Source: a virus. Taken from it: DNA of 42,356 bases. Below the pieces are notes generated by a model that saw only the letters and a list, made by a program, of their open reading frames with translations, was not told the origin of the DNA and searched no databases. Position numbers and translations under genes: made by a program. Positions 1 through 42,356 of this stretch are shown here, one piece after another. Location: positions 1 through 42,356 of the IMG/VR virus record IMGVR_UViG_3300019487_000011; one strand, 5' to 3'. How positions within the stretch are numbered: the first letter of the stretch is position 1; every line of letters begins with the position of its first letter.

Positions 1-123
1 ACCATCAGCCCAGAAAGGGGCGTGACAGTGCCGTACAAAGCTACGTCACAGACCGCAGCGGCAAGGCCGCAGCCTGCGATACCTAGGCCGTACTTCACGT
101 TACGTTTCATCGCAGCCACTCCT
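1..123. repeat. Direct terminal repeat, copy 1 (identical to 42234..42356)
   Basis: Bases 1-123 recur exactly at 42234-42356. The repeat lies inside a minus-strand ORF (the 5' part of the 48-aa ORF, ATG at 110..108). It most likely marks closure of a circular or terminally redundant assembly. Confidence 0.95.
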
Positions 124-592
124 GCTTGAACCATCCGATGGCGTACGGGATGCCGTTCTTCCGGCACCAATCGCTGTACCGCGTCTCGTATTTCTTGGAC
201 AGCTTGTTGTCCCGCATGAACAGCATTCCGAGGAACTTGGGCATCCCCGACGCCTTGAGGGCGAGGATGCGCTTGCGGTCCTTGGCCGTGAACTTACCCT
301 TCGCTTCGATGGTCCACTTCTGGAAGAAAAAGTCAGGGGTGAACACCGAGTCCCGCCCGATCTTTTTACTGCCGCACTCTAAGCACTTATGGCCTACCGC
401 TTCCAGCTTGATCGGATACGTCACGGACTCGTACCCGAACTCGACGCCCTCCAGCTCCAGCCGTTCCGCTAGGCGGGTCTCGAAGCCGCTCCGGTAGGTG
501 GTACCCATACGTCGTTGGCGTGACGCTTTAGGTACAGCAGCCTTGCATTCTCCAGCAGCGCGTCTTCGGCGCTTAGGTGTTCGTACGGGCAC
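107..592 (-). CDS. Holliday-junction resolvase, T7 endonuclease I (gp3)-like
   Basis: 161-aa ORF. The pattern YRSGFE..LE..GVEFGYE..FTPDFFF..IEAKG..DRKR matches the T7 endonuclease I family. GTG start is preceded by AAGGAGG; an alternative ATG lies at 508. The stop overlaps (ATGA) the start of the small ORF that continues at 42343. Confidence 0.8.
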   Translation of the reverse strand: MPVRTPKRRRRAAGECKAAVPKASRQRRMGTTYRSGFETRLAERLELEGVEFGYESVTYPIKLEAVGHKCLECGSKKIGRDSVFTPDFFFQKWTIEAKGKFTAKDRKRILALKASGMPKFLGMLFMRDNKLSKKYETRYSDWCRKNGIPYAIGWFKQEWLR

Positions 593-1368
593 CCCTTCGC
601 CTCCTTCCCCTTCATGTAGAGCTTGAGCGCGGTCAGGTACATGTCGTAGTCGGGCATCCCCGGCACGATGTACTTCTCTGCCGCCGCCTTGCCAGCCCGG
701 TACGCCCCACCGATGTTATCGGTAGGGTCTCCCATGATAAGCTGGCGGTAGAAATTCATGGACGCCTCTTCGGGCGTCACGTTCACGAATCGTTTCTTCT
801 GAAAGTTGTACTGCAACCCCGGGACCGTCAGCAGGTCCTTGTCGCAGGTCACGATAACGATACGCTCGGGATCGTAGTCCGCCTCCGCTGCGGTCATCGT
901 CACAGCATCGTCCGCCTCGATCCCGTCCACCACAGTCGCCCCCCAGCGGTTCTTTAGGTACCGCCGAATCGACTTGTAGTGGACGGGCCGCTGCGTGGGG
1001 TCCCGGTTAGCCTTGTAGCCCTTGATGGTCGCCAAGGCATCCCGGAAATTCCCCTTCCCCGTAAGGAATAGCTCAAGGGTATCGAACTCGATCCCGCGCT
1101 CTGTAAGAGCCGAGTCGATGCCGCCCAGAGTCCGCCCCACCAAAAACAGCGCATTGGCAAGTGGTTCAGCTTCGATCATGCGATCTAGCTGCTTGACAGA
1201 GGAAAGTTCCTCGTAACTGAGCCACGCTTCTGCCTCGTCTCTGGTACGAAACACTGCTTCGTCAGTGGTGCCATCGGCACGTTGCACTGCGGCGTCGTAC
1301 CAAGTCTTCTCAACGGCAAAGCCGCAAGAATAGACAAGGTAATCTGCGTCAACTACCACACGCGACAA
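469..1368 (-). CDS. 5'-3' exonuclease (FEN/PIN-like, T7 gp6-like)
   Basis: 299 aa with motifs VVVDADYLVYS, IEADDAV, VTCDKDLL and IMGDPTDNIGG, typical of phage 5'-3' exonucleases. TTG start follows GGGAGG. Confidence 0.8.
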   Translation of the reverse strand: MSRVVVDADYLVYSCGFAVEKTWYDAAVQRADGTTDEAVFRTRDEAEAWLSYEELSSVKQLDRMIEAEPLANALFLVGRTLGGIDSALTERGIEFDTLELFLTGKGNFRDALATIKGYKANRDPTQRPVHYKSIRRYLKNRWGATVVDGIEADDAVTMTAAEADYDPERIVIVTCDKDLLTVPGLQYNFQKKRFVNVTPEEASMNFYRQLIMGDPTDNIGGAYRAGKAAAEKYIVPGMPDYDMYLTALKLYMKGKEAKGCPYEHLSAEDALLENARLLYLKRHANDVWVPPTGAASRPA

Positions 1369-1420
1369 TCCTGTTTGCCTCCCGCCCCTACCTTAGTGGG
1401 GCGAACTCCTAGCCTAGACC

Positions 1421-1957
1421 TTACTCTTCGTCACCGTCGCCTTCGTCCGACTCGTCCCCCTCGGACTCGTCGCCCTCACTCTCGGCACCTTCCGCCTCGC
1501 GGACCACGGCCCCAAGTGTGAACACATCATCGAAGAACAGCGCCGTATAACGGTCCACTGCTGCCTCGATTACTCCGACCTTCTTGGCCTGTGCAGCCGG
1601 AAGCTTCAACGCCCCAGTCTGCGCCAGAAGTGTGACCAGTGCCAGCGCATCCTTGCGGGACGACTGGTACACGATGCTGTTGCCGCGATCCGCCCCGCCC
1701 CCGGCAGACGGAGCACCGCCCGCAGCAGGTGTGGCCTTCGCCAGCACAACGTCGCTGGTAATCTTGGCGTCATCGCGGCCCGCGTTAGGCTCCGCATCGA
1801 ACGCCACCCGGTTACCGGACTCCGCGATGCCCGCAAAACGCTTGCCGCCAGCGCGGTACCACGTTGGGTTGCCGTCGATCTTGATGGTGTAGCTCGCCTT
1901 TCCACGGAAGTCGCGCTCATACACCTTGAACACGACACCCTCAACACGCTTACTCAC
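1421..1957 (-). CDS. ssDNA-binding protein-like, acidic C-terminal tail
   Basis: 178 aa with a beta-rich N-terminus and a strongly acidic tail ([20 protein letters not shown]), as in T7 gp2.5-type SSBs. GTG start lies 6 nt after AGGAGG. It sits between the polymerase and exonuclease genes. Confidence 0.5.
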
Positions 1958-1993
1958 CTTATACCTCCTGTGGCTTTTACCACGGTCTTAGGC

Positions 1994-2022
1994 AGTGTAT
2001 CACATTCCGCTGCCTTTGTCAA
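1994..2022 (-). promoter_or_regulatory. sigma70-like promoter (TTGACA-N17-TACACT) for SSB/exonuclease/endonuclease genes
   Basis: The minus strand reads TTGACA (2022..2017), a 17-nt spacer, then TACACT (1999..1994). It lies in a 340-bp ORF-free gap, about 35 nt upstream of the SSB-like start. Confidence 0.6.
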
Positions 2023-2296
2023 GTAAAGAATTGCTGTGTTTAAACGATCTATTGAGTCCTTGAAGTTTCCCAGTCCCCGGTTGCATTTACCGCATAACCA
2101 GCCCCGAAACTTTCCTGTATCATGACAATGGTCCAGTGCTAGTACTCCCCACCTATCGTCTGGTGGACTCCCGCAACATTAGCACAAGTCCGGTCTAGGT
2201 CTCGTCGGGCGCGGCATCTTGCGGCACCTGTGCTGGTACTGTAACCGGCGCTCCCTGTGGGATACGCGCAATTGTCCGGGGACAGCTAGGTGAGTC

Positions 2297-4144
2297 TCAG
2301 GGGGCGGGATAACTGACCGTTGTCTCTTCACCGTCTCCCCAGTATTTGCCCGCTTTATATGAAACTCCCAAAGGCACGAACATCTTAATGCCGTATACCA
2401 CGTCCATGTACTCGTAGGTCCGGTCTAGGAAACATTCCACAACCAGTTTCCAGTATTGGTCTAGGTTGCTTTCAGGCACCAGCGCCGCCGTACTGTCGTG
2501 GACCGTATTCACCAGCCGGGCGTTTAAACCCTCGGCCTTGCAGTGCCAGAATAGGTACACCACGCTAACCGGGATAATCTCGGCTGTAGCCAAAGACTGC
2601 ACCGGGTAGTCGTAGATGGACGGGCTGTTCGTGATGTACCCGTCGTTCGTCATACGGGTATCCGGCCAGTAGAAGATCAGCCCGGTAGCGGTCCGCAGCC
2701 GCCCGGTCGCCAGTACTTCATGGCACCACCGCTCCTGCTCGGCATTCATCCCGGCGTACCGCTTACGGAACGCCTCGTAGTATTCCATTTCCCGCTTCGT
2801 GCCCTTACGGCCCCCGTACTGGGGCTTAAACGTATTTGGCTTGGCCTTCTGGCGTTGCCCCTTCGTAACCGATTCCATCGGGATACGCTCCAGCACCGAG
2901 GCCGTGAACTTGTGTACGTCGTGCCCAGACAGTACGTCCGCCAGCACTTGCTCGTCGCGGCCCAGCGAGCCTCCGACGCGCCACTCAAGCTGGGTACCGT
3001 CCGCCTCCGCGTACACGTACCCCTCGGGGGCCATGAACAGGCGCTTGTAGACCCGGGGCAGGTTCTGGAATTGGACCGCCCGTTTCTTGCCGTTCTTGAA
3101 CGTGATTGACTTGCCGGACGACGACAGGCGATGGGTCGCCACTCGCGTCTGGTTGAAGTTGGCGACAAAGTTGCCGCCCCGTTCCTCGCAGACCCACTGG
3201 AAGAACTCTACGCTCTTCGTAAGGGCCGCGTCCACCTTACCGTACTCTTTCCGCAGTTCCACGAACCGCTTCTGTTCAGGTGTGGACGCCTTGAGCTTAT
3301 CCAGCGTATCCTTGTCGGTCTTGCGCTTGCCCTTGGCTGTACGAATCGGCTCTTTGCCGTTCCGTCCGTACCGCATAAGCTCTTCGAACCCAAGGTCGTC
3401 GTAGACAAGTTCCGCAAGCTGCGGGCCCTTGAGTTTCTTCCCCTTGGCGATGGTGCTTAGCTCGCTCAGCAGTTCCGCTCGCCGCAACAGCAGGCGCTCA
3501 TACTCGACCGCTACTCGCTCTGGGTCCAGCGTCATCCCCTCGGGCTCTATGGCCGCTAGGACCGGAGTAAAAATGCAACGGGTGAACATGACCCGATCCA
3601 GCCCGGAGTCCCCGATGATCTGGACCTGTCGCTGAAACAGCTTGTACGTCTTGTTTACGTCCCATGTCACACGCTCCAGCAGCATGTGCTCGGGCATTTC
3701 GGACGGGCACACCCCACCCTTCATCAGCCGGTCGATTAGCCGCCCCTTGCTTCCCAGCCCGTACCGCTGGGCCACGCTGTCAAGGTCAAGGTCCCAGCGC
3801 CGGTTACCAGCGATGACGAACTCGGCCACCATCGTATCCCACACCAGCCAGTGTGTTGTATCGTAGCCCTGCCTGTTTAACCACGCAAGATCGAACTTGG
3901 CATTGTGGGCCACCAGCACGACGGGCTTGCCGGAATAGAACTCAAGCTGAATCTCCGCCTCCCGGCCGGTAAGTGTCAGGTCATTTAACATAACACATAC
4001 CGCCACGATCCGGTTCTCCGGCTCGCGGGCGTCCCCCTTCTCCCGGTTCGTGGTCTCAAAGTCCAACGTAAGGACCGGCCACCGGCCGTCCACGTACGCT
4101 TCCCACGGCCGGGATGCTAGGTCAAGGTACTTCGGAAAGCTCAC
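2297..4144 (-). CDS. Family A DNA polymerase with 3'-5' exonuclease domain
   Basis: 615 aa. Exo motifs are LTLDFETT and HNAKFDLAWL. Pol motif A is ADGTQLEWRV, motif B is RQKAKPNTFKPQYGG, and motif C is VHDS. Confidence 0.92.
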   Translation of the reverse strand: MSFPKYLDLASRPWEAYVDGRWPVLTLDFETTNREKGDAREPENRIVAVCVMLNDLTLTGREAEIQLEFYSGKPVVLVAHNAKFDLAWLNRQGYDTTHWLVWDTMVAEFVIAGNRRWDLDLDSVAQRYGLGSKGRLIDRLMKGGVCPSEMPEHMLLERVTWDVNKTYKLFQRQVQIIGDSGLDRVMFTRCIFTPVLAAIEPEGMTLDPERVAVEYERLLLRRAELLSELSTIAKGKKLKGPQLAELVYDDLGFEELMRYGRNGKEPIRTAKGKRKTDKDTLDKLKASTPEQKRFVELRKEYGKVDAALTKSVEFFQWVCEERGGNFVANFNQTRVATHRLSSSGKSITFKNGKKRAVQFQNLPRVYKRLFMAPEGYVYAEADGTQLEWRVGGSLGRDEQVLADVLSGHDVHKFTASVLERIPMESVTKGQRQKAKPNTFKPQYGGRKGTKREMEYYEAFRKRYAGMNAEQERWCHEVLATGRLRTATGLIFYWPDTRMTNDGYITNSPSIYDYPVQSLATAEIIPVSVVYLFWHCKAEGLNARLVNTVHDSTAALVPESNLDQYWKLVVECFLDRTYEYMDVVYGIKMFVPLGVSYKAGKYWGDGEETTVSYPAP

Positions 4145-4202
4145 TCAGTACGTCCCCGTGACAGACTTGGGGGCGCTCCAGCACCCCAGTGAATAACCCG
4201 GC

Positions 4203-4382
4203 TCATAGGATCGGGCTAAGCTCTGACTGGTACACCGGGCAGTACTTCACGTCGTCCGGGCCGTGCTGGTAGCGCTCCGTATGCCGAATCTCAAAGAGAC
4301 CGCGACAGCCCGGGCAGGCATACTCACCCCTCCGGTTGTTGAAGGGGCGCGTATCGTTGAACAGATTTTTCGGTTCGTTCAT
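4203..4382 (-). CDS. Small zinc-ribbon-like protein
   Basis: Start trimmed to the ATG at 4382, which forms a TAATG overlap with the upstream stop. 59 aa with CPGC...C motifs. The longer ORF-track start would overlap the previous gene. Confidence 0.5.
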   Translation of the reverse strand: MNEPKNLFNDTRPFNNRRGEYACPGCRGLFEIRHTERYQHGPDDVKYCPVYQSELSPIL

Positions 4383-4588
4383 TATTCCTCGCTCGGAATC
4401 GACTTGTACCCTCCCACCTGTTCGCGCAGGCGCTTGATTTCGTCCACCATACGCACGATAACTTGCGACGGCAGCTTGCACGAGAACGCGCCCCAGTTCT
4501 TGTGATTGTCCACAAGACCGACCAGAGCCTCCAAGTCCTGCTCGTCAACGACGCCGAACAGCACTTCGATATACGACAAATTAGCCAC
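4382..4588 (-). CDS. Hypothetical protein
   Basis: 68-aa ORF packed between the helicase and the next gene, same strand, with a coupled stop/start. Confidence 0.55.
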   Translation of the reverse strand: MANLSYIEVLFGVVDEQDLEALVGLVDNHKNWGAFSCKLPSQVIVRMVDEIKRLREQVGGYKSIPSEE

Positions 4589-4600
4589 GATCTTCCTCCA

Positions 4601-5788
4601 TTACTTCATTTTACTACGATACGGGTCCAGTTGGACGACCTGCGCTTGGCGCACGACACCGAGCTTGTTCTTGCACAATGATAGCATACGCTGGCCCGCC
4701 CTGTCAAGGGCGTCCGTGACACCTACTCCGATCATCAGGTCCGCCGCACCCGGGATACCTGTATTCGATGAGTCCACATCGCCCATGTCCAGTACAGGGC
4801 GGCCGCTCGCGCTGTCTCCCGCCTGAGTGACGGAAATTGTGACAAGGCCGTATTTCTTGCCCAGTGCTCGTACCGCCTGAGCGTTCTTGTCCAGTAGTTG
4901 TGTAAAGTTGTCACTCTTCCCGCTCGACAGGTTGCGAAGCTGATCCACGAACAGTACGTCCGGGGAATGTTTCTTGATAAGGGCCTCGATTTCCCGGATG
5001 GTGCCCGGGGCCGTGGCGCGGAATACCATGTGCCGCGCCCCCGCCTCTAGGGCCTTGCATTCGTACTGCTCCGGGTCCTGCGCCACTTCGTCCGCCGTGG
5101 CGTCCGTAAGGTTCGTGATAGCACGTACCATCAGGTCCTGTACCGGGTCTTCGTTACCGATGTAGAGTACCCGCTTCCCGCGCCGAGCGAACCCACAGGC
5201 CATAGTCAGAGCCAGCGCAGTCTTGCCCGACTCGGGCCGACCGAAGATCGTGACGTTATGCCCGGGGCATACCCCGCCCCCGATGTACTGATTCAAAATA
5301 CGCGGGCTGACGGGCATACGCTTCGACTGGTCGATGCGGGACGAGAGGACCCCGGACCAGCCGGGACCCTCGTCGTCCGCATCTTCCTCCGCGCCCCCCA
5401 GCACAGACTCGTACGCCTCAAGGGCTTCCTCGATTTCCACTTGAGGCTTGTCCCCGGCGATGGCCGCAGCCAGCGCCATACCACGCGCCTCGCGCTGCTG
5501 CGCGAAGATCATGTGGCGAATGTTCTCCGTGGACACCGGCTCGTTGGCCAGTTCTTGAACAAGGGCCGTCGTAGCAGCAACCCGCTTGGGGTTGCGCCCA
5601 GAAATGGCTCCTGTGAGTACGTCTACGTCCACGTAGAGAGCCCCCGGGTCCCGTTCGTAGTACCCAGCCACGGCTTTCCAGACCGGGGCGAGCACTTCGT
5701 CCAGAGACTCGGGAACGTCCGACGTAGCGACCGCACTGTACGCCTCGCGGCTCTGCATAGCAGCCGCGACCAGCTTACGATCAAGCAT
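4601..5788 (-). CDS. Replicative DNA helicase (DnaB / T7 gp4 helicase-domain-like)
   Basis: 395 aa. Walker A is GRPESGKTALAL and Walker B is DVLFVDQL, giving a RecA-like core. Its start overlaps the upstream stop (TAATG). Confidence 0.85.
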   Translation of the reverse strand: MLDRKLVAAAMQSREAYSAVATSDVPESLDEVLAPVWKAVAGYYERDPGALYVDVDVLTGAISGRNPKRVAATTALVQELANEPVSTENIRHMIFAQQREARGMALAAAIAGDKPQVEIEEALEAYESVLGGAEEDADDEGPGWSGVLSSRIDQSKRMPVSPRILNQYIGGGVCPGHNVTIFGRPESGKTALALTMACGFARRGKRVLYIGNEDPVQDLMVRAITNLTDATADEVAQDPEQYECKALEAGARHMVFRATAPGTIREIEALIKKHSPDVLFVDQLRNLSSGKSDNFTQLLDKNAQAVRALGKKYGLVTISVTQAGDSASGRPVLDMGDVDSSNTGIPGAADLMIGVGVTDALDRAGQRMLSLCKNKLGVVRQAQVVQLDPYRSKMK

Positions 5789-6465
5789 TACAGGTCCACC
5801 ACTAGTGGCGGGTTGGTAGGCTTGTATGCACGGGTGCAGATGGCAGCGTTGACGAACGCGACCGTGAGGCCGTTGTCAAGCCAGATATCCTCCCGTCCGT
5901 GTCCTTCGTGAATGTGCCCGAAGGCGTGTACCCTCAAGGCCCTTAAATGCTCCACGCGATTACGCAACAGTTCGCACCCTACGTGCTCCTGCCCGGCACG
6001 CTCAATGTACCGCTGTTCGCGGTAGCAATCAAGGATACCGTGCGGTGGCCCGTGGGTCACCAGCACCTGAGTATCATCAGGGATGCGCTCCCACTTGAGC
6101 CGCAGCATGTCGCTTAAACGCGGCGGCATGAAGTGCCAGTCGCAGAAGTTGGGCGTGAACGGCGCACCGTAGAGCTTAATGCCCTCGACGGTCACTGCGT
6201 CTTCGCACAGATACGCGACCCCGGCCTGCGTGAACGTATCACGCGCCGCATCAGGCGCAACTTCGCAGTACCTGTCGTGGTTCCCTGCGATGGCAAACTT
6301 GTAGTGGTGAGGGAACGCACCCATCCACTGGGCAAGACGTTCCGTCTCTTCACGGGTCCCGTGGCCGGTCATGTCGCCGCAGTGAACAAGTACGTCCCCG
6401 CCCGGCACCGGGAACTTCATGTTTCCGTGCATTCCGTGCGTGTCACTGATGAATACGAACTTCAC
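5788..6465 (-). CDS. Calcineurin-like metallophosphoesterase
   Basis: Motifs FISDTHG, GDMTGHG, GNHD, THGPP and GHIHEGHG. The start is placed at GTG 6465, 6 nt after GAGGGA. The ORF-track start at 6558 has no RBS. Confidence 0.85.
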   Translation of the reverse strand: MKFVFISDTHGMHGNMKFPVPGGDVLVHCGDMTGHGTREETERLAQWMGAFPHHYKFAIAGNHDRYCEVAPDAARDTFTQAGVAYLCEDAVTVEGIKLYGAPFTPNFCDWHFMPPRLSDMLRLKWERIPDDTQVLVTHGPPHGILDCYREQRYIERAGQEHVGCELLRNRVEHLRALRVHAFGHIHEGHGREDIWLDNGLTVAFVNAAICTRAYKPTNPPLVVDL

Positions 6466-6588
6466 TTCTCGTCCCTCTTTTTCTCTTAGGCTGGCGCGAG
6501 GCAGCGCGGCAGGCGCGTAGTAGCTCGCACACACACTCATTGTGCCGGTCCCGCCCACGGGGGCACTCCGGCAGATGTTCCCTTTCGA

Positions 6589-6822
6589 TCATCGAGTGGC
6601 GTCCAGGATGCGCTGCTGCTCCTGCAACGCCCGGCCCGCAATGTTCCCCAGCGTATCGGCGCTAGGGCCCGGCTTCTGGTGGCGGGAAAGCTCCCGAATC
6701 TCGACCAGCGCCGTTCGCAGCGGTAGTACCAATGTATCGTACGAAATGATGGCCCCGTGCTTGATGCCGAAGCGCCAAGCAAGAAACGCCACGCCTAGCA
6801 TTCCCAACAGATACAGAATCAT
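6589..6822 (-). CDS. Small membrane protein
   Basis: The ATG at 6822 overlaps the upstream stop (ATGA). The N-terminal segment MILYLLGMLGVAFLAW is hydrophobic. Confidence 0.5.
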   Translation of the reverse strand: MILYLLGMLGVAFLAWRFGIKHGAIISYDTLVLPLRTALVEIRELSRHQKPGPSADTLGNIAGRALQEQQRILDATR

Positions 6823-7100
6823 CGCTCTTCCTCCGCGTGTGTATCGCACAGTGTCTTGAGCCACGGCCGGTCACCCCGGAGCCGTCCCGGTTCTCCGCAC
6901 GTTTCGCACGTTTCATCTGCCAGCACTTCCGCCGCCTCGATCAGCTTGTCAAGCTTCTCGTTGAAGTCGGCGTAAAACAGAAGCCCGCCGACCGTTTCCT
7001 TGACCTGAAAGATTTTCAGGCCGTGCGTAGTACAGTAATCCACTAGCGGCTGGACGATATGAGCCCAGCCGGGACCTACGCACTTGGTGTAGTCGATCAT
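6819..7100 (-). CDS. Conserved phage protein of unknown function (GGL.FY ... CxxCG ... LCxxH type)
   Basis: 93 aa. The VKETVGGLLFYADF ... CETCGEPG ... TLCDTH pattern is common in small phage replication-module proteins. The gene is coupled to the primase stop. Confidence 0.65.
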   Translation of the reverse strand: MIDYTKCVGPGWAHIVQPLVDYCTTHGLKIFQVKETVGGLLFYADFNEKLDKLIEAAEVLADETCETCGEPGRLRGDRPWLKTLCDTHAEEER

Positions 7101-7915
7101 TCGTCCCTCACCATCCGGGCCAGTTCCCCTTCGGGGAAATCCTTGGGGTCAGCTACCAGTGGCATGAACATTGTAGCATACCCTAGTCGGTTTGTCAACT
7201 CTTTTGTGAGCTTTACCCCCAAAGTGGCGGCGTCCGGGTCCAGCGCCACCTTGATGTGTGGCGTCCCCGCAACAGTCTTTAAACGCCGCAGGTAGTCCCC
7301 TAGCTCCGCCTGACCGTCCAGCGAAAACTGAACGCCTAGCAGAGCCAAGGCGTTCCCCCCCGCCAAGGCGATCTGGGCCGCGCTGACGCTATCCTCGACG
7401 ATCCACAAGCAAGGGGTCCTACGGAACCCGTGGTAGGCATAGAACGGAGTGTTGTTTTCTCGCCACACTCGAATACGCTTGTCAGGATAGGTCCGAGAAA
7501 TGTGGCCCTTAGCAGCCCAGTCATAGCCACGGACCTCCCACACGACCTCGTTAGAAACACCCTCCCTAGCATGGAGCCCTAGACGCGCCGCAAGCCCGGG
7601 GCCCCGGTCGGCGATCGGGACGCGCAGCCGGTCCCATGCCTCGTTTAAGCTATCAGGGGCGGCCAATGGGAACGGGTAGGGCCGGGGCTTAAACGCCGCG
7701 ACCTCCGGGGCGGCCTGGATATCAGAGCGGAACGTGTTTAAATCACACGATGCCCTGTGGCACCGGGCCCCGACTCCCCACTCGTTACGGTACACTGACA
7801 GGCTACGCTCCCCGGACCTGCCCCCGGTACACTTGGGGCAAAGCTCGCCCGAGCGGGAGCCCCCGACTGGGAGCCCCCGCGCCAGTTCCCGAACGGTTAA
7901 ACGTTCGCTAGGCAT
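7097..7915 (-). CDS. DNA primase (zinc finger + TOPRIM)
   Basis: 272 aa. The Zn finger is CPKCTGG...CHRASC. The TOPRIM acidic motifs are IVEDSVSAAQ and ALDPDAA. Confidence 0.8.
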   Translation of the reverse strand: MPSERLTVRELARGLPVGGSRSGELCPKCTGGRSGERSLSVYRNEWGVGARCHRASCDLNTFRSDIQAAPEVAAFKPRPYPFPLAAPDSLNEAWDRLRVPIADRGPGLAARLGLHAREGVSNEVVWEVRGYDWAAKGHISRTYPDKRIRVWRENNTPFYAYHGFRRTPCLWIVEDSVSAAQIALAGGNALALLGVQFSLDGQAELGDYLRRLKTVAGTPHIKVALDPDAATLGVKLTKELTNRLGYATMFMPLVADPKDFPEGELARMVRDE

Positions 7916-8155
7916 CCTCGCGGATAACCTCGCGGATCAAGACTACAACGGCCAGCACTGCAAACAGGTAGAGCATTAGATAGACCCCAGCCACTTTCCC
8001 CGGGCATCCCTACCCGGGTACTAGTCTGTCCCCGTACTCACGGTCCCCCGAGTTTCGCGTAGGGACCGGATGCCCGGTCCGGGTCGCAAGTGGTCAGCGT
8101 TGCCCGGTTACAGTCGGTTACTAGGGACTGTTAGACCTAGAGGGTACTATTCAAA

Positions 8156-8177
8156 GGGGCCCCCGGAAGGGGGCCCC
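8156..8177 (-). terminator. GC-rich hairpin, possible weak terminator or processing site after the amidoligase module
   Basis: GGGGCCCCC-GGAA-GGGGGCCCC forms a 9-bp perfect stem. On the minus strand it is followed only by TTTGAAT, a short U-tract. Confidence 0.4.
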
Positions 8178-8284
8178 GATTCCATGACCGATATCCCTAC
8201 GGTACCGGAATATAATGCCATACCGACCGCGTTTAGTCAAGTGGTATTTTCACCACCGTTTACTATGGCCTGTATCGTAGCCTC

Positions 8285-8312
8285 ATATATGCGGCCGAAT
8301 ATATGCGGCCGA
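8285..8312. repeat. Perfect tandem direct repeat 2 x 14 bp (ATATATGCGGCCGA)
   Basis: Read directly from the sequence. It lies 5 nt beyond the stop of the 8317..9402 gene, in a 400-bp intergenic region. Confidence 0.9.
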
Positions 8313-8316
8313 CCTA

Positions 8317-9402
8317 TTACGGGTACGGTCCCGCAATAGCCGCAGGATCGGCGCCCTCTCGACAATCCTCGCACTGGCACATTTCGGATGCATGATCATA
8401 CGGAGGGGGCGCTAATTCAGTACGCCGAGCCTGACCGACCCGGGGAATGGCCCGCACCCGCCCCGCCCCTATCTGTGCATCCTCCCACTGGGCGAAACTG
8501 GACGCAGGGCGCTGTACTACGTGCGCCGCAGGGCCCCGGATGCGCCGAGCACGGGGCACGGGCTGCCCGTCGTCGTCGTATTCCTGATCTTCGTCGTATT
8601 CATCGTCATCGTCGCGGTCCAGGTCCCCGTCTTCCTCTCCGCACGGGTCCCCTTGCCCGCCAGGGTCAGTCTGACTAGACCAAACCTCGGGCCATAGACC
8701 GACCCCGGACAACACATCCGGGGGCGAGCCGTCAATGGCGGGAGTAAAGCACGAAACAAGGCGCGACCACGCGCCCCGGACGGCTTGCGGAGAGCCCGAT
8801 CGGGCCCGGACCTGCCATTCTTCTAGGGCCGCGCATACGTCATAGACTAAGTCAGTGATTGCCCCCGTGGAAACCGGACGCGAACCGCAATAAGTCGCGG
8901 CAGTAACGTCGTTTATACCAAGAAACCCGCCTACACCCCTGTAGTTTCTAAGCGGGGGCCTCTCGCCCGGGCGCAAGAATGAATAACAGACTCCCGTAAG
9001 CAAGCCCCCGCCGTCAATCTGTCCGGTTTCGTATTCGGGGGTCCATGTTACCGCGGGGATAGATTCGCACAGGAACCAGAGAACAGCGACCTGTCGCTTA
9101 AACGGGAATCCGGCCTGGACCTCCGGCATTGACGGAAGCCCGCCCTGCCCCTGGTACCTGAGTCCACGGCCCCAGCCTCTCCCGTATGCTGCGAAATAGA
9201 CAAGCCCGGGCGCGAATAGCGCAATCGGGGCTTGCCCGGACTGTAGGAACTCGGACAGCATGACGATATCCGGGCCCATGAGCGTGACACAGTAGCGCCC
9301 CTCGCGCCCCGGTACCCGGTTCAGGGCCGCTAGCGTGGCGCGTTCAAGTACGCGCCCGCCTACTGGCCGTAACGGTTTGCCCTCGACGTATCGGTAGGTC
9401 AT
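8317..9402 (-). CDS. Hypothetical protein with poly-acidic tract; last gene of the amidoligase module
   Basis: 361 aa with no family recognised. It has a D/E-rich stretch (GEEDGDLDRDDDDEYDEDQEYDDDG) and a Cys-rich C-terminus. The start lies 2 nt after the GATase stop. Confidence 0.7.
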   Translation of the reverse strand: MTYRYVEGKPLRPVGGRVLERATLAALNRVPGREGRYCVTLMGPDIVMLSEFLQSGQAPIALFAPGLVYFAAYGRGWGRGLRYQGQGGLPSMPEVQAGFPFKRQVAVLWFLCESIPAVTWTPEYETGQIDGGGLLTGVCYSFLRPGERPPLRNYRGVGGFLGINDVTAATYCGSRPVSTGAITDLVYDVCAALEEWQVRARSGSPQAVRGAWSRLVSCFTPAIDGSPPDVLSGVGLWPEVWSSQTDPGGQGDPCGEEDGDLDRDDDDEYDEDQEYDDDGQPVPRARRIRGPAAHVVQRPASSFAQWEDAQIGAGRVRAIPRVGQARRTELAPPPYDHASEMCQCEDCREGADPAAIAGPYP

Positions 9403-9404
9403 TC

Positions 9405-10208
9405 CTAGCTTAGCCTCCCGAGCGGTTCCCAGCTATTGGCCCGCAAGCAAGCGTTAAGTACCTTACGCTCGCGCCGGGACAGTTTGCGGGGGCGCTCGTT
9501 ATCGGTCAGGTAGATAACTACCGCATCGTCCTTATATGAGCCCGTGCCCGTTTCGGTCGTGCCACGGGCCCCAAGTGTACCCGGGTAACTGTCGGACAGG
9601 TCATAGTAGCGGCTTCTCCAGTTGCCCGCGCCCGTGGTCTGATACTCGGGACAGCTCATCATGTTGGAGAGCTTCAAGCCCTTGTAGTCCCACCACTGTT
9701 TCTCGTTTACACGAAGAAACTTACCCGCCGCATCCATGACAAGAAACTTATTGTAAGACCCAACGTCCTGTCCCACAATCTCCCAAAACTCGGGCTTGTT
9801 CGCGCCCGGGGCCCCGGCAAGGGCCGTCATGGCATAGAACGCGGTATCCGACATGGCATGGCGCACGTTGCCGTAGTGCTCCCCTAGTGTCTTGTCTGCA
9901 ATGACCCCGTTATGCATGAGATACCCGCCAGCCCCCGGCAACTGGAAAGGGTGCGTATTCTCGCGGGTTATGGGCCCGTGCGTTTTCCACCGAAAATGGA
10001 CCCCTAGTTCTTTGTCCGGCAGGCCCGCCAGCATCGTTTCAATGTAGCGGGCCGGGTCCGCGCAGTCTCCGGGCATGATTTTGTGAACGGCGGGGCCCTG
10101 TTTCGTCATATACATGATGCCCGCGCCGTCCGGGTTATCTTCCCATGCGGATCGGATCAGTTCGCCGGGAATCTCGACCCCGGCAGGCTTGTGGATGATT
10201 AAACACAT
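9405..10208 (-). CDS. Class-II (Ntn-type) glutamine amidotransferase-like protein
   Basis: The N-terminus MCLI supplies a Cys2 nucleophile. Further motifs are NPDGAG, HFRWKTHG, NTHPF and LMHNGVI. Its start overlaps the amidoligase stop (TAATG). Confidence 0.8.
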   Translation of the reverse strand: MCLIIHKPAGVEIPGELIRSAWEDNPDGAGIMYMTKQGPAVHKIMPGDCADPARYIETMLAGLPDKELGVHFRWKTHGPITRENTHPFQLPGAGGYLMHNGVIADKTLGEHYGNVRHAMSDTAFYAMTALAGAPGANKPEFWEIVGQDVGSYNKFLVMDAAGKFLRVNEKQWWDYKGLKLSNMMSCPEYQTTGAGNWRSRYYDLSDSYPGTLGARGTTETGTGSYKDDAVVIYLTDNERPRKLSRRERKVLNACLRANSWEPLGRLS

Positions 10209-10951
10209 TAGCCGCTAACCCCTATTTCTTGAATGAATGCGGCCAATGTCGGCCACTCGGAACGCATGGTAACATACTGAACGTAGGATTTCCAGTCCGC
10301 GACCTTTGCCGCCGACGAGACCCGCGCCCACATTACCAGAGAATGGACGACCTCCAGATTTTTCATAACCCGGTCGGGTCGGATGGTGCCCCGAAACAAC
10401 CGCAGTTCCGCAGTATTCGGGGTCAGGTTAAGGGCCTGATAGCGGCCCGCCTCCCTGTAGGACTCGGGGACCTTGCAGTTCCGCCATTGCTTCTTTTGCA
10501 TTGCCGCCCAACGGTTGTTAGACCGTTGAGCCAGTAGTTCCATGAGCCGCAAGTTTGCGGGCTCATTGATGAAAAGGTAGAGCTTCGCAAGGGTCAGGTT
10601 CGACAAAGCCCCTCGGTTTATGTGAATGTGCATACCGCATCTTTGAGTACGAGAGCCGGACATCGCAAGGGGCGCGAGGGGCGCGAGCACTGCCCGCCAG
10701 TCGAACGCCTCTTTATGCTGTTCGATTGTCATGGGGACCGTGACAATTTCCACGCCTGCGTTTAGACTTCCATCCTCTTTGCAGAAGTAGTCATTGCGCG
10801 AGGGCAGGGCCCGCAGTATCTCAGACTGCGAGCTATGGCTCCGGGGCTCAACCTCCAATTCCACACCGAAAACAAGGGCATCGGGCCGGAACGACGGGAA
10901 CGCGCAAACAGCCTCAGCCCGCAATGAGTACCTGTGAAGGGTCATGCTCAC
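10208..10951 (-). CDS. Amidoligase (Amidoligase_2 / GCS2-glutamine-synthetase-like family)
   Basis: Motifs FGVELEV, KEDGSLNAGVEIVTVP, CGMHIHI, RYQALNL and TAELRLFRGT. The GTG start overlaps the upstream stop (GTGA). Confidence 0.8.
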   Translation of the reverse strand: MSMTLHRYSLRAEAVCAFPSFRPDALVFGVELEVEPRSHSSQSEILRALPSRNDYFCKEDGSLNAGVEIVTVPMTIEQHKEAFDWRAVLAPLAPLAMSGSRTQRCGMHIHINRGALSNLTLAKLYLFINEPANLRLMELLAQRSNNRWAAMQKKQWRNCKVPESYREAGRYQALNLTPNTAELRLFRGTIRPDRVMKNLEVVHSLVMWARVSSAAKVADWKSYVQYVTMRSEWPTLAAFIQEIGVSG

Positions 10952-11481
10952 GGCTGCGCCGTATCGGCGCGCATAATCCCGTGCGCCGCGTCAAACGGGC
11001 ACACCGGGACCTTAATGCGTAACCACTTGCGCGTAATACCCATGGTGTACCTGCACTCCGGACAGGTCACTTTGATTAAACGCGCCTCCGGGGGCTTGCC
11101 CGGGGCATGCGCGCCCACCTTTAGGGCACTGTGCGGGTACGGGGGCAGGGTTTCACAAACACGGCGGGCCCGTTCGCCTAGCGTTTCAATTTCGCCCGCA
11201 GTGGGGGCGCGATGGGTTGCGATACGCGCCGCCTCCATGACTACGGCCCGGGCGACCTCTAAAGAATCGGCCACGGTAGGGGATACGAAAATCTCCCAGT
11301 GGCCACCCTCGGACTGTGCGGGCTCGTAAGACTCAATAACGCGACCAGCCCCCCGGCCCTTGTGAGGGAAGCCTACGCTGATGTGCGTATTCTCGGGCAG
11401 GTCGGACCCGACCGGCCACCCCGCAGTAACGCGGGTAAGGCAGGCCCGAAGCCACGCCTCCCGAGTGTTGATATGTTGCAC
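10948..11481 (-). CDS. SprT-like fold protein with C-terminal zinc ribbon; HExxH motif degenerate
   Basis: 177 aa. Its architecture parallels the 13363..14046 protein (ISVGFP..EIFVSP..helix..Zn ribbon CPEC..RKW..CP). The HExxH position reads MEAAR. It is the first gene of the leftward operon. Confidence 0.6.
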   Translation of the reverse strand: MQHINTREAWLRACLTRVTAGWPVGSDLPENTHISVGFPHKGRGAGRVIESYEPAQSEGGHWEIFVSPTVADSLEVARAVVMEAARIATHRAPTAGEIETLGERARRVCETLPPYPHSALKVGAHAPGKPPEARLIKVTCPECRYTMGITRKWLRIKVPVCPFDAAHGIMRADTAQP

Positions 11482-11514
11482 GACCGTTTACGTCCTCCGT
11501 TTGAACATGGGGCC

Positions 11515-11543
11515 ACTCTACTGCTACGCCATAGGCCCGTCAA
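11515..11543 (-). promoter_or_regulatory. Leftward early promoter (TTGACG-N17-TAGAGT)
   Basis: The minus strand has TTGACG at 11543..11538 and TAGAGT at 11520..11515. GGAGGA and the GTG start of 10948..11481 follow downstream. Confidence 0.6.
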
Positions 11544-11581
11544 GTTAGATTTTCTTAACGCTCGTTAAGTTTTCTAACTTG
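11541..11581. promoter_or_regulatory. 41-bp compound inverted repeat between divergent promoters (candidate operator)
   Basis: Outer arms are CAAGTTAGA and TCTAACTTG (9 bp). Inner arms are CTTAACG and CGTTAAG (7 bp). Both -35 hexamers sit in the outer arms. Confidence 0.6.
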
Positions 11582-11606
11582 ACACTGCCCTTAGACCTGC
11601 TAAACT
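11579..11606 (+). promoter_or_regulatory. Rightward promoter (TTGACA-N16-TAAACT)
   Basis: It mirrors the leftward promoter. Both -10 elements are followed by GGCCCCA. Confidence 0.55.
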
Positions 11607-11683
11607 GGCCCCAAGGTAAAGTTTACAGGTCCGGGGGCACTAGAGGCTACAGGGTAGCTCGCCCCCGGGCCGGGAGTCAAGCG

Positions 11684-11950
11684 GTGGACCTGATAGAATA
11701 CAAGCCTTCGACGTTTCGCCCTCTGGTACTGATACCGGGGCGAGCGAAGCCCTATACTGCATCCCGCGAGTTTAATCGCGTAGAGGATGCGGAACAGTGG
11801 GCCCGGGGCTTTGTTCAGCGTCCCGGCACGTTTATCAAGCTTGGGACCTCGGTTCACATCGGGGACCGCATCTATGCCGTTGTGCTAACGGAACGCGGCG
11901 GGGCCTTGTTGACTTTCGTCGGCCCCAAGCGTACACTGGCCGCAACATGA
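11684..11950 (+). CDS. Hypothetical protein
   Basis: The ORF-track start (TTG at 11579) coincides with the -35 hexamer. The GTG at 11684, 7 nt after GGGAG, is a better start and gives 88 aa. Confidence 0.4.
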   Translation: MDLIEYKPSTFRPLVLIPGRAKPYTASREFNRVEDAEQWARGFVQRPGTFIKLGTSVHIGDRIYAVVLTERGGALLTFVGPKRTLAAT

Positions 11951-12419
11951 ATTTCGGAATCTGCAAGCCTCCCGCCCCTGTCGCTGGGCCGCTACTGTTT
12001 CAGGTCCGGGCGATCTTCGCCCGAGCCCTCGCCCGCGCCACTGGGCGCGGCTCTCGCCCCGCGACCTTTACCGCGTCCGCTATAAGTCGCCGTGATAGTC
12101 GGCCCGCAAGCCGCTACAATGGCGCAGTAAGCCGGACACCTCGCCCGCATTGTGGCCCCGGGGCGCGACCCCCGGGGAGTGTGCGGGAGTGAGGTTGCCG
12201 GTAAACGCGGAGAATGGCGAGAGTAACGGCACGGTCCCCCGGTCACACCTCCCCTTTCTGGCGGGGCCCAATCCGGGGGCCGCTTTCCGTGAGGGCCGGT
12301 CGGGGGTTGTCCCGGGCCTGAATCAGCATGCACAATCTTGTGCATATTGGTCTGCCGCAGTCTGTTTTTGCAGCCTGCGGAGCGGGCAATAACCATGATT
12401 TAAAATGGTATCTAGGACT

Positions 12420-12524
12420 ATGAAAGGACCCCCGCGGCTCAAGTTTACTTTGATCCTAGTTTTGGTAATATGGGCCCTGTACATTTACTGGAAACTGTGG
12501 CGCAAAAGCCGCAAGGGAGAGTGA
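12420..12524 (+). CDS. Possible 34-aa single-pass membrane peptide
   Basis: MKGPPRLKFTLILVLVIWALYIYWKLWRKSRKGE. It lies immediately upstream of the next small gene. It is below the ORF-track cutoff and has a weak RBS. Confidence 0.25.
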   Translation: MKGPPRLKFTLILVLVIWALYIYWKLWRKSRKGE

Positions 12525-12525
12525 T

Positions 12526-12669
12526 ATGTCAAAGTCCTATCGCGTGATTGACTCGCGTGTAAACGCGACACACTCCACAGGCCACGGGCTTTTCTTTGCC
12601 CTTGCCCTGTGCCGGGACCTGAATCGCCGGGGCATGTGCCCGGGCCGATACATCGTCAGGGCCGACTGA
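12526..12669 (+). CDS. Small protein, paralog family member A (YRVxD...LNRRG..GRY)
   Basis: 47 aa, ATG 4 nt after GGGAGAG. It shares a motif and spacing with 13116..13361 and 14217..14408. Confidence 0.5.
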   Translation: MSKSYRVIDSRVNATHSTGHGLFFALALCRDLNRRGMCPGRYIVRAD

Positions 12670-12789
12670 TGAATACCGGCCCAACCATTGCGGTGTCGTC
12701 GTGCATTTGGCTATTTGCTACTGGCCATTGGATAGCTCTGGGGCCGTAGCCTTTGGGTTTATTCTGCTGGGGACTCTGGTCGTAGACCG

Positions 12790-13119
12790 ATGAGCACGAA
12801 AAAACACCCTCTAGTAGCAGGCGGGCTCATGTGCGGGCTTGCCCTCCTAGCGTCAGGGTGCACGTCGGTCCGACCCGATTATGTAACGCTGGGAGCCTTT
12901 CACATATCCCAGCCGGATGCGGGTCCGGGGCCGTGGCCAATCGGGAACGGGGACCGTACCCGGGAGACTACCCTAGACGGGCTGGAACTGGGAGCCGAGT
13001 GGCGGACAGGGCCCGTGTACGGTACCGTGACCCTTTCCCGGTCCCTGACTCACGGTCTAGAGGCGGGCCGGACCTTTGCCACGGTCCGGGCCGGGTACCG
13101 GCTGCGCGTCCCGAAATGA
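12790..13119 (+). CDS. Putative lipoprotein
   Basis: 109 aa. The signal peptide has a lipobox (LALLASG|C). The mature part is beta-rich. Confidence 0.6.
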   Translation: MSTKKHPLVAGGLMCGLALLASGCTSVRPDYVTLGAFHISQPDAGPGPWPIGNGDRTRETTLDGLELGAEWRTGPVYGTVTLSRSLTHGLEAGRTFATVRAGYRLRVPK

Positions 13120-13361
13120 TGCCCCCCAAGTGGTCGCGCCTAAACGTGGTGCCCCTTAGCCCGCTATGGCGGGTCCGGTCCCGAGTCACGGGCCAGGAGA
13201 GTACCACCCCGACCGACCTAGACCGGGCCCGGGAGACTTGCGCTATCCTGAATAGGACGTTCGGGGCCGACACTTACCATCCCTTCCCGCACAGACCGGG
13301 CAAAGGCCCCAAAGGAAACGGCCCGGGCGAGGGGCCCGGGCCGGTAGGAAGGGCGGCTTAG
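13116..13361 (+). CDS. Small protein, paralog family member B
   Basis: The ATG at 13116 overlaps the lipoprotein stop (ATGA). 81 aa, with WRVRSRVTG...AILNRTFG..Y matching the family motif. It is the C-terminal part of ORF 12831..13361. Confidence 0.45.
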   Translation: MMPPKWSRLNVVPLSPLWRVRSRVTGQESTTPTDLDRARETCAILNRTFGADTYHPFPHRPGKGPKGNGPGEGPGPVGRAA

Positions 13362-13362
13362 A

Positions 13363-14046
13363 TCAGCCGCTTTTAAACTCCGTTCCACACTTGCCGCACG
13401 TCGCCCGGAAGTCGTCCGCCGCTACCCGGGCAATAACCCCGCACTCGCAGACCCATTTACGGAGGCGCGAGCCCGAGCCGACGCCACGCGACCGGCCACC
13501 CCGGGAACCGACCCCGGCAGCACACGGACGGACGCGAGTGAGGCCGAGAATCTGGCCGAGCGTGGCCGGGGCCTGATTCCAGCTTATCACCTTGCCGTCA
13601 TCCGGGGCCGGGAGCGCCGCGAGCAAGGCGCGAAGGGCCGGGACGAACATGGCCGACTGGTAGACCGTGCCCGCCGCCTTGATATTACGGAGGCCGAGCC
13701 GTTTACACGCGGTAAGCCACTCCTTGGAGTGGCCCTTACCCTTACCGGCGACCGCGTGGCCCATTTCGTGGATCACGGTCCCGGCCAACTGAACAAGCGA
13801 TTCCTCGGCAAACGCGCATATCTCAATAAGGGCATCGTGCGAGTCATGGCCACACTCACACTGGCCCTTCGGCCCTTGCCATGCGTTGTAGTACGTGAGG
13901 CCACGGGCCCCGGTGCCGTACCCGGTGCCGTAGATCATCTTGAGCCCTGAGAGCATGGAACGCTCAGCCGGTTCCAGAACCGCGACCGAAAGGGCCGCAT
14001 CACGGACCGCGTTAATGTAATGTTCCCTTGTCATCATGCTGGCCAA
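13363..14046 (-). CDS. SprT-like zinc metalloprotease with C-terminal zinc ribbon
   Basis: 227 aa with an intact HEMGH motif followed by GHSKEW, and a C-terminal CECG...CGKCG ribbon. It is the only minus-strand gene in the rightward accessory region. Confidence 0.8.
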   Translation of the reverse strand: MASMMTREHYINAVRDAALSVAVLEPAERSMLSGLKMIYGTGYGTGARGLTYYNAWQGPKGQCECGHDSHDALIEICAFAEESLVQLAGTVIHEMGHAVAGKGKGHSKEWLTACKRLGLRNIKAAGTVYQSAMFVPALRALLAALPAPDDGKVISWNQAPATLGQILGLTRVRPCAAGVGSRGGRSRGVGSGSRLRKWVCECGVIARVAADDFRATCGKCGTEFKSG

Positions 14047-14088
14047 CTCCCGTTTAAGCTTTGACCGTGGATAGAGTATGCGCCCGTC

Positions 14089-14102
14089 TACGTCTAGACG
14101 TA
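14089..14102. promoter_or_regulatory. 14-bp perfect palindrome TACGTCTAGACGTA in a divergent intergenic region
   Basis: It lies between the SprT-like gene (minus) and the 14217 gene (plus). It overlaps the likely -35 area of the minus-strand promoter. Confidence 0.4.
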
Positions 14103-14158
14103 AGTGCTAATGTGTGATCCGGTTCACGGTTCCGATACCAGCCGCGCCTTAGCGGCGC

Positions 14159-14188
14159 TTGACCCGGGCCCGGTTCATGGGCGATACT
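14159..14188 (+). promoter_or_regulatory. Candidate promoter (TTGACC-N18-GATACT)
   Basis: It lies about 30 nt upstream of the GGAGGG RBS of 14217..14408. Confidence 0.45.
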
Positions 14189-14216
14189 GGGCCCGACTTA
14201 AACGGAGGGCGAGACA

Positions 14217-14408
14217 ATGGCCTACATGGTGCGCGACACACTGACAGGGCGAGCGGTCCGGGTCTATGCCCGGACCCGCCTGTACGAAGCTTCGGTAATG
14301 GTGGCCGAGCTGAACCGGCGCGAACTGGGCCGGTACGTGGTCAAGGGCTGGGGCGCGGATCGGATGCCGACCTTCCCCGAGCCGGTGCCTCTGTATCTCA
14401 CGGACTAG
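14217..14408 (+). CDS. Small protein, paralog family member C
   Basis: 63 aa, ATG 7 nt after GGAGGG. The motif is YMVRDTLTG...AELNRRELGRYVV. Confidence 0.65.
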   Translation: MAYMVRDTLTGRAVRVYARTRLYEASVMVAELNRRELGRYVVKGWGADRMPTFPEPVPLYLTD

Positions 14409-14412
14409 GGCA

Positions 14413-14523
14413 ATGGACAGGGTAATGGTATGGGCTGGACTGGGCCTGTGTTTCATGGGACTGGTACCTTTAGGGGTGCTGGTGACCGTGGTAGGGGCAG
14501 TGTGGGCCGGGTGCCGGGGCTAG
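14413..14523 (+). CDS. Possible 36-aa membrane peptide
   Basis: MDRVMVWAGLGLCFMGLVPLGVLVTVVGAVWAGCRG. It starts directly after the preceding stop. No clear RBS. Confidence 0.25.
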   Translation: MDRVMVWAGLGLCFMGLVPLGVLVTVVGAVWAGCRG

Positions 14524-15065
14524 CCGGGACTGGGGACCGGACCAGGCCTAGGGCCTAAGCGGTACCCGGCCAGCTATAGTAGCCGCCCCCCGCACGTACA
14601 TGGGGGGCGGGCCCGGGCCGGGGACCGTGCCGGTGCCGCGTTTACACGCGGACCGTGCTGGGCCGGCGCGCTAGGCTGGGCACGGGCCGGGGCGCGGGCA
14701 TAATGCGCCCACGGCACGGGCATAATCCGACGCGAGGTAACATAACCGGGGGGCAGGGGTAACCCCAGCTACAAATAAACTTTAGCTCCCGGCTTCCCAC
14801 ACCAGAAGGAATCGTGGGATCGTCCCGATTCCTTGGGCGGCTACGCCGCGAGGGGGGTGTAGGAATCAGTCCCGGGGGGCCCCAGCAGGTAACAGGGACG
14901 GTGCAGGGGGGAGGGGCGGGCCGGTCAAGGGACGTTTCGCTATGCGAAAGAGTAGGTTACGGAGTAAATGAGAACGATTCGCATTTGAAGGGACGCGGAG
15001 GGGCGATTTATGTTAAATCGACCAAGCACTAGGTTCCCATTTTGGGACTTTATGCGCGGTACCCC

Positions 15066-15094
15066 TTGACAAATTCCCTTAATTTTGTTATAAT
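15066..15094 (+). promoter_or_regulatory. Consensus sigma70 promoter P1 (TTGACA-N17-TATAAT)
   Basis: Exact consensus hexamers with a 17-nt spacer, set in an AT-rich patch of a GC-rich region. Confidence 0.75.
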
Positions 15095-15126
15095 ATTACG
15101 GTACGTAAAAGGTAAAGGAGCGAACG

Positions 15127-15348
15127 GTGCAGGAAGTGAGCGACCACGGGCCTCGGGACTCCCTAGGGGTCGCCCGAGGCGAGACTCCGAAGGAGTCGAG
15201 CGGTCCGGTCCCGCTCGACTCCTTCGGAGTCTCGCGGAGGGAGCCGAAACGTCGTAAACCGGCCTTTAAGTGGGCCCTACGTAGGGTTAAGTACTACGGC
15301 GGTATGAAAGTACCCAGTTTCTTGCAGAAACCACTTGACAGAACCTAG
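15127..15348 (+). CDS. Questionable 73-aa basic ORF downstream of P1
   Basis: GTG lies 6 nt after AAGGAG. However, the ORF contains the 25-bp perfect hairpin and runs into P2, so it may be non-coding. Confidence 0.25.
   Translation: MQEVSDHGPRDSLGVARGETPKESSGPVPLDSFGVSRREPKRRKPAFKWALRRVKYYGGMKVPSFLQKPLDRT
15150..15235 (+). other. Structured element: 8-bp hairpin plus perfect 25-bp stem / 7-nt loop, containing three GACTCC-N3-GGAGTC-type palindromes
   Basis: 15179-15203 pairs perfectly with 15211-15235, and 15150-15157 pairs with 15173-15180. The palindromes lie at 15157-15171 (imperfect), 15183-15197 and 15217-15231. No U-tract follows. Confidence 0.9.
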
Positions 15349-15363
15349 GCCCTGTGGTATAAT
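15335..15363 (+). promoter_or_regulatory. Consensus sigma70 promoter P2 (TTGACA-N17-TATAAT)
   Basis: Exact consensus, about 40 nt upstream of ATG 15404. Confidence 0.75.
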
Positions 15364-15403
15364 AGATACAAGTGGGATTTTGATTCTGTGACGGACCCAA
15401 TCT

Positions 15404-16018
15404 ATGGCCTACGCTAAGTTTACGTTCTTTGAGGCGGCTACCCAGCACGGGTTCGTCATGGCTTGCATGTCGGACAAGGTGCAGAAGTCCCGGGAGTTCC
15501 ACCAGATCATCATTGACCCCACCCGGGGTCGGGTGTTCCAGTTGTTCAAGTCCCGGGACCCGGAGCGTCCGTTCTTCGAATACGTCATCCCCGAGCGGTT
15601 GATGACCGAATCGAACTACATGTGGCGAGCCAAGGTCAAAGGGGAGCTTGAAAAGCTATGGGGCAAGATGCTACGGGAGAGGGCGAAGGCCCGCTCGACG
15701 GGACCGGAGGGCCCCTGTGGACCGGACACTACGGTTCCCTCCGAATCTCAGCCCTTGAGCCCTTCTGCATCATCGACCGATGCGCTGCCGAAGTCGGAGT
15801 CCTTGAGTTCCGAGTCCGAGGGGACGGTACCCGCTCCGCAGGGCTCCGGCCCCGGGCCATCGACCCCGGAATTCTCGCCAACCGGGCCAGCTTCTTCACT
15901 GGCCTCCGAGCTTCCATCGCAGAAGTCGGGGTCAAGGTCCCGATCCTCGTCTGGGGCATCAAAGGCAAGCTCTGGCTCCGCTACGGCGCGAGCCGGGTCC
16001 ACGCCTGCGAATGGCTAG
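15404..16018 (+). CDS. Hypothetical protein; globular N-terminal ~100 aa, then a Ser/Pro-rich tail overlapping the ParB-like frame
   Basis: 204-aa ORF. The C-terminal half is low-complexity and overlaps ORF 15658..16194 by 361 nt in another frame. Confidence 0.5.
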   Translation: MAYAKFTFFEAATQHGFVMACMSDKVQKSREFHQIIIDPTRGRVFQLFKSRDPERPFFEYVIPERLMTESNYMWRAKVKGELEKLWGKMLRERAKARSTGPEGPCGPDTTVPSESQPLSPSASSTDALPKSESLSSESEGTVPAPQGSGPGPSTPEFSPTGPASSLASELPSQKSGSRSRSSSGASKASSGSATARAGSTPANG

Positions 16019-16194
16019 GGATTGACCGGATTCCGGCCATCCTTTGCCTGTATGACGCCCACGTACCGACCGGATTCCTTTGCCTCCGGGAGCTAAAGAC
16101 CCCCGGGGAAGTCCTAGAGGCGTTTAACGCCCGGGAAGTGGGACATTTCGTCGTAGATCACGAAAAGATCGACGCGCACCGCATGGAGCCTTAA
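15658..16194 (+). CDS. ParB/Srx-like nuclease-domain protein
   Basis: LRASIAEVGVKVPILVW..GK.WLRYGASRVHACEWLGIDRIPAI fits the ParB N-terminal domain pattern (PI.V ... G..R..A ... G...IPA). The true start is uncertain. Confidence 0.6.
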   Translation: MGQDATGEGEGPLDGTGGPLWTGHYGSLRISALEPFCIIDRCAAEVGVLEFRVRGDGTRSAGLRPRAIDPGILANRASFFTGLRASIAEVGVKVPILVWGIKGKLWLRYGASRVHACEWLGIDRIPAILCLYDAHVPTGFLCLRELKTPGEVLEAFNAREVGHFVVDHEKIDAHRMEP

Positions 16195-16200
16195 GGGGGC

Positions 16201-16229
16201 TTGACAAAGCCCGGTTCGTGTAGTATACT
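16201..16229 (+). promoter_or_regulatory. Near-consensus promoter P3 (TTGACA-N17-TATACT) upstream of the tRNA array
   Basis: It lies immediately after the ParB-like stop. It is the last recognisable promoter before the tRNA array and late genes. Confidence 0.7.
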
Positions 16230-16544
16230 GGCTCCATGATCTGGTTAATCGTTCTTTGCGGCATCGTCTGGCTCGGTCTCCGAGAGGCGGTGAACCTGAC
16301 TTAGGTCCGGGTGGAGCGGCGGCCCCGGGTCCTTTGAGTTGGCCCGGCCACGGTCCGTCCTCCCCTCCCGGCTGGGTACAACCGGCCCCCGGGGCTCCCC
16401 CGTGGGGCCGCCTATTCTGGGCTTGTGCGGAAGGCCGCATGGCTCCCTTGCGCGGAAAAGAGGACCTATAGGGGCCCCTATGATCTAGCCGTACGCCGCG
16501 ACCGATATTTAAAATACGGGACCTAATAGGTCCACCAATTCTAC

Positions 16545-16615
16545 GCCACTGACGCTGCGGAGCGTCCCGGTCTCCAAAACCGACAGATGGGGTTCGACTC
16601 CCTACAGTGGTGCCA
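16545..16615 (+). tRNA. tRNA-Trp (CCA)
   Basis: Acceptor GCCACTG/CAGTGGT. Anticodon loop CTCCAAA (CCA at 16574-16576). T-arm TGGGG-TTCGACT-CCCTA. Encoded CCA. Very short D-arm with loop GCGG. Confidence 0.6.
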
Positions 16616-16657
16616 AACGTCAGCCGCTAGAGACGTACCCGAAAGGGCCTTGCAACT

Positions 16658-16742
16658 AGCGGACCTATATTGCGGTCGGTCCAGTGACCGACAGGGGCTC
16701 ATAACCCCAGTTAGCCGGGAGCGTCACCCGGGGCCGCTACCA
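16658..16742 (+). tRNA. Aberrant tRNA-like element with CAU anticodon loop (Met/fMet/Ile2-type?)
   Basis: Acceptor AGCGGAC/GGCCGCT (6 of 7 pairs). Anticodon arm GGGG-CTCATAA-CCCC (CAT at 16700-16702). T-arm CCGGG-AGCGTCA-CCCGG. A73 plus CCA. There are 10 nt instead of 2 between the acceptor and a 5-bp D-stem. Confidence 0.3.
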
Positions 16743-16749
16743 AGTTTAT

Positions 16750-16822
16750 GCGGATACGCACAAGGCGTGTCGTCCGCCTTCTAAGCGGTGCAGTAGGGGT
16801 TCGATTCCCCTTATCCGCTCCA
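16750..16822 (+). tRNA. tRNA-Arg (TCT), copy 1
   Basis: Acceptor GCGGATA/TATCCGC. Loop CTTCTAA (TCT at 16780-16782). T-arm AGGGG-TTCGATT-CCCCT. Encoded CCA. Confidence 0.7.
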
Positions 16823-16825
16823 ATT

Positions 16826-16896
16826 CTCCCGAGCGCCGAGCGCACGGACCGCTTCTAACGGTCTGGGGCTAGGTTAGATTCCTAGGCGGGAGGCCA
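16826..16896 (+). tRNA. tRNA-Arg (TCT), copy 2
   Basis: Acceptor CTCCCGA/GCGGGAG. Anticodon stem GACCG/CGGTC with loop CTTCTAA (TCT at 16854-16856). T-arm CTAGG-TTAGATT-CCTAG. Minimal D-arm. Encoded CCA. Confidence 0.55.
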
Positions 16897-16900
16897 AAAT

Positions 16901-16976
16901 CGCCGTGGCCCGAGGGACTTCGGGGCACAGTTTACGAAGCTGTAGCGCGTAGGCTCGACTCCTACCACGGTGGCCA
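16901..16976 (+). tRNA. tRNA-Arg (ACG)
   Basis: Acceptor CGCCGTG/CACGGTG. D-arm CCGA-GGGACT-TCGG. Loop TTACGAA (ACG at 16934-16936). T-arm GTAGG-CTCGACT-CCTAC. Encoded CCA. Confidence 0.7.
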
Positions 16977-16977
16977 A

Positions 16978-17052
16978 GCCCTTGTAACCTTAGTGGCAGA
17001 GGCTCTGTCTTGTAAACAGAGTGCCGGGGTTCGATTCCTCGCGGGGGCTCCA
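16978..17052 (+). tRNA. tRNA-Thr (TGT)
   Basis: Acceptor GCCCTTG/CGGGGGC. D-loop TAGTGGCAG. Anticodon stem TCTGT/ACAGA with loop CTTGTAA (TGT at 17011-17013). T-loop TTCGATT. Encoded CCA. Confidence 0.8.
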
Positions 17053-17056
17053 ATTC

Positions 17057-17131
17057 GCGTTCATAGCTGAGACGGATTAGCGAGGGTCTGAAAAGCCCTA
17101 GAGCGTGGTTCGATACCACGGGAACGCACCA
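17057..17131 (+). tRNA. tRNA-Phe (GAA)
   Basis: Acceptor GCGTTCA/GGAACGC. TA plus D-arm GCTG..AGC with GG. Loop CTGAAAA (GAA at 17090-17092). T-arm CGTGG-TTCGATA-CCACG. Encoded CCA. Confidence 0.85.
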
Positions 17132-17136
17132 ACTAC

Positions 17137-17213
17137 GCCTCCGGGCGCGTCTGGTAGACGTGAACGGACTGTCGATCCGATGTAGGAGGGTTCGATTCCC
17201 TTCGGAGGCGCCA
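17137..17213 (+). tRNA. tRNA-Asp (GTC)
   Basis: Acceptor GCCTCCG/CGGAGGC, perfect. D-loop CTGGTAG. Loop CTGTCGA (GTC at 17171-17173). T-loop TTCGATT. Encoded CCA. Confidence 0.8.
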
Positions 17214-17218
17214 AATTT

Positions 17219-17291
17219 GCCCGGTGTCCCTAGTGGGCAGGAAGCTCTTACAAAGCATCCGTGCAGGGAGCGTAACCTTGACTGGGTACCA
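17219..17291 (+). tRNA. tRNA-Val (TAC), non-canonical T-loop
   Basis: Acceptor GCCCGGT/ACTGGGT. Loop CTTACAA (TAC at 17249-17251). T-arm CAGGG-AGCGTAA-CCTTG, with no TTC. D-arm CCC-TAGT-GGG. Encoded CCA. Confidence 0.5.
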
Positions 17292-17295
17292 GACA

Positions 17296-17374
17296 GTGGT
17301 GTGGTAAGGCGATATAGCTGAGCCGTGCGGTTGTGACCCGCAGATACAGGGTGCAAGTCCCTGACCTCACCCCA
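17296..17374 (+). tRNA. tRNA-His (GTG)
   Basis: Anticodon arm TGCGG-TTGTGAC-CCGCA (GTG at 17333-17335). T-arm CAGGG-TGCAAGT-CCCTG. C73 plus CCA. Acceptor has one mismatch. The D-region is unusually long. Confidence 0.55.
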
Positions 17375-17379
17375 AATAC

Positions 17380-17454
17380 GCATCGCTGGTGTCAAAGCAG
17401 CATGACCGGCTCTTACCCGGTACGGTGTAGGTCCAAGTCCTACGCGATGCACCA
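17380..17454 (+). tRNA. tRNA-Lys (CTT)
   Basis: Acceptor GCATCGC/GCGATGC, perfect. Arm ACCGG-CTCTTAC-CCGGT (CTT at 17412-17414). T-arm GTAGG-TCCAAGT-CCTAC. D-loop lacks GG. Encoded CCA. Confidence 0.65.
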
Positions 17455-17455
17455 A

Positions 17456-17529
17456 CACTAGATGACCGAGCGGCTAGGCCGCGCCCTGCAAAGGCGCGTA
17501 CCCGGGTTCGAATCCCGGTCTAGTGTCCA
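17456..17529 (+). tRNA. tRNA-Cys (GCA)
   Basis: Acceptor CACTAGA/TCTAGTG, perfect. Arm GCGCC-CTGCAAA-GGCGC (GCA at 17488-17490). T-arm CCGGG-TTCGAAT-CCCGG. Encoded CCA. Confidence 0.85.
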
Positions 17530-17534
17530 ATACG

Positions 17535-17567
17535 GCTTCGCCGTCTCAGACGCGAAGCGTCTTTTAT
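17535..17567 (+). terminator. Terminator-like hairpin + U-tract inside the tRNA array
   Basis: GCTTCGC(C)GTC-TCA-GACGCGAAGC forms 7+3 bp with one bulge, followed by GTCTTTTAT. It lies in the only long spacer (38 nt) of the array. Confidence 0.45.
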
Positions 17568-17644
17568 GCCCCGCTGACGGAATTGGCATACGTACCTGTC
17601 TTAGAAACAGGGTTTTCCGAGTTCGACTCTCGGGTGGGGTACCA
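17568..17644 (+). tRNA. tRNA-Leu (TAG) with short variable region
   Basis: Acceptor GCCCCGC/GTGGGGT. D-loop GAATTGGCATA. Arm CCTGT-CTTAGAA-ACAGG (TAG at 17602-17604). Only a 5-nt variable region. T-arm CCGAG-TTCGACT-CTCGG. A73 plus CCA. Confidence 0.65.
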
Positions 17645-17648
17645 ATAT

Positions 17649-17722
17649 CTCTGGCTGGCCTAATGGCTGGGCACGTGCTTTGGGAGCACGGGATAGGGGT
17701 TCGATTCCTCTGCTGGAGACCA
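17649..17722 (+). tRNA. tRNA-Pro (TGG)
   Basis: Acceptor CTCTGGC/GCTGGAG. D-arm GCCT-AATGGCT-GGGC. Arm CGTGC-TTTGGGA-GCACG (TGG at 17681-17683). T-loop TTCGATT. Encoded CCA. Confidence 0.85.
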
Positions 17723-17726
17723 ATTT

Positions 17727-17798
17727 GCGGGCGCCGCAAGGCGCGACGACACGTTGCCAACGTGACCGACTGGGATTCGAGTTCCCTCGCCCGCTCCA
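17727..17798 (+). tRNA. tRNA-Gly (GCC)
   Basis: Acceptor GCGGGCG/CGCCCGC, perfect. Loop TTGCCAA (GCC at 17756-17758) on a 4-bp stem. T-arm GGGA-TTCGAGT-TCCC. Reduced D-arm. Encoded CCA. Confidence 0.6.
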
Positions 17799-17802
17799 AT
17801 TT

Positions 17803-17879
17803 GCACCTATCGTCTACGTTAGCTAGGATGCTGGGCTTTCACTCCGGCTAACAGGGGGCAGCACCCTGTAGGTGTACCA
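17803..17879 (+). tRNA. tRNA-Glu (TTC), non-canonical T-loop
   Basis: Acceptor GCACCTA/TAGGTGT. Loop CTTTCAC (TTC at 17838-17840). T-arm CAGGG-GGCAGCA-CCCTG. D-loop lacks GG. Encoded CCA. Confidence 0.55.
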
Positions 17880-17884
17880 AGATC

Positions 17885-17968
17885 GTAGTGCTAGACCGCT
17901 ATGGAGACGGGACCGGCTGTAACCCGGTCGCTTCGGCCCTCTAGGTTCGATTCCTAGGCACTGCACCA
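17885..17968 (+). tRNA. tRNA-Tyr (GTA), class II
   Basis: Acceptor GTAGTGC/GCACTGC. Arm ACCGG-CTGTAAC-CCGGT (GTA at 17919-17921). 12-nt variable arm with a GC-TTCG-GC hairpin. T-arm CTAGG-TTCGATT-CCTAG. Encoded CCA. Confidence 0.85.
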
Positions 17969-17973
17969 ACTAT

Positions 17974-18051
17974 TCCGCTCTAGCTCTCAAGGTGAGAGCA
18001 ACTGGCTGTTAACCAGTATGGAGGGTGGTTCGATTCCACCGGGCGGAGCCA
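17974..18051 (+). tRNA. tRNA-Asn (GTT)
   Basis: Acceptor TCCGCTC/GGGCGGA. TA plus D-arm GCTC..GAGC with GG. Arm ACTGG-CTGTTAA-CCAGT (GTT at 18008-18010). T-arm GGTGG-TTCGATT-CCACC. Encoded CCA. Confidence 0.85.
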
Positions 18052-18055
18052 ATTC

Positions 18056-18133
18056 CGGGGTCTGAAGGGAACAGGCAGACCTACTTGGCTCAAACCCAAG
18101 TGTTTCCGGGTTCGACTCCCGGGGCCCCGACCA
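18056..18133 (+). tRNA. tRNA-Leu (CAA) with short variable region
   Basis: Acceptor CGGGGTC/GGCCCCG. Arm CTTGG-CTCAAAC-CCAAG (CAA at 18091-18093). 5-nt variable region. T-arm CCGGG-TTCGACT-CCCGG. A73 plus CCA. Confidence 0.6.
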
Positions 18134-18211
18134 TTAAGCTGTGGGTTGCTGGTATCCCACTCGCGCTCTGAACGCGGGACCACGTAGGTTCAAATCCTAC
18201 GCTTACCGCCA
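18133..18211 (+). tRNA. tRNA-Gln (CTG)
   Basis: D-arm TGGG-TTGCTGGTAT-CCCA. Arm TCGCG-CTCTGAA-CGCGG (CTG at 18168-18170). T-arm GTAGG-TTCAAAT-CCTAC. Encoded CCA. Acceptor pairs 1-72 and 2-71 are mismatched, and the 5' end abuts or overlaps the previous CCA. Confidence 0.7.
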
Positions 18212-18216
18212 ATTCT

Positions 18217-18308
18217 GGAAGAGCAAGCCAACTGGCGATGGCACCCGTCTTGAAAACGGACGAGCCCTAACACGGCCTTGAAGGTTCAACTCCATTCCTC
18301 TTCCGCCA
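18217..18308 (+). tRNA. tRNA-Ser (TGA), class II
   Basis: Acceptor GGAAGAG/CTCTTCC, perfect. D-arm GCC..GGC with GG. Loop CTTGAAA (TGA at 18251-18253). Long variable arm of about 20 nt. T-loop TTCAACT. Encoded CCA. Confidence 0.8.
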
Positions 18309-18314
18309 AACAAT

Positions 18315-18388
18315 GCCCGAGTCGTCCAATGACAGGACAAGCGGCCGATTACCGCTGAATGTGGGTTTGATTCCTACCTTGGGTACCA
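18315..18388 (+). tRNA. tRNA-Ile (GAT) with unusual anticodon loop
   Basis: Acceptor GCCCGAG/CTTGGGT. D-arm GTCC-AATGACA-GGAC. Arm AGCGG-CCGATTA-CCGCT (GAT at 18347-18349), with C at position 33 and T at 37. T-arm GTGGG-TTTGATT-CCTAC. Encoded CCA. Confidence 0.6.
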
Positions 18389-18392
18389 ATTT

Positions 18393-18791
18393 ATGACGGA
18401 CCACGAAGAGAAGCCTGTAATCAAGCGCGAAGGTGGACGCTTCGTCAAGGGCCAGAGCGGCAACCCTGCCGGTCGGGCCAAGGGCACGAAGAACAAGATC
18501 ACCCTCGCACGGTTGCTGCTGGAAGAGCAGCTTCGGGACGCTCTGGCTAAGAGCGGCCCTAAGCTCATGCAGCAGGCAATCAAGCAAGCCCTCAAGGGCA
18601 ATGACCGCATCATGCGGGTGTTGCTCGACAAGATGCTGACGACCCCGCGTGACGCGCAGGAGTCGGATAACCAAGACCGCGAAATTAACGTCGTGGTCCA
18701 GAATCTGGTCACCGACCAGTCGGCCAAGCCGAAGCTGATCGAGGGCGAGAAATCGGTTCGTGTTCCCGTAACCATCCCCATCAAGGACTAA
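18393..18791 (+). CDS. DUF5681-type protein (small terminase subunit candidate)
   Basis: 132 aa. The FVKGQSGNPAGRAKGTKN motif is typical of DUF5681 proteins found upstream of large terminases. The ATG lies 4 nt after the last tRNA CCA. Confidence 0.6.
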   Translation: MTDHEEKPVIKREGGRFVKGQSGNPAGRAKGTKNKITLARLLLEEQLRDALAKSGPKLMQQAIKQALKGNDRIMRVLLDKMLTTPRDAQESDNQDREINVVVQNLVTDQSAKPKLIEGEKSVRVPVTIPIKD

Positions 18792-18797
18792 CCCCCC

Positions 18798-18953
18798 ATG
18801 CCTTCAATGAAAGAGTACCAGAAGCCGGGCGGCGAAGATCAGCCTACAGTAACGTCGAAGTCTTCTGGCCTCGACTACGTGAAGGCCGCTCTGGAGCCCG
18901 CTCAGGAGAAGTCGGTTCAGCGCCGCGAAGACGCGACGAAGAACGACGACTAA
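18798..18953 (+). CDS. Hypothetical small protein (51 aa)
   Basis: This ORF is below the track cutoff, fills the gap between flanking genes, and is on the same strand. Confidence 0.4.
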   Translation: MPSMKEYQKPGGEDQPTVTSKSSGLDYVKAALEPAQEKSVQRREDATKNDD

Positions 18954-18957
18954 GCCC

Positions 18958-19143
18958 ATGCCCGACAAGAAAAAGCCCGTGAAGGACATGTCCTTCCCGT
19001 CACAGGTTGCTGAAATGGCCTCGCTGGCCATTCAGTCCGTGAACCGTAACTACGGGGGCGGAGCCCGGAAGCGTAAGCTGGATCGCCAGATGAACGAAGC
19101 CGAGCTTGGTCGCCGTCGCAAGAACCAGTCGGCTGACTGGTAA
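18958..19143 (+). CDS. Hypothetical basic small protein
   Basis: 61-aa ORF in the tightly packed late operon. Confidence 0.45.
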   Translation: MPDKKKPVKDMSFPSQVAEMASLAIQSVNRNYGGGARKRKLDRQMNEAELGRRRKNQSADW

Positions 19144-19167
19144 ACCACCACTAAGGTATCCCCTACC

Positions 19168-19371
19168 ATGTCACGTGTATCCCTAGGTCTAGCCGACACG
19201 TCAATTGCCGACTGCGTAGACGCCCTCGACGGCGCTACGTTCACCGGCAGCACCCTGACTACTTCGGCCACACCGACTGTGGACGAGCTTGAAGCTTGCG
19301 TCGGCGTTCTCGCTGGCAAGGTCAACTCCATCCTAGCGGCTCTTCGCACTATCGAAGCCCTGAAGACGTAA
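19168..19371 (+). CDS. Hypothetical protein
   Basis: 67-aa ORF, compact spacing. Confidence 0.5.
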   Translation: MSRVSLGLADTSIADCVDALDGATFTGSTLTTSATPTVDELEACVGVLAGKVNSILAALRTIEALKT

Positions 19372-19375
19372 TCTC

Positions 19376-19735
19376 ATGAGCCGTATTTCCAACTGGACGT
19401 ACGTCTCTCCTGCTGCTGTCACAGACACGGCGGACGACGTTGCCGCCGCAGCCCCGGGTGCGGGAAAGCGGAACGTTGTGCGCTCGGCCCAGATTTATAC
19501 CAACAGCGCCTCTACGGAGAGCTTGGCGGTTATCAAGTCTGGCTCGACAATTCTGTTTGAAGGCTCCCTAGGAGCCCTCGATAACGCACAGGGGCCGATT
19601 GAAGTGACCTTCGACCCGCCTCTACGCGGCGGCGAGAACGAGGCGATCAACGTCGCCAACATCACAAACTCGGCAAGCTCGTTCTTCAACCTGCAAGGTT
19701 GGGTCGAACGGGTCAACGAGCCCGCCCAGCCCTAA
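19376..19735 (+). CDS. Hypothetical protein
   Basis: 119-aa ORF just upstream of the large terminase. Confidence 0.55.
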   Translation: MSRISNWTYVSPAAVTDTADDVAAAAPGAGKRNVVRSAQIYTNSASTESLAVIKSGSTILFEGSLGALDNAQGPIEVTFDPPLRGGENEAINVANITNSASSFFNLQGWVERVNEPAQP

Positions 19736-19751
19736 GCTCTGAGGGGGGCCC

Positions 19752-21047
19752 TTGGCTGACCTGACCTTCTCCCTGCACGACGAGCAGGCGAGAATCCATA
19801 ACTCGCCTGCACGATTCAAGGTCTGCGCCGCAGGGCGTCAGTCCGGGAAAACGTTCTATGCGACCGCTTTAAGCATCATTGATACTCTGGCTGATGTATC
19901 GTGGGCTGGCGTTCCTCTGGACTCCGGTCAGGAAGTTGGGTACATTTACCCGACGTTTGAGCAAGGGAAGAAGATCGTCTGGCCCCGGATGAAGCTCGCC
20001 ATTGAGCCCATTCGTGACGCTTGCCAGATTTACGAGAACACCGGCCTGATCGTATTCCCCAACGGACGCCGTTGGCGGCTACTCGGGGCCGACAACCCGG
20101 ACGCCATCCGTGGCTTCACGTGGTCGTCGGTGGTCCTTGACGAATACAAGGACATGAGCGAAGTGGTCTGGGAGGAAATCGTCCGCCCGGCGCTCTCGGT
20201 TGTTCGTGGTAAGGCCCTGTTCATCGGTACGCCGAAGGGCAAGAACCACTTCTACGGGCTTTACCGCTACGCACAGGACCGCATGGAGGCGAGGGACCCC
20301 GAGTGGGCGGCCTTCACCTTCACGTCGGCCGACAACCCGCACATCGTACGCTCCGAGATTGCGTCCATGACGCGATCCATGTCTTCCTCGCTGATCGCGC
20401 AGGAAATCGAGGCGTCGTTCATCAGCCAGTCCGGTAAGCTCTTTAACGGCGACTCGTTCCAGATCGTGGGTACGGAGCCGGATGACGGCGACTGGGTAGT
20501 GGCGGTGGACTTGGCGGGCTTCACGAAGGCCCCTCGTCAGCAGGACTACAAGAAGCGCGACGAGACGGCCATCAGCGTCGTCAAGGTCAACGCGGACGGG
20601 TGGTGGGTCAAAGAGATTCGCCACGGCCGCTGGGAGGTCCGCGAGACCGCCCTACAGATTTTCCAAGCGTGTCGCTCTGTCGGCACGTCGCGGGTAGGCA
20701 TCGAAAAGGGGGCGCTATGCGCCGCCGTGACGCCCTACCTGACCGACCTGATGCGGAAGTACGGTCGGTGGCTAGAGATTGTTCCGCTGTCCCACGGGAA
20801 TAAAAGCAAGCCGGACCGCGTTCAATGGGCCCTACAGGGCCGTTGCGAAAAAGGCTCGGTGTGGCTGGCCCCGGGGGCGTGGAACGCCAAACTGATCGAA
20901 CAAGCCTGCGACTTTCCTGACCCACGGTCGCCGGACGACATGATCGACTCCCTCGCGTACGTGGACCAGATGGCCCGCGTTTCATACTTCGATGAGTTCG
21001 AAGGGATGAACGAGTGGAGCCCAACCGACACCTACGCAGGCTATTAA
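19752..21047 (+). CDS. Terminase large subunit
   Basis: 431 aa. Walker A is AAGRQSGKT and Walker B is VVLDEYKDM, with a C-terminal RNase H-like nuclease region. TTG start follows GAGGGGGG. Confidence 0.9.
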   Translation: MADLTFSLHDEQARIHNSPARFKVCAAGRQSGKTFYATALSIIDTLADVSWAGVPLDSGQEVGYIYPTFEQGKKIVWPRMKLAIEPIRDACQIYENTGLIVFPNGRRWRLLGADNPDAIRGFTWSSVVLDEYKDMSEVVWEEIVRPALSVVRGKALFIGTPKGKNHFYGLYRYAQDRMEARDPEWAAFTFTSADNPHIVRSEIASMTRSMSSSLIAQEIEASFISQSGKLFNGDSFQIVGTEPDDGDWVVAVDLAGFTKAPRQQDYKKRDETAISVVKVNADGWWVKEIRHGRWEVRETALQIFQACRSVGTSRVGIEKGALCAAVTPYLTDLMRKYGRWLEIVPLSHGNKSKPDRVQWALQGRCEKGSVWLAPGAWNAKLIEQACDFPDPRSPDDMIDSLAYVDQMARVSYFDEFEGMNEWSPTDTYAGY

Positions 21048-21052
21048 GGAAC

Positions 21053-23107
21053 ATGGCGGAAGGCTACCTACCGGCGCAGCAAGACGACTCGCAGCTACCG
21101 CTTCTACCGGGGGAATCCCCACGGATGGAGCCGGGGGCTGGTCTTTGCGGCTGGGTCATGGACCACGTACGTAACTGGCGCGATATCCGCGATCAGAAGC
21201 ACCGCGACAAGTGGGACGAATACGTTCGTATCTGGCGCGGCGTGTGGGCTGCGCAGGACAAGAACCGCAAGTCTGAACGCTCGCGCATCGTTACTCCGGC
21301 GTCTATGCAGGCGCTGGACGCTACCGTGTCCGAGATTGAAGAGGCTATCTTCCGTCGTGCCATCTGGTTCGACGTAGACGAGAACCTAGACGAAATGGAA
21401 GACGTTGAGCAGCGCGACGAAATGCTTCGCGCCCGCGACCGTCTTCTGGAGCTTTGCGACGAGGAAGGTATCCCTGCCGCCGTAGCGAAGCTGGTACTGA
21501 TCGGTGCCCTGTACGGTACTGGCGTTGGCAAGATCAACGTCTACATGAAGACCGTACAGGAACTAGAGCAGGACCAAGACGGTACTCGCCGTGTAGTGGA
21601 GCGCGAAGAGCCCCGCGTGGAGTTCATCGCCCTTGAGCCGTACGAGTTCGTACCGGACCCTACAACCGACGACTTGAACCGGATGCTGGGGTGCGCCCAC
21701 GAAACCATCGTGCCGCTCCACGAAGTCAAGCAGGGCCAGCGGGAAGGCCGTTACCGGCCTACGCCGGTCTCGATCTGGAACCCGCAGCCGCAGGACCCGC
21801 AGCAGAAGTCCGGCATCCTCGCCTTTGAGACGACCAACGTTGAGGGTGCGAAGCTGACCGAGTGGCACGGCAAGGTCCCTGCCCGTATGCTTGCCCTGTA
21901 CCTAGAGCCGGACGACACGCTGGTGGCCGACATGGCCAAGCGCGAGTCGGACGACGAAACTCTCGTTGAGGCTATCGTAACGATTGCCAACGAGTCGAAG
22001 TGTATCGGCGCGAAAGCGAACCCGTTCATCATGCGGGACCGCTCATTCGTCGCCTACCAGCACGATACGGTCCCCAACTACTTCTGGGGCCGTGGGGTCA
22101 TCGAGAAGGGCTACAACGCCCAGAAGGCCCTAGACGCGGACGTTCGCGCCCGTATCGACGCTCTCGCCCTTGTGGCGAACCCGATGGTGGCCGGTGACGT
22201 TACCCGCCTACCGCGTGGAATGAATCTAGCCGTGTGGCCGGGCAAGTTCTGGCCAACGACAGGAACTCCGGGAGACGTTATCCAAGGGTTCCAGTTCGGC
22301 AAGGTCGATCCTGACCTGTTCCAGAACGCTGCCGACATGGAGCGCATGGTACAGACCGCAACTGGGGCTATGGACCCCGGGGTTTCGGCTGATGGCGCAC
22401 AGGATCGGGCCCTCATGGGGGCCCCCTTTATCAAGCGAGCCCGCCGCACGATGCAGAACATCGAGCGGAAGCTGCTACAGCCCGCGATCCGCAAGATCAT
22501 GTGGCGATACGTCCAGTTTTCGCCTGAGTTCCCGAGCGACGTAAAGTTCACGGTTTCCGGTACGCTGGGCGTCATGGCCCGCGAAGTGGAACAGCAGCAG
22601 CTTACGCAGTTGCTGTCGCTGGTACCGCAGGAATCCAAGCCCTTCTTCGCCATGCTACGGGCGATCTTTGACAACTCGTCTATCGCGCAGAAGGGCTCCG
22701 TGCTCAAGGCGCTAGATGAAATGCTGAATCCTCCCGCTGACCCAGAGGCTCAGGCCAAGGCGAAGCAGATGGAGGAACTGCAGGTTCGTGGCCTAGTGGC
22801 CGAAGTCGAAGAGAAGGAAGCTAACGCTGCCAAGGCTAAGGCCGAGGCGCTAAAGGCCGAGGCGCAGGCCGAACTGGCCAAGGCGCAGGCTGCGGTCGCT
22901 CCGATTCAGGTTCAGGCCGAGCTTCTGGAAGTGGCTAACGACCGCGAGGAAGTGGATCAGTTCGCTCGACAGAACGATATCTCTGAGCAGGGTATGCACC
23001 TGAAGTCAGTGGACCTTGCTCTGCGGGCGGCCAAGTTGCCTGCCGAAATCGACAAGTTGGAGGCGGACGCTGAAAAGCTTCGTCGGCCCGAGCCGAAGAA
23101 GAGCTAA
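21053..23107 (+). CDS. Portal protein
   Basis: About 685 aa, directly after the terminase. The ATG at 21053 follows AAGGA. The C-terminal tail is coiled-coil and Ala/Lys/Glu-rich. Assignment is by size and position. Confidence 0.75.
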   Translation: MAEGYLPAQQDDSQLPLLPGESPRMEPGAGLCGWVMDHVRNWRDIRDQKHRDKWDEYVRIWRGVWAAQDKNRKSERSRIVTPASMQALDATVSEIEEAIFRRAIWFDVDENLDEMEDVEQRDEMLRARDRLLELCDEEGIPAAVAKLVLIGALYGTGVGKINVYMKTVQELEQDQDGTRRVVEREEPRVEFIALEPYEFVPDPTTDDLNRMLGCAHETIVPLHEVKQGQREGRYRPTPVSIWNPQPQDPQQKSGILAFETTNVEGAKLTEWHGKVPARMLALYLEPDDTLVADMAKRESDDETLVEAIVTIANESKCIGAKANPFIMRDRSFVAYQHDTVPNYFWGRGVIEKGYNAQKALDADVRARIDALALVANPMVAGDVTRLPRGMNLAVWPGKFWPTTGTPGDVIQGFQFGKVDPDLFQNAADMERMVQTATGAMDPGVSADGAQDRALMGAPFIKRARRTMQNIERKLLQPAIRKIMWRYVQFSPEFPSDVKFTVSGTLGVMAREVEQQQLTQLLSLVPQESKPFFAMLRAIFDNSSIAQKGSVLKALDEMLNPPADPEAQAKAKQMEELQVRGLVAEVEEKEANAAKAKAEALKAEAQAELAKAQAAVAPIQVQAELLEVANDREEVDQFARQNDISEQGMHLKSVDLALRAAKLPAEIDKLEADAEKLRRPEPKKS

Positions 23108-23123
23108 GTAGAGAGGGGGGACC

Positions 23124-23390
23124 ATGAACGAGCACATCAACCAAGAAAACGACGCCCTGCGGGAAATGTTCCAGACGCAGGGGTGGCAAGTCCTGATGCG
23201 AAACACGAAGGCTCACCTAGATGCCTTCCGCGAGGGCTTCCCGTTCAACGTAAACACCGTGGAGCAACTGTACTTCCTGCGTGGCATGTCGGCCTCGCTA
23301 CAGGTGCTCCTGACGATGGAACAACAGCTTGAGGCGACCGAGCTTGCGGAGAAGCAAGCCGACGAACCGCTAGAGCTTGAGGCGGAGTAA
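23124..23390 (+). CDS. Hypothetical protein
   Basis: 88-aa ORF between portal and scaffold. Confidence 0.55.
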   Translation: MNEHINQENDALREMFQTQGWQVLMRNTKAHLDAFREGFPFNVNTVEQLYFLRGMSASLQVLLTMEQQLEATELAEKQADEPLELEAE

Positions 23391-23393
23391 TCC

Positions 23394-23645
23394 GTGCTCA
23401 TCCTGCACGACTACCTATGTCCGTGCAACTACCGTTTCGAAGAACTCGTAGATCGGGACAAGCGGGATACCGTCAATTGTCCGATGTGCGGGGGACTCGC
23501 CAAGCGGCAGCTATCCGCTCCGCGCCTTGACACCAGCCTTGGTGTTGACGCGGCGTCCTTCCCGACTCTCGGGGAGAAGTGGGTACGCAACCGCGCACAA
23601 CGTCAGCGAATCGAAGAAGCTCGGAAGCGCGAACACGGCGACTGA
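23394..23645 (+). CDS. FmdB-type CxxC zinc-ribbon protein
   Basis: YLCPCNYRFEEL...CPMCGG..KRQLS matches the putative-regulatory zinc-ribbon pattern. GTG start follows GGCGGAG. Confidence 0.6.
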   Translation: MLILHDYLCPCNYRFEELVDRDKRDTVNCPMCGGLAKRQLSAPRLDTSLGVDAASFPTLGEKWVRNRAQRQRIEEARKREHGD

Positions 23646-23710
23646 GCAGCCCGCGACCTGACGACCGATCCATAACCGCCTGCGGCGGATCAAACTGGGA
23701 GTAACTTACT

Positions 23711-24535
23711 GTGTCAAAAGAGCAACTAGCGAACGAGGCCCCTGAAGAGTACCTGTTGGACTTGACTAAGGGACCGGACAACCAGCCCGCTGCGGCTGAC
23801 CCGGCTCAAGACCAGCCCGGCGATGACTTGCCGGAAAAGTACAAGGGGAAGTCTCTGGCCGAAGTCATTGAGATGCACCGGAACGCCGAATCGGCGCTCG
23901 GCCGGGCACACAATGAAGTAGGTCAGGTCCGCCGTCTGGCAGACGAGCTTCTTGGCATTAACCGTGCCACACTGTCACGACAGCAGCCCGATAACCGCGA
24001 ACCGGCTCGGAAGCCAATCACCGCTGACTCGATTCTGCAGGACCCTGAGTCGCAGGTCGTAGCCGTTGCGAAAGAGATTGCCGACGAACGCGCAAGCGCG
24101 TCCGAAGAGCGTCTGGCTCGCATGGAGTACGAACTTAGCCTCGCGCGGTTCGAACAGAAGCATCCGAAGTTCCGCGACACCATGCAGGACCAAGCCTTCG
24201 GCGCTTGGGTCCAGCAATCTCCGTACCGCCAGCGCCTAGCGATGGCCGCTACGCAGGGCGACTTTGCTGCCGCTGACGACCTGTTTGCGCTCTACAACGA
24301 GCACTCACAGGCGCGACGGCCCGAAGAGCCTGCAGCGGACCCCGCAGCGCAGGCGCGGAAAGCTGGCCTAGCCCGCCCGGGCGGCTCAACGGCCGCAGGG
24401 GTGGCATCAACGAAGACTGGCAAACCTACGTGGTCCCGCGAGAAGCTGCTTGATATGCGGCTTCACAACCCGGACGAGTTCGACCGCCTACAGCCCCAGA
24501 TTCTGGAAGCATACGCGGAAGGCCGAGTCAGGTAA
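23711..24535 (+). CDS. Scaffolding protein candidate
   Basis: 274 aa, charged and helical, located immediately upstream of the capsid gene. Confidence 0.55.
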   Translation: MSKEQLANEAPEEYLLDLTKGPDNQPAAADPAQDQPGDDLPEKYKGKSLAEVIEMHRNAESALGRAHNEVGQVRRLADELLGINRATLSRQQPDNREPARKPITADSILQDPESQVVAVAKEIADERASASEERLARMEYELSLARFEQKHPKFRDTMQDQAFGAWVQQSPYRQRLAMAATQGDFAAADDLFALYNEHSQARRPEEPAADPAAQARKAGLARPGGSTAAGVASTKTGKPTWSREKLLDMRLHNPDEFDRLQPQILEAYAEGRVR

Positions 24536-24573
24536 GTAATCCTCTCATCCCCCTCCACAGGAAGTAAAACCAC

Positions 24574-25506
24574 ATGGCTACATCACTGTCCTTCACCAAC
24601 TCGATTGACGTGACGGACGGCGCAAACTTCATCCCTGAAGTTTGGTCGGACGACGTGATCGCGGGCTACAAGAAGCACCTTGTTCTTGCCGCGCTCGTTT
24701 CACGCATCAATCACAATGGCAAGAAGGGTGACGTTATCCACATTCCGGCTCCGGTCCGGGGTGCGGCAAGCGCGAAGGCGGCTAACAACGTCGTAACGCT
24801 GGTCACATCGACTGCCAACGGAGTGCAGGTTGTTATCAACAAGCACTACGAGTACTCGTTCCTCGTCGAAGACATTCTGGAAGTTCAGGGCATGGCCTCG
24901 CTTCGCCGGTTCTACACCAACGACGCTGGTTACGCGCTGGCTACACAGGTTGACTCCGACCTCCGCGACCTAGCGGCGACTTGGAACTCGGGCACCGCCT
25001 ACAGCGGTGCGGTCATCGGCTCGGACGGCTCGACAGCCTACTCCGGCGCGGGCGCTGGCAACGGCGCGGCGCTGTCGGACGCAGGTCTCCGTCGCGTCGC
25101 CCAGACGCTGGACGACAACGACGTTCCGATGCGCGACCGCGTTCTGGTCATCCCTCCGGTCGAAAAGCGCCGCCTTCTGGGCGTAACGCGGTTCACGGAG
25201 CAGGCGTTCACGGGCGAAGCGGGTTCTGGCAACAGCATCCGTAACGGCCTAGTGGGCGACGTATACGGCATCCCCGTCTACGTTTCGACCAACATCGCCA
25301 CAATCGAGTCTCTGAACTCGATCCCGTACCGGGCTTGCTTGATGTTCCAGAAGGATTCTCTGGTCCTTGCTGAACAGATGGGCGTCCGTACGCAGGCTCA
25401 GTACAAGCAGGAAGCTCTGGGCACCCTAGTTACAGCCGACCGGCTGTACGGTGTCAGGACGCTCCGCGCTGAAGGCGCTCGCGCCATCATCGTTCCGTCA
25501 GCGTAA
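24574..25506 (+). CDS. Major capsid protein
   Basis: 310 aa. It follows the scaffold candidate and is followed by a strong intrinsic terminator. Assignment is by position and composition. Confidence 0.7.
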   Translation: MATSLSFTNSIDVTDGANFIPEVWSDDVIAGYKKHLVLAALVSRINHNGKKGDVIHIPAPVRGAASAKAANNVVTLVTSTANGVQVVINKHYEYSFLVEDILEVQGMASLRRFYTNDAGYALATQVDSDLRDLAATWNSGTAYSGAVIGSDGSTAYSGAGAGNGAALSDAGLRRVAQTLDDNDVPMRDRVLVIPPVEKRRLLGVTRFTEQAFTGEAGSGNSIRNGLVGDVYGIPVYVSTNIATIESLNSIPYRACLMFQKDSLVLAEQMGVRTQAQYKQEALGTLVTADRLYGVRTLRAEGARAIIVPSA

Positions 25507-25530
25507 GTTGACGGGGCTTGACAGCCCTAC

Positions 25531-25576
25531 AGGCCGGACTCTGGGACCCCATCCCGGGGTCCGGCCTTTTGTTTTA
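25531..25576 (+). terminator. Rho-independent terminator after the capsid gene
   Basis: A 16-bp stem (25531-25546 with 25552-25567, including 2 G-U pairs) and loop CCCCA, followed by TTTTGTTTTA. Confidence 0.85.
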
Positions 25577-25588
25577 CAGGAGCAACGC

Positions 25589-26677
25589 TTGGCTACACGG
25601 CGCTTTGCGCTCATCAAGCAAGTAACCTCGCTAGATGACCTCAGCGGAGTGGACACCAGCGGGGCCACATCAGGTGATGCGCTTGTCTGGAATGGCACTG
25701 AATGGGTACCCGGAGACCACGGGGACCTAGGCGGGCTATCGGACAACGATCACCCTCAATACCTTCTGGCAGCGAGCTATACCGCTGCCGACGTTCTTGC
25801 CAAGCTGCTGACAGTTGACGGATCAGGGTCCGGCCTAGACGCCGACTTGCTCGACGGCCTGTCATCGGCAGACTTCGCATCGGCCACTCGCAACCTTACG
25901 GCTGGCGCGGGCCTGACGGGCGGAGGTACACTAGCGGCCGACCGTACGTTCGACGTAGGTGCCGGAACCGGCATCACAGTCAACGCTGCCGACGTGGCCC
26001 TTAATACGGCACACGTTCGGAACGTAGACCACTCAGGCGTCACCCTAACGGCTGGCACAGGGTTGACTGGTGGCGGGGACATCAGTGCGAACCGCACGTT
26101 CGATGTAGGCGCTGGCGATGGCATCATCGTCAACGCCGACAACGTACAGTTCGACAACGAGTTCGTTGGTCCGTACTGGGCCGGCAGCGGCACCGTCACG
26201 AATCCTACTTATTCGTTCTTGGCGGACGTAAGCACCGGCATCTACCTTGAGGGGGCTGGAATTCTCTCGATGGCTTGTGCCGGCGAGATTATTTGCCGTT
26301 ACCGAAACGAAGTTAGCCTTAAGGGAGTGCAGCTTGTCGGCTCAGTTCAGTTTGGCTCGCACATTTCCCCGGCGCAGATCACGGCCAATCAAAACGACTA
26401 CAACCCGACCGGGCTTACCGCGGCGTCCGTTCTAAGACTCTCCTCTGATGCGTCTCGCAACATCACCGGCCTCGTGACTGCGCTTCTAACGTCCCGAACA
26501 ATGCTCATCACCAACGTCGGAACTCAGGACATCGTTCTAGTCAACCAGTCAGCATCCAGCACGGCAGACTATCGGTTCGAGATTGGCGCGAACATCACGA
26601 TCGGCGCAAACGAAGGCGTGATTCTCTTATACGACACAACGTCACGACGGTGGCGCTGCGTGGGCAAGCACGTTTAA
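25589..26677 (+). CDS. Tail fibre / tail spike-like protein
   Basis: TTG start lies 6 nt after GGAG, downstream of the terminator. The N-terminus is L.DL.GVDTSGA..GDALVWNG.EW. Tandem repeats are LTAG.GLTGGG....RTFDVGAG.GI.VNAD. Confidence 0.6.
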   Translation: MATRRFALIKQVTSLDDLSGVDTSGATSGDALVWNGTEWVPGDHGDLGGLSDNDHPQYLLAASYTAADVLAKLLTVDGSGSGLDADLLDGLSSADFASATRNLTAGAGLTGGGTLAADRTFDVGAGTGITVNAADVALNTAHVRNVDHSGVTLTAGTGLTGGGDISANRTFDVGAGDGIIVNADNVQFDNEFVGPYWAGSGTVTNPTYSFLADVSTGIYLEGAGILSMACAGEIICRYRNEVSLKGVQLVGSVQFGSHISPAQITANQNDYNPTGLTAASVLRLSSDASRNITGLVTALLTSRTMLITNVGTQDIVLVNQSASSTADYRFEIGANITIGANEGVILLYDTTSRRWRCVGKHV

Positions 26678-26689
26678 TCTGGAGGACCT

Positions 26690-26884
26690 ATGAAACGGCT
26701 AAAGCACAATTTCTCCACAGAGGACGCCCGGTACTTGATTAACTTGGCCCGTTCCGCCCCTCTTCAGAACATGGCCACGGCAGAGGCCGTGGCTCGACTA
26801 TTGGCCCGGTTTGCCGAGTTCGCCCGTGCGACGCTGGTAAAACCTATCAAGGTGAAGAATGACGTTCCTCCAACTGGTCAATAG
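26690..26884 (+). CDS. Hypothetical protein
   Basis: 64 aa, ATG after GGAGGA. Confidence 0.5.
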   Translation: MKRLKHNFSTEDARYLINLARSAPLQNMATAEAVARLLARFAEFARATLVKPIKVKNDVPPTGQ

Positions 26885-27521
26885 AGTTCTTCGTCGGCTC
26901 CGGGCTACAGAGGCCGCTGGTGTTACCTCGGGCTACCCTGAACTGGTCGCCGCTCTTGTCAACGACGCCAAGCGCGACGTTGAGGATTCAGGGCCGTGGT
27001 ACGCCCTGCGTACTACGATCAACAAGACCCTAACCCCAAGCGCCGGGTCAGTCTCCCTTACCAGCGAGACCAACGACCGGTCGTACCTGCTGTACGTCAA
27101 GGGCTTGCCACAAACGTTCGTGACGACGGCGGACAAAGAGTGGCGACTGGATGTCATCGAGAAGGGCGAGATTGATGCGATCCGGGCGCTGTACCCGGAT
27201 GCGGACGAGAACGTGCCTACGGCCGTGGCGTTTACACGCTCCGCTGACGGCCTTACGGCCGAGTTCTTCCCTATCCCGGACCTAGCCTACACGGTCCGTT
27301 TCATCATGGTCGTGCCTCAGGACGACCTTGAAGACAAGGACGACGAACTGACTATCCCTGCGGCTCCGGTATGGACTCAGGCGCTGGCGTTCGCCGCCGA
27401 AGAGCGCGGCGAAGAGATGGGCACGACGGTTGCCAGCCTCCAGCGCCGCGCCGACAAGGCGCTTATGGACGCAATGAACGCGGACTTCTTGCAGGACGAA
27501 CTGACCTTCGAGGCTCAATAA
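26859..27521 (+). CDS. Virion protein (head-tail adaptor-like?)
   Basis: 220 aa. The N-terminus MTFLQLVNRVLRRL is reminiscent of phage neck/adaptor proteins. Assignment rests on position only. Confidence 0.4.
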   Translation: MTFLQLVNRVLRRLRATEAAGVTSGYPELVAALVNDAKRDVEDSGPWYALRTTINKTLTPSAGSVSLTSETNDRSYLLYVKGLPQTFVTTADKEWRLDVIEKGEIDAIRALYPDADENVPTAVAFTRSADGLTAEFFPIPDLAYTVRFIMVVPQDDLEDKDDELTIPAAPVWTQALAFAAEERGEEMGTTVASLQRRADKALMDAMNADFLQDELTFEAQ

Positions 27522-29036
27522 GTGCCCCGGCTACGCCCCGACGCTATCCCAGCGCCTGCCTTCTACGGTATGGCGAAGCAGAGCCAGTACGCGCCCCTTG
27601 GGCCGGAATGGTGTACGCTCGCCAAGAACATCGTAGTTGACGGACAGAACCGCCTAGCGGCCCGCAACGGCTGGACGCAGCAGAATACCCTTATCTCAGG
27701 AAGCCCGGATATCGTGCAGATGCACGAGTACCTGAACGCCTCTGGTACGTCGGAACTGATTACATCTACCGCGACTAAGATTTTCAGCGGCATCGCCGGG
27801 GCTCTAACGGAGAAGACCGGCTCGTTGGTGTTCACTACAGGACTATGGAAGTTCATCAACTTCAACGGGTTCTGCCTAGGCTGGGTCGCTGGCGAGACCC
27901 CGATCCAGTACAACGGGTCGGGTAACTTCGCTACGATCATCGCGGCCTCGGGCACCCTGCCTGACGGTAATACTGCCCTCGCGGCCTTCGGGCGCGTGTG
28001 GGGCCTCGACGACGATAAGCAGACTATCCGCTATTCGGCGCTGCTGGACCACACTCGATGGGCCACAGTGGACGGTGGCGGGTTGATTGATATGCGGTCG
28101 GTCTGGACGAAAGGCATGGACGAAGTGGTAGGCATCGTGTCCTACGGCTCGTACCTAGTGGTCTTCGGCAAGCGCCACATCGTCCTGTGGACGGACGGCG
28201 CGGGCTCGGATATCGGCCTTAACCCGACGAACATGTACGTCACGCAGGTCATCGAGAACGCGGGCCTAGTGGCCCGCGATGCTGTGGCGCTGGTCGGGGA
28301 ACAGGACGTGGTGTTCTGGTCTTCCAACGGCGTCCGGTCGTTGGCCCGTACGACTCAAGAACAGCCCACTCCGGTCAACGATATTACCCCGTCGAACAAC
28401 GACTTTCTTGCTGCTGCACTACAGGACGGCGACCTGAGCAAGGTCCGAATGGCGCACTACGCGCTAGAGAGCCTAGTGCTGCTGTCCCACCCAGACAACG
28501 AAACAACCTTCGTGTTTGACCTGAAGCAGCGCCTGCCCAACGGCGGGTACCGCATGACTGTATGGGACCTAGTGCCCAAGTCCATGACCAGCACATCGGA
28601 CGAATCTTTCTACATGGGCTTCAACGGCCGCATCGGCAAGTACACCGGTTTCGTTGATAATACTTCTTCGTACCGGTTCGAGTATCAATCAGGCTGGGTG
28701 CCAATGGTCGGAGAAGACAACCGGCGCCGGGTACTCAAGCACCTGCGCCCTATGCTGTTCAGCCCGGCCGACCGCACTGTGAGCTTCAAGTGGTGGACGG
28801 ACTTCTTGTACAACACTTCCGCCGCCGCGGCTTCTCTAGATGCTGGTGGCGACGAGTGGGGCACGGACGAGTGGGGCTCGATGGAGTGGGGAGCCGGTCA
28901 GCAGTTCCATTTCGCAGAAGTCCCGCTGTTCGGGGAATGTGAGTACCTGAAGTTCGCGGTCCGTACCACAATTAATGGCGCGGCGTTCGGCCTTGGGCCT
29001 ACGCGCGTCTACACTTCCCAAGGCCGGATGGCATAA
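27522..29036 (+). CDS. Large tail structural protein (tube/nozzle-like)
   Basis: 504 aa. GTG start lies directly after the upstream TAA. Beta-rich. Positional assignment. Confidence 0.5.
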   Translation: MPRLRPDAIPAPAFYGMAKQSQYAPLGPEWCTLAKNIVVDGQNRLAARNGWTQQNTLISGSPDIVQMHEYLNASGTSELITSTATKIFSGIAGALTEKTGSLVFTTGLWKFINFNGFCLGWVAGETPIQYNGSGNFATIIAASGTLPDGNTALAAFGRVWGLDDDKQTIRYSALLDHTRWATVDGGGLIDMRSVWTKGMDEVVGIVSYGSYLVVFGKRHIVLWTDGAGSDIGLNPTNMYVTQVIENAGLVARDAVALVGEQDVVFWSSNGVRSLARTTQEQPTPVNDITPSNNDFLAAALQDGDLSKVRMAHYALESLVLLSHPDNETTFVFDLKQRLPNGGYRMTVWDLVPKSMTSTSDESFYMGFNGRIGKYTGFVDNTSSYRFEYQSGWVPMVGEDNRRRVLKHLRPMLFSPADRTVSFKWWTDFLYNTSAAAASLDAGGDEWGTDEWGSMEWGAGQQFHFAEVPLFGECEYLKFAVRTTINGAAFGLGPTRVYTSQGRMA

Positions 29037-29042
29037 CGAATC

Positions 29043-29579
29043 ATGAGCGACTACAGCAAGACTACAGACTTTGCCCCTAAGGACGCCTTGCCGTCAGGCG
29101 ATCCCGAGAAGACCGCGCTGGGGGCGGACCTCGATGTTGAGTTCGATGCGCTGGAAACGGCTATCGCCTCCAAGGTGGACGAGTCCAGAGAAGGCGCCGC
29201 GAACGGTATCGCCCCTCTTGACGCCTCCGGCCTCATCCTTGAGTCGGACCTGCCGAAGGGTATCGCGTGGTCCATGCTTACTGACGCGGCCACTATCGCT
29301 ACCGACGCCTCCTTGTCCAACAACTTCAAGGTCACGCTCGGCGGCAACCGAATCATGGGCGCCCCTACTAGTCTTCGTAACGGGCAGGTGCTCGTCTACC
29401 GGGTGACGCAGGACGGCACCGGCTCCCGGACGCTTACGTGGGCCTCTATCTTCGCTTGGCCGTCCGGCACGGCCCCTACCCTGTCTACGGCCGCCGGTAA
29501 GGTGGACATGTTCTCCGGCATCTACGACTCGGCAACGTCAAAGATTTACATGACGACAGCCGGCATCGCGCTAGCCTAA
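29043..29579 (+). CDS. Tail fibre-associated protein
   Basis: The N-terminus DVEFDALETAIASKVD....GIAPLDASGLI..SDLP matches a motif common at phage fibre N-termini. Confidence 0.5.
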   Translation: MSDYSKTTDFAPKDALPSGDPEKTALGADLDVEFDALETAIASKVDESREGAANGIAPLDASGLILESDLPKGIAWSMLTDAATIATDASLSNNFKVTLGGNRIMGAPTSLRNGQVLVYRVTQDGTGSRTLTWASIFAWPSGTAPTLSTAAGKVDMFSGIYDSATSKIYMTTAGIALA

Positions 29580-29989
29580 TGAACCTGAACCAAGGCATGA
29601 TGCTGGCGGTGCTGATCGCCCAAGACCAGATACTAGTCGCTATCAGCAACCGTAATATCGCCTCGACCGGCTACGCCCGCATCGACTACGAGACGGACGG
29701 CACGTCTCAAGAAGTCACGGACGGCGGTGATACCAGCTTGGAAATCTCAGGCGAATGGAAGCTGTCCGGGCTGTACACCGCCTACGAGTTTAAGTGGGAC
29801 TCCGTATCTGGTTCTGTACCAGATACGGTAGTTGGGTCGTCTCATCCCGAGGACACTTGGCAAGTGCTGGGTGTCTTGGGCCTCAAGCTGCGCCTTACTT
29901 CAGGGTCGGGTGTGGTCAACGTGCAGATTCGGCTGGCCTCCACCGGAGAGGTGCTGGACTCTGCTAACATCACACTAAATGCAACCTAA
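29579..29989 (+). CDS. Hypothetical virion-module protein
   Basis: 136 aa, TAATG-coupled on both sides. Confidence 0.5.
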   Translation: MNLNQGMMLAVLIAQDQILVAISNRNIASTGYARIDYETDGTSQEVTDGGDTSLEISGEWKLSGLYTAYEFKWDSVSGSVPDTVVGSSHPEDTWQVLGVLGLKLRLTSGSGVVNVQIRLASTGEVLDSANITLNAT

Positions 29990-30231
29990 TGCCACGTCAA
30001 ACATTAAACCAACAGAACGCCGCCTCGATTGCAGACCTGCGCGTAGAGAATGCCCAGCTGGCCGGGTCCGTAGAGCACCTTGCCACGACAGTTAACGAAC
30101 TGCGAACGGCGGTTCAGGACCTGCGCGACACGATGAACAAGGGCCGCGGGGCCTTGTGGGGCATCAGCGGCGTGGCCGCAGTCATCGGCGGTGCCGCCTC
30201 AATCGCGGCCCAAAAACTCCTAGGTAACTAA
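29989..30231 (+). CDS. Coiled-coil protein with C-terminal transmembrane segment
   Basis: 80 aa, with the C-terminal segment LWGISGVAAVIGGAASIAAQKLL. Confidence 0.5.
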   Translation: MPRQTLNQQNAASIADLRVENAQLAGSVEHLATTVNELRTAVQDLRDTMNKGRGALWGISGVAAVIGGAASIAAQKLLGN

Positions 30232-30232
30232 C

Positions 30233-30805
30233 ATGACTTTCTTCGGATCAGCCCCGTATGGCAAGCGCGGACCCGGCCCTAACCTAATGCAGCGGGCGCT
30301 TGCTAGTATCCCGCGCCCGGCCCAGCAGGGCTTCGATATGCAGGCGCTCCTAGGTAGCGGTATGCTACAGAGCCCCGCTGCTGCACAATTCATGCAGAGC
30401 GTGTTTGGTCCCCAGCCCGGAGCAGGAGGCGGCCCACCGGGCTTCGGAAACATTTTCCAAGTACTCGGACAGAACCGGCCACACCAGCCGATGACCTTCC
30501 CGGGCGGGGGCCTGTCGCCCATCGCGCTCGGTGCACCGGGCTTCGGCGGATTCGGTGGTGACTTCTCCGGCAAGGGCGGCATGGGCGGCATGGGCCATAT
30601 CCCCGGCTGGCAGATGGGCCTGCTGGCCGACCAGCTTGGCGGCATGAGCAAGCCCGGCCCCGCGCCGAGCCCGTTCCTAGGACTCAACAAATTCATGGGC
30701 CCGTTCGGTAACGGAGGCGGGTCACTCGTACCGCAACTCGGAGGGCAGGGCGGTGGAAACAAGTTCATGGCACAACTCCCGGTCTTCCGTGGGGCTCTCT
30801 TCTAA
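30233..30805 (+). CDS. Gly/Pro/Phe/Met-rich low-complexity protein (internal virion protein candidate)
   Basis: 190 aa with repeated GG, FG and MG dipeptide runs. Confidence 0.5.
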   Translation: MTFFGSAPYGKRGPGPNLMQRALASIPRPAQQGFDMQALLGSGMLQSPAAAQFMQSVFGPQPGAGGGPPGFGNIFQVLGQNRPHQPMTFPGGGLSPIALGAPGFGGFGGDFSGKGGMGGMGHIPGWQMGLLADQLGGMSKPGPAPSPFLGLNKFMGPFGNGGGSLVPQLGGQGGGNKFMAQLPVFRGALF

Positions 30806-31358
30806 GCCTCGCGTAATCGACGGCTTCCTGCAGACCTATCCGGCGCTCCGCGCTTACGCCGATACGGCGCAGTACGCGGACTACCGGAATCCGGCAGATG
30901 GGGTAGTCTACCCGTTCATTTGCACGGATATCCCGGACGAGACTCGTACTGAAGTACAGCAGCGTTTAGACGCAGAGCTTAAACGCCCCGTCCAGGCTCA
31001 CACGCTGTTCTTGCGGCTGAGTCCGGCCGGAGTGCGCGTCCCTCATGCGGTCCACACGGACAACAGCATGGGCCGGGGCTCCCTGATGCTGTACCTGACT
31101 GACAAGGAAGGCGGTACCGGGTTCGCCGAGCACCGAGCCCTTCGGCTCCGCTCGGCCCCTACGGATGACGGGGACCTGATCCGCACGACCAAGGATGCCC
31201 ACGATATGGGCAACTGGAGGCTCTGGGCCCGATGCGGGGCCCGCGAGAACCGAGCCTGTATCTTCCCGGCTGAGTTGTTCCACGTTGCGCTCCCAGTCGG
31301 AGGCTACGGATGGGGCAAGCAGGACGCCCGGCTGGTGCTTACGGCGTTCTTCGACTGA
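30753..31358 (+). CDS. 2OG-Fe(II) oxygenase-fold protein (DUF6445-like)
   Basis: VIDGFL..YP, HAVHTDN (HxD), GGTGF, and FPAELFHVALP (distal His) with R.VLTAFF suggest a double-stranded beta-helix dioxygenase. GTG start follows GGAGGG and overlaps the previous gene by 53 nt. Confidence 0.5.
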   Translation: METSSWHNSRSSVGLSSKPRVIDGFLQTYPALRAYADTAQYADYRNPADGVVYPFICTDIPDETRTEVQQRLDAELKRPVQAHTLFLRLSPAGVRVPHAVHTDNSMGRGSLMLYLTDKEGGTGFAEHRALRLRSAPTDDGDLIRTTKDAHDMGNWRLWARCGARENRACIFPAELFHVALPVGGYGWGKQDARLVLTAFFD

Positions 31359-31365
31359 GGGGACC

Positions 31366-31824
31366 ATGTACCGAGTACGAAAGGCAGAGACGGATGCCGA
31401 CGTTGATAACATCGCCCTATATGGGCGCGACTTCTGCAACGAAGGCGGCTGGACGAAGGACGTGGGGTACGACCCCGAGAGCGTCAAGGCGTGGACCCGC
31501 TACTGCGCGGACAACGGACTGGCGCTGGTCGTAGAGACCGACGCCGGGGAGTTTGCTGGTATGGCGGCGGCTGTATTCGACGGGTTCTTCTTCAACAAGG
31601 CAGTACTGCAGGGCGTTGAGTTGTTCTGGTACGTCCGGCCTGAGCACCGTCGCGGAGACGCAGGCAAGCTATTGTTCAGGGCTATGGAAGACGGAGCCCG
31701 CGCCAAGGGCGCAAAGCGATGGTCGATGGTGGCGCTGGCTACGTGCCAGCCCGAAAAGGTTGGGGCCGTGTACGAACGTAACGGCTACACTCTAAGCGAA
31801 TTGTCTTACACGAAGGTATTCTAA
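31366..31824 (+). CDS. GNAT-family N-acetyltransferase
   Basis: 152 aa from the ATG after GAGGGGA. The acetyl-CoA motif is VELFWYVRPEHRRGDAGKLL. Confidence 0.75.
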   Translation: MYRVRKAETDADVDNIALYGRDFCNEGGWTKDVGYDPESVKAWTRYCADNGLALVVETDAGEFAGMAAAVFDGFFFNKAVLQGVELFWYVRPEHRRGDAGKLLFRAMEDGARAKGAKRWSMVALATCQPEKVGAVYERNGYTLSELSYTKVF

Positions 31825-32684
31825 TGGCTGCGATTACAAGTGCAGTGGTCGGCGCGGGCGCGGCGGTCTATAGCGCAAGGAAGGGCGCGAAAGCGGCTAA
31901 GGGCGCGGCGAAGTCTACTAAGCCGACTCCGTACGGCGTCACCGGCCCAGCGGGCTCAATGACCGTTGGCAAGGACGGTACCCTGTCCCTGTCGCAGGCC
32001 AACAACCCGTTCAGTGGCATGTTCAATACTCTGGGACTGGGTAGCCTTGCTAACGCGGGGGCCATGTCGCCGGAAGTCATGAATGCCTACCAAGGTCTGT
32101 TTGGTCGCGGCCTGAACGAAACCGTGAGCGATCAGTACTCTCGCCTTAGCCGTCTAGCGGCTCCGCAGGAGCGCCGGGACCAACAGGACCTTGACAACCA
32201 GCTATTCGCTCGCGGAATGCTGGGCACGACTGGCGGCGCGGAGCGGTTCCGTGCGCTTATGGAATCACAAGGACAGGCTGATCTTGCTCGCCAGACGCAG
32301 GCATGGGACCTTGGTCAGCAGGTTGCGAACCAGCGGTTCGGTGCTGCGATGGGCAACCAGCTACAGCAGTTCAATATGGGCATGGGCGCGTTCGGTGGCT
32401 CTAACAACCTCTTCCAGCAGCTTATGCAGCAGGCCGGTCTCGGCGTTGGTGCCGGAGGCGGTGTAGCGCCCGGGGCCGCAATGATGGCAGCGGAAGCATC
32501 GGGCCAGCCGTTCATGGCTGGCTACAACGCCCTACAGCAGGGCGGCGCGTTTGACGCGCTCGGCTCATGGCTCGGCAACCGCTTCGGCAGGCCGTCCGTC
32601 CCGATGGTCCAGCAGCCTAACCTTGGCGCTCCCTCGGTAACGGCGGGCCCATTCCCAATGCCTTCGGGCAACTTCGGACTGTAA
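31824..32684 (+). CDS. Gly/Ala/Gln/Met-rich internal virion protein candidate
   Basis: 286 aa, low complexity, TAATG-coupled. Confidence 0.55.
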   Translation: MAAITSAVVGAGAAVYSARKGAKAAKGAAKSTKPTPYGVTGPAGSMTVGKDGTLSLSQANNPFSGMFNTLGLGSLANAGAMSPEVMNAYQGLFGRGLNETVSDQYSRLSRLAAPQERRDQQDLDNQLFARGMLGTTGGAERFRALMESQGQADLARQTQAWDLGQQVANQRFGAAMGNQLQQFNMGMGAFGGSNNLFQQLMQQAGLGVGAGGGVAPGAAMMAAEASGQPFMAGYNALQQGGAFDALGSWLGNRFGRPSVPMVQQPNLGAPSVTAGPFPMPSGNFGL

Positions 32685-32685
32685 C

Positions 32686-33987
32686 ATGGCTGAATCAGTA
32701 AACCCGTTCGATTCTCTACGGCCCCTAACGCCGGGTGGTCTGGAACGTCAGCGCACGGCGGATATGCTGGCGCTACAACCTAACGCGAGCTTCTGGGTAC
32801 GCGAGGCTGGCCTGTCGGGCATCAAGGCCCGTCGTCGCCTAGCGGATAAGGGGATCGCCGTAACCCCGGAAGACCAGCGGGCTATCACGACTCAGGAAAT
32901 CATGGCCGGGGCGCAGAAGCGCCTTGCTGACCTTGTGAAGTCCGGGGGCCTAGACCCTATGGACGCTCAGGAACAGGCCATCAAAGAAACGATGCAAGCG
33001 TTCATGCAAGCGGGCGACTTCGAAGCCGCACAGGGGCTCCTGCCCGGCCTTAACCAGATTCGTACCTACAAGGACGAGCAGAACAAGCTCCGGTCGGAGA
33101 CGGCCGAGAACTTGGCTCAGGGTCAGCAAGCCCTGTCCGCTGCGGACCTGTCCGATGAACGGGCCACAGACCTTGTGGAGAAGCGCCCCTCTGCCATCCG
33201 GCTGAACGAAGCCCGGGCAGGATACTACGACCGTATGCCGCAGCCGAGGGCTCCCGGGAAGGGCGATGAGGAAGGTCCGACGATGAGCGAACGCGCTCAG
33301 ACGGACGGCATGGAAGTCCTGCGCTCGACGTTCACCGTGTACGATACTATGCACGACCTTCTGCAGCTTGTGACCCAGAGCCCGGGCGTCATGTCCGGCG
33401 CGGCGGGTGTACAGGCCGGTATCCAGAACAAGATGCAGGGTCTGGCCAACTACTTCTCGTCCAAGGGCGGTAACATCGGTGGGTTTGAGAATCTGTCGAC
33501 GAGCCCAGACGACTCACGCGACAGCGGCGGGAAGAGCCCGAAGCTAATCGCTGCCCAGAGCCGCCAGAAGACGTACAAGCTGGCTGACCGGCTGAACGTG
33601 GACCGGACGCTCTTTGAGTCTATGGTCATCAACGCGGCGTACTCTATCGCCCGCGCGAACGACCCGGGCGGCCGTCTGTCCAACAACGACTTCGATTACG
33701 CCCTGCAGATGCTAGGAGCGGTGGACGATCCTGCGGCAGCCAAGGCGGCCTTCGCCAACCTTGCCCGCCAGACCAAGGACAAGTACACAAGCTGGGTACG
33801 GTCGATTGGATCGAAGAACGCCCAAACGTACTTCTCGGAGCAGATCGCTGACGCCGCTGCCTCGTACAATGCGTTCGAAGAGCTATGGGGCCAGCTTGGC
33901 GAGACGCCCAAGAAGGCCGCTGAGAGCAGCTTCGCCGGTCAGCGCCCTGCGGACATTGACGAAATCCTACAACGTCGGAGCCAGTAA
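32686..33987 (+). CDS. Internal virion / ejection protein candidate
   Basis: 433 aa, helical. Assigned by its position before the largest virion gene. Confidence 0.55.
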   Translation: MAESVNPFDSLRPLTPGGLERQRTADMLALQPNASFWVREAGLSGIKARRRLADKGIAVTPEDQRAITTQEIMAGAQKRLADLVKSGGLDPMDAQEQAIKETMQAFMQAGDFEAAQGLLPGLNQIRTYKDEQNKLRSETAENLAQGQQALSAADLSDERATDLVEKRPSAIRLNEARAGYYDRMPQPRAPGKGDEEGPTMSERAQTDGMEVLRSTFTVYDTMHDLLQLVTQSPGVMSGAAGVQAGIQNKMQGLANYFSSKGGNIGGFENLSTSPDDSRDSGGKSPKLIAAQSRQKTYKLADRLNVDRTLFESMVINAAYSIARANDPGGRLSNNDFDYALQMLGAVDDPAAAKAAFANLARQTKDKYTSWVRSIGSKNAQTYFSEQIADAAASYNAFEELWGQLGETPKKAAESSFAGQRPADIDEILQRRSQ

Positions 33988-36195
33988 GTGCCAGAGCTAA
34001 CTCAGGCCCAGCTTCTCTCAGCTAACCTGCGGGATGAAATCGAGCGCGTTGATACCGCCATCCGGCAGGCTGACGCCGAGGATGGCCCCACTGCGGGCGC
34101 TGATATCCGTAAGTTGGCCCAGTACCGGGACTCTCTGGTACAGAAGCAGAACGCCCAGCACTCGACCCTGACTCGTCAGGCCGAAGTGCAGGACCGCGAT
34201 GCCCGGTTCCGCCGCTCGGCCAAGGGCCTTGTGACGGAGGCGTTCCCTCGCCTTGTCGAAGGATACCAGCAGCTAGTGGCTATGGCCCGGGAACTGGGCG
34301 GGTCCGAGGGAGCCGTTGCTGAGCAGGCCGCCGACATGAACGTGCGCCGCCTTGCGGCGTCCGGTGGCGACGAAGACTTCGAAGAGGGCGCGGACGTAGG
34401 CGAAGCGCTGCTTCTCATGGCGCCCGCTGGCATGGCTACCCGTGCCGGAGCCGTACGTGCGGGAGTGGGCCGGGCCCTACCCGAAGCCCAGACTATGGCC
34501 CGGGCTATTGCTCGTACCGGCAAGGACGCCCTGATTGCTGGCGGTCTTGCGTCTGGCGCGTCGGAGACTGCTGAGACTGCCGGGGACGTAGCATTCCAGA
34601 AGGCCGCATCGGCCGGGCTTGCGTTCCTACCGGGCTCGATCCTGCAGCTAGGTGCTGGCGGCGGACCGGCCATCAAGAACTTCGTAGGCCGCCTTGCGGC
34701 CCGGGCGCAGGAGAACCGCGCCCTGCAGGCCGCTCGGGCGAACATGGGCCCGTCGTCCATGCCTGATCCTGTGTCACTGCAGACCGGCTCCAAGATGGCA
34801 CAGGCCATCGAGCGGCAGGTCCAGATGACCAAGGCGCAGAACTACTTCAACGATCTGTTCGAAGACTTCGCGGACCACCTAGAACCGATGGTCAACGCTA
34901 TGGGCCGCGTGGCGGTCCGGGCTAATGTCGCCGCAAGGCGGGGTGGTGCCGGGGATTCGCACGAAGTGGCTATGCGCGTAAACAAGGCGTGGCAGGCCGA
35001 TGTAAGAAAGACGCAACAAGCGGCTTCGTCGCTATACGGCCAGCGCCTGTCGAGCGCGGTACGTGTCGCCGCCGATGACCCGGTGAAGTTCCCTATCCGG
35101 TTTGACCGGATGGGCGCTGCCGTCGGCAAGTGGTCGGACGAGGCTACTGGCCCGTGGTGGAGAAAGGTCGCCCCGGGAGCGGAGCGCCCTACAGGCGTCA
35201 TCAAGGAACTGGACGACTACCTGACGGCCGTCCGCACGACGGGCGCGCACCCGACTATCGCGGTGCCTGAGCTTATCCGCATCCGTGCCAACCTACGGGC
35301 CCTCGACCAGCAGTACTGGACAGAGGCGCGGAACATGACCCACGCGATGGACCAAGCGACAGCGAACAAGCACCGTGCGCTGAACGACATGATCCAAGCC
35401 GTGGACGACGACATTGACGCCTTCCTAGCGGTCAACAAGGCATCCTCACCGGGCGCTACGCCACGCCCGGCCGTGCAGGCCCTTACCGAACTGAGGGAAG
35501 CGAACCGGGACTACAAGGCGTTCAAGGACGCTCGGCAGGAAATGTTCGACCGGGCTACGGTCAAGCTGTTCGGGCACGAAGGCAACCTGCCTATCGACCA
35601 GAGCAAGGCCCTTGCCGATATCGCCAAGATGGAACCCGGCGAACAGCGGTTCCTTGCGAACCTGCTGCGCCAGCACGACCCAGCGGCCCTTGCTGACCTA
35701 CGCTTCACCCTGCTGAACAACGCCTTCACCGAGCTTACGTCTGGCGCAGGCCGGGCCGCGACTCGCGGCAAGGTGGACCCGGGCGTGTGGGAATCTGCCA
35801 TCCTCGGCAACAACAAGATGGCGTTCGGGGAGGGGCTGTTCACGCCCGCCGAGTACGCCCGTCTTAACCAGTCCCTGAATCGGGTCCGCGTCCTGCGGTC
35901 TGGTACCGAGGGACAGGTGGACCCGAACACTGCCCCGTCTGCGGAAAGCACCCTGATGGCCTTGGTGTCGCGTTCCGGCGCGTTCCTTGGCCGAGCGTTC
36001 TTCCGTATCGGCGGCGCGGGCAAGCTGGAAGACCTACTACTTACGGACAAGGGCCTGCGTTCTCTGCAGGTCATGGAAGACGTGTACAAGGGACGCCGCA
36101 AGGTCACCGACCCGCTGGTGCGTAACGCCGTACAAGACTTCGTGGCCCTGACAACGAACCCTGAGTTGGAGGAAAACCGTGGCACTGGTGAATAA
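33988..36195 (+). CDS. Large internal virion / ejection protein candidate
   Basis: 735 aa. GTG start lies directly after the upstream TAA. It is the largest gene and is followed by the lysozyme. Confidence 0.6.
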   Translation: MPELTQAQLLSANLRDEIERVDTAIRQADAEDGPTAGADIRKLAQYRDSLVQKQNAQHSTLTRQAEVQDRDARFRRSAKGLVTEAFPRLVEGYQQLVAMARELGGSEGAVAEQAADMNVRRLAASGGDEDFEEGADVGEALLLMAPAGMATRAGAVRAGVGRALPEAQTMARAIARTGKDALIAGGLASGASETAETAGDVAFQKAASAGLAFLPGSILQLGAGGGPAIKNFVGRLAARAQENRALQAARANMGPSSMPDPVSLQTGSKMAQAIERQVQMTKAQNYFNDLFEDFADHLEPMVNAMGRVAVRANVAARRGGAGDSHEVAMRVNKAWQADVRKTQQAASSLYGQRLSSAVRVAADDPVKFPIRFDRMGAAVGKWSDEATGPWWRKVAPGAERPTGVIKELDDYLTAVRTTGAHPTIAVPELIRIRANLRALDQQYWTEARNMTHAMDQATANKHRALNDMIQAVDDDIDAFLAVNKASSPGATPRPAVQALTELREANRDYKAFKDARQEMFDRATVKLFGHEGNLPIDQSKALADIAKMEPGEQRFLANLLRQHDPAALADLRFTLLNNAFTELTSGAGRAATRGKVDPGVWESAILGNNKMAFGEGLFTPAEYARLNQSLNRVRVLRSGTEGQVDPNTAPSAESTLMALVSRSGAFLGRAFFRIGGAGKLEDLLLTDKGLRSLQVMEDVYKGRRKVTDPLVRNAVQDFVALTTNPELEENRGTGE

Positions 36196-36631
36196 CCTGC
36201 GGGAAATGCTGTCGCTCCACGAAGGGCGCGTCAAGCACGCCTACCGAGACTCGCTAGGGTACTGGACCATCGGCGTCGGGCACCTAATCGACCGGCGCAA
36301 GGGCGGTCACTTGCCCGAGCACATCATCGACGATCTGCTGGAGCACGACATCACAGAACACTCGCGTCAGTTGTTCACGGCCCTGCCGTGGGTAATGGAA
36401 CTGGACGAAGTGCGTAAGTCTGTCCTTGTGGACATGACATTCAACCTAGGCATCGCCGGGCTGCTTGGCTTCAAGAACACGCTCGCTGCCGTAAAGGAAA
36501 GACGATGGGAAGACGCAGCACGGGGAATGCTCGCCTCAAAGTGGGCATCGCAGGTCGGGGGAAGGGCTGTCCGCCTCGCAGATATGATGCGGACCGGGCG
36601 CTGGCCGGACGTATTCGTAGGGCCCTTCTAA
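36179..36631 (+). CDS. GH24 (T4-type) lysozyme / endolysin
   Basis: LHEGRVKHAYRDSLGYWTIGVGHLI contains the catalytic Glu and the D..G..TIG.GH motif. GTG start lies 6 nt after GGAGG. Confidence 0.9.
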   Translation: MALVNNLREMLSLHEGRVKHAYRDSLGYWTIGVGHLIDRRKGGHLPEHIIDDLLEHDITEHSRQLFTALPWVMELDEVRKSVLVDMTFNLGIAGLLGFKNTLAAVKERRWEDAARGMLASKWASQVGGRAVRLADMMRTGRWPDVFVGPF

Positions 36632-36663
36632 AGTCCCCGGACCTCGATCCCCAGCGGGAAGTC

Positions 36664-37086
36664 GTGTACCTGTGGGAGAACAGAAACTTCGAGACCCTGT
36701 TCATCAACCACAAGCTAACGCTCCGCACCGCTCGACAGTTCGTCAAGATGGTGTGCCGGTACTACTGCGTCCGTCCCATTACACTGAAGAGTGTGTGGCT
36801 CGGACCCAAGTCGTGGACGGCGCAGCAGCTACCGAACCGGCTGGAAGTGAACATGGACCGGGCCATTGGCTGGAACCTGCCGCTGCTGGCCCACGAACTG
36901 GCCCATCACATTCTGGACAAGAAGCTGGGCCCAGACCACGAAGCCCACGGGGCCCTGTGGTTTGGCGTGTATCTTCACATCTTGGACAAGTACAGGATTC
37001 TGGGGGCTGATGCTACGCTCCCGTCCACTCGTCGCTACGGGCTTCGCGTGAAGCATCCTGACAAGTGCAAACCGGGGGACCTATGA
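36664..37086 (+). CDS. HExxH zinc-metallopeptidase-like protein
   Basis: Contains an HELAHH motif. The start is placed at GTG 36664, after the lysozyme stop. 140 aa. Confidence 0.55.
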   Translation: MYLWENRNFETLFINHKLTLRTARQFVKMVCRYYCVRPITLKSVWLGPKSWTAQQLPNRLEVNMDRAIGWNLPLLAHELAHHILDKKLGPDHEAHGALWFGVYLHILDKYRILGADATLPSTRRYGLRVKHPDKCKPGDL

Positions 37087-37613
37087 TTAGCCAGCACTAC
37101 AAAGACCAGCTACGTACGCTCCACGACCGGGACGTTATGTGGGGGTCTAGCGCAGCCCGCTGGTTAGACGACGTGGTAGCCCACGGAGAGAAGCTACAGG
37201 CCCGGACCGTACTTGATTACGGGTGCGGCAAGGGACACCTGAAGCTAAGCCTGAAGGGCTTCGATGTATCGGAATACGACCCGGGCATCCCGGGCAAGGA
37301 CGGCCCGCCAGCGACTGTGGACATGGTGGCTTGCCTCGACGTGCTAGAGCATATCGAGCCTGACCATCTGGACGCGGTGTTGGCGGATATCAAACGTTTA
37401 AGCTTCAAAGGGGCGCTACTGGTCGTAGCCCTCTATCCATCGGGAACCAAGCTCCCAGATGGGCGGGATTCCCACCTAATCATTCAGCCGCCTGAGTGGT
37501 GGGTCCAGAAGATCGAAGGCGCCTTCGGCCCGGTAGAGTGGGAGCACAAGGCCCGCCCGACCCGGAATCCCAATCGCGTCAAAGACGTGATCGTTGTAAA
37601 GGCGTGGACATGA
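37083..37613 (+). CDS. Class I SAM-dependent methyltransferase
   Basis: Motif I is VLDYGCGKGHL. A DMVACLDVLEHI motif is also present. The ATG at 37083 overlaps the upstream stop (ATGA). Confidence 0.8.
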   Translation: MISQHYKDQLRTLHDRDVMWGSSAARWLDDVVAHGEKLQARTVLDYGCGKGHLKLSLKGFDVSEYDPGIPGKDGPPATVDMVACLDVLEHIEPDHLDAVLADIKRLSFKGALLVVALYPSGTKLPDGRDSHLIIQPPEWWVQKIEGAFGPVEWEHKARPTRNPNRVKDVIVVKAWT

Positions 37614-38128
37614 AGAAGCTTTTTGCGGCCCTTGTGGCCTCCGTCTGTCTTGCGTTCCCTGCTTTCGCCCAGACCCGCCTACCGGGTCCATCATCCATCA
37701 GCCCCGAGACAGCAGAAATGCTGTTCCTCACGGAGATGGACGCATGGCGCACGGCTTGCCGGGAGATGAAGGTACTGTGCTCGGCGTGGGCTCCCCCGGT
37801 CGTAACCTACGGCCTACTGAAGGGCCCGTTCGGGCGGTACGAGCTAGGCTCGCACACGATCCAGTTGGACATTCGCATCCTAGGCCAGTCCTTCTCGTAT
37901 GTGGTAATGGTCCACGAAATGGTCCACTACCTACAGTACACGGTCTTCGGCCCGATCCTGTCATCTTGTGAGGCAGAGGAACAGGCGTTCCGCATCGGCA
38001 TGAAGGTGGCGCTGGACCTGAACATTCAAGACCCACGGATCAAAACGTGGACCGAAATGAAACACCTATACGGATGCGGCCCGCTGCCGCCACGGAGAGA
38101 CACATGGCGATCTGGGACAAGGTTCTAG
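37610..38128 (+). CDS. Secreted HExxH metalloprotease-like protein
   Basis: The ATG at 37610 overlaps the upstream stop (ATGA). The signal peptide is MKKLFAALVASVCLAFPAFA|QT. It carries an HEMVH motif. Confidence 0.65.
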   Translation: MKKLFAALVASVCLAFPAFAQTRLPGPSSISPETAEMLFLTEMDAWRTACREMKVLCSAWAPPVVTYGLLKGPFGRYELGSHTIQLDIRILGQSFSYVVMVHEMVHYLQYTVFGPILSSCEAEEQAFRIGMKVALDLNIQDPRIKTWTEMKHLYGCGPLPPRRDTWRSGTRF

Positions 38129-38517
38129 GGGCGGTAACCGGCCCGGTTGCGACGTACTTCACTCGCCGCGCCGAGCTTAAACAGGCCCGGTTTGAAGCCG
38201 AACTGAAGTTTGAACAGGCCAAGGGCGACCGAGCGGCCCAACTGATCCGTGAGGGTCTGGCGGCTGACGCGAACTGGGAAATGGAGTTCGCCCGGCAGGC
38301 ACAGAATAGCTGGAAAGACGAGTACACGCTGGGGGTAGTATCCCTGCCCGCCGTCCTGTGCTTCGTCAGCATCGGCACGTTCGACGGGGCCGCAGTGGTT
38401 ACCCGAGGCTTCGCGGCCCTGTCCGGTACCCCACTGTGGTTCCAGACGATCCTCGGCATCATGTTCTGCGCTACTGTGGGCGTACGGTGGTGGAGACGGG
38501 AACAGTCCGACACGTAA
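38104..38517 (+). CDS. Holin-like membrane protein
   Basis: ATG follows GGAGAG. The N-terminal half is amphipathic. The C-terminal hydrophobic segments are VVSLPAVLCFVSIG and LWFQTILGIMFCATVG. It is the last gene before the terminator. Confidence 0.5.
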   Translation: MAIWDKVLGAVTGPVATYFTRRAELKQARFEAELKFEQAKGDRAAQLIREGLAADANWEMEFARQAQNSWKDEYTLGVVSLPAVLCFVSIGTFDGAAVVTRGFAALSGTPLWFQTILGIMFCATVGVRWWRREQSDT

Positions 38518-38542
38518 TCACGTACCGCGTTACTAAAGAAAA

Positions 38543-38570
38543 GGGCCCGAGGGTTTAAACCCTCGGGCCC
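38543..38570. terminator. Bidirectional intrinsic terminator between convergent operons
   Basis: GGGCCCGAGGG-TTTAAA-CCCTCGGGCCC forms an 11-bp perfect stem. An A-tract precedes it and a T-rich tract follows. Confidence 0.85.
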
Positions 38571-38692
38571 TTCGCTTTGTGGGCTACCGAAAAGTATTAC
38601 TTCTCGGACAGCTTCCGCAGGATGCGCTCGTCGCGCGCGCGGATTTCTTCCTTCGTCACCAGACCCGTCAGGTCCAGTATATCACACTTTCC

Positions 38693-39586
38693 CTACGGTG
38701 TCAAGTGCCTTTCGCACCAAGGGAATACCGGCCCCCCGTTCACTAGCCGGTGCAAGATGGGCCTATGGTGTTTAAACCATGTCCCGTCCTTTAGCTCGTC
38801 CAACGTCCACTGGGTATAAGCCAGCGCGTTTAACCACTCACGGCGGCCTAGGGCGTTCGCCTCGCCGTCTTCTAGGATGGGGGCAAGCATGGTACCCCCG
38901 TTGTAGGCCCGGGCGCTGACGCCGCGCAGGAAGGCTTCTACCAGCCCGTTACTGTTCAGGCCCACCGCTAGGTCGGTCTCCGATAGGTCGGCCATTAACG
39001 GTCTAGGGCCCGTCAGACGGCCTAGGTTGCCGTAGTCCAAGCTCTGGCCCCTGCGGACCATGACCGGGTGGGGGCGGAACGTGACTCCGTATCCTTCGGC
39101 TACGAGGGCGTGGGCCGTCTCGGCCAGCCACCCCTTGTAGTCCCGGACCTGTGTCACGATCATGGCGTCCCCGTACACTTGGCCCAGCAACAGGGCCCGC
39201 ATGAGGCCCGTGCGGCGGTACGGTTTAATCTCGTCGGCCCAGCCCATCGCCTCGGCCCGGGTCCCTCCGTCGTGTACCCACGGATGCTCGGCAAAGCCGT
39301 TCAGCCCGCAGGTCATGTGGGGCAGGGACCAGCCCGTGTTGAACAGGTTAGCCCGGTCCCTGGTGTACCCGTGGTCCACCGTGCAGATGATGGCGTTGGG
39401 GTACTTCTCCCGCTGAGTCATGGCCCGCCCCCACGACCACACGAAGACCACCGCCTCCGGGGCCGTCAGGTCGTGGGTTACGCGAATCTTGTACCCGTTA
39501 GACTGTAGGGTGCTGGCGATGGCGTTCAGGCACTCGGTCTCTCGGGGCCGGGGCCGTACCATCACCGCAATCTGGGGAAACTTCAA
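38693..39586 (-). CDS. Capsule-synthesis (KpsC/KpsS)-like glycosyltransferase-like protein
   Basis: 297 aa. LLLGQVYGDAMI ... FRPHP ... VGLNSNGLVEAFLRGV..RAY resembles the Capsule_synth family pattern. TTG start lies 6 nt after AGGAG. The functional call is tentative. Confidence 0.5.
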   Translation of the reverse strand: MKFPQIAVMVRPRPRETECLNAIASTLQSNGYKIRVTHDLTAPEAVVFVWSWGRAMTQREKYPNAIICTVDHGYTRDRANLFNTGWSLPHMTCGLNGFAEHPWVHDGGTRAEAMGWADEIKPYRRTGLMRALLLGQVYGDAMIVTQVRDYKGWLAETAHALVAEGYGVTFRPHPVMVRRGQSLDYGNLGRLTGPRPLMADLSETDLAVGLNSNGLVEAFLRGVSARAYNGGTMLAPILEDGEANALGRREWLNALAYTQWTLDELKDGTWFKHHRPILHRLVNGGPVFPWCERHLTP

Positions 39587-39809
39587 AGTCCGCTCCTACG
39601 ATTTCCAACTTCCAGCCTCTCGCCTTACATGCCTTGGCAATCTCCAGCAGAGACTTGTGCTTAGTGAATCGTTCGATAATAGGCGCGATCTGGTCGCACT
39701 GGGTCCGGCCCTCGGCCGTAAGCTCCCAGTCGCCCGTGGTCCGGGTGAACCCGGCCGTGAACGTAGGGGCAAGGACCCGGAACGTATAGATGCGCCGCCT
39801 CATGTCCAC
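39498..39809 (-). CDS. Hypothetical protein
   Basis: 103-aa ORF (GTG at 39809, or ATG at 39803). Its 3' end overlaps the next gene by 89 nt. Confidence 0.45.
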   Translation of the reverse strand: MDMRRRIYTFRVLAPTFTAGFTRTTGDWELTAEGRTQCDQIAPIIERFTKHKSLLEIAKACKARGWKLEIVGADFEVSPDCGDGTAPAPRDRVPERHRQHPTV

Positions 39810-39919
39810 GTATCCGGCCAGAGCTTAGTTGTTCGGCACCGCAGGCAGTACGAGTGACGCATGGAATGAACCATGCGCCAGTCGTGGTACCCGAATATAC
39901 ACTTGATCCAGTCGATCAA
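39800..39919 (-). CDS. Possible 39-aa Cys/His-rich micro-protein
   Basis: (M)IDWIKCIFGYHDWRMVHSMRHSYCLRCRTTKLWPDTWT. The TTG start overlaps the upstream TGA (TTGA), and its TGA overlaps the downstream ATG (ATGA). It exactly fills the gap. Confidence 0.35.
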   Translation of the reverse strand: MIDWIKCIFGYHDWRMVHSMRHSYCLRCRTTKLWPDTWT

Positions 39920-40248
39920 TTCAGCCTCCCTTCCACCCTAAGCTGACGGGCGATCAGGTCGGCCTCAAGCTGTTCCTGTAGCTTGTATGCCCGGTGCTGA
40001 TCCAGCAGGCCGAAGCAGTGGTACCGCACGAAGTCCAGTGCCCCCATGACCCACATGAGCGGGGTCGTGCCGGTTGAGGCAGTAAGTACCGTGTTTGGCT
40101 TCCCGTTCGGGCTGTACGCCACCGTCAGGTGCTCGATGCCCGGGGCCGCCTCCAGCAGGGCCCGAGCGAGGCGCGTAGCCTCGTTCTCGGCGGGCGGGCC
40201 GGCAGGGGCCGACTCTTCGCCCGGCACTACGATCTTATGTTCCGTCAC
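39916..40248 (-). CDS. Hypothetical protein
   Basis: The GTG at 40248 overlaps the upstream stop (GTGA) and follows GGAGAAGG. 110 aa. Confidence 0.5.
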   Translation of the reverse strand: MTEHKIVVPGEESAPAGPPAENEATRLARALLEAAPGIEHLTVAYSPNGKPNTVLTASTGTTPLMWVMGALDFVRYHCFGLLDQHRAYKLQEQLEADLIARQLRVEGRLN

Positions 40249-40958
40249 TTTACCTTCTCCCTTGAACCGTCGAACCAGCCGCCGCAGCCCAAGCACCGGA
40301 GGCGCTGAATGATGAAGGCACGGGTACGACGGGACCCCCGGGCCTGTGTCTTGGCCGACTGGCATCGCGGGCAACTGTCTCGGCCCGTGTTCTCGCCCAA
40401 GAACGGATGATTGCGAATGAACGGGCGCAGGACCTTGTAGGCCCGCTCGGTCAGGTTAATGTCCCCAGCGTTGTAGCGGAGCATCTTTCCCCACGCCCGC
40501 TCGTCGCCCTCGTCGCAGGCCCGCCACAGCGGGAACCCGGCGTTGGCGATCTTCCGGCCGATCTTCGCCACGATAGCTAAGAACTCCAAACGGTTGCTGA
40601 TGTACCCCAGCTTCCGTACCGTCTTGATAAGGTCAATAGACGTTACGGGCGGCAACGGAGGCAGGCCGTTGGCCAGCAGTTCGCCGTTGATCTTCGGAAT
40701 GTCGAACTTGTCGCCGTTGTAGCTCACCACGGCGTCCGCCTCTTCGATCAGGTCACGAAGCTGGCGCAGCATGGCCTTACGGCCCCCGCGCTCGTCAGCC
40801 TGAGTGGTCCCTCTCTGGCCGAGCCACTTGGCCCCCCAGCAGATGATACGGGGCGCTTCGATAAGCTGGTTGAGGCCCATCGTTTCGTCCCATAGCTTCC
40901 AGATGTAAGCCTTACCGGCCATCGTCTCAATGTCCACCGTCAGAATCTTCGGCTTCAT
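40245..40958 (-). CDS. RNase H-fold 3'-5' exonuclease (DnaQ-like) with C-terminal zinc ribbon
   Basis: Motifs ILTVDIETM (DxE), VSYNGDKFDIP, and a CPRC...CLGC ribbon. Confidence 0.75.
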   Translation of the reverse strand: MKPKILTVDIETMAGKAYIWKLWDETMGLNQLIEAPRIICWGAKWLGQRGTTQADERGGRKAMLRQLRDLIEEADAVVSYNGDKFDIPKINGELLANGLPPLPPVTSIDLIKTVRKLGYISNRLEFLAIVAKIGRKIANAGFPLWRACDEGDERAWGKMLRYNAGDINLTERAYKVLRPFIRNHPFLGENTGRDSCPRCQSAKTQARGSRRTRAFIIQRLRCLGCGGWFDGSREKVK

Positions 40959-41128
40959 TTGGTGGCTTCTTTTAGTTCGGCCATAGCTTTTTCAATTCGG
41001 TCCATCATCTTCTGGGATGCCGTGTACCACTCCGCGTCCTTTTCGAACGACTCGATTTCGCACCTAGCATCATCGAGGGCCCGGTAGGCAAGCTCCAAGG
41101 TGGCCTTGTCTACTAGGTGCTTGTTCAT
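40955..41128 (-). CDS. Hypothetical helical small protein
   Basis: The ATG at 41128 overlaps the upstream stop (ATGA). 57 aa. Confidence 0.5.
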   Translation of the reverse strand: MNKHLVDKATLELAYRALDDARCEIESFEKDAEWYTASQKMMDRIEKAMAELKEATK

Positions 41129-41523
41129 CGCGGGCCTCGGCAAGGGCAGTTCTCGTCGCGGCAGTACCAGTCCCAGTCGGCCGGAAGGGCTACGCACGAT
41201 ACCGTGGGCCCCTTAAGGGACAGGGCCAGTTCTTCCTCGGCCAACTGTAGCGAAGCCAGAGCCCGCCAAGCCCGGTTGCGAAGGTGCTGTACCTTCTCTT
41301 CCAGAGTCGCGGCCTTTAGTGCGTCTACCGAGTGCCGGGCGATGCAATCCTCGTGGTCCGTGGACTTCTCCCGGGCCCAGTGCAAGGGCTGTCCGGGATT
41401 GTGCTTCTCGTTGCCCTCAAAGGACACCCGGGCTACGCCCACTAGGGCGTCCGGGAAGTAGGCTACAACGCCCGAGAACAAAGGGATTCGTTTACGTTCG
41501 GCGGAATCAGTAGGTAGGGTCAC
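41125..41523 (-). CDS. Nucleotide pyrophosphohydrolase-like protein (dATP/dGTP diphosphohydrolase N-terminal-domain-like)
   Basis: DSAERKRIP...YFPDAL..VARVS..GN.KHNPGQPLHW.R.KS.DH.D...RH matches my recollection of that phage domain family. GTG start lies 5 nt after GGAGA. Confidence 0.5.
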   Translation of the reverse strand: MTLPTDSAERKRIPLFSGVVAYFPDALVGVARVSFEGNEKHNPGQPLHWAREKSTDHEDCIARHSVDALKAATLEEKVQHLRNRAWRALASLQLAEEELALSLKGPTVSCVALPADWDWYCRDENCPCRGPR

Positions 41524-41525
41524 GC

Positions 41526-41846
41526 TTATCTCCAATATGAACGAACAACGTTAGCCAGCATGACCAGCCCGAAGGCTATCCACGTTCCGGCTCGAATGGC
41601 GTCCCCGAGCATGAAGGACGCCAGAATACGAAGGCCCGCCGTACACCCGGCGAATACCACAAGAGCGTCCAGTAGGGTCGTACCCGGCGTAGTCACCAGC
41701 CGATAAATGCTGTACCCGATCAGTAGTTGCATCGGCGCGTACAGCCAAAGGTTATGTAGCCACGGGCCCGGCAGGGTACGGTACAGATACTCCAGCACTA
41801 CGGCAGGGACACCGGCACCGAGGCCCCACAAAAAGGCCGGGCTCAC
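41526..41846 (-). CDS. Multi-pass membrane protein
   Basis: The GTG at 41846 overlaps the upstream stop (GTGA). About 106 aa with three hydrophobic segments. Confidence 0.5.
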   Translation of the reverse strand: MSPAFLWGLGAGVPAVVLEYLYRTLPGPWLHNLWLYAPMQLLIGYSIYRLVTTPGTTLLDALVVFAGCTAGLRILASFMLGDAIRAGTWIAFGLVMLANVVRSYWR

Positions 41847-42013
41847 TTGTCCAGCCCCTCCAGCCGAGATAGGGATTCCTGAATCTCGCATAGCATGTCG
41901 GCGCGGGCCCCCATAGCCTCTCGGCTGATCTTGGACATACCCATGTACGTCAGGGCGGACTCCATCTGTTCCTTCTCCCGACGTACGAAGTCAATCTGTT
42001 CGCGCAGTGTCAT
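41843..42013 (-). CDS. Hypothetical helical small protein
   Basis: The second ATG lies 5 nt after GGGAGG. 56 aa. Confidence 0.5.
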   Translation of the reverse strand: MTLREQIDFVRREKEQMESALTYMGMSKISREAMGARADMLCEIQESLSRLEGLDK

Positions 42014-42200
42014 CATTCCCTCCCAGTATAGCACTCGCAGCAGCTTTTGTCAACTGGTGCGCCTCACGGTCCGCCTCGCGCTTAAGCTTCGCCAGCGCCC
42101 GGGCCTGCCGGTTCATCCCACTGGCCCGCAGTTGCTTGATGGCCTTACGGAACGGGTTGACCAGCGGCACTGCCTTGGGGCCTGTGTAGTACCGTCTCAC
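41991..42200 (-). CDS. Hypothetical basic small protein
   Basis: 69 aa. The GTG start overlaps the upstream stop (GTGA). Confidence 0.45.
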   Translation of the reverse strand: MRRYYTGPKAVPLVNPFRKAIKQLRASGMNRQARALAKLKREADREAHQLTKAAASAILGGNDDTARTD

Positions 42201-42343
42201 AGCAGCCCCACCAGAATAGCCACTCCCAACACGACCATCAGCCCAGAAAGGGGCGTGACAGTGCCGTACAAAGCTACGTCACAGACCGCAGCGGCAAGGC
42301 CGCAGCCTGCGATACCTAGGCCGTACTTCACGTTACGTTTCAT
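42197..42343 (-). CDS. 48-aa membrane (possibly lipo-) protein spanning the contig junction
   Basis: MKRNVKYGLGIAGCGLAAAVCDVALYGTVTPLSGLMVVLGVAILVGLL. Its ATG overlaps the endonuclease I stop (seen at 107-110 in the other repeat copy). It is below the ORF-track cutoff. Confidence 0.5.
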   Translation of the reverse strand: MKRNVKYGLGIAGCGLAAAVCDVALYGTVTPLSGLMVVLGVAILVGLL

Positions 42344-42356
42344 CGCAGCCACTCCT
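42234..42356. repeat. Direct terminal repeat, copy 2 (identical to 1..123)
   Basis: Exact 123-bp identity with the start of the window. Confidence 0.95.

Follow-up and report, generated by a model that had tools for sequence, protein, structure and literature searches.

A minimal phage amidoligase/class-II amidotransferase gene pair between a degenerate SprT-like gene and an acidic orphan gene

Results

Four tightly joined genes lie on the minus strand

The stretch of viral DNA analysed here (hereafter the window; 42,356 nt) carries four consecutive minus-strand open reading frames: gene A (10948–11481), encoding a 177-aa protein with a degenerate SprT-like domain and a C-terminal zinc ribbon; gene B (10208–10951), encoding a minimal Amidoligase_2 protein of 247 aa that lacks the N-terminal extension usual elsewhere; gene C (9405–10208), encoding a predicted stand-alone class-II (Ntn, Cys1) glutamine amidotransferase-type amidohydrolase of 267 aa; and gene D (8317–9402), encoding a 361-aa lineage-specific orphan with a hyper-acidic linker. 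Reading the sequence across the three junctions bore out the layout described in an earlier, sequence-only reading of this DNA: at A/B (CCGTGAGCATG) B starts with a GTG that shares bases with the TGA stop codon of A (GTGA), at B/C (GGCTAATGTGT) the overlap is 1 nt within TAATG, and at C/D (TAGGAATG) a gap of 2 nt separates the genes. Close spacing of this kind is commonplace in phages and carries little weight by itself.

A consensus scan picked out a candidate sigma-70-like promoter for the A–D unit (TTGACG-17-TAGAGT, minus strand, 11515–11543; 9/12 matches), which precedes the start of A by 34 nt, and a GGAGGA Shine–Dalgarno sequence is found 11 nt before the GTG start of this gene. The site may function as the promoter ahead of A; note that the scan returned 11 promoter-like sites in the surrounding 7.8 kb against 1.9 expected. 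The only two perfect (12/12) promoters in the window, at 15066 and 15335, are both rightward. The earlier view of A–D as the very first expressed genes was drawn from position only, and we treat the timing of their expression as presumptive. Upstream of the unit lies an intact SprT-like paralogue (13363–14046) with its own terminator; downstream, D is separated from the replication genes by ~400 nt that include a promoter-like site of their own and a structured leader. A conserved pseudoknotted RNA is present in the gap downstream of D, and gave no match in Rfam.

Gene A resembles phage SprT-like proteases without their catalytic motif

The A protein, for which 14 homologues were found, matches phrog_6361 (E=2.4e-13) and no Pfam family. 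A tblastn search returned 57 phage records at ≥80% coverage; the genes under the matches listed, full-length at ~28% identity and carried by Microbacterium, Streptomyces, Arthrobacter and other phages, are mostly annotated as SprT-like proteases. With this phage family (phrog_6361 and relatives), itself distant from the Spartan/Wss1/SprT zincins, A has in common a TRExWL N-terminal motif, a YPH motif and the C-terminal zinc ribbon, but unlike A the other members do not adjoin amidoligases. In the alignment, the A clade has xE-AAR where outgroups carry HExxH...GH (V-M-E-A-A-R-I in A itself), and a deletion of ~17 residues removes the third His with the GH segment, so that A is without both HExxH histidines and the third zinc ligand and retains the CxxC...CP..H zinc ribbon. 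The hhalign comparison found A colinear with the intact paralogue of the window, which has HEMGH (E=0.004), and Foldseek with the predicted structure (AF2 pLDDT 78.7) gave no significant match. In agreement with the sequence-only reading, which had described a zinc-ribbon SprT-fold protein devoid of HExxH, A appears to be a SprT-like/zincin homologue that is not a competent member of the family and should not be a metalloprotease. Since this dead enzyme is conserved and its zinc ribbon kept, a binding role is suggested.

Gene B is a predicted amidoligase reduced to its catalytic domain

Against Pfam Amidoligase_2 (PF12224; gathering cut-off 22 bits), B scores 27.3 bits, and ten out of ten diverse homologues also exceed the cut-off (22.8–38.2 bits); PHROG amidoligase families match B as well. 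Searching the PDB by sequence gave no match, nor did the Pfam scan against the Pup-ligase family. Eleven residues (E31, E33, D60, S62, E68, H108, H110, R113, R143, E182 and R184) are invariant in nine sequences reaching down to 24% identity, and the ExE, HxH, R and ExR motifs that they form may have metal, ATP and acyl-phosphate roles. B is predicted, from the Pfam match only, to be a glutamine-synthetase/GCS2-like ATP-dependent carboxylate-amine ligase. Elsewhere the B open reading frame spans ~350–660 aa and includes a Cys-rich acidic N-terminal extension (median 211 aa); among the loci compared, the short 247-aa form is confined to those that also carry A. In the present phage lineage the Cys-rich N-terminal domain of B has been lost.

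Gene C retains the glutamine pocket of class-II amidotransferases

C begins M-C-L-I-I-H (ATG TGT), with Cys directly after the initiator Met, and 86 of its 87 homologues start with M-C. Taken alone, C stays under the Pfam cut-offs (GATase_6, 22.8 versus 27; GATase_4, 15.3 versus 23). The C-family profile matches the glutaminase domain of E. coli GlmS (1XFF, E=1.9e-12), PurF (7.5e-7) and the YafJ-like 3MDN (1.8e-6) and 1TE5, and relatives of C exceed the cut-off of GATase_4 (stand-alone YafJ type), the best-scoring family. The amidoligase and GATase assignments of the sequence-only reading are both supported by these searches, through Pfam for B and the family profile for C.

Conserved positions in C comprise C2, N25, G28, G30, H71, R73, T76, H77, G78, N84, H86, P87, H99, N100, G101, S120, D121 and T122, and its motifs align with HTRWATHG...HP...HNG of GlmS. 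The residues of the glutamine pocket and oxyanion hole, R73, N100, G101 and D121, which we take to be the equivalents of GlmS Arg73, Asn98-Gly99 and Asp123, are invariant in 33 representatives; over 80 sequences of the family, conservation is at least 97% for each of N100, G101 and D121 and 97% for R73. C has no C-terminal acceptor (synthase) domain of the kind found in GlmS, PurF, AsnB and GltB, and the ~70 residues that follow its core match no Pfam domain, a YafJ-like, stand-alone arrangement. C is a predicted class-II Ntn amidotransferase-type enzyme with the full GlmS-type set of glutamine-binding residues.

Gene D is an acidic orphan in three parts

D consists of a folded basic N-domain (residues 1–225), a hyper-acidic linker (226–285; 21 acidic and 2 basic of 60 residues) and a C-terminal part in which the alignment reveals a SSFxxWE motif followed by a Cys cluster. 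Its overall pI is 4.77, and its AF2 model has a pLDDT of 66.6 with a confident N-domain. Only 13 representatives were found among 1.84 billion proteins. Pfam, PHROGs, NCBIfam and PADLOC gave no match, nor did Foldseek against PDB and BFVD, consistent with the unfamiliar fold suggested beforehand.

The B–C pair is widespread, and beside it A and D occur only in close relatives

The family was found in at least 593 IMG/VR contigs; of 86 loci drawn from it, 85 have C immediately downstream of B and in the same orientation, with gaps mostly of −1 to +39 nt, an adjacency far above chance that upholds the amidoligase/GAT-II pairing of the sequence-only reading. The two genes never occur as a fusion, as would follow from a requirement that C start with Cys1. 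Homologous pairs include Marvin gp105/gp106, MEP402 gp06/gp07, MW202733 and StenR_269. The pair usually stands ahead of primase and helicase genes: downstream of it at 24 diverse loci, genes for primase, helicase, polymerase and exonuclease predominate, and replication genes of this type lie downstream of B–C in the window too. No universal third partner was found up- or downstream of B–C in other lineages.

A was present at 8 of 94 loci and D at 4 of 94, all in close relatives of the present phage save one distant A homologue (P0014), which has no amidoligase beside it. Contigs L008, L009/L010 and L012 preserve the A–B–C–D order with its close spacing, and contig L014, which ends just after C, preserves A–B–C; across the syntenic contigs, identity ranges from 86% down to ~60% for A and is 69%, 41% and 38% for D. 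The four genes are hence not co-conserved as a module in general: B and C stay linked at nearly every locus, and the extension to A and D holds only in close relatives.

In two phages, MW202828 (E=7.5e-18) and C75C1 (E=2.7e-21), a fusion protein combines the C-type domain with a GGACT/AIG2 gamma-glutamylamine cyclotransferase domain, and C75C1 also has an amidoligase upstream. Stenotrophomonas phage StenR_269 carries a gamma-glutamyl-cyclotransferase-like gene within its amidoligase/GATase cluster. The scanned ORFs of the replication arm (Pfam and PHROGs; ORFs below ~100 aa partly scanned) contained no thymidylate-synthase-like/dUMP hydroxymethylase, as noted before, and no TET/JBP, 5-HMUDK kinase or aGPT-Pplase gene; among the window ORFs scanned there was likewise no DpdA/QueC-type gene, PurZ, ATP-grasp, COOH-NH2 ligase (PF14395) or gamma-glutamyl cyclotransferase. 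PADLOC models gave zero matches to A, B, C, D and the SprT-like paralogue, which says little since PADLOC covers defence systems, not counter-defence. For the host takeover or counter-defence role previously put forward, neither this search nor the literature gave evidence in either direction. As the pair recurs beside primase, helicase and polymerase genes, there is room for a DNA-related role.

Discussion

The closest known systems

A–D represents a variant, specific to one lineage, of a cassette whose prediction dates from 2009, when Iyer, Abhiman, Burroughs and Aravind reportedly proposed a phage amidoligase (PF12224) with a class-II GATase neighbour. Their neighbourhood resembles B–C in both gene families, in placing the amidoligase ahead of the GATase and in having the two on one strand, whereas the amidoligase of such phages has a Cys-rich acidic N-terminal extension of ~200 aa and B is a bare 247-aa catalytic domain. 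The pair has been noted in LUZ24-like phages, phiEco32, mycobacteriophage Marvin and the OM43 phages MEP401/402 (PMC3890496, PMC3517423, PMC10580990). Clusters of the LUZ24/phiEco32/StenR_269 type are larger, with ATP-grasp, PF14395 and gamma-glutamyl cyclotransferase genes (in UFV-P2, StenR_269) that are not in the A–D operon, which has instead a dead SprT-like gene upstream of the pair and an orphan acidic gene downstream. Our literature search for a substrate, product or phenotype of the amidoligase/GAT-II pair found, in the accessible texts, comparative-genomic statements only, in agreement with the sequence-only reading, which knew of no experimentally defined substrate.

A biochemical parallel is offered by mycobacterial ergothioneine synthesis, in which EgtA is a GCS2-type gamma-glutamylcysteine ligase and EgtC a class-II GATase-type gamma-glutamyl amidohydrolase, presumably a YafJ-type member of GATase_4, the family on which C-family proteins score. 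Like B–C, EgtA/EgtC combine a ligase of the glutamine-synthetase/GCS2 clan with a stand-alone Cys1 Ntn amidohydrolase for a gamma-glutamyl head group, a likeness at the level of Pfam families only. The Egt pathway has an intermediate enzyme between ligation and cleavage; in the A–D operon none is evident, and there are no EgtB/D/E-type genes.

A tentative gamma-glutamyl ligation and cleavage cassette

Our best explanation, to which we give somewhat less than an even chance, is that B and C form a two-enzyme amide-bond cassette for a glutamine or gamma-glutamyl head group, with ligation by B, cleavage by C, and A and D helping. B would activate a carboxylate, most likely the gamma-carboxylate of glutamate, as an acyl-phosphate and would join it to an amine on the target. 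In the pocket of C, Arg73 would hold the free alpha-carboxylate and Asp121 the alpha-amino group of a glutamine-like moiety, with Asn100-Gly101 as the oxyanion hole; C would then cleave gamma-glutamyl amides and trim or remove the group installed by B. A and D would probably supply target recognition, or be the target themselves. The B motifs, the glutamine pocket of C and its best score on GATase_4, the B–C linkage, the cyclotransferase fusions, the cyclotransferase-like gene in the StenR_269 cluster, the A–B–C–D synteny and the confinement of the short B to loci with A all support this scheme, and there are precedents for ligating and later removing such a group in EgtA/EgtC and in the gamma-glutamyl protecting groups of butirosin synthesis. 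The fusion of a C-type domain to a gamma-glutamylamine cyclotransferase in two phages favours gamma-glutamyl ligation and cleavage over plain ammonia transfer and, together with the retention in C of a pocket suited to a free amino-acid head group, narrows the chemistry toward gamma-glutamyl amides. Against the scheme, the residues of C would serve plain glutaminase activity equally well, and with no intermediate enzyme in the operon between ligation and cleavage the cycle would seem to achieve nothing if neither a host enzyme nor the target intervened. As to A and D, their synteny in close relatives can reflect common descent, and they are absent from ~80 other B–C loci.

Plain glutaminase activity leads to a split glutamine-dependent amidotransferase, in which C frees ammonia from glutamine and B amidates an ATP-activated acceptor carboxylate, by analogy with MurT/GatD on peptidoglycan iso-glutamate or with an asparagine-synthetase-like reaction. 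We regard this as rather unlikely, though several points favour it: every glutamine-binding and catalytic residue of GlmS is kept in C, heteromeric enzymes typically show the strict 1:1 adjacency seen for B and C, whose stop and start codons often overlap, and glutamine-synthetase-fold enzymes naturally take ammonia as nucleophile. However, all characterised class-II amidotransferases have, to our knowledge, their acceptor domain fused C-terminally, and heteromeric systems use class-I or amidase-type glutaminases. The cyclotransferase fusions likewise point to cleavage of gamma-glutamyl amines rather than ammonia supply, as does the replacement of the GATase partner by AIG2 cyclotransferases that Pfam reportedly notes in Firmicutes. 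MurT/GatD offers a precedent for a ligase-like subunit with a separate glutaminase, encoded as in B–C by adjacent, co-transcribed genes (PMC3267633). In type the two pairs differ: the fold of MurT is that of a Mur ligase and GatD belongs to the class-I triad glutaminases, whereas B is glutamine-synthetase-like and C class-II Ntn.

Compatible with either chemistry, and concerning the extent of the module only, is the possibility that B–C is the sole functional unit and that A and D are unrelated early genes, neighbours by chance in one young lineage; we find this plausible, if a little short of evenly balanced. The scarcity of A and D outside close relatives, the distant A homologue not followed by an amidoligase and the want of a universal third partner speak for it; SprT-like proteases in many phages adjoin polymerase genes without an amidoligase, and overlapping junctions are common in phage genomes. 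Conversely, order and tight junctions persist to ~60% (A) and 38% (D) protein identity, every B protein without the N-terminal extension is preceded by A, the conservation of a dead A with its zinc ribbon suggests binding, and the ~400 nt with a promoter-like site and structured leader set A–D apart as a unit.

Two further proposals seem to us highly improbable. The pair might modify DNA or the nucleotide pool, for instance by placing an amino-acid-like group on a base or amidating a carboxylated base, and so evade restriction. Besides the replication genes beside B–C, this would fit the relation of A's family to DNA–protein-crosslink proteases, a MazZ-like dGTP/dATP diphosphohydrolase domain elsewhere in the window, and the co-association of amidoligase and amidotransferase genes with thymidine-hypermodification clusters in viral contigs (Lee et al, 2021; PMC8989533). 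However, hypermodification, DpdA/QueC-type and PurZ genes were not found in the ORFs scanned, C has a pocket shaped to take a free amino-acid head group, and proximity to replication genes may reflect only early or middle timing. Slightly less credible still is pupylation-like tagging, with C deamidating the C-terminal Gln of a tag, D or another small protein being tag or target, and B ligating the resulting Glu to target lysines, in the manner of Dop and PafA. A terminal Gln retains its free alpha-carboxylate and could be a substrate of C, and D has an exposed acidic disordered segment; work of Iyer et al from 2008/2009 is said to put PafA/Dop in the general fold class of B, the glutamine-synthetase-like carboxylate-amine ligases. 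Yet B has no Pup-ligase family match, a C-terminal Gln or Glu is conserved neither in A or D nor across D homologues, no conserved small tag gene was found beside B–C in other lineages, and a terminal Gln would have no free alpha-amino group for Asp121 to bind.

Returning to the gamma-glutamyl cassette, a more specific form of it, which we consider improbable, is that the amidoligase shed its Cys-rich targeting domain and works with the zinc-ribbon adaptor A and the acidic D as a protein-directed gamma-glutamylation/deglutamylation system. If true, such an adaptor-directed A–D system would represent a novel type of reversible modification encoded by a phage, post-translational or DNA-associated and acting as replication begins.

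To a specialist the B–C pair would be immediately recognisable, and the finding reveals no function by itself. The pair nevertheless reaches beyond the at least 593 IMG/VR contigs to cultured phages of Pseudomonas, Mycobacterium, Stenotrophomonas and marine OM43 bacteria, and the literature searched offers no substrate for it sixteen years after its prediction. A–D is the smallest version seen here: one 3.2-kb operon encodes a ligase of 247 aa, a hydrolase of 267 aa and two candidates for specificity factors, and so lends itself to co-expression and mass spectrometry.

Organization and conservation of the operon

The four minus-strand genes of the operon, A (degenerate SprT-like protein; 10948-11481), B (Amidoligase_2; 10208-10951), C (class-II, Cys1 amidotransferase type; 9405-10208) and D (361-aa orphan; 8317-9402), lie exactly where the sequence-only reading had placed them, and the junctions that it claimed were read as GTGA, TAATG and TAG-GA-ATG. 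Ahead of A, we observed a sigma-70-like site (TTGACG-17-TAGAGT, 9/12; 11543-11515) and a GGAGGA ribosome-binding site. Because the ~400-nt gap between D and the following primase-like gene has its own promoter-like site (8240-8212), A-D may constitute a transcription unit separate from the replication genes. From their position only, A-D would be early genes.

The proposal that the four genes are conserved together holds for close relatives: A-B-C-D followed by the primase-like gene is kept in contigs L008, L009/L010 and L012, with overlapping or nearly abutting junctions, and L014 retains A-B-C to the contig end. Beyond them, only the B-C pair is conserved. A pattern scan with the B alignment confirmed at least 593 B loci in IMG/VR, and we assessed adjacency on the best 80 of these at least 593 loci together with cultured-phage loci. 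C lies directly after B on the same strand in 85 of 86 loci, A was found in 8 and D in 4 of 94, and no neighbour family other than the pair itself is constant. Most of the recognisable genes among 61 ORFs downstream of 24 diverse B-C loci encode a primase, primase/helicase, DnaB-like helicase, polymerase or exonuclease. Judged from these gene orders, B-C is the conserved functional unit and A-B-C-D a lineage-specific elaboration of it. Overall, the observation made in the sequence-only reading was confirmed, and its interpretation is partly supported.

The amidoligase/GAT-II pairing seen in B-C also figures in the Pfam description. No experimental work on such a pair was found in the full-text literature searched. 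PMC10580990 attributes the prediction of the pair to Iyer et al (2009); reports on phage tf and on LUZ24-like phages also mention the pair, giving no functional data (PMC3890496, PMC3517423). In addition, Lee et al (2021; PMC8989533) list amidoligase and amidotransferase genes among the uncharacterised genes that accompany some clusters for thymidine hypermodification. As had been noted for base-hypermodification genes, the marker genes of these clusters were not found in the window in a Pfam and PHROG scan of its replication-arm ORFs. The operon, in which a ligase of minimal size is accompanied by a dead SprT-like protein and an acidic orphan, is a novel form of a known phage cassette.

Gene B, the amidoligase

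Gene B scores 27.3 bits on Amidoligase_2 against a gathering threshold of 22, which is passed by 10 of 10 diverse B homologues. Sequences with as little as 24% identity still share, without exception, residues E31, E33, D60, S62, E68, H108, H110, R113, R143, E182 and R184. Both the score and the residues fit an active ligase of the glutamine-synthetase/GCS2 type, as predicted from sequence, while we infer the catalytic roles of individual residues. Searches of the PDB by sequence, with the single protein or a profile, gave no match, and two pattern scans of 185,579 bacterial species representatives revealed no close relative of B, with 4 exact motif matches.

In all other lineages examined, the B ORF is ~350-660 aa long and carries an acidic, Cys-rich N-terminal extension (repeated CxxC; median 211 aa) to which no Pfam family matches; the bare 247-aa B is confined, among the loci examined, to the lineage having A. 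The extension spans the N-terminal 100-280 residues in IMG/VR loci L004-L094 and differs between lineages. That A is this extension split off from the ligase cannot be shown, BLASTP of A against the extensions giving nothing significant.

Gene C and the proposed chemistry

By itself, the protein of gene C does not reach the Pfam cut-offs. A profile of 33 C-family sequences finds the E. coli GlmS glutaminase domain as its best match (E=1.9e-12), followed by PurF and YafJ-like proteins. Met-Cys begins 86 of 87 C homologues, and the conserved set (C2, R73, T76, H77, N100, G101, S120, D121 and T122, among others) corresponds nearly one-to-one to GlmS numbering. In GlmS, Arg73 grips the alpha-carboxylate of glutamine and Asp123 its alpha-amino group. 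With these head-group residues, the substrate of C should, by analogy, be free glutamine or a gamma-glutamyl-X compound, and not an internal protein glutamine.

Two phage loci encode a single protein that unites the C-type GATase domain and a GGACT/AIG2 gamma-glutamylamine cyclotransferase domain: L123 3501-4718 (MW202828; E=7.5e-18) and L124 3501-4397 (phage C75C1; E=2.7e-21). In C75C1, the C-type domain begins MCLIIHKP and an amidoligase gene lies just upstream of the fusion gene. A larger cluster, in Stenotrophomonas phage StenR_269, includes a gamma-glutamyl-cyclotransferase-like gene; thus, enzymes removing gamma-glutamyl groups repeatedly travel with the B-type ligase. The public records of both fusions are annotated as gamma-glutamyl cyclotransferase only.

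We tentatively favour, at somewhat below even probability, a scheme in which B would form a gamma-glutamyl-type amide that C would then cleave, because of these fusions, the StenR_269 gene and the stand-alone YafJ/GATase_4 type of the C family. EgtA and EgtC offer an analogy for ligation followed by cleavage. The weak point of the scheme is that the minimal operon has no step between the two reactions. The conserved residues would fit equally well a split amidotransferase, in which C releases ammonia from glutamine and B uses it to amidate an ATP-activated carboxylate. The stand-alone type of C argues against this, since the characterised class-II amidotransferases known to us have the acceptor domain fused, and we consider it unlikely. 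The position of A and D and the N-terminal domain lost from B suggest that both could be specificity factors or targets of the pair; that they are mere neighbours is about as likely.

Genes A and D

Gene A has no Pfam match and matches phrog_6361, with 14 homologues in a collection of 5.8 billion proteins. Its full-length relatives come from cultured Microbacterium, Streptomyces, Arthrobacter, Bordetella and Pseudomonas phages and are mostly annotated "SprT-like protease". In the alignment, outgroups including homologues P0013 and P0014, FlameThrower gp45, Pan1 gp68 and the paralogue of the window keep HExxH and then GH. In the A clade, only the glutamate of HExxH is kept (V-M-E-A-A-R-I) and a ~17-residue deletion removes the third histidine; TRExWL, YPH and a C-terminal CxxC...C-P zinc ribbon are still present. 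The alignment to HExxH-bearing outgroups thus bears out the description of A as a predicted SprT-fold protein that has lost HExxH. The AlphaFold model of A is decent (pLDDT 78.7), and a Foldseek search of the PDB with it returned nothing at E<=0.001.

The intact paralogue (13363-14046, minus strand; 227 aa) has HEMGH, matches phrog_6361 and scores 19 bits on Pfam SprT-like, below cut-off. A terminator with a 10-bp all-GC stem and a T-run directly follows it (13319-13343). In L008 and L014, the same paralogue likewise lies upstream of A.

Gene D has no match in Pfam, PHROGs or NCBIfam, and the PADLOC defence-system models gave 0 matches for A, B, C, D and the paralogue. An exhaustive search of 1.84 billion cluster representatives found 13 representatives of D only; a word-indexed search, swamped by the acidic low-complexity stretch, gave 2 matches. 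Identity in the syntenic contigs is 69%, 41% and 38%, and by its sequence D is evidently a real, conserved gene. Its N-domain is basic, confidently folded in the AF2 model, and bears the motif GGxxLxRAxxAAxNRVPGRxGRY. After an invariant TDPGGxGDPxG come 60 residues, of which 21 are acidic and 2 basic, then an SSFxxWE motif and a C-terminal Cys cluster, shorter in the window copy. Foldseek searches of the PDB and BFVD revealed no similar fold at E<=0.001. When HMMs built separately from its N-terminal and C-terminal halves were run on all ORFs of 94 loci, they matched in the four syntenic contigs alone, and BLASTP showed no significant similarity between D and the C-terminal extension found in a long GATase.

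A structured RNA candidate downstream of D

Across relatives, the DNA that separates D from the primase-like gene is more strongly conserved than the genes on either side. It holds a structured RNA candidate of ~220 nt (7985-8208, minus strand), with the promoter-like site at 8240-8212 just upstream. Of the 44 pairs that RNAalifold predicts from four sequences, 12 show compensatory double changes; the z-score of the minimum free energy is -2.07. The core is an invariant hairpin, CCGGGCAACGCUGACC(A/C)CUUGCG(A/U)CCCGG; 20 further stretches with the invariant 21-nt core occur in metagenomic and viral contigs, in mostly unrelated gene contexts.

We compared structures in ten non-identical examples having a common 3' tail. 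The invariant-loop hairpin, an 8-11-bp helix and a pseudoknot are all present in nine, the P2 match of locus L114 being weak. The helix is formed by five different complementary sequences across homologues, and the pseudoknot, which pairs CC(A/C)CUU of the hairpin loop with AAG(U/G)GG of the 3' tail, covaries perfectly in 10/10. The candidate has no match in Rfam 15 and seems to represent a structured leader or a small RNA not described so far. It was not found in other B-C loci and therefore appears independent of the amidoligase pair; it may merit study in its own right. Directly after it comes a hydrophobic 22-codon ORF (7908-7976, minus strand; MLYLFAVLAVVVLIREVIREDA), conserved in L008, L009 and L012, which overlaps the primase-like start codon region by 8 nt.

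The surrounding phage genome

The window (42.4 kb) appears to hold the whole genome of a tailed phage that is uncultivated. Its leftward arm encodes primase-like, metallophosphoesterase, DnaB-like helicase, DNA polymerase A, exonuclease and endonuclease I proteins, and its rightward arm terminase, portal, capsid and tail proteins. Nucleotide similarity searches of 50,697 phage records found no DNA relatives of the operon region or the window; the DNA polymerase is ~40% identical to those of VpV262-like Vibrio phages and StenR_269.

The best consensus promoters of the window, two 12/12 sigma-70 matches (TTGACA-17-TATAAT; plus strand, 15066-15094 and 15335-15363) that both have an extended -10 TG, point opposite to the leftward site before A. 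They face ORF 15404-16018 and a tRNA array (16545-18388, plus strand) with 15 tRNA genes by ARAGORN. Rfam adds a weak tRNA match at 16545-16612 and a tRNA-Sec-model match at 18217-18304 (49.2 bits, cut-off 47); the latter may reflect a tRNA with a long arm and not a genuine tRNA-Sec.

A small cassette of opposite orientation (11579-13119, plus strand), also found in L008, separates the two SprT-like genes and includes an ORF with a lipoprotein signal (...LLASGC...; 12790-13119, plus strand). Two short ORFs, 12526-12669 and 14217-14408, have in common the motif ...LNRR..GRY(I/V)V.

ORF 41125-41535 (minus strand) scores 34.7 bits (cut-off 27) on PF18909, a dATP/dGTP diphosphohydrolase N-terminal domain of the MazZ type, which is linked to 2-aminoadenine genomes. 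Since no PurZ-like gene is present among the scanned ORFs, a Z-genome pathway is not favoured and the product is probably an ordinary MazG-like enzyme. ORF 37496-38128 (plus strand), where the structural arm ends, combines an internal signal-peptide-like start (MKKLFAALVASVCLAFPAFA) with an HEMVH metalloprotease motif.

What the first reader, a model, noticed from the sequence alone, without database searches (positions are those of the whole stretch)
15066..15363. Consensus promoter driving a perfect 25-bp hairpin with three GACTCC-N3-GGAGTC palindromes
P1 (15066-15094) and P2 (15335-15363) are exact TTGACA-N17-TATAAT promoters only 270 bp apart.

The P1 transcript contains an 8-bp hairpin (15150-15180). 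It also contains a perfect 25-bp stem with a 7-nt loop (15179-15235). No U-tract follows, so it is not an intrinsic terminator.

The same DNA carries three 15-bp palindromes of the type GACTCC-NNN-GGAGTC, centred at about 15164, 15190 and 15224. An ORF with a good RBS (15127-15348) runs through this structure, which is unusual for coding sequence.

Possible roles are:
- an RNase III processing site, as in T7 mRNAs;
- a highly expressed structured ncRNA or dsRNA decoy;
- a triple operator or centromere-like site for the ParB-like protein encoded 400 bp downstream.
Basis: partly seen in the sequence, partly recalled or inferred. Interest (0 to 1): 0.62.

Follow-up and report, generated by a model that had tools for sequence, protein, structure and literature searches.

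The report
Conserved structured leader RNA in phage
The perfect 25-bp hairpin is this phage's tidied-up copy of the third hairpin of a three-hairpin RNA element, absent from Rfam, that related uncultured phages all carry just behind a strong promoter at the head of their packaging genes; its job is unknown.

Summary
P1 and P2 are exact TTGACA-N17-TATAAT promoters. A perfect 25-bp/7-nt hairpin lies at 15179-15235, no U-tract follows, and a 73-codon ORF with a good RBS runs through it.

The window is a complete 42-kb uncultured phage. Fourteen distinct relatives' contigs, reached through the neighbouring ParB-like gene, carry a homologous element 15-39 nt behind a near-consensus sigma-70 promoter. 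It has three parts:
- H0, with an invariant tandem G.A/A.G between covarying pairs.
- H1.
- H2, a long irregular hairpin, followed by GGAGGG.

Stems covary: 93.9% of cells pair against 84.3% in shuffles (0/500), and 8 of 20 pairs change on both sides. It matches no Rfam family.

Only this phage has a perfect H2. Relatives have internal loops (16-22 bp). Two of the "three palindromes" are one self-complementary segment seen in both arms.

Palindrome sequences are not conserved, which argues against a ParB operator. The reading frame through the hairpins is not conserved, and the ORF has no homologue among 5.8 billion proteins.

Best reading: a plus-strand structured RNA, either a leader or a short ncRNA. 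H2 is a plausible RNase III substrate, but the function is unproven.

The parts
14968..14984 (.). Upstream DNA palindrome ATGAGAAcgaTTCGCAT, a candidate protein operator. It is context, not part of the RNA element.
   Evidence: Sequence-conserved (3 or fewer mismatches to ATGAGAAnnnTTCTCAT) at -54 to -133 from the P1 -35 in 8 of 12 family members. It is conserved as sequence, whereas the hairpin stems only covary.
15066..15094 (+). Promoter P1: TTGACA-N17-TATAAT with TGn. Predicted transcription start near 15101.
   Evidence: Every relative has a near-consensus sigma-70 promoter 15-39 nt upstream of H0.
15120..15141 (+). Hairpin H0: GCGAAC [GGUGCAGGAA] GUGAGC. It has two Watson-Crick pairs, a tandem G.A/A.G, two more Watson-Crick pairs and a 10-nt loop.
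   Evidence: The tandem G.A/A.G is kept in 12 of 13 sequences (one has G.U). The flanking pairs covary (G-C/C-G/A-U/U-A; A-U/G-C; C-G/U-A).
15151..15179 (+). Hairpin H1: outer stem CUCGGG/CCCGAG around the conserved ACUCCCUAGGGGUCG.
   Evidence: The outer stem covaries (CGUCGGG, GGGCCG, GCCGGCC, GCGGCG and others). The loop motif CUCCCUAnGGGUCG is conserved.
15179..15235 (+). Hairpin H2: perfect 25-bp stem, 7-nt loop, predicted -53.9 kcal/mol. It consists of a conserved outer stem GCGAGAC/GUCUCGC, a closed internal loop (UCC/GGA, unique to this phage), a middle stem GAAGGA/UCCUUC and an apical stem GUCGAGCGG/CCGCUCGAC. It contains palindromes 2 and 3.
   Evidence: The outer stem covaries in relatives (GGGAGAC/GUCUCCC, GUCAGAC/GUCUGAC, GCGAGAU/GUCUCGC with U.G). 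Relatives have internal loops.
15236..15245 (+). Conserved purine tract GGAGGGAGCC directly 3' of H2 (Shine-Dalgarno-like).
   Evidence: GAGGG follows H2 in nearly all members. It serves as the RBS for the first gene in L006 (TTG) and L009 (GTG). No ORF follows it in L181 or L032.
15127..15348 (+). 73-codon ORF running through H0 loop, H1 and H2. Only its C-terminal basic part (about 15247-15348, KRRKPAFKWALRR...) resembles micro-ORFs in relatives.
   Evidence: The frame through the hairpins is not conserved. There is no homologue among 5.8 billion proteins except itself.
15335..15363 (+). Promoter P2: TTGACA-N17-TATAAT with TGn, directly upstream of the conserved gene at 15404.
   Evidence: A second near-consensus promoter follows the element in every relative examined.

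Best explanation
The hairpin is part of a conserved, plus-strand structured RNA of about 125-150 nt. It is transcribed by host sigma-70 RNA polymerase from P1, at the head of the rightward block (ParB-like gene, small-terminase-region genes, terminase, portal).

The element has three consecutive hairpins. H0 carries an invariant tandem G.A/A.G. H1 has a conserved loop. H2 is a long hairpin. A GGAGGG tract follows.

The perfect 25-bp stem is this phage's own symmetrised version of H2. Its outer, middle and apical helices are each shared with one or more relatives. A 3-nt change (GGA to UCC) closes the internal loop that the L005/L006/L032 group keeps there. This may have arisen by quasi-palindrome correction (inferred).

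Most likely mode of action (inferred, not shown): the element acts as RNA in cis, as a leader. H2 would be cut by the host double-strand-specific RNase III. That would separate a stable 5' H0-H1 RNA from a downstream message that starts just before the GGAGGG ribosome-binding tract, as at T7 R0.3.

Sub-probabilities:
- It is a functional plus-strand RNA structure rather than a protein operator or a coding sequence: about 0.75.
- H2 is an RNase III processing or stability site: about 0.3-0.35.
For: Homologous elements, found with a covariance model, sit at the same place in 14 distinct relatives' contigs (22 loci, some of them the same sequence). Scores: close group 69-138 bits (L186, cut off at its 5' end, 45.2), L034 32.6, L040 22.5, L177 22, L038 and L179 about 13.

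A control of 768 kb of unrelated DNA, pre-selected for the H1 loop motif, gives nothing better than E = 0.037.

Covariation:
- 93.9% of cells pair against 84.3% in shuffles (0/500).
- Covariation score 0.336 against 0.140 (0/500).
- Partners slid by 1-3 columns pair in 42% of cells or fewer.
- 8 of 20 pairs change on both sides.
Hand-delimited helices agree.

Strand specificity:
- The invariant G.A/A.G tandem and the U.G pairs are stable only on the plus strand.
- Minus-strand model hits reach 33.6 bits at most, against 126.
- The element always lies 15-39 nt behind a near-consensus promoter on the same strand.

The long H2 is the minimum-energy fold in all six members tested: -21 to -36 kcal/mol in the five relatives and -53.9 here.

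No Rfam family matches at E of 1 or below apart from chance-level hairpin hits.

Against coding: substitutions between members are compensatory in the stems and non-synonymous in the ORF frame.
Against: There is no RNA evidence at all.

Only about 9 informative close sequences exist, and they are related. The shuffle statistics therefore overstate independence. Helices in the distant members (L177, L040, L038, L179) were partly delimited by eye.

A plain RNase III site does not explain the strongly conserved H0 tandem-GA or the H1 loop. Nor does it explain why a second full-strength promoter follows the element everywhere. In L181 that promoter comes after only 22 nt with no ORF between. In L034, H2 ends in a U5 terminator. 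Both fit a free-standing small RNA or a polymerase-directed element better.

The GC pattern by codon position of the 73-aa ORF is weakly coding-like. In the four members with the basic micro-peptide there is always a translational path from the leader into it.
Confidence: 0.5

Rival explanations
1. Self-sufficient or factor-assisted antitermination RNA, working like HK022 put. The nascent H0-H1-H2 RNA would bind the transcribing host polymerase just after P1 and make it read through pauses and terminators of the roughly 23-kb rightward block.
For: - Multi-hairpin RNA with bulges and conserved loop nucleotides, 15-39 nt from the start of a strong host-type promoter. putL has the same position and general anatomy (PMC9378689).
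- It is conserved regardless of which gene follows.
- Only three consensus-like plus-strand promoters (15066, 15335, 16201) precede 23 kb of rightward genes.
- Hairpins lie further downstream.
Against: - One copy per genome, whereas HK022 has put after both early promoters.
- P2 and P3 transcripts would lack the element.
- About twice the length of put, with no sequence similarity shown.
Confidence: 0.13
2. Free-standing small non-coding RNA with its own promoter. It would act in trans, for example as a sponge or decoy for a host RNA-binding protein or a defence sensor. H2 would serve as the 3' stabilising or terminating hairpin.
For: - A second full consensus promoter follows the element in every member, so downstream genes do not need P1.
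- In L181 nothing is encoded between the element and P2.
- In L034 H2 is followed by U5, giving a terminator and an RNA of about 165 nt. L032 has a hairpin plus a U-rich tail.
- Purine-rich GGA motifs sit in loops of several members.
- The neighbouring cargo genes look like anti-defence or mobile genes: T5orf172 and a weak Acb2/Tad1-like hit.
Against: - The window and most members have no terminator after H2.
- The GGA motifs are not conserved. L009 and L181 have none in the H0 loop, and the window has lost the internal-loop copies.
- No partner has been identified.
Confidence: 0.15
3. Translational control element or translated leader. Ribosomes starting at GTG 15127 would read through H1 and H2 to make a 73-aa protein whose functional part is the C-terminal basic peptide. 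Alternatively, the structure tunes use of the GGAGGG ribosome-binding site by the first downstream gene.
For: - Good RBS and start codon.
- Basic micro-ORFs with shared K/R-rich ...W-A-x-x-R in the window, L005, L009 and L030, with synonymous differences between them.
- In L009 the leader ORF stop overlaps the peptide start (GTGA).
- GGAGGG is the RBS of the first gene in L006 and L009.
- The GC pattern by codon position is weakly coding-like.
Against: - All three frames are open through the GC-rich element in most members, so an open frame means little.
- The frame used differs between the window, L030 and L009. L006 has no start codon.
- L032 and L181 have no peptide at all.
- There are no protein homologues.
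- The ribosome-binding site is never strongly sequestered in predicted folds.
Confidence: 0.12
4. DNA-level site. The palindromes would be operators or centromere-like sites for the ParB-like protein, or a cruciform at a replication origin activated by P1/P2 transcription.
For: - Perfect 57-bp inverted repeat beside a large ORF-poor GC-rich region with the strongest positive GC skew in the genome.
- Tandem promoters, as at the T7 primary origin (general knowledge).
- A ParB_N-like gene lies about 420 nt downstream.
Against: - Palindrome half-sites and spacer length change between relatives while complementarity is kept.
- G.A tandems and G.U pairs are asymmetric between strands.
- The protein has only a weak ParB_N match, and no Pfam DNA-binding domain was detected.
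- A truly sequence-conserved palindrome exists elsewhere, at 14968-14984.
Confidence: 0.07

Closest known systems
T7 early region: tandem strong host promoters A1-A3 followed by RNase III site R0.3 ahead of the first gene (general knowledge, Dunn and Studier)
   Same: - Consensus host promoters in tandem.
- A long hairpin just upstream of the first ribosome-binding site.
- Relatives' H2 has two helical segments split by an internal loop, like T7 sites.
- The variable first genes look like accessory or anti-defence cargo.
   Different: - One site per genome instead of about ten.
- Two additional conserved hairpins (H0, H1) that RNase III does not need.
- This phage's stem is perfect.
- Cleavage is untested and the host is unknown.
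HK022 putL/putR polymerase-utilisation RNAs (PMC9378689)
   Same: Promoter-proximal nascent RNA made of stem-loops with bulges and conserved unpaired bases, made by host polymerase from a strong promoter.
   Different: - About 125-150 nt and three hairpins, against about 70 nt and two.
- Single copy.
- No similarity shown and no antitermination data.
Lambda PR'-6S RNA-tR' leader of the late operon (general knowledge)
   Same: - A strong constitutive promoter at the head of the packaging and structural genes that makes a short structured leader.
- L034 even ends the element with a terminator.
   Different: - No Q-like gene or qut site identified.
- Most members lack the terminator.
- A second promoter follows the element.
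Candidate structured RNA motifs found by comparative genomics in phage and metagenome sequences (Rfam-type cis-regulatory or ncRNA motifs)
   Same: Defined in the same way: conserved position, covarying stems and conserved loops.
   Different: No match to any of the 4227 Rfam 15 families at E of 1 or below, beyond chance hairpin hits.

Membership tests
RNase III processing site (T7 type) | Double-stranded RNA helix of about two turns (roughly 20 bp or more), often interrupted by an internal loop | tested here: met
   Window: 25 perfect bp. Relatives: 16-22 bp with internal loops.
RNase III processing site (T7 type) | Staggered cleavage by RNase III (2-nt 3' overhang) and dependence on the host rnc gene | not testable with these tools
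   No RNA data.
Intrinsic (Rho-independent) terminator | GC-rich hairpin immediately followed by a U-tract | tested here: not met
   GGAGGGAGCC follows the stem in the window, and the scan finds no terminator there. The feature is met only in relative L034.
ParB-parS partition or operator site | Palindromic site conserved in sequence among relatives that keep the protein | tested here: not met
   Half-sites and spacer vary (GACTCC-N3, GACCTC-N4, GACTC-N3, CTTC-N3), and only complementarity is kept.
ParB-parS partition or operator site | ParB protein with an N-terminal domain plus a helix-turn-helix DNA-binding domain | tested here: inconclusive
   No Pfam hit for the window's protein. There is a weak ParB_N match in 12 of 30 homologues, and no Pfam DNA-binding (helix-turn-helix) domain matched. 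No structure search was done.
HK022 put antiterminator RNA | Stem-loop RNA just downstream of an early host-type promoter | tested here: met
   The element starts 15-39 nt after the -10 in all members. Compare PMC9378689.
HK022 put antiterminator RNA | About 70 nt, two stems, and a copy behind each early promoter | tested here: not met
   Three hairpins, 125-150 nt. There is a single plus-strand model hit in the whole genome.
HK022 put antiterminator RNA | Terminator read-through in cis without protein factors | not testable with these tools
   Needs reporter or in-vitro transcription assays.
Protein-coding gene (73-aa ORF) | Reading frame and start conserved in relatives, with homologues in protein databases | tested here: not met
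   The frame differs or is interrupted in L030 and L009. L006 has no start codon (L032 only a TTG at the predicted transcript start), and L181 has no equivalent ORF. The ORF matches only itself among 5.8 billion proteins.
Any Rfam 15 RNA family | Covariance-model score at or above the gathering threshold | tested here: not met
   The best hits are 24-26 bits against thresholds of 52-100. They are hairpin-only matches to miRNA and sRNA models.

The most novel reading that the evidence does not exclude
H0-H1-H2 is a new class of promoter-proximal regulatory RNA that gates expression of the packaging and structural block in an uncultured phage clade that appears to rely on host sigma-70 polymerase. 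It would be either a put-like RNA that reprograms the polymerase, or a ligand- or protein-sensing two-state RNA. The conserved tandem-GA hairpin and H1 loop would form the recognition surface, and H2 would be the switch.
Probability: 0.15. Interest if true: 0.7.

Novelty: new member of a known kind. Interest (0 to 1): 0.42.

Why it matters
If the element is confirmed, it defines a previously uncatalogued structured RNA family. The family is shared by a clade of uncultured 40-kb phages with no cultured relatives. It sits at a control point: the strong host-type promoters that head the packaging and structural genes, next to a variable cargo slot.

It gives a compact, testable handle on how such phages time or process their transcripts using only host enzymes. 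A 130-nt RNA can be cloned behind its own promoter in E. coli.

The perfect 25-bp version in this genome is a natural 'closed-loop' mutant of the family. That makes it useful for asking what the internal loop does.

It is not a new kind of biology unless the antitermination or switch reading proves right.

Tried and rejected
- Near-identity DNA search of the phage collection found nothing. Protein searches for cultured relatives gave only distant terminase matches below 40% identity and no match for the ParB-like protein.
- Single-protein scans of IMG/VR with the three flanking proteins found no relatives. An alignment-based scan found only two loci.
- Exact-motif scans returned chance hits only. 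These covered the metagenome, viral contigs and genome contigs, and were checked by nhmmer and the covariance model.
- The genome search could not draw relatives for a virus record, and the MAG holding L040 is not held.

Considered and rejected:
- N4-type hairpin promoters. No giant virion RNA polymerase is present, and the largest ORF is 735 aa.
- Hammerhead or other ribozymes, retron ncRNA and the packaging pRNA. There is no Rfam hit, no reverse-transcriptase domain among the few flanking proteins scanned, and a terminase is present.
- A CRISPR-repeat mimic. No repeat-like 3' handle was seen; this was judged by eye only.
- A CsrA sponge. The GGA motifs are not conserved across members.
- An SD-sequestering riboswitch. 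The ribosome-binding site stays unpaired in predicted folds.
- The alternative local 3' hairpin. It covaries, but it is 6-24 kcal/mol less stable than the long H2, so a two-state switch is not established.

Full report
**1. What is in the sequence**

The window is a complete 42,356-bp virus record with terminal repeats. It is about 60% G+C and has no close or cultured relatives in the phage collection.

- Two exact TTGACA-N17-TATAAT promoters with TGn, at 15066-15094 and 15335-15363. They are the only exact matches in the genome. At 2 or fewer mismatches there are 8 sites against 0.48 expected.
- A hairpin at 15151-15179.
- A perfect 25-bp stem with a 7-nt loop at 15179-15235. It is the only hairpin of 15 bp or more in the window.
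- No U-tract after the stem.
- A GTG-initiated 73-codon ORF (15127-15348) with AAGGAG 6 nt upstream.

The palindromes at 15183 and 15217 are the same self-complementary 15-mer seen in both arms of the perfect stem. They therefore count as one feature, not two.

**2. Relatives**

DNA and single-protein scans failed. The large protein collection did hold 29 homologues of the ParB-like protein, at 43-82% identity. Their contigs were fetched.

In these contigs the ParB-like gene is followed by DUF5681, small ORFs, terminase and portal. The region of interest therefore sits at the head of the packaging and structural block.

Upstream of the ParB-like gene and of a conserved 'MAYAKFTFFE' ORF, the relatives carry the same arrangement:
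- a near-consensus sigma-70 promoter;
- 15-39 nt later, a conserved element;
- then 0-3 variable small genes (a basic micro-peptide, T5orf172, a weak Acb2/Tad1-like protein, HNH-like or zinc-finger proteins);
- then a second near-consensus promoter.

**3. Anatomy of the element**

Alignment and RNAalifold give three hairpins.

- **H0 (window 15120-15141)** is N-C-G-A-R-Y, a 10-nt loop, then R-Y-G-A-G-N'. The central G.A/A.G tandem is kept in 12 of 13 sequences (L011 has G.U), and the Watson-Crick pairs on both sides covary.
- **H1 (15151-15179)** has a covarying 6-7 bp outer stem around the conserved CUCCCUAnGGGUCG.
- **H2 (15179-15235)** has a covarying 7-bp outer stem. The variants are GCGAGAC/GUCUCGC, GGGAGAC/GUCUCCC, GUCAGAC/GUCUGAC and GCGAGAU/GUCUCGC (with U.G). 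Its interior is variable.
- A GGAGGG tract follows H2 directly.

A covariance model built from seven sequences recovers the element:
- the close group at 69-138 bits (L186, cut off at its 5' end, 45.2);
- L034 at 32.6, L040 at 22.5 and L177 at 22 bits;
- L038 and L179 at about 13 bits, at the places I had picked by eye.

It finds nothing better than E = 0.037 in 768 kb of unrelated DNA that had been pre-selected to contain the H1 loop motif.

On an independent MAFFT alignment of nine sequences, the 20 named pairs behave as follows:
- 93.9% of cells are paired, against 84.3% in shuffles (0/500).
- The covariation score is 0.336 against 0.140 (0/500).
- Partners slid by 1-3 columns pair in 42% of cells or fewer.
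- 8 of 20 pairs change on both sides.

The sequences are related and few, so this is good but not conclusive support.

**4. RNA or DNA, and which strand**

The G.A/A.G tandem and the U.G pairs would become C.U and C.A mismatches on the other strand. Minus-strand model hits are limited to the palindromic H2, at 33.6 bits or less against 126. The element is always downstream of, and co-oriented with, a strong promoter.

By contrast, a true sequence-conserved DNA palindrome, ATGAGAAnnnTTC(T/G)CAT, lies 54-133 bp upstream of the P1 -35 in 8 of 12 members (window 14968-14984). It shows what a protein operator looks like in this clade.

The hairpin 'palindromes' change sequence and spacer between relatives. 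The variants are GACUCC-UUC-GGAGUC, GACCUC-UCCC-GAGGUC, GACUC-CCU-GAGUC and CUUC-UCC-GAAG. I therefore read the element as plus-strand RNA and rate the ParB-operator idea as unlikely. The ParB-like protein itself has only a weak ParB_N signal.

**5. The perfect stem is a local peculiarity**

Fold predictions show a long H2 as the minimum-energy structure in every member tested, but interrupted in the relatives:
- L005, L006 and L032: 7-8 bp, then a 3x3 loop (GGA/GGA), then 6 bp (GAAGGA/UCCUUC), then a small apex. Predicted about -22 kcal/mol.
- L030 and L181: 7 bp, then a large asymmetric loop containing AAGGGACCCUGCAA, then an apical GAGCGG/CCGCUC stem. Predicted -30 to -36 kcal/mol.
- L009: 7 + 3 + 6 bp. 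Predicted -21 kcal/mol.

The window combines the outer stem, the L005-type middle stem and the L030-type apical stem. It has UCC where the L005 group has GGA, which closes the loop and gives 25 perfect pairs (-53.9 kcal/mol).

The 3' strand is nearly identical to that of the relatives, while the 5' strand is its exact complement. That is what template-switch 'quasi-palindrome correction' would produce. This is an inference, not something shown.

**6. Coding?**

All three frames are open through the GC-rich element in most members, so an open frame is uninformative.
- The window's frame has a stop in L030.
- In L009 it ends before the basic peptide.
- L006 has no start codon; in L032 the only in-frame candidate is a TTG at the very start of the predicted transcript.
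- L181 has no equivalent ORF at all.

The substitutions that distinguish the window from relatives in H1 are compensatory in the stem and non-synonymous in the ORF frame. The 73-aa product has no homologue among 5.8 billion clustered proteins except itself.

There is some evidence the other way:
- The GC pattern by codon position is weakly coding-like.
- A K/R-rich micro-peptide with a shared W-A-x-x-R follows H2 in the window, L005, L009 and L030.
- That peptide is always reachable from a leader ORF. It is fused in frame in the window, L005 and L030, and joined by a GTGA stop-start overlap in L009.

I therefore keep a 10-15% chance that translation through the leader matters.

**7. Mechanism**

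Shown: conservation, position, covariation and strand asymmetry.

Inferred: everything about function.

The reading I favour is a cis-acting leader whose long H2 is cut by host RNase III, as at T7 R0.3. That would leave a 5' H0-H1 RNA and a message beginning at the GGAGGG tract.

Three things weaken this reading:
- The conserved H0 and H1 features.
- The second promoter that always follows the element.
- L181 (no ORF, only 22 nt to P2) and L034 (H2 plus U5 terminator).

These keep three rivals alive: a free-standing small RNA, a put-like polymerase-directed RNA (PMC9378689), and a translational or translated-leader element. No Rfam family matches.

**8. Verdict**

The finding is best described as a new, uncatalogued structured RNA family of an uncultured phage clade. 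The eye-catching perfect hairpin is a lineage-specific variant of its third helix. Interest is moderate.

Noticed in passing
window 14968-14984; also L034 586, L177 380 and 436, L009 94, L032 4137, L005 4461, L030 2473, L040 4229: A sequence-conserved 7-3-7 palindrome, ATGAGAAnnnTTC(T/G)CAT, lies 54-133 bp upstream of the P1 -35 in 8 of 12 family members. It is perfect in L034 and in one of the two L177 copies. Its half-site TGAGAAT resembles Fur-family boxes (TGATAAT), a comparison made from memory. It is a candidate operator for a regulator of P1.
   Followed up: partly
L006 3043-3736; L038 801-1361; L005 4840-5095; L009 468-915; L177 723-911: The slot between the RNA element and the conserved MAYAKF/ParB-like genes holds different small cargo genes in each relative: T5orf172, a weak Acb2/Tad1-hairpin-like protein, CxxC/HNH-like proteins and a basic micro-peptide. 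It looks like an accessory or anti-defence hot spot.
   Followed up: no
window 15404-16194 and relatives (for example L005 5097-5862, L009 916-1687): The N-terminal 'MAYAK(F/Y)(T/S)FFE...' ORF is conserved at protein level in all relatives. Gene callers mostly did not call it there, and they start the overlapping ParB-like ORF at variable N-termini. I did not examine it further.
   Followed up: no
L034 745-822: In this relative the 5' arm of H2 (CGAGCGAG) has two alternative 3' partners (CUCGCUCG, present twice). The distal one is followed by U5, so H2 can close as an intrinsic terminator. This is an attenuator-like arrangement not seen in the window.
   Followed up: partly
L017 1874-2096 and L015, L016, L021, L025-L027 (unrelated metagenome contigs): The search motif hit an unrelated 20-nt tandem repeat (GAGTGAGCGAACGGCTCACT), which shows as six pattern matches 40 nt apart in L017. 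It lies at the edge of AT-rich contigs from marine and sediment samples. It is not related to this element.
   Followed up: no
window 38541-38572: A 14-bp perfect hairpin (AAGGGCCCGAGGGT-TTAA-ACCCTCGGGCCCTT) lies between the convergent rightward and leftward gene blocks. It is probably a bidirectional terminator.
   Followed up: no

Follow-up and report, generated by a model that had tools for sequence, protein, structure and literature searches.

The tRNA array and its setting

The window analysed here, a stretch of 42,356 bp taken as a whole, is a complete virus record with direct terminal repeats and ~60% G+C. A tRNA array lies on its plus strand between a ParB-like gene, which ends at 16194, and a DUF5681 gene, which starts at 18393. 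Replication genes (a family A DNA polymerase and a DnaB-like helicase) are found on the minus strand to the left of the array, while the DUF5681, large terminase, portal and capsid genes follow on the plus strand to the right. ARAGORN called 15 tRNA genes in the array with default settings and 19 with relaxed settings. To this set we added by eye tRNA-Val(UAC) at 17219-17291, tRNA-Glu(UUC) at 17803-17879, and a single unit with the anticodon CAU, the only one in the array. The CAU unit was called by neither Rfam nor ARAGORN (default and -ps90), and a Rfam search over 16613-16749 returned no match even at E <= 10. No tRNA-Ala was present in the array, judged by ARAGORN in default and relaxed modes and by inspection by eye. 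Cave-metagenome contigs from a second run, which belongs to another study, span 16420-16573 and 16613-16868 with zero differences, so the arrangement at the head of the array (Table 1) is not an assembly artefact.

Table 1. Features at the head of the tRNA array, in coordinates of the window
Feature	Position	Strand	Description and evidence
Sigma-70-type promoter-like site	16201..16229	+	TTGACA-N17-TATACT, upstream of leader and array; counterparts TTGACA...TACACT / TAGACT in L027 and L049
Surviving 5' half of tRNA-Ala(UGC)	16419..16451	+	Positions 1-36, through anticodon TGC; GGGCTTG-TG-CGG-AAGG-CCG-CA-TGGCTCC-CTTGC; identical to L027 1706-1738
76-nt lineage-specific segment	16452..16527	+	In place of 29 nt encoding A37 to C66; joint 16451>16528 with 29 other letters in soil runs; alignment to L027
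Minihelix 1 (element 1)	16519..16537	+	Foreign-segment heptamer paired with Ala 3' strand, plus ACCA; pair 3:70 is A:U
tRNA-Ala 3' end	16528..16537	+	Acceptor 3' strand AGGTCC, A73, CCA; collinear with L027 1768-1777 and L049 (CAGGTCC-A-CCA)
tRNA-Trp(CCA)	16545..16615	+	Rfam 32.2 bits; ARAGORN -ps90; orthologue in L027
53-nt Trp-Met spacer segment with element 2 hairpin (16624-16662)	16617..16669	+	L027: 5 nt (CACTG) in a 7-nt spacer; joint 16616>16670 with CACTG
Compact tRNA-Met(CAU), initiator-like, 72 nt	16671..16742	+	Identical in L036 5-76; orthologues L027 1863-1934 and L049 4083-4153

For comparison we used three contigs of related uncultured phages, reached via the flanking genes: L027 and L036 through DUF5681 homologues that are 98% and 67% identical, respectively, and L049 through a ParB-like homologue that is 76% identical. 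Two public soil runs carry a relative, ~90% alike, with informative joints, and the same relative, when fetched, was L027; L036 and L049 are more distant. Among cultured-phage records, neither the interval nor the CAU or Val unit had a match, near or distant. Exact-pattern scans with the CAU unit and with the 29-nt segment of the relative found nothing in IMG/VR, JGI metagenomes or GTDB genomes, and none of the listed public sequencing runs holding the sequence is an RNA run.

Across relatives (L004, L029, L037, L041, L045, L030, L034, L036 and L027), the site between the ParB-like and DUF5681 genes holds 0, 1 (Trp or Asn), 2, at least 4, at least 13, at least 22 or 27 tRNA genes. Such variable counts at one intergenic site mark the locus as a tRNA hotspot, with a large array common to a sub-clade. 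The last gene of the large arrays in related phages is always tRNA-Ile(GAU). Among loci of terminase (TerL) relatives in IMG/VR, the 19 scanned of 25 found held no tRNAs. The idea that the array was inserted exactly at an old DUF5681 start codon was dropped, as the alignment of the window and L004 junctions was no better than that of shuffles.

A conserved head module precedes the first tRNA (window 16201-16415; L027 1487-1705; L049 3760-3939). It comprises a strong sigma-70-like promoter, a hydrophobic mini-ORF of 17-22 codons (16236-16304 in the window), a G+C-rich leader that carries the motif TCCGTCCTCCCCTC, and a hairpin resembling a terminator (16383-16410 in the window). Both TCCGTCCTCCCCTC and this hairpin are also seen in relatives that have few tRNAs or none (L004, L010, L037, L041 and L045). 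Inside the array, the 38-nt Cys-Leu spacer (17530-17567) contains the hairpin GACGC-GAA-GCGTC followed by TTTTAT, which resembles an intrinsic terminator in mid-array. Structured inserts that are not tRNAs are found in related arrays as well (L036 240-360, 674-785 and 1349-1420; L041 4697-4800; L044 17-115; L049 4014-4082), and one insert, beginning ATCATGACGGTGCCGCCCCGCACCGTGC, is common to L036, L041, L043 and L044 as a conserved unknown RNA-like element. The unit called as tRNA-Arg(UCU) at 16750-16822 has a glycine-type body (G1-C2-G3, U73). In L027 (1939-2011) and L049 the orthologous anticodon is UCC (Gly), and one substitution, C36 to U at 16782, sets the window apart. Judged by these orthologues, the anticodon has shifted, or the tRNA is disabled or mis-specifying, and the change leaves the window without Gly(UCC).

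A compact tRNA-Met(CAU)

The first-pass annotation had described the CAU unit as an aberrant, 85-nt tRNA-like element starting at 16658, with 10 nt between its acceptor and D stems. Several of its observations stand: the anticodon arm GGGG-CTCATAA-CCCC (16694-16708) is present and initiator-like, the T-loop is non-canonical, the unit ends in A73-CCA (GGCCGCT-A-CCA at 16732-42), and no other unit of the set decodes Met. The 16658 start, the 85-nt length and the 10-nt linker did not hold up, since the upstream strand AGCGGAC is missing from all three relatives, and the unit is not aberrant in the way described. Conservation instead begins at 16670 in all three, and the conserved acceptor 5' strand is TGCGGTC at 16671-77. 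The four CAU sequences align from TTGCGG to the 3' end (CCA; CC in L049), with flanks that cannot be aligned. In L027, tRNA-Trp is followed by a 7-nt spacer and then directly by TGCGGTC, and in L036 and L049 CGAT stands before TGCGGTC. ARAGORN with default settings calls the L027 copy as tRNA-Met(cat), 72 nt, in exactly the compact register. The window and L036 copies are identical over all 72 nt, despite DUF5681 proteins that are only 67% identical. This comparison indicates that the 10-nt insertion and the 16658 start arose from the choice of a look-alike 5' strand, AGCGGAC, in lineage-specific DNA.

In the compact register, the acceptor stem has a U1·U72 mismatch, pairs 2-7 with 66-71 (standard tRNA numbering), and A73-CCA. 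The D arm consists of a 4-bp stem (GGTC/GACC) and a 4-nt loop (CAGT), with no 8-9 linker, and the anticodon stem GGGG/CCCC is extended by an A·A mismatch and three more pairs. The variable region is 2 nt, and the T arm reads CCGGG-AGCGTCA-CCCGG (16715-31). The minimum-energy structure of each CAU sequence is this same cloverleaf, and 22 of its 22 pairs are kept across the three distinct sequences. Four pairs have changed on both sides: 8:19 and 9:18 in the D stem, 21:41 in the anticodon-stem extension (A:U to G:C), and 46:60 in the T stem. All 66 pair cells are paired, a result reached by 6 of 500 shuffles, and slid controls were 30-55% paired; with only three distinct sequences, the statistics for covariation are thin. 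These counts were kept within one tRNA type, because MAFFT placed the Ala unit wrongly against the CAU and Val units. The anticodon-stem-extension pair separates the two models, because its 3' partner is unpaired in the fold proposed earlier. The long D hairpin of that fold (5-11 with 16-22 of the 72-nt unit) can still pair in all relatives, and its acceptor partner is absent from them.

Set against a canonical tRNA, the CAU unit has an acceptor of 6 bp plus U·U, the A73-CCA end, the loop CUCAUAA, and a 5-bp T stem with a 7-nt loop. It lacks the T54-Ψ55-C56/A58/G18-G19 elbow and the 2-nt 8-9 linker, and it falls short of the Rfam gathering threshold (RF00005). Its L027 orthologue (U55, GG) is called by ARAGORN with default settings and not by Rfam. 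The substitutions among orthologues preserve the structure, no pair is broken, and conservation ends at the gene borders. On this evidence from sequence, the unit appears to be a genuine, selected 72-nt tRNA-Met(CAU) of compact design. In L049 the CAU tRNA (4150-4156 region) stops at CC, directly against the first base of tRNA-Gly, so its terminal A would be added post-transcriptionally, or processing would be shared by both genes.

The hallmarks of tRNA-fMet are an unpaired 1:72, G2-C3-G4-G5, three G:C pairs beside the anticodon loop, and A73, and initiators carry a purine 11 : pyrimidine 24 pair, A11:U24 in E. coli. The U1·U72 mismatch is found in the window, L027, L036 and L049. Of the 19 array members whose end is correctly delimited, no other has it: the remaining 18 have a Watson-Crick or G·U pair there. 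The pairs G29:C41, G30:C40 and G31:C39 are present, with the loop-closing pair a G·U in L049. If the D stem of the compact arm is taken as 10-13 with 22-25, its second pair is G:C in the window and A:U in L049. The U1·U72 mismatch, the G29-G31:C39-C41 pairs and A73 argue for an initiator, and we somewhat favour an initiator or dual-role assignment. The rival reading is a role purely as elongator tRNA-Met, or as tRNA-Ile2 with C34 modified to lysidine. Each array has one CAU tRNA in a set that otherwise covers nearly all amino acids, and a complete elongator set needs Met, which argues that the unit must elongate as well as, or in place of, initiating. We consider a purely elongator role less likely than an initiator or dual role, and an Ile2 or non-functional unit less likely still. 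Against the rival, all four sequences keep the 1:72 mismatch, which no other array member shares, and the three G:C pairs beside the anticodon loop are conserved apart from the one change to G·U. Two further points bear on Ile2. AUA codons are nearly unused (1.0 per 1000, vs. 25 for AUG), which argues against that role, and pairs 4:69 and 5:68, which are G:C in E. coli tRNA-fMet and C:G in E. coli tRNA-Ile2, are G:C in the CAU unit and thus fMet-like.

Hairpins on either side of tRNA-Trp

The Trp unit is an ordinary tRNA-Trp. Downstream of it, element 2 is present as the first-pass annotation drew it, with CCGCTAG (16624-30) and CTAGCGG (16656-62) enclosing CCC-GAAA-GGG (16638-47) and followed by ACC. 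No homologue of element 2 was found in L027, L036, L049 or the genome. A similarity to L036 1349-1420 was rejected: 14 of 1000 shuffles reached the alignment, yet an unrelated tRNA scores higher with the same query. A similarity to the structured, non-tRNA spacer before the CAU tRNA of L049 was also rejected, being no better than shuffles, and CCCGAAAGGG was dropped as a shared motif because it is too frequent to be meaningful. Given this lack of conservation, the most economical reading is that element 2 would be debris confined to this lineage, or what is left of a decayed gene; it may conceivably have a regulatory role, but nothing here supports one. Relative to L027, the indel may be a gain in the window or a loss in L027.

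As noted earlier, TAGCGG can pair with either copy of CCGCTA, and within 120 nt CCGCTA occurs twice and TAGCGG once. The two folds were said to be mutually exclusive, which is not forced, as element 2 does not overlap the true tRNA (16671-16742); the competing fold exists because the 3' arm of element 2 resembles the 5' strand of the tRNA. A partition function over 16613-16745, a check proposed with that claim, gave 0.52 for the element 2 stem, 0.46 for the earlier acceptor and 0.51 for the compact acceptor, and the energies were -48.2 kcal/mol for the earlier fold vs. -47.3 kcal/mol for the compact fold plus element 2. With energies so nearly equal, energy alone cannot decide between the folds, and by this model misfolding of the CAU region may occur in the window lineage. 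These nearly iso-energetic states, with an ensemble split of ~46:51, and the arrangement of the repeats would suit a processing or folding switch, in which a decoy strand in element 2 (TAGCGGAC) competes with the true TGCGGTC for the acceptor 3' strand and tunes the only Met tRNA by alternating between two states, the element 2 hairpin with a correctly folded tRNA and an 85-nt misfold. We regard a switch as improbable. It shows neither conservation nor covariation: element 2 is missing from L027, and the unrelated spacer of L049 offers an equivalent strand, TAGCCGAC, with an extra mismatch in the middle of the pairing. Furthermore, the energy model omits tRNA tertiary contacts, which favour the cloverleaf.

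Upstream of tRNA-Trp, minihelix 1 had been described as the hairpin GGACCT-AAT-AGGTCC (16519-16533) followed by ACCA (16534-16537) and then ATT. All of this is present, and the 16519-16533 stretch can also be read as a 7+7 palindrome, GGACCTA-A-TAGGTCC. Aligned with L027, the window matches at 33 of 33 nt up to an anticodon, diverges for 76 nt, and resumes its match at AGGTCCACCA (AGGTCC-A-CCA-ATTC, from 16528). The corresponding stretch of L027 (1706-1777) is an intact 72-nt tRNA-Ala(UGC) directly before tRNA-Trp, called by ARAGORN -ps90 as tRNA-Ala(tgc), with a cloverleaf as its minimum-energy fold and the sequence GGGCTTG-TG-CGG-AAGG-CCG-CA-TGGCTCC-CTTGCAA-GGAGTCC-TT-CTCGG-AGCGTTA-CCGAG-CAGGTCC-A-CCA. 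A second intact tRNA-Ala(UGC) is found at L049 3940-4012, with the same acceptor and different D and T arms; both intact genes have the acceptor GGGCTTG/CAGGTCC, G3:U70 and A73. The 29 nt lost from the window encode the 3' anticodon stem, the variable region and the T arm. The remnant, with neither T arm nor 3' anticodon stem, does not fold as a tRNA, while it is collinear with an intact orthologue, as expected for a tRNA pseudogene or fragment. Of the options raised before, a decayed tRNA therefore holds for element 1, whose ends match the L027 tRNA-Ala and whose middle is replaced: judged by this alignment, minihelix 1 is the 3' stump of a broken tRNA-Ala(UGC) pseudogene spanning 16419-16537. 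The array lacks Ala because this gene is broken. A proposed search for homologues gave a divided answer, with the CAU unit conserved and the 5' arm of the minihelix and element 2 not conserved.

Within the 76-nt segment lie GGACCTATA (16462-70) and the palindrome ATAGGGGCCCCTAT (16468-81), together with an AT-rich block and the minihelix 5' arm (16519-25). The segment is quasi-palindromic, with 20-nt arms that are 80% complementary and a perfect 14-nt palindrome, which hints at fold-back copying during the rearrangement. The 29-nt middle of the Ala gene was swapped for 76 nt of unrelated sequence, and the complementary heptamer may have come to lie there by chance or by fold-back copying. No other copies of either lineage-specific insert were found in the genome or in the fetched loci, and the idea that the two are copies of a repeated mobile element was rejected for want of further copies. 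An intron or split-gene reading of Ala was also rejected, since the 3' anticodon stem and T arm are absent and not displaced. No integrase, att duplication or CRISPR activity is evident at element 1. The 9-mer GGACCTATA has only two copies in the genome, 16462-16470 and 16661-16669, one in each lineage-specific segment. Its sequence is similar to the 5' end of tRNA-Glu in L027 (GGACCTAT) and complementary to that of the Ala 3' strand. GGACCTAA lies at 16519, and GGACCTA occurs 14 times genome-wide vs. ~5 expected. On the minus strand, 16519-16533 reads as minihelix 1 followed by CGTATTTTAA and has a terminator-like score, with no leftward gene to its right.

G3:U70 is the alanine identity pair, model RNase P minihelix substrates consist of an acceptor plus T stem and are longer than 7 bp, and t-elements, found in plant mitochondria and in haloarchaeal rRNA operons, are conserved processing signals that resemble tRNAs and are cut by RNase P or RNase Z. 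Both hairpins here have a 7-bp stem followed by A-CC(A), and minihelix 1 (-8.8 kcal/mol) is stabler than most shuffles, 4 of 200 being as stable (z = -2.5), so one might take them for functional acceptor-stem mimics of the t-element kind, which would signal processing or, as decoys, divert RNase P, CCA-adding enzyme, synthetases or defence nucleases that target tRNAs. This is about as improbable as a switch: the 5' arm of minihelix 1 and the whole of element 2 lie in DNA missing from the closest relative and have no further copies, the 7-bp stem is shorter than model minihelices, and GGACCTA/TAGGTCC gives A3:U70, leaving minihelix 1 without the alanine identity pair. Like t-elements, elements 1 and 2 are acceptor-stem-like hairpins beside stable-RNA genes; unlike them, they are not conserved, being absent from the same position in L027 and without significant similarity to the L049 and L036 spacers.

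The reading of the interval and known systems

At the level of the alignments, the gene boundaries, orthology, structure-preserving substitutions and breakage of Ala are demonstrated. We read the interval, with a probability of roughly 0.8, as the worn head of a phage tRNA array, in which an Ala pseudogene, an ordinary Trp gene, a 53-nt spacer segment that forms a hairpin and a selected compact tRNA-Met(CAU) follow one another. Transcription of the array would yield a precursor for host RNase P to cut at 16670/16671 and 16544/16545, and the Ala stump and element 2 would be released as spacer debris and degraded. Host MetRS would charge the CAU tRNA through its CAU anticodon and A73, and the product would serve as an initiator, possibly also as the only Met elongator of the set. 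This reading removes a false lead, since the minihelices would be no sign of a new RNA device, one being the stump of a broken gene. The CAU tRNA was missed by Rfam and by ARAGORN (default and -ps90), yet by the evidence above it is real and under selection, and it would extend the non-canonical tRNAs of phage arrays by one that is initiator-like. Its compact design could provide a handle on how much of the universal tRNA core is needed by bacterial RNase P, MetRS, formyltransferase and ribosomes.

The compact architecture is common to the CAU, Val and Ala units, which share a T-loop AKCGTNA. A covariance model built from the CAU unit (R1) had the Val(UAC) units as its best non-self matches (E 3e-6 to 8e-8); at E <= 10 it missed the L027 Ala unit. 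An A18/G55 elbow, formed by an AG D-loop and G55, is found in the CAU units of the window, L036 and L049, in the Val units and in the L027 Ala unit, and the L027 CAU unit has a G18/U55 elbow. From the window to L027, the D-loop CAGT and T-loop AGCGTCA of the CAU unit have changed together to AGGT and ATCGTTA. This joint swap from A18/G55 to G18/U55 in the same gene of close relatives is direct orthologue-level evidence of interchangeable elbows. Tentatively, the CAU, Ala and Val units could be working compact tRNAs of an architecture for which no description in bacteria or their viruses is known (one that lacks an 8-9 linker and has a D stem of 3-4 bp closed by a 4-nt loop, 2-3 additional pairs in the anticodon stem, swapped A54/U58 and an interchangeable elbow), with the CAU tRNA serving as the single Met tRNA for initiation, and perhaps elongation, as in mitochondria. 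A limited literature search found no paper describing the compact design or the A18/G55 elbow in phage tRNAs.

How does this locus compare with known systems? Pseudogenes inside tRNA arrays are known: of the 26 genes in the Anabaena trn operon, three went undetected (PMC8421152). Prokaryotes also have partial tRNA genes, which can be mistaken for other things (PMC9897764). Element 1 resembles such fragments: it is part of a gene, has kept the 3' end, lies in a dense array and is likewise open to being mistaken for something else. It differs in its internal 29-to-76-nt replacement, in having kept both ends, and in the perfect 7-bp hairpin formed with the retained strand. There are good descriptions of the tRNA array units, or L-arrays, that phages and plasmids carry (PMC4758250, PMC5966550, PMC6409571, PMC8421152). 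The window array resembles them in its >20 tightly packed tRNA genes, encoded CCA and several NGC-type T-loops with an AG D-loop. In contrast, it resides in a 42-kb phage, at a locus with 0, 1, 2 or >20 tRNAs in relatives, and its compact Ala, Val and Met units have positions 54 and 58 swapped (A54/U58) and a shrunken D arm.

In mammalian mitochondrial tRNA-Ser(UGA), which has a non-canonical cloverleaf, an extended anticodon stem offsets a reduced D region (PMC10412605). The compact phage tRNAs likewise offset a short D region with extra anticodon-stem pairs and have a short connector and variable region, but they share no common descent with it, are G+C-rich with an encoded CCA and a 7-nt T-loop, and would be read by bacterial enzymes. 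Compared with bacterial tRNA-fMet, the CAU unit has the same CUCAUAA loop, unpaired 1:72, G2-C3-G4-G5, three G:C pairs and A73. However, its mismatch is U·U and not C·A, its 4-bp D stem with a 4-nt loop follows the acceptor with no 8-9 linker, its anticodon stem is extended, its variable region is 2 nt, its T-loop is AGCGUCA (A54, G55, U58) in place of TΨCRA, and it is the sole Met tRNA of its set.

Follow-up and report, generated by a model that had tools for sequence, protein, structure and literature searches.

The window, a viral sequence of 42,356 nt analysed over its whole length, carries a genuine phage tRNA cassette: 22 head-to-tail cloverleaf units at 16545-18388 on the plus strand, made up of 17 clear tRNAs, 4 divergent units and 1 doubtful unit. 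The 22 anticodons specify 19 amino acids, with Ala missing, and the array occupies 1844 nt (83.8 nt per gene; 11.9 tRNA/kb; 4.4% of the genome). The original prediction had put forward 22 plus-strand tRNA-like genes at about 84 bp per gene, the same anticodons and specificities, and a share of more than 4% of a small genome, and our measurements bear out each of these points; the density is exceptional for a small, complete phage genome. The window amounts to a complete ~42.2-kb genome with a 123-nt terminal overlap; on record, the contig is a 42,374-bp metagenome assembly in ENA. From its sequence the uncultured phage looks podovirus-like, and it is apparently virulent. No RNA polymerase gene is present in the phage genome, and we found no tRNA-repair or other translation genes in it. 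We infer, with moderate confidence, that the array is an acquired, self-promoted cassette that sustains phage translation in the face of host tRNA depletion or cleavage; translation autonomy or counter-defence, as had been proposed, is the most plausible purpose.

With default settings ARAGORN called 15 tRNAs in the whole sequence, all on the plus strand and all within 16750-18388, and Rfam gave 11 matches at the gathering score (12 with permissive filters). Since Rfam contributed Trp-CCA and Ser-TGA beyond the ARAGORN default calls, the union of the two came to 17 units. The ARAGORN and Rfam check suggested earlier thus returned 17 units, with 12 covariance-model matches reaching or exceeding threshold, and 19 specificities remained among the anticodons, not a handful. 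Five of the 22 units lie below standard detector thresholds (Arg-ACG, Val-TAC, Gly-GCC, Glu-TTC and a unit with anticodon CAT). The first four surface only at relaxed thresholds, relaxed ARAGORN (-ps80) adding Arg-ACG, Val-TAC and Gly-GCC, each in register with its neighbours; by itself relaxed ARAGORN is weak evidence, its false-hit rate in the rest of the sequence being 0.89 per kb per strand. In a cloverleaf-threading comparison the units scored 12.0-20.6 and 22/22 outscored all of 150 random CCA-ending control sites elsewhere in the sequence (mean 5.95, sd 2.5, maximum 11.3). The units and the two longest spacers between them are:

16545-16615 (+), tRNA-Trp (CCA): Rfam RF00005 match at 16545-16612, 32.2 bits, above gathering score; ARAGORN -ps80; threading 15.2; discriminator G73; CCA end
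16616-16670 (+), 55-nt structured spacer at the Trp/CAT junction, from its fold
16671-16742 (+), tRNA-like unit, anticodon CAT (Met, fMet or Ile2): folding and threading alone
16750-16822 (+), tRNA with anticodon TCT, first copy (Arg-TCT1): ARAGORN default; Rfam 34.7 bits
16824-16896 (+), tRNA-Arg (TCT), second copy: ARAGORN default; MFE fold a cloverleaf; T loop TTAGATT
16901-16976 (+), tRNA-Arg (ACG), low-scoring: ARAGORN -ps80; Rfam tRNA-Sec model 21.3 bits; threading 17.8; 6-bp D stem
16978-17052 (+), tRNA-Thr (TGT): ARAGORN default; Rfam 49.0 bits
17057-17131 (+), tRNA-Phe (GAA): ARAGORN default; Rfam 45.4 bits
17137-17213 (+), tRNA-Asp (GTC): ARAGORN default; tRNA-Sec model 38.2 bits; 6-bp D stem
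17219-17291 (+), tRNA-Val (TAC): ARAGORN -ps80 only, no Rfam match; MFE fold a cloverleaf; non-canonical T loop AGCGTAA
17298-17374 (+), tRNA-His (GTG): ARAGORN default; T loop TGCAAGT; encoded G-1 faces C73
17380-17454 (+), tRNA-Lys (CTT): ARAGORN default; Rfam 44.9 bits; T loop TCCAAGT
17456-17529 (+), tRNA-Cys (GCA): ARAGORN default; Rfam 46.4 bits; U73
17530-17567 (+), 38-nt spacer, hairpin then TTTT: MFE -14 kcal/mol, z = -2.8
17568-17644 (+), tRNA-Leu (TAG), short form of 77 nt without the long variable arm: ARAGORN default; Rfam 49.3 bits
17649-17722 (+), tRNA-Pro (TGG): ARAGORN default; Rfam 49.6 bits
17727-17798 (+), tRNA-Gly (GCC)-derived unit: ARAGORN -ps80 only, no Rfam match; threading 12.0
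17803-17879 (+), tRNA-Glu (TTC): local Rfam search 23.5 bits, E 0.005, below gathering score; non-canonical T loop GGCAGCA
17885-17968 (+), tRNA-Tyr (GTA), long variable arm: ARAGORN default
17974-18051 (+), tRNA-Asn (GTT): ARAGORN default; Rfam 50.3 bits
18056-18133 (+), tRNA-Leu (CAA), short form of 78 nt: ARAGORN default; Rfam 37.4 bits
18134-18211 (+), tRNA-Gln (CTG): ARAGORN default (called as 18133-18211); abuts or overlaps the CCA of tRNA-Leu (CAA); threading; weak acceptor-stem top with two mismatches
18217-18308 (+), tRNA-Ser (TGA), long variable arm: Rfam RF01852 (tRNA-Sec model) match at 18217-18304, 49.2 bits; ARAGORN -ps80
18315-18388 (+), tRNA-Ile (GAT): ARAGORN default; Rfam 43.2 bits; threading; anticodon loop CCGATTA, with C33 and U37 both unusual

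An encoded CCA terminates each unit, as predicted (22/22), and the next base is A in 20/22. Spacers of only 0-6 nt, also predicted, were found at 19/22 junctions; the other three measure 7, 38 and 55 nt. No ORFs lie within the array. Stems are ~95% paired overall, and U33 and a purine at position 37 are each present in 21/22 units. Most discriminators suit their anticodons (U73 in Gly and Cys; G73 in Asp, Asn, Gln, Ser and Trp; G-1/C73 in His; A73 in Phe, Lys, Leu, Pro, Tyr, Val, Ile and Met) by textbook E. coli identity rules. The CAT unit is the least certain of the 22: no detector matched it (ARAGORN default, -ps80 or Rfam), and its T loop (AGCGTCA) is non-canonical, its D arm compact and its 1-72 pair mismatched; it also shows G-C pairs at 29-31/39-41, a four-way cloverleaf as its MFE fold (ensemble frequency 0.55) and a threading score of 13.6 against the control maximum of 11.3. 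The weakest cloverleaf in the array is that of Gly-GCC: its D arm is truncated, its 7-bp acceptor stem is perfect, its discriminator is U73 and its T loop reads TTCGAGT. The first TCT tRNA has a tRNA-Gly-type body, 81% identical to tRNA-Gly(TCC) of an Aeromonas phage, and an anticodon that reads AGA/AGG; blastn found no similarity between the two TCT tRNAs, and we rejected the second as a recent duplicate of the first on this ground.

The array sits in a variable slot, with a ParB-like gene on one side and the DUF5681/terminase late genes on the other. Its surroundings are:

15658-16194 (+), conserved gene with a weak ParB-like match, left edge of the cargo slot
16201-16229 (+), near-consensus sigma-70 promoter, TTGACA-17 nt-TATACT, 11/12 matches
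16236-16544 (+), GC-rich structured leader between promoter and array: MFE -142.4 kcal/mol, z = -2.6 vs shuffles
18393-18791 (+), first gene after the array, DUF5681, start codon 4 nt past the last CCA

Downstream of the DUF5681 gene come those for terminase, portal and capsid, and the array has the orientation of these late genes and is directly upstream of them. The promoter lies 7 nt past the left-hand gene, with 316 nt between it and the first tRNA, and likely drives the array. The predicted placement of the array, between the strongest promoters (here sigma-70-like) and the late genes that directly follow it, was supported. Homologues of the ParB-like gene border the same slot in the relatives L001, L003 and L108. 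Protein-coding genes occupy the array's slot in L001 and L003, which are syntenic with the window, and the slot of L108 holds one tRNA-Gly(CCC) and an ORF. After the ParB-like gene no equivalent promoter was found in L108 and L001, and L001 has a 12-bp-stem terminator where the array phage has the promoter. ARAGORN scans of 36 + 19 + 10 + 24 related loci gave two tRNAs in total, and the array was found in no close relative (~100 related loci scanned). Its GC content matches that of the phage and is uniform across the sequence. The best reading of this arrangement appears to be an acquired, lineage-specific cargo.

The anticodons match the phage's own codon usage. Every tRNA for a two-codon box is the G34 or C34 species for the phage's majority codon (AAG, 83% of Lys; CAG, 79% of Gln; NNC, 66-83% of boxes), and the four-codon boxes hold U34 tRNAs, their broadest decoders; the earlier claim that many of the tRNAs serve A/U-ending codons expected to be rare in a GC-rich host was thus not upheld in that form. 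Of the phage's codons, 67-80% are within reach of the set. No array tRNA serves Ala, which is the most-used amino acid (11% of codons), GGR, CGG, AGY, AAA and CAA are also left uncovered, and host tRNAs, like all host synthetases, are still required by the phage. Rare-codon compensation fits this set poorly, because the set reads the phage's major codons and uses broad U34 decoders. Codon-bias compensation is the classical explanation of phage tRNAs (background in PMC10264068, PMC13015707); here it would mean that the array serves codons more frequent in the phage than in its host and so speeds up translation of late proteins. The co-oriented position directly upstream of the late genes accords with this account, and the lone Gly-CCC tRNA of the sister contig L108 looks like spot compensation. 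We nevertheless consider it unlikely for the array, which holds near one tRNA per amino acid and not a few rare-codon species: its two-codon-box tRNAs duplicate decoders of C/G-ending codons that are expected to be abundant in a ~60% GC host, AGA has two TCT tRNAs but makes up 0.2% of phage codons (AGA + AGG, 0.6%), and the Ala, GGG and CGG codons, which are frequent, are uncovered.

Sequence comparison indicates that several array tRNAs are phage-lineage, structurally constrained and related to tRNAs of large phages. The tRNA-Phe with its upstream 4-nt spacer (ATTC) is 84% identical to tRNA-Phe of Stenotrophomonas phage Moby (Menderavirus, 159 kb), which has the same spacer; the two differ by compensatory acceptor-stem changes, Phe-Asp adjacency is common to both, and CCA is encoded in the three aligned Moby tRNAs (Tyr, Phe, Asp). 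Unlike the array, that of Moby has ORFs, an Ala tRNA and a different gene order, and its other tRNAs are not detectably closer than generic tRNA similarity. Over 55 nt, the tRNA-Leu (TAG) shares 85% identity with a tRNA-Leu, also 77 nt long, from a T5-like Aeromonas phage; tRNA-Ser (TGA) is ~75% identical to T5-like phage tRNA-Ser, and tRNA-Glu (TTC) aligns over its full length with annotated large-phage tRNA-Glu genes at 71-76% identity. The T54-psi55-C56 consensus is missing from 8/22 T loops, and non-canonical T loops are enriched here (4/15) vs large-phage arrays (5/85; Fisher p = 0.027). The eight off-consensus loops could reflect decay, not adaptation, and the array could be a decaying passenger, a larger phage's tRNA region partly copied into the slot, with many units non-functional and of little benefit. 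The absence of the array from all relatives would agree with such a history, as would the five units under detector thresholds, the truncated Gly D arm, the aberrant CAT unit and the two acceptor-top mismatches of Gln. However, a Val-TAC tRNA on contig L208 has a T arm identical to that of the array tRNA-Val, with compensatory acceptor changes, and a His tRNA on a 146-kb contig (L276) has the T arm of the array tRNA-His, and both variants thus recur on unrelated viral contigs; sharing base for base with clear tRNAs argues for constraint over decay. Together with the paired stems, the CCA kept in 22/22 units, nearly all canonical anticodon loops, a dedicated consensus promoter, a GC content matching the phage's and the failure to find any one donor whose array has this gene order, this makes decay an improbable account. 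That assembly misjoined a foreign tRNA region into the contig is hardly credible: although the array comes from one metagenome contig of one sample and is unique within its family, the gene-to-gene fit at both edges is exact (7 nt from left gene to promoter, 4 nt from last CCA to right gene), the flanking gene order on both sides agrees with that of relatives, GC content is uniform, and the 123-nt overlap closes the contig at a size a few kb above that of relatives (37-41.6 kb).

We therefore return to the favored reading, a self-promoted cassette that compensates for loss of host tRNAs. A lineage of small podovirus-like phages would have acquired it as cargo between early/regulatory genes and the late structural operon. 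Host RNA polymerase would start at 16201-16229 and transcribe the array as a single precursor, probably running on into the late genes; host RNase P would cleave each tRNA 5' end, and exonucleases would need only to remove a few bases to complete the 3' ends, because CCA is encoded in every unit and spacers are mostly 0-6 nt. Once aminoacylated, the products would amount to roughly one tRNA per amino acid, with G34/C34 in two-codon boxes and U34 or I34 in four-codon boxes. The phage would benefit in that late protein synthesis could persist on its own supply when host tRNAs run short, either through tRNA-cleaving defence nucleases or through infection-induced shut-off. The unusual T loops, D arms and one anticodon loop may make the tRNAs poor nuclease substrates.

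Mitochondria and Mollicutes likewise have about one tRNA per amino acid, read four-codon boxes with U34 tRNAs and use one ACG (inosine) tRNA for CGN; the array resembles these minimal sets in all three features and differs in being incomplete, without cover for Ala and the codons listed above. The concept that phage tRNAs stand in for host tRNAs lost to depletion or cleavage is published (PMC10264068, PMC11555353). Like the nuclease-evading tRNAs of mycobacteriophage cluster C1 and T5 described there, the array is a broad set in an apparently virulent phage with substitutions at normally invariant positions (the Ile loop CCGATTA and several T loops); in contrast to them, the deviations in the array fall mostly in T loops and D arms and not in anticodon loops. 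The array belongs to a known type of element, here in an outlier setting. In the survey of Morgado and Vicente (2019), all viral tRNA clusters lay in genomes between 72 and 617 kb, at ~2-10 tRNA/kb (PMC6409571); the array, also in a tailed dsDNA phage, qualifies under their working definition of a cluster (at least 15 tRNA genes at a density of at least 2 per kb), but its genome lies under their size range and its density over their range. Ounavirinae (Felix O1-like myoviruses, e.g., Shigella phage Sf14) and T5-like siphoviruses (Demerecviridae) carry 25-26 tRNAs for ~19 amino acids (PMC12482277, PMC13015707); these phages are virulent and their broad sets likewise occupy one region with a common orientation, and the array Leu-TAG, first TCT and Ser tRNAs are 75-85% identical to those of T5-like phages. 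Their genomes, however, measure 86-122 kb against 42 kb here, and their clusters span several kb and are broken by small ORFs, whereas the array is ORF-free and almost spacerless.

Relaxed ARAGORN also made tRNA calls in the leader at 16236-16544, which we rejected as they came from that mode only and lacked CCA. The 55-nt spacer folds into a 7-bp stem (CCGCTAG/CTAGCGG) around a small hairpin; it could be what is left of a tRNA, or it could serve in processing. A terminator scan did not call the 38-nt spacer at 17530-17567, which from its predicted fold looks like a weak terminator, an attenuator or a processing site, and which divides the array into 12 + 10 units.

With default settings over the whole window, ARAGORN called 15 tRNA genes, all on the plus strand and all within 16750-18388. 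Rfam returned 11 matches at its gathering score (12 with permissive filters) and added Trp-CCA (16545-16612; 32.2 bits) and Ser-TGA (18217-18304; 49.2 bits); the long variable arm of the Ser unit explains why its match came from the tRNA-Sec model. Together, ARAGORN and Rfam detected 17 of the 22 head-to-tail units at 16545-18388, indicating that the tRNA array of the original prediction is real. The five others (Arg-ACG, Val-TAC, Gly-GCC, Glu-TTC, and the CAT unit at 16671-16742) had neither a match at the gathering threshold of RF00005 or clan CL00001 nor a default tRNA-finder call, and since they lie below this level we refer to them as tRNA-like; they fit the gaps between the confident genes exactly. 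In local Rfam searches, Glu-TTC reached 23.5 bits (E 0.005) and Arg-ACG 21.3 bits, both under the 29-bit threshold, and Val-TAC, Gly-GCC, and the CAT unit gave no match. Relaxed ARAGORN called Arg-ACG, Val-TAC, and Gly-GCC in register; because in the rest of the window, outside the array, it also made 0.89 calls per kb and strand, we did not rely on it alone. Its calls in the leader, Thr-GGT (16215-16292) and a Glu or Ala tRNA (16416-16503), were rejected, as they lack CCA and differed between runs. Instead, every CCA-ending candidate was threaded onto a cloverleaf, with 150 random CCA-ending sites of the window outside the array serving as our control. The 22 units scored 12.0-20.6, and the control sites scored 5.95 on average (sd 2.5; maximum 11.3). 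The minimum-free-energy fold of the CAT unit, of Val, and of the second Arg-TCT (16824-16896) was a cloverleaf. The five sub-threshold units are therefore backed by register, CCA, and threading score, plus homologues for Glu and Val. A custom covariance model was dropped, since the MAFFT alignment of the confident tRNAs placed gaps in the 5' ends and not in the D and variable loops.

As originally predicted, all 22 units end in an encoded CCA (followed by A in 20 of them), and the array occupies 1844 nt, equivalent to 83.8 nt per gene or 11.9 tRNA/kb. The predicted anticodon list was also confirmed, with 19 amino acids represented and Ala absent. The spacers, which had been put at 0-6 nt, fell in that range in 19 of 22 cases, and the remaining three measured 7, 38, and 55 nt. 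In the 38-nt spacer (17530-17567), which divides the array into 12 + 10 units, a hairpin precedes TTTT (z = -2.8), and the 55-nt spacer (16616-16670) forms a mini-helix. GCCGCTA, the 3' acceptor strand of the unit after this spacer, occurs again in the stem of the mini-helix. The last CCA is followed after 4 nt by the start codon of the DUF5681 gene.

The window is a metagenome contig (ENA ERZ27251177; 42,374 bp), and because its first and last 123 nt (1-123 and 42234-42356) are identical, we consider the genome complete, with ~42.2 kb of unique sequence; the identical ends point to circular assembly or to direct repeats at the termini. The 22 tRNAs account for 4.4% of the genome length, consistent with the expected share of >4%. 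By a working definition, a viral tRNA gene cluster has at least 15 tRNA genes at a minimum of 2 per kb (PMC6409571), and the array falls within it either as 15 default ARAGORN genes in 1.64 kb or as 22 units in 1.84 kb. In a survey of viral genomes, every cluster of at least 15 tRNAs came from a genome of 72-617 kb and had ~2-10 tRNA/kb (PMC6409571). For phages of 40-50 kb, 0-3 tRNAs is the usual number in a recent table (PMC13015707). Among the closest analogues are the Felix O1-like phages, with 25-26 tRNAs in 86-90 kb and 19 amino acids in Sf14, as well as T5-like phages and the array of phage Moby. Phage tRNA clusters are well known, and the array is an outlier in genome size and density, beyond both published ranges. 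We found no published or database example of a comparable set in a genome <50 kb, a search in which tRNA counts across collections were not directly searchable. Large tRNA sets are regarded as a feature of big phages, to which this complete 42-kb genome is an exception.

We located three consensus-grade sigma-70 promoters that are directed at the array and the late genes:
15066-15094, plus strand: sigma-70 promoter, 12/12 positions, extended -10 TG
15335-15363, plus strand: sigma-70 promoter, 12/12 positions, extended -10 TG
16201-16229, plus strand: sigma-70 promoter, 11/12 positions
Shuffled sequence gave 1.9 such sites over the 8 kb scanned. The third promoter follows the ParB-like gene, 7 nt beyond its stop codon, and precedes the first tRNA by 316 nt; this promoter, the encoded CCA, the short A-rich spacers, and the discriminator bases that fit the anticodons are sequence proxies for a functional, expressed operon. 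The leader (16236-16544; 309 nt) is GC-rich and strongly structured, with a folding energy of -142 kcal/mol (z = -2.6). It also holds short GGACCTAT-type hairpins and, at its 5' end, a hydrophobic 22-codon ORF. Anatomy, context, lineage-specific presence, and codon match are observed, and the course of transcription, processing, and translation support that we consider most likely is inferred. Host RNA polymerase would transcribe the array from the promoter at 16201, and since a terminator scan revealed none convincing after the array, transcription would probably continue into the late genes; an internal hairpin may attenuate it. RNase P would cleave the 5' end of each tRNA, and exonucleases would complete the 3' ends, given an encoded CCA and trailers of only 0-6 nt. 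The array tRNAs would then sustain phage translation once host tRNAs are depleted or cleaved, which is a published concept for phage tRNAs (PMC10264068, PMC11555353). A bolder and rather less probable reading is that the array is a portable translation-rescue cassette: self-promoted, ORF-free, with a near-minimal decoding set of partly non-canonical tRNAs shaped to escape tRNA-targeting nucleases of the host. If so, even a 42-kb phage can spend 4% of its genome in return for large independence from the host tRNA pool.

It is also conceivable, if rather doubtful, that the array compensates for codon usage, its tRNAs serving codons that the phage uses often and the host seldom. Phage GC3 is 0.73, and the array tRNA for each two-codon box decodes the phage's majority codon (AAG, 83% of Lys; CAG, 79% of Gln; NNC codons, 66-83% of their boxes). 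The four-codon boxes of Thr, Val, Leu, Pro, and Ser are served by a U34 tRNA and the CGN box by ACG. The array reads 67% of phage codons with standard wobble, 72% if U34 also reads U, and 80% (85% for the capsid gene) with superwobble, in which an unmodified U34 reads all four codons of a box. Ala (11%), GGR, CGG, AGY, AAA, CAA, UUA, and AUA are left uncovered. The TCT anticodon is present on two tRNAs, although AGA and AGG together make up 0.6% of codons. Overall, the pattern looks like a broad supply of about one tRNA per amino acid and not like a rare-codon patch.

A second alternative, that the array is a decaying passenger, appears unlikely to us. In a cloverleaf test (7-bp acceptor, 5-bp anticodon stem, 7-nt anticodon loop, and 5-bp T stem) all 22 units could be threaded, and the stems were ~95% paired across the array. 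U33 and purine 37 were each found in 21 of 22 units, the sole exception to both being Ile-GAT (loop CCGATTA). The D arms are defective in Gly-GCC, where the arm is truncated, and in the CAT unit; those of Asp, Asn, and Arg-ACG have 6-bp stems, owing to which these three match the Sec model. Most discriminator bases suit their anticodons by textbook E. coli identity rules: U73 in Gly and Cys; G73 in Asp, Asn, Gln, Ser, and Trp; and A73 in Phe, Lys, Leu, Pro, Tyr, Val, Ile, and Met. In His, G-1 is encoded opposite C73. Both Leu genes (17568-17644 and 18056-18133) are short, at 77-78 nt, and have no long variable arm of the kind usually seen in bacterial tRNA-Leu; similar 77-nt Leu genes are present in a T5-like Aeromonas phage. 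The first TCT tRNA (16750-16822) has a Gly-type acceptor (G1-C72, C2-G71, G3-C70) plus U73 and is 81% identical to the tRNA-Gly(TCC) of Aeromonas phage AhP_Mru1 (L083, 3446-3519), from which its anticodon differs by one base (TCC to TCT). It probably derives from a Gly-UCC tRNA. Its amino acid could be Gly, delivered at AGA/AGG codons, or it could represent an Arg tRNA that has been remoulded.

A canonical T loop (T54-psi55-C56, purine 57, A58) was found in 14 of 22 units, and TTC is missing at 54-56 in CAT (AGCGTCA), Val (AGCGTAA), Glu (GGCAGCA), His (TGCAAGT), Lys (TCCAAGT), Arg-TCT2 (TTAGATT), Arg-ACG (CTCGACT), and Ile (TTTGATT). Counting ARAGORN-default calls only, non-TTC loops occur in 4 of 15 tRNAs here vs. 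5 of 85 in large-phage arrays (Fisher p = 0.027). The 17-nt Val T arm (CAGGG-AGCGTAA-CCTTG; 17268-17284), with loop positions A54, G55, C56, G57, and U58, is exactly repeated in two other viral contigs, L208 (14265-14281; 39% GC) and L209 (1908-1924; 36.9 kb). Its carrier in L208 is a Val-TAC tRNA with compensatory acceptor changes, and in L209 a Trp-CCA tRNA; default ARAGORN listed neither of these AGCGTAA-bearing tRNAs in the two contigs. Likewise, the His T arm (CAGGG-TGCAAGT-CCCTG, with G55; 17346-17362) is exactly repeated on L258, L259, L263, L267, L276, and L280, and on these unrelated viral contigs it is shared by Ala, Met, Trp, His, and Lys tRNAs. These recurrences of the Val and His T arms on other viral contigs argue for constraint on the odd T arms and against decay. 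The matches of the CAT-unit T arm in IMG/VR were all chance occurrences in coding DNA (13/13), as were 19 of 21 matches of a Val T-arm 15-mer. The His T-arm 17-mer also matches a separate recurrent non-tRNA motif in AT-rich contigs.

If the array is a translation-rescue cassette, its non-canonical tRNAs would include those with the A54-G55-C56-G57-U58 and U54-G55 T loops, the extended or truncated D arms, the short-form Leu tRNAs, and the Gly-type body with an Arg anticodon, and they would come from a wider phage pool that standard detectors under-call. Under the mechanism that we consider most likely, too, the non-canonical T loops and D arms could lower recognition by tRNA-targeting nucleases; one contact-dependent inhibition toxin is known to cleave the T loop. 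Because 5 of the 22 units were missed at standard thresholds and their odd T arms recur elsewhere in viral contigs, surveys may undercount phage tRNAs.

By sequence similarity, individual array tRNAs belong to the pool of phage tRNAs. The tRNA-Phe and the ATTC spacer ahead of it match their counterparts in Stenotrophomonas phage Moby at 84% identity; acceptor pairs 5:68 and 6:67 differ in a compensatory manner, and in both arrays Phe is adjacent to Asp. Leu-TAG and Ser resemble T5-like phage tRNAs, and Glu aligns over its full length to large-phage tRNA-Glu; Val-TAC had no match in the cultured-phage collection. In L208, at ~13440-14204, we also noticed apparent tRNA halves (5' GCCCCAA..., 3' ...TTGGGGTACCA) ~700 nt apart with a reverse-strand ORF between them, which may be an intron-containing tRNA in this unrelated viral contig.

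To look for a sister genome with the array, we queried IMG/VR, JGI metagenomes, and GTDB genomes with two phage proteins, the major capsid protein and the large terminase subunit. The capsid family gave >590 hits in IMG/VR and >590 in JGI metagenomes, and ARAGORN on 36 + 19 + 10 + 24 related loci found two tRNAs in total. The array was absent from the closest long relatives in these searches (78-80% capsid identity), and the 89%-identical matches were contigs of 1.8-3.2 kb in which the region of interest, the variable cargo slot between the ParB-like gene and the DUF5681/terminase late genes, was out of reach. Some relatives retain the genes on either side of this slot and carry other cargo in it. 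In L001 and L003 (capsid 78% identical), it holds three small protein-coding genes and gave no RNA family match. In L108 (41.6 kb; capsid 80% identical), it holds a single tRNA-Gly(CCC) at 1831-1904 and an ORF at about 2010-2700, which from reading its translation we guess to be an Ntn-hydrolase-like protein. GGG, a frequent Gly codon, is left uncovered by the array. L108 was binned with a Pyrinomonadaceae metagenome-assembled genome, the sole clue to the host. Both L108 and L001 keep the promoters at 15066 and 15335 without the third, and L001 has a strong terminator in its place. Since the slot of relatives holds other cargo and the third promoter is absent from L108 and L001, we conclude that this lineage specifically acquired the array along with its own promoter, at a hot spot for cargo. 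An assembly chimera is highly improbable, with GC at ~60% along the whole window. Spending 4.4% of the genome on tRNAs, vs. two tRNAs in ~100 relatives' loci, shows that their benefit can exceed tight packaging limits, and relatives with and without the array provide a natural contrast on what phage tRNAs do.

The genome has two gene blocks:
Minus strand: replication genes (polymerase A, a separate exonuclease subunit, DnaB, primase, exonuclease)
Plus strand: DUF5681, terminase, portal, capsid, tail, and lysis genes
The viral hallmarks found were the terminase large subunit, portal, and major capsid protein, and PHROG/Pfam scans of the phage revealed no genes for tRNA repair, CCA addition, RNA polymerase, integrase, or tRNA-related enzymes. 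The cultured-phage collection contained no near-identical phage or close relative; the capsid protein is ~30% identical to those of cyanobacterial podoviruses of ~42 kb, and the polymerase ~40% identical to those of VpV262-like phages. An amidoligase gene adjoins a class-II glutamine amidotransferase-like gene (9405-11481 and 13363-14046, minus strand), with two phrog_6361/SprT-like proteins nearby, and this neighbourhood resembles an early-gene module of the peptide-modification type. The DNA polymerase appears, from its gene layout, to be split over two genes: the 3'-5' exonuclease subunit (phrog_403, E 3e-64, minus strand) is separate from the polymerase-domain gene (40245-40958 and 2297-4144 for the subunit/polymerase pair), at a distance of ~3.6 kb counted across the contig ends.

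Follow-up and report, generated by a model that had tools for sequence, protein, structure and literature searches.

Are the tRNA genes at this locus that break near-universal rules working tRNAs of unusual build, or copies on their way to loss? The window, that is, the whole 42,356-nt stretch of viral DNA that was analyzed, contains an array of 22 tRNA genes at positions 16545-18388 of the plus strand, covering 19 amino acids, with Ala absent. The array is larger than an earlier sequence-only reading had indicated, starting at the Trp gene at 16545 rather than at 16826. About one-third of its members are rule-breaking and lack a canonical elbow, the corner between D-loop and T-loop; T-Psi-C is regarded as nearly invariant in tRNAs (PMC7912444). 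Judging from sequence comparisons, we consider that these members are most likely working phage tRNAs with a rebuilt elbow. No published description of phage tRNAs with remodelled elbows was found in the literature searched.

The array is dense (~12 genes/kb). Its spacers are 0-7 nt long except for a 38-nt spacer between the Cys and Leu(UAG) genes (17530-17567), which contains two hairpins and a T run, and a 55-nt gap after the Trp gene, which contains a non-tRNA stem (16618-16667). Position 18133 is shared, the final A of the CCA of Leu(CAA) being the first base of Gln. All 22 genes encode CCA at the 3' end, as the sequence-only reading had stated. A sigma-70-type, near-consensus promoter-like site (TTGACA-17 nt-TATACT; 16201-16229, plus strand) lies upstream, matches the consensus at 11 of 12 positions and is the sole such site within 15900-18900; it is the putative promoter of the array. 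The array is probably transcribed from this site as one precursor, which would be cut into CCA-bearing tRNAs that host synthetases charge and that serve to translate phage mRNA.

Like the phage tRNA gene clusters (tRNA array units) of T4, T5, and mycobacteriophages (PMC4758250, PMC5966550, PMC6409571), the window array is dense, same-strand, contains at least 20 genes for nearly all amino acids and is patchily present among close relatives. As in the T4 tRNA region (PMC2330249), homing-endonuclease-like ORFs occur in arrays related to it. The window array differs from these clusters in residing in a genome of only ~42 kb, in its short spacers (bar the two gaps), in the CCA of every gene, in the third of its members without a canonical elbow and in the lack of a long arm in both Leu tRNAs.

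Two sets of sequences were available for comparison. Homologous arrays were found in the independent assemblies L030, L031, L028, and L035 at an equivalent genomic position, just upstream of a DUF5681 gene that itself lies upstream of TerL; the L030 array is collinear with that of the window. The second set was a survey of IMG/VR loci found via two odd T-arms and searched with a strict cloverleaf scanner, which identified 683 units, against 0 in shuffles; frequencies from this survey are not population estimates because the loci were chosen for containing an odd T-arm.

Several members of the array are canonical. These are tRNA-Thr(UGU) (16978-17052; 49.0 bits; 95% identical to its L030 ortholog), tRNA-Asn(GUU) (17974-18051; 50.3 bits), and tRNA-Asp(GUC) (17137-17213), the last with a canonical elbow. 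Three others are canonical in the window and altered in relatives. tRNA-Phe(GAA) (17057-17131) has a GG D-loop and T-loop TTCGATA here, whereas all three orthologs have A18 and G55; the L030 and L031 orthologs of tRNA-Cys(GCA) (17456-17529) have U19 with A56; and the L030 ortholog of tRNA-Pro(UGG) (17649-17722) has T-loop TTAGAGT. tRNA-Tyr(GUA) (17885-17968) has a 12-nt variable region and tRNA-Ser(UGA) (18217-18308) a long variable arm, as had been described. The best model for Ser is Sec (49.2 bits), yet the anticodon is UGA; the gene is near-identical in L030, L028, and L035.

Three members combine a short D-loop with GG. tRNA-Trp(CCA) (71 nt; 16545-16615; Rfam 32.2 bits) has a canonical T-loop (TTCGACT) and a miniature D-arm, with a stem from position 8 and a D-loop of 4-6 nt; compared with its 71-nt L030 ortholog it shows four double compensatory changes and one break. 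tRNA-Arg(UCU) copy 1 (73 nt; 16750-16822; 34.7 bits) has the 5-nt D-loop AAGGC and a canonical T-loop. tRNA-Gly(GCC) (72 nt; 17727-17798) also has a miniature D-arm with the 5-nt loop AAGGC, and it has A53-U61 in place of G53-C61 and a U49:U65 mismatch. Its 72-nt form is kept in L030, L031, and L028.

Eight T-loops depart from T54-Psi55-C56. The seven that the sequence-only reading had listed (Val, Glu, CAU, His, Lys, Arg copy 2, and Arg-ACG) were found with the same sequences, and it had missed an eighth, in Ile. tRNA-His(GUG) (17298-17374; encoded G-1 and C73; 32.0 bits) has D-loop GATATAGCTGA, in which AG replaces GG, and T-loop TGCAAGT (17352-17358), which is common to many IMG/VR His tRNAs. 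The elbow of its L030 ortholog is identical, with seven double compensatory changes and one break between the two genes. tRNA-Lys(CUU) (17380-17454; 44.9 bits) has D-loop CAAAGCA, with no GG, and T-loop TCCAAGT (17432-17438; C55), which is retained in L030. tRNA-Glu(UUC) (17803-17879) has D-loop ACGTTAGCTA, with AG and no GG, and T-loop GGCAGCA (17857-17863), a loop also found in the Pro gene of L031 and in at least 36 IMG/VR tRNAs; compared with its positional ortholog, Glu shows five double changes and no breaks. Infernal aligned the A of AG under G18 in both His and Glu. In tRNA-Ile(GAU) (18315-18388), D-loop AATGACA (A19) is paired with T-loop TTTGATT (18366-18372; U56). tRNA-Arg(ACG) (76 nt; 16901-16976) has T-loop CTCGACT (16954-16960; C54) together with a GG-containing D-loop, GGGACT.

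The remaining three, a tRNA with anticodon CAU, Val, and Arg copy 2, appear to share a compact, tRNAPyl-like cloverleaf, for which the covariation is direct in the CAU family only. In the predicted fold, the acceptor and D stems would abut, the D-loop would have 3-5 nt, the anticodon stem 7 bp and the variable region 3 nt. tRNA(CAU) (72 nt; 16671-16742) is initiator-like, with a U1:U72 mismatch; its D-stem GGTC/GACC abuts the acceptor stem, its D-loop is CAGT, GGG/CCC adjoins the loop in its anticodon stem, and its T-loop is AGCGTCA (16720-16726). It belongs to an IMG/VR family of compact CAU tRNAs, and in an alignment of six of these all pairs of both stems covary (4/4 in the D-stem and 7/7 in the anticodon stem). 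tRNA-Val(UAC) (73 nt; 17219-17291) has D-stem GTCC/GGGC from position 8, D-loop CTAGT in the favoured fold, one A:A mismatch in the anticodon stem and T-loop AGCGTAA (17269-17275); compared with the canonical Val at the equivalent position in L030, it shows seven double compensatory changes and one broken pair. tRNA-Arg(UCU) copy 2 (71 nt; 16826-16896) has D-stem GCGC/GCGC from position 8, D-loop CGA, T-loop TTAGATT (16874-16880; A56) and an A7:G66 mismatch, and a compact homolog sharing D-loop CGA was found in IMG/VR locus L250. The survey contained 15 compact units, compared with 0 in five rounds of shuffling. Members of the compact-fold alignment (A3) were selected for fitting this fold, so its percentage of paired cells is no independent test.

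Loss of GG accompanied loss of TTC, as the sequence-only reading had proposed: seven of the eight non-TTC T-loops lack GG, while GG is present with 14 of 14 TTC T-loops. Its list of D-loops that were short or without GG held for Arg copy 2, Val, Lys, Glu, and Ile; Trp is short but has GG, and His and CAU, both without GG, had been overlooked.

In a rival reading, the atypical members are pseudogenes: the array was gained as a block, use is confined to its canonical members, and the rest are decaying toward loss. Low or absent covariance-model scores speak for this. Against the Rfam tRNA model (search cut-off E<=10, gathering score 29), CAU, Arg copy 2, Val, and Gly had no match at E<=10, Glu scored 23.5 bits, and for Arg-ACG the Sec model was the sole match (21.3 bits), making six members sub-threshold or unmatched. 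Covariance models yielded no canonical loops for the odd members through alternative alignments, and ARAGORN with default settings called 15 of the 22 genes. Also consistent with decay are the two mismatches at the top of the Gln acceptor stem (A1:C72 and U2:C71; 18133-18211), which had been noticed before; this tRNA-Gln(CUG) is the positional ortholog of a Gln(UUG) in L030 whose acceptor stem is fully paired. Similar genes are labelled "tRNA-Pseudo" or "tRNA-OTHER" in some deposited phage records, and no array exists in L027, the closest TerL relative (91% identity), which makes the array dispensable in this lineage. However, stems remain paired despite many double substitutions, loops vary within a narrow set of forms, and identical odd loops persist in phages with a TerL ~80% identical to that of the window. 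Seven amino acids (Met, Val, His, Lys, Glu, Ile, and Gly) moreover have an odd gene as their sole gene in the array. Decay is thus a very doubtful explanation for the group as a whole. It could apply to individual oddities that lack ortholog support (the Gln mismatches, C54 of Arg-ACG, A7:G66 of Arg copy 2, and A53-U61 and U49:U65 of Gly), which might be slightly harmful or belong to copies that are being lost.

Tertiary positions also covary, which argues against decay and for a remodelled elbow. Among five Ile-GAU genes, 97.5% of cells were paired and both sides had changed in 13 of 24 pairs, a result that 0 of 500 shuffles reached, and slid controls had at most 50% of cells paired; at 19:56, four of the genes have G-C and the window gene has A-U. 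Among four Phe genes, double changes were found in 9 of 24 pairs, and at 18:55 the window gene has G:U where the other three have A:G. Outside such gapless ortholog comparisons, positions 18 and 19 in variable D-loops were assigned by motif, and on this basis, across the 75 tRNAs of five arrays, GG occurred with U55C56 in 50 of 50 cases and AG without GG with G55C56 in 16 of 16, spanning ~10 tRNA families. Odd features in the related arrays were kept while stems changed by compensatory substitution.

The survey gave the same picture. Among 611 distinct units from these selected loci, GG was found with U55C56 in 385 of 392 and was missing with G55C56 in 154 of 179. U56 occurred with GA (12/13), G56 with GC (4/5) and A56 with GT (5/9). 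G55 loops were found with 39 different anticodons; positions 54:58 were T:A, G:G or A:T in 171 of 184 of them, and G53-C61 was retained in 181 of 184. In some arrays, 15-16 of 16 members were non-canonical, which again does not fit decay. With 18:55, 19:56, and 54:58 covarying in related arrays and in hundreds of viral tRNAs, there is good support for the earlier suggestion that these are functional but divergent tRNAs whose elbow has been remodelled and not lost to random decay. The elbow contacts would have been replaced in coordination, not lost: G18:U55 by A18:G55, the outer Watson-Crick pair G19-C56 by A-U, U-A or C-G, and the intraloop pair T54:A58 by A:T or G:G, with G53-C61 and purine 57 unchanged.

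T-loop motifs also occur outside tRNA, in rRNA, RNase P, and riboswitches, as five-nucleotide motifs closed by a 1:5 trans Watson-Crick/Hoogsteen pair, in which a base from elsewhere intercalates and position 2 is not limited to U. The variants TGCRA, GGCRG, and AGCRT described here, by contrast, sit inside tRNAs.

Why the elbow was rebuilt is a matter for speculation. It might allow folding without m5U54, Psi55 or Gm18, or, as the sequence-only reading had proposed, it might hide the tRNAs from host nucleases or modifying enzymes that recognize the canonical elbow or anticodon loop. The latter idea is plausible and agrees with published findings on altered anticodon loops in phage tRNAs (PMC10264068). 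Alternatively, the odd tRNAs may be functional and their deviations non-adaptive, the product of a nearly neutral compensatory walk among elbow geometries that fold. Phage tRNAs act briefly and at high copy, which would relax constraint; covariation reflects selection for pairing and not for any one variant; close relatives alternate between canonical and alternative versions of Phe, Cys, Pro, Ile, and Val; and a single array holds many different variants. On the other side, a few motifs (GGCAGCA, TGCAAGT, AGCGTTA) recur across isotypes and unrelated contigs, and the fully converted arrays resemble a preferred alternative state or lineage-level pressure more than an undirected walk, although both observations are suggestive only. 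We regard a neutral origin as plausible, while leaning somewhat against it.

The odd members might instead be tRNA-shaped RNAs without a role in translation, acting as decoys for host nucleases or modification enzymes or as punctuation of the precursor. A role for phage tRNAs in countering tRNA-targeting defences is known (PMC10264068, PMC11555353, PMC11464382), and a decoy would be equally well served by an encoded CCA and an intact acceptor stem. We consider this extremely improbable: U33 and R37 are retained in nearly all of the odd anticodon loops, the anticodons complete the amino-acid set without redundancy, discriminator bases match the isotypes (C73 with G-1 in His; A73 in Leu, Val, and Ile; G73 in Gln, Arg, and Trp), and a decoy would be expected to copy the canonical elbow rather than alter it.

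In Ile-GAU, the previously reported anticodon loop CCGAUUA (18345-18351; C33, U37) was confirmed and is invariant in five phages. Of 508 phage tRNAs in the survey, 40 have C33 (8%), and Ile-GAU genes repeatedly show CCGATAA and CCGATTA. For phage tRNAs with anticodon-loop substitutions, evasion of host anticodon nucleases has been proposed (PMC10264068). The strictly conserved, non-standard Ile loop resembles these, whereas most deviations in the window are in the elbow and architecture.

The compact members resemble tRNAPyl and animal mitochondrial tRNASer(UCN) (PMC11764691): in their predicted fold, at most one base separates the acceptor and D stems, the D-loop has 3-5 nt, the anticodon stem is longer, the variable loop has 3 nt, and both G18G19 and T-Psi-C are absent; C56A of Arg copy 2 is also listed for tRNAPyl (PMC11764691). 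They differ from tRNAPyl in their sense anticodons (CAU, UAC, and UCU, not CUA), in an anticodon stem of 7 rather than 6 bp and in showing no sequence relatedness, and no PylRS was seen among the screened window ORFs. The resemblance is architectural only.

Both Leu tRNAs have 5-nt variable regions, as had been observed, together with A73 and a canonical elbow. These are tRNA-Leu(UAG) (77 nt; 17568-17644; GTTTT; 49.3 bits), which is 86% identical to the short-arm Leu(CAA) of the isolated Mesorhizobium phage Cp1R7A-A1, and tRNA-Leu(CAA) (78 nt; 18056-18133; TGTTT; 37.4 bits), whose short form is kept in L030, L031, and L028. Among organisms and organelles, only animal mitochondria have a tRNA-Leu that lacks the long arm, and leucylation in E. 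coli requires A73 and D/T tertiary pairs and can do without this arm (PMC9976931). A73 and the canonical elbow of the window tRNAs are the features that E. coli LeuRS needs. The phage Leu tRNAs share a Leu anticodon, a 4-5-nt variable region and A73 with class I animal mitochondrial tRNA-Leu, but differ in their fully canonical G18G19/T-Psi-C elbow and D-arm and in being charged, presumably, by a bacterial LeuRS. In the survey, short variable regions were found in 35 of 78 units with Leu anticodons, all 35 of which have A73.

We identified 22 tRNA genes on the plus strand at 16545-18388 (1,844 nt), using ARAGORN at a lowered threshold together with a geometric parser that required an encoded CCA and paired acceptor, anticodon, and T stems, and nothing else. 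At default settings ARAGORN reported 15 genes, from 16750 to 18388, and missed 7 of the 22. The sequence-only reading had started the array at 16826, which is corrected here to 16545. The gene order is Trp, CAU, Arg-UCU (two copies), Arg-ACG, Thr, Phe, Asp, Val, His, Lys-CUU, Cys, Leu-UAG, Pro, Gly, Glu, Tyr, Asn, Leu-CAA, Gln-CUG, Ser-UGA, and Ile-GAU. The array covers 19 amino acids; Ala is absent. Spacers are 0-7 nt long, with the exceptions of 38 nt after Cys and 55 nt after Trp, the latter holding a non-tRNA stem. A tRNA array unit has been defined as at least 20 tRNA genes at a density of at least two per kb (PMC4758250), and 22 genes in 1,844 nt lie within both the number and the density. 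The window is a ~42-kb phage genome encoding a family-A DNA polymerase, a DnaB-like helicase, TerL, a portal, and a major capsid protein, in which the array separates the early region from the DUF5681-TerL structural operon. A promoter-like, near-consensus sigma-70 site (TTGACA-17-TATACT) was found at 16201-16229. No tRNA-related enzymes were found among the 20 window ORFs screened.

The genes follow the cloverleaf plan of a 7-bp acceptor stem, 5-bp anticodon stem, 5-bp T stem, and 3' CCA. Acceptor stems have 6-7 of 7 pairs in 21 genes and 5 of 7 in Gln, anticodon stems have 4-5 of 5, and T stems have 4-5 of 5 where resolved, with one mismatch in Ser. This bears out the earlier description of well-paired stems with a CCA encoded in all 22 genes; in Gln the top two acceptor pairs are mismatched, as had also been noted. 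At the elbow, the corner where the D-loop meets the T-loop, the contacts G18-Psi55, G19-C56, and T54-A58 are taught as near-universal. In the array, 8 of 22 T-loops are not T-T-C. Every abnormal T-loop quoted in the sequence-only reading was recovered at the position given or implied there; the Ile T-loop (TTTGATT, with U56) had been overlooked, as had the missing GG in the D-loops of His and CAU. Trp had been listed among the D-loops that are short or lack GG, and it is indeed short, but it does contain GG. The proposed co-occurrence of the two losses holds: GG is absent with 7 of 8 abnormal T-loops and present with 14 of 14 TTC loops. U33 and a purine at 37 are found in 21 of 22 genes, the exception being Ile-GAU, whose anticodon loop is CCGATTA, with C33 and U37, as had been read.

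Scored against Rfam RF00005, for which the gathering score is 29 bits, 12 genes reach the threshold (ten in a gathering-threshold scan, plus Lys at 44.9 and His at 32.0 in E-value mode), so the array as a whole falls short of it. Glu scored 23.5 bits. Arg-ACG matched the Sec model only (21.3 bits), and Asp, Tyr, and Gln were listed under that model only, below its threshold. Ser passed the Sec model only, which is attributable to its long variable arm; a selenocysteine tRNA was rejected because the anticodon UGA reads UCN. For CAU, Arg2 (the second Arg-UCU copy, 16826-16896), Val, and Gly, no tRNA match was obtained at E<=10 even on short segments. If the odd loops were artifacts of alignment, canonical D- and T-loops should emerge from alternative alignments. 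None did with Infernal on short segments or with low-threshold ARAGORN, and Infernal placed AG under G18G19 in His and Glu.

We then searched for relatives whose tRNAs could be compared. INPHARED contained no close phage; the only matches were to Leu-UAG, which is 86% identical to the tRNA-Leu (Leu-CAA) of Mesorhizobium phage Cp1R7A-A1. In IMG/VR, 25 TerL relatives (<=75% identity) had no tRNAs in an equivalent interval of ~700 nt and were thus of no use for covariation. Eight further TerL relatives (L162-L169) had no arrays or too little upstream sequence. Closer TerL relatives were found by a protein search, in ENA and Logan assemblies. The closest, L027 (TerL 91% identity), aligns at 858-1261 with 16190-18408 of the window and retains the genes on either side and some of the leader, without an array. 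In four other relatives an array lies at the same site, just 5' of the DUF5681 gene: L028 (85% TerL identity), L030 (81%), L031 (79%), and L035 (78%). The L030 array is collinear with that of the window. The array is therefore real in several independent assemblies, and its genes can be compared as orthologs. Its absence in L027 and its presence at the same position in the other four mark it as a variable cassette in this phage group, and absence at 91% together with presence at 78-85% identity indicates that it is gained or lost as a block. Two pattern searches yielded no additional relatives: the Ile anticodon arm gave 5 chance matches and no tRNA in IMG/VR, and a loose Gly pattern in a metagenome scan gave, among the matches listed, GC-rich chance matches and no Gly tRNA. 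Small HNH-like ORFs with Cys/His motifs lie between tRNA genes in L030 (1682-2123) and L031 (166-477 and 1520-1896), with none in the window, and could drive cassette exchange. At 17530-17644 of the window, a short-arm Leu-UAG follows the 38-nt spacer, which contains two hairpins and a run of T; L030 and L031 have an 84-nt long-arm Leu-UAG at this array position. Together with the 86% identity to the Cp1R7A-A1 gene, this suggested a recent import of the Leu-UAG cassette.

Stem pairing among orthologs is kept by compensatory changes. In the five Ile-GAU genes, 97.5% of cells are paired and 13 of 24 pairs changed on both sides; none of 500 shuffles reached this, and slid controls gave at most 50%. 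The CCGATTA anticodon loop is invariant across these five genes. The four Phe genes gave 91.7% paired cells and both-side changes in 9 of 24 pairs (0 of 500 shuffles; slid controls at most 44%). Against their positional orthologs, Val and His each showed 7 double changes with 1 broken pair, Glu 5 with none, Trp 4 with 1, and Gly 2-3 with 0-1. The odd forms are themselves conserved: the T-loops of His (TGCAAGT) and Lys (TCCAAGT) are common to the window and L030, four phages have the 72-nt Gly and four the short-arm Leu-CAA, and two share the 71-nt Trp. Pseudogenes would be marked by pairing loss and by no conservation beyond the neutral expectation; here pairing is compensatory and the odd loops are conserved.

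The main result is that the D-loop and T-loop change together in gapless ortholog comparisons. For Phe, the window has GACGGA with TTCGATA, while three relatives have GATAGA or GACAGA with TGCGATA, replacing G18:U55 with A18:G55. The same replacement separates the Pro genes of L028 (CATTGGCA with TTCGATT) and L031 (CAACAGCA with GGCAGCA), and it separates the Ile genes of four relatives (AATGGCA or AACGGCA, AATGGCTA in L031, with TTCGAxT) from that of L030 (AACAGCA with TGCAAAT). A different contact changed between the Ile genes of L035 (AATGGCA with TTCGATT) and the window (AATGACA with TTTGATT), where G19-C56 became A19-U56. For Cys, the window has GAGCGGCTA with TTCGAAT, and L030 and L031 have GAGCGTCTA with TTAGAAT or TTAGACT, a change from G19-C56 to U19-A56. 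Across 75 tRNAs from five arrays, GG accompanied U55C56 in 50 of 50 cases and AG without GG accompanied G55C56 in 16 of 16 (Fisher's test 1e-15, over non-independent cases from about ten tRNA families). The relatives thus supply the comparison that the sequence-only reading had proposed as a check, with compensatory stem changes and coupled loop changes, and its preference for a remodelled elbow over random decay is well supported.

We expanded the comparison to IMG/VR loci retrieved with two odd T-arms as patterns. About half of the T-arm pattern matches were well-formed tRNAs, of many isotypes and often in arrays. A strict scanner, which demanded complete pairing of the acceptor (7/7), T (5/5), and anticodon (5/5) stems as well as U33, R37, and an encoded CCA, recovered 683 units, each a single tRNA, in these loci and 0 in shuffled sequence. 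De-duplication left 611 distinct units under a stricter D-stem rule, or 633 for the 54:58 and anticodon counts. Among the 611, GG was found with U55C56 in 385 of 392, and 154 of the 179 units with G55C56 lacked it (p = 5e-102), counts that measure association and not prevalence since the loci were selected for an odd T-arm. Most of the 25 G55C56 exceptions having GG contain AG too. In G55 loops, positions 54:58 were T:A (76), G:G (73), or A:T (22), together 171 of 184; G53-C61 was present in 181 of 184, position 57 was always a purine, and 39 anticodons were represented. C55 loops retained GG. Base 56 was matched by its D-loop partner: U56 occurred with GA in 12 of 13, G56 with GC in 4 of 5, and A56 with GT in 5 of 9, so that all four Watson-Crick combinations exist at 19:56. 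The window loops AGCGTAA, AGCGTCA, GGCAGCA, TGCAAGT, and TTTGATT are all consistent with this pattern.

Some viral arrays in IMG/VR are converted almost entirely. N-G-C T-loops with AG D-loops were found in 16 of 16 tRNAs of L290 (826-4037) and 15 of 16 of L209 (2101-5317), where U55 is essentially gone; the L290 Phe gene is homologous to the Phe family compared here. In GTDB, searched with one genome per species and with the first 120 matches inspected, few true tRNAs were present among the matches listed; these came from arrays on MAG contigs of Verrucomicrobiaceae and from two further loci. The bacterial-genome contigs with alternative-elbow arrays are L367, L372, L410, and L429 (Verrucomicrobiaceae / Prosthecobacter MAG), L452, and L453, and one contig is 3.4 Mb long. 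A further elbow form was seen in Lys-UUU (L028 719-796; L031 1346-1429), with an 8-nt T-loop YTGGCAWY and the D-loop AACGCCTYA, in which the complementarity of D-loop GCC to T-loop GGC suggests a three-base-pair loop-loop contact.

Three window tRNAs, CAU, Val, and Arg2, share a compact architecture. A 4-bp D-stem directly follows the acceptor stem, one linker base follows the D-arm, the D-loops are 3-5 nt (CAGT, CTAGT, and CGA, respectively), the anticodon stem has 7 bp, the variable region has 3 nt, and the T-loop is non-TTC. A scanner for this shape recovered 19 units in the fetched loci, including the L030 Arg-ACG, and in later loci 15 units against 0 in five shuffle rounds. In a gapless alignment of six compact CAU tRNAs from different contigs, 20 of 26 pairs changed on both sides, including 4 of 4 D-stem and 7 of 7 anticodon-stem pairs; since members were chosen for fold fit, what counts as the test is how far the alignment exceeds shuffles and how varied its pair types are, and not the paired-cell percentage. 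In tRNAPyl, 0-1 base separates the acceptor stem from the D stem, the D-loop has 3-5 nt and the variable loop 3 nt, the anticodon stem is lengthened, and T-Psi-C is changed (PMC11764691). The window CAU, Val, and Arg2 share this compact core, including an anticodon stem of at least 6 bp and no GG or T-Psi-C. However, tRNAPyl has a CUA anticodon and a cognate PylRS, whereas the window anticodons are CAU, UAC, and UCU, and no synthetase was found among the part of the window's ORFs screened. With these ordinary anticodons, the resemblance is one of design and not of membership. In the CAU gene the mismatch at 1:72 is U1:U72 instead of C:A, and three G:C pairs adjoin the anticodon loop (G29-31:C39-41); a 1:72 mismatch is also found in several compact CAU homologs. 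Judged on these features, the gene may be an initiator tRNA-fMet, with elongator Met and Ile2 also candidates.

A long variable arm is taught as obligatory for tRNA-Leu outside animal mitochondria. Both window Leu genes depart from this class II form, with the 5-nt variable regions that had been noted from the sequence. Leucine identity in E. coli requires A73 and D/T tertiary pairs, and does not require the long arm (PMC9976931). With A73, G18G19, and TTCGACT, both genes carry these determinants of E. coli LeuRS. A short variable region was found, with A73, in 35 of 78 surveyed phage tRNAs with Leu anticodons, and a short-arm Leu also occurs in the isolated phage Cp1R7A-A1. C33 was present in 40 of 508 surveyed class-I phage tRNAs; CCGATAA and CCGATTA are recurrent Ile-GAU loops, and the Mesorhizobium phage Ile likewise has C33. 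In Cp1R7A-A1 (L026, 6854-7359), the Lys and Asn tRNAs are 88 nt long and their variable arms are long, which indicates that the variable-arm class is swapped both ways in phage tRNAs. The Val and Glu tRNAs of this phage have ATCGAAA T-loops (A54). L030 (145-237) and L031 (709-801) each have a 93-nt tRNA whose body is class II but whose anticodon, UAU, is that of Ile (AUA); its variable arm is long, and it has A73 and the T-loop TGCGAGT.

At the level of gene comparison, these data show selection maintaining both the cloverleaf and the D-loop/T-loop contact, and it is on this basis that we read the odd members as quite probably working tRNAs. Some window-specific defects may be harmful, namely the Gln acceptor mismatches, C54 in Arg-ACG, and A53-U61 in Gly. 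The elbow is read mainly as a flat stacking surface (PMC4810234), and this agrees with the retention of a 19:56 pair that is Watson-Crick, whichever its bases. Without U54, U55, and G18, the sites for m5U54, Psi55, and Gm18 are gone (PMC7912444). The rebuilt elbow is compatible both with neutral drift through compensatory changes and with an adaptive phage dialect; that a few motifs recur and that some arrays are fully converted tips the balance slightly towards an alternative state that is preferred. An adaptive dialect could let phage tRNAs evade host tRNases or surveillance, do without host modification, or be told apart from host tRNA. Phage tRNAs proposed to evade nucleases would be expected to carry substitutions where the host tRNase recognises its target, relative to the host's own tRNA (PMC10264068). 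We consider it rather unlikely that the rebuilt elbow (A18:G55, swapped 19:56, alternative 54:58), compact cores, C33, and short-arm Leu together form a widespread, selected dialect distinguishing phage from host tRNAs, one that would permit escape from host elbow- or loop-reading tRNases and from modification-dependent surveillance, or sparing when the phage destroys host tRNAs, while keeping the fit to RNase P, synthetases, EF-Tu, and the ribosome. Should the changes be adaptive, they would point to defence or counter-defence directed at the tRNA body and not at the anticodon. Published phage-tRNA work concerns anticodon-loop changes and tRNA supply (PMC10264068, PMC11555353, PMC11464382), and no description of A18/G55, elbow variants or covariation, or short-arm Leu in phage tRNAs was found in the literature searched.

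The array and hundreds of viral tRNAs, which presumably use bacterial machinery, offer natural co-varying alternatives at each canonical elbow position. They amount to a natural mutagenesis of the elbow that reveals fold-keeping replacements and provides candidates for testing the needs of RNase P, TruB, TrmA, the CCA-adding enzyme, EF-Tu, and the ribosome. They could also be a source of new orthogonal tRNA scaffolds. Because standard finders miss or flag such genes (7 of 22 by ARAGORN at default settings; 6 under the Rfam threshold), phage tRNA repertoires are undercounted.

Several other elements were observed in the window. Neighbouring genes at 9405-10951 (minus strand), with an Amidoligase_2 match above the Pfam cut-off and a weak glutamine-amidotransferase match below it, bear no relation to the tRNA question. 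At 16618-16667, a 7-bp stem (CCGCTAG/CTAGCGG) surrounds a ccc-gaaa-ggg hairpin and CTTGCAA, which resembles an Ala-UGC anticodon loop, and is followed by ACCT, not ACCA. It was rejected as a tRNA-Ala, having CTTGCAA but no cloverleaf and no CCA; as Ala is the sole amino acid without an array tRNA, it could be a tRNA-Ala remnant. Just 5' of the first tRNA gene, at 16519-16540, the hairpin GGACC-TAATA-GGTCC is followed by ACCA and resembles a minihelix; on the minus strand it also has a terminator-like score.
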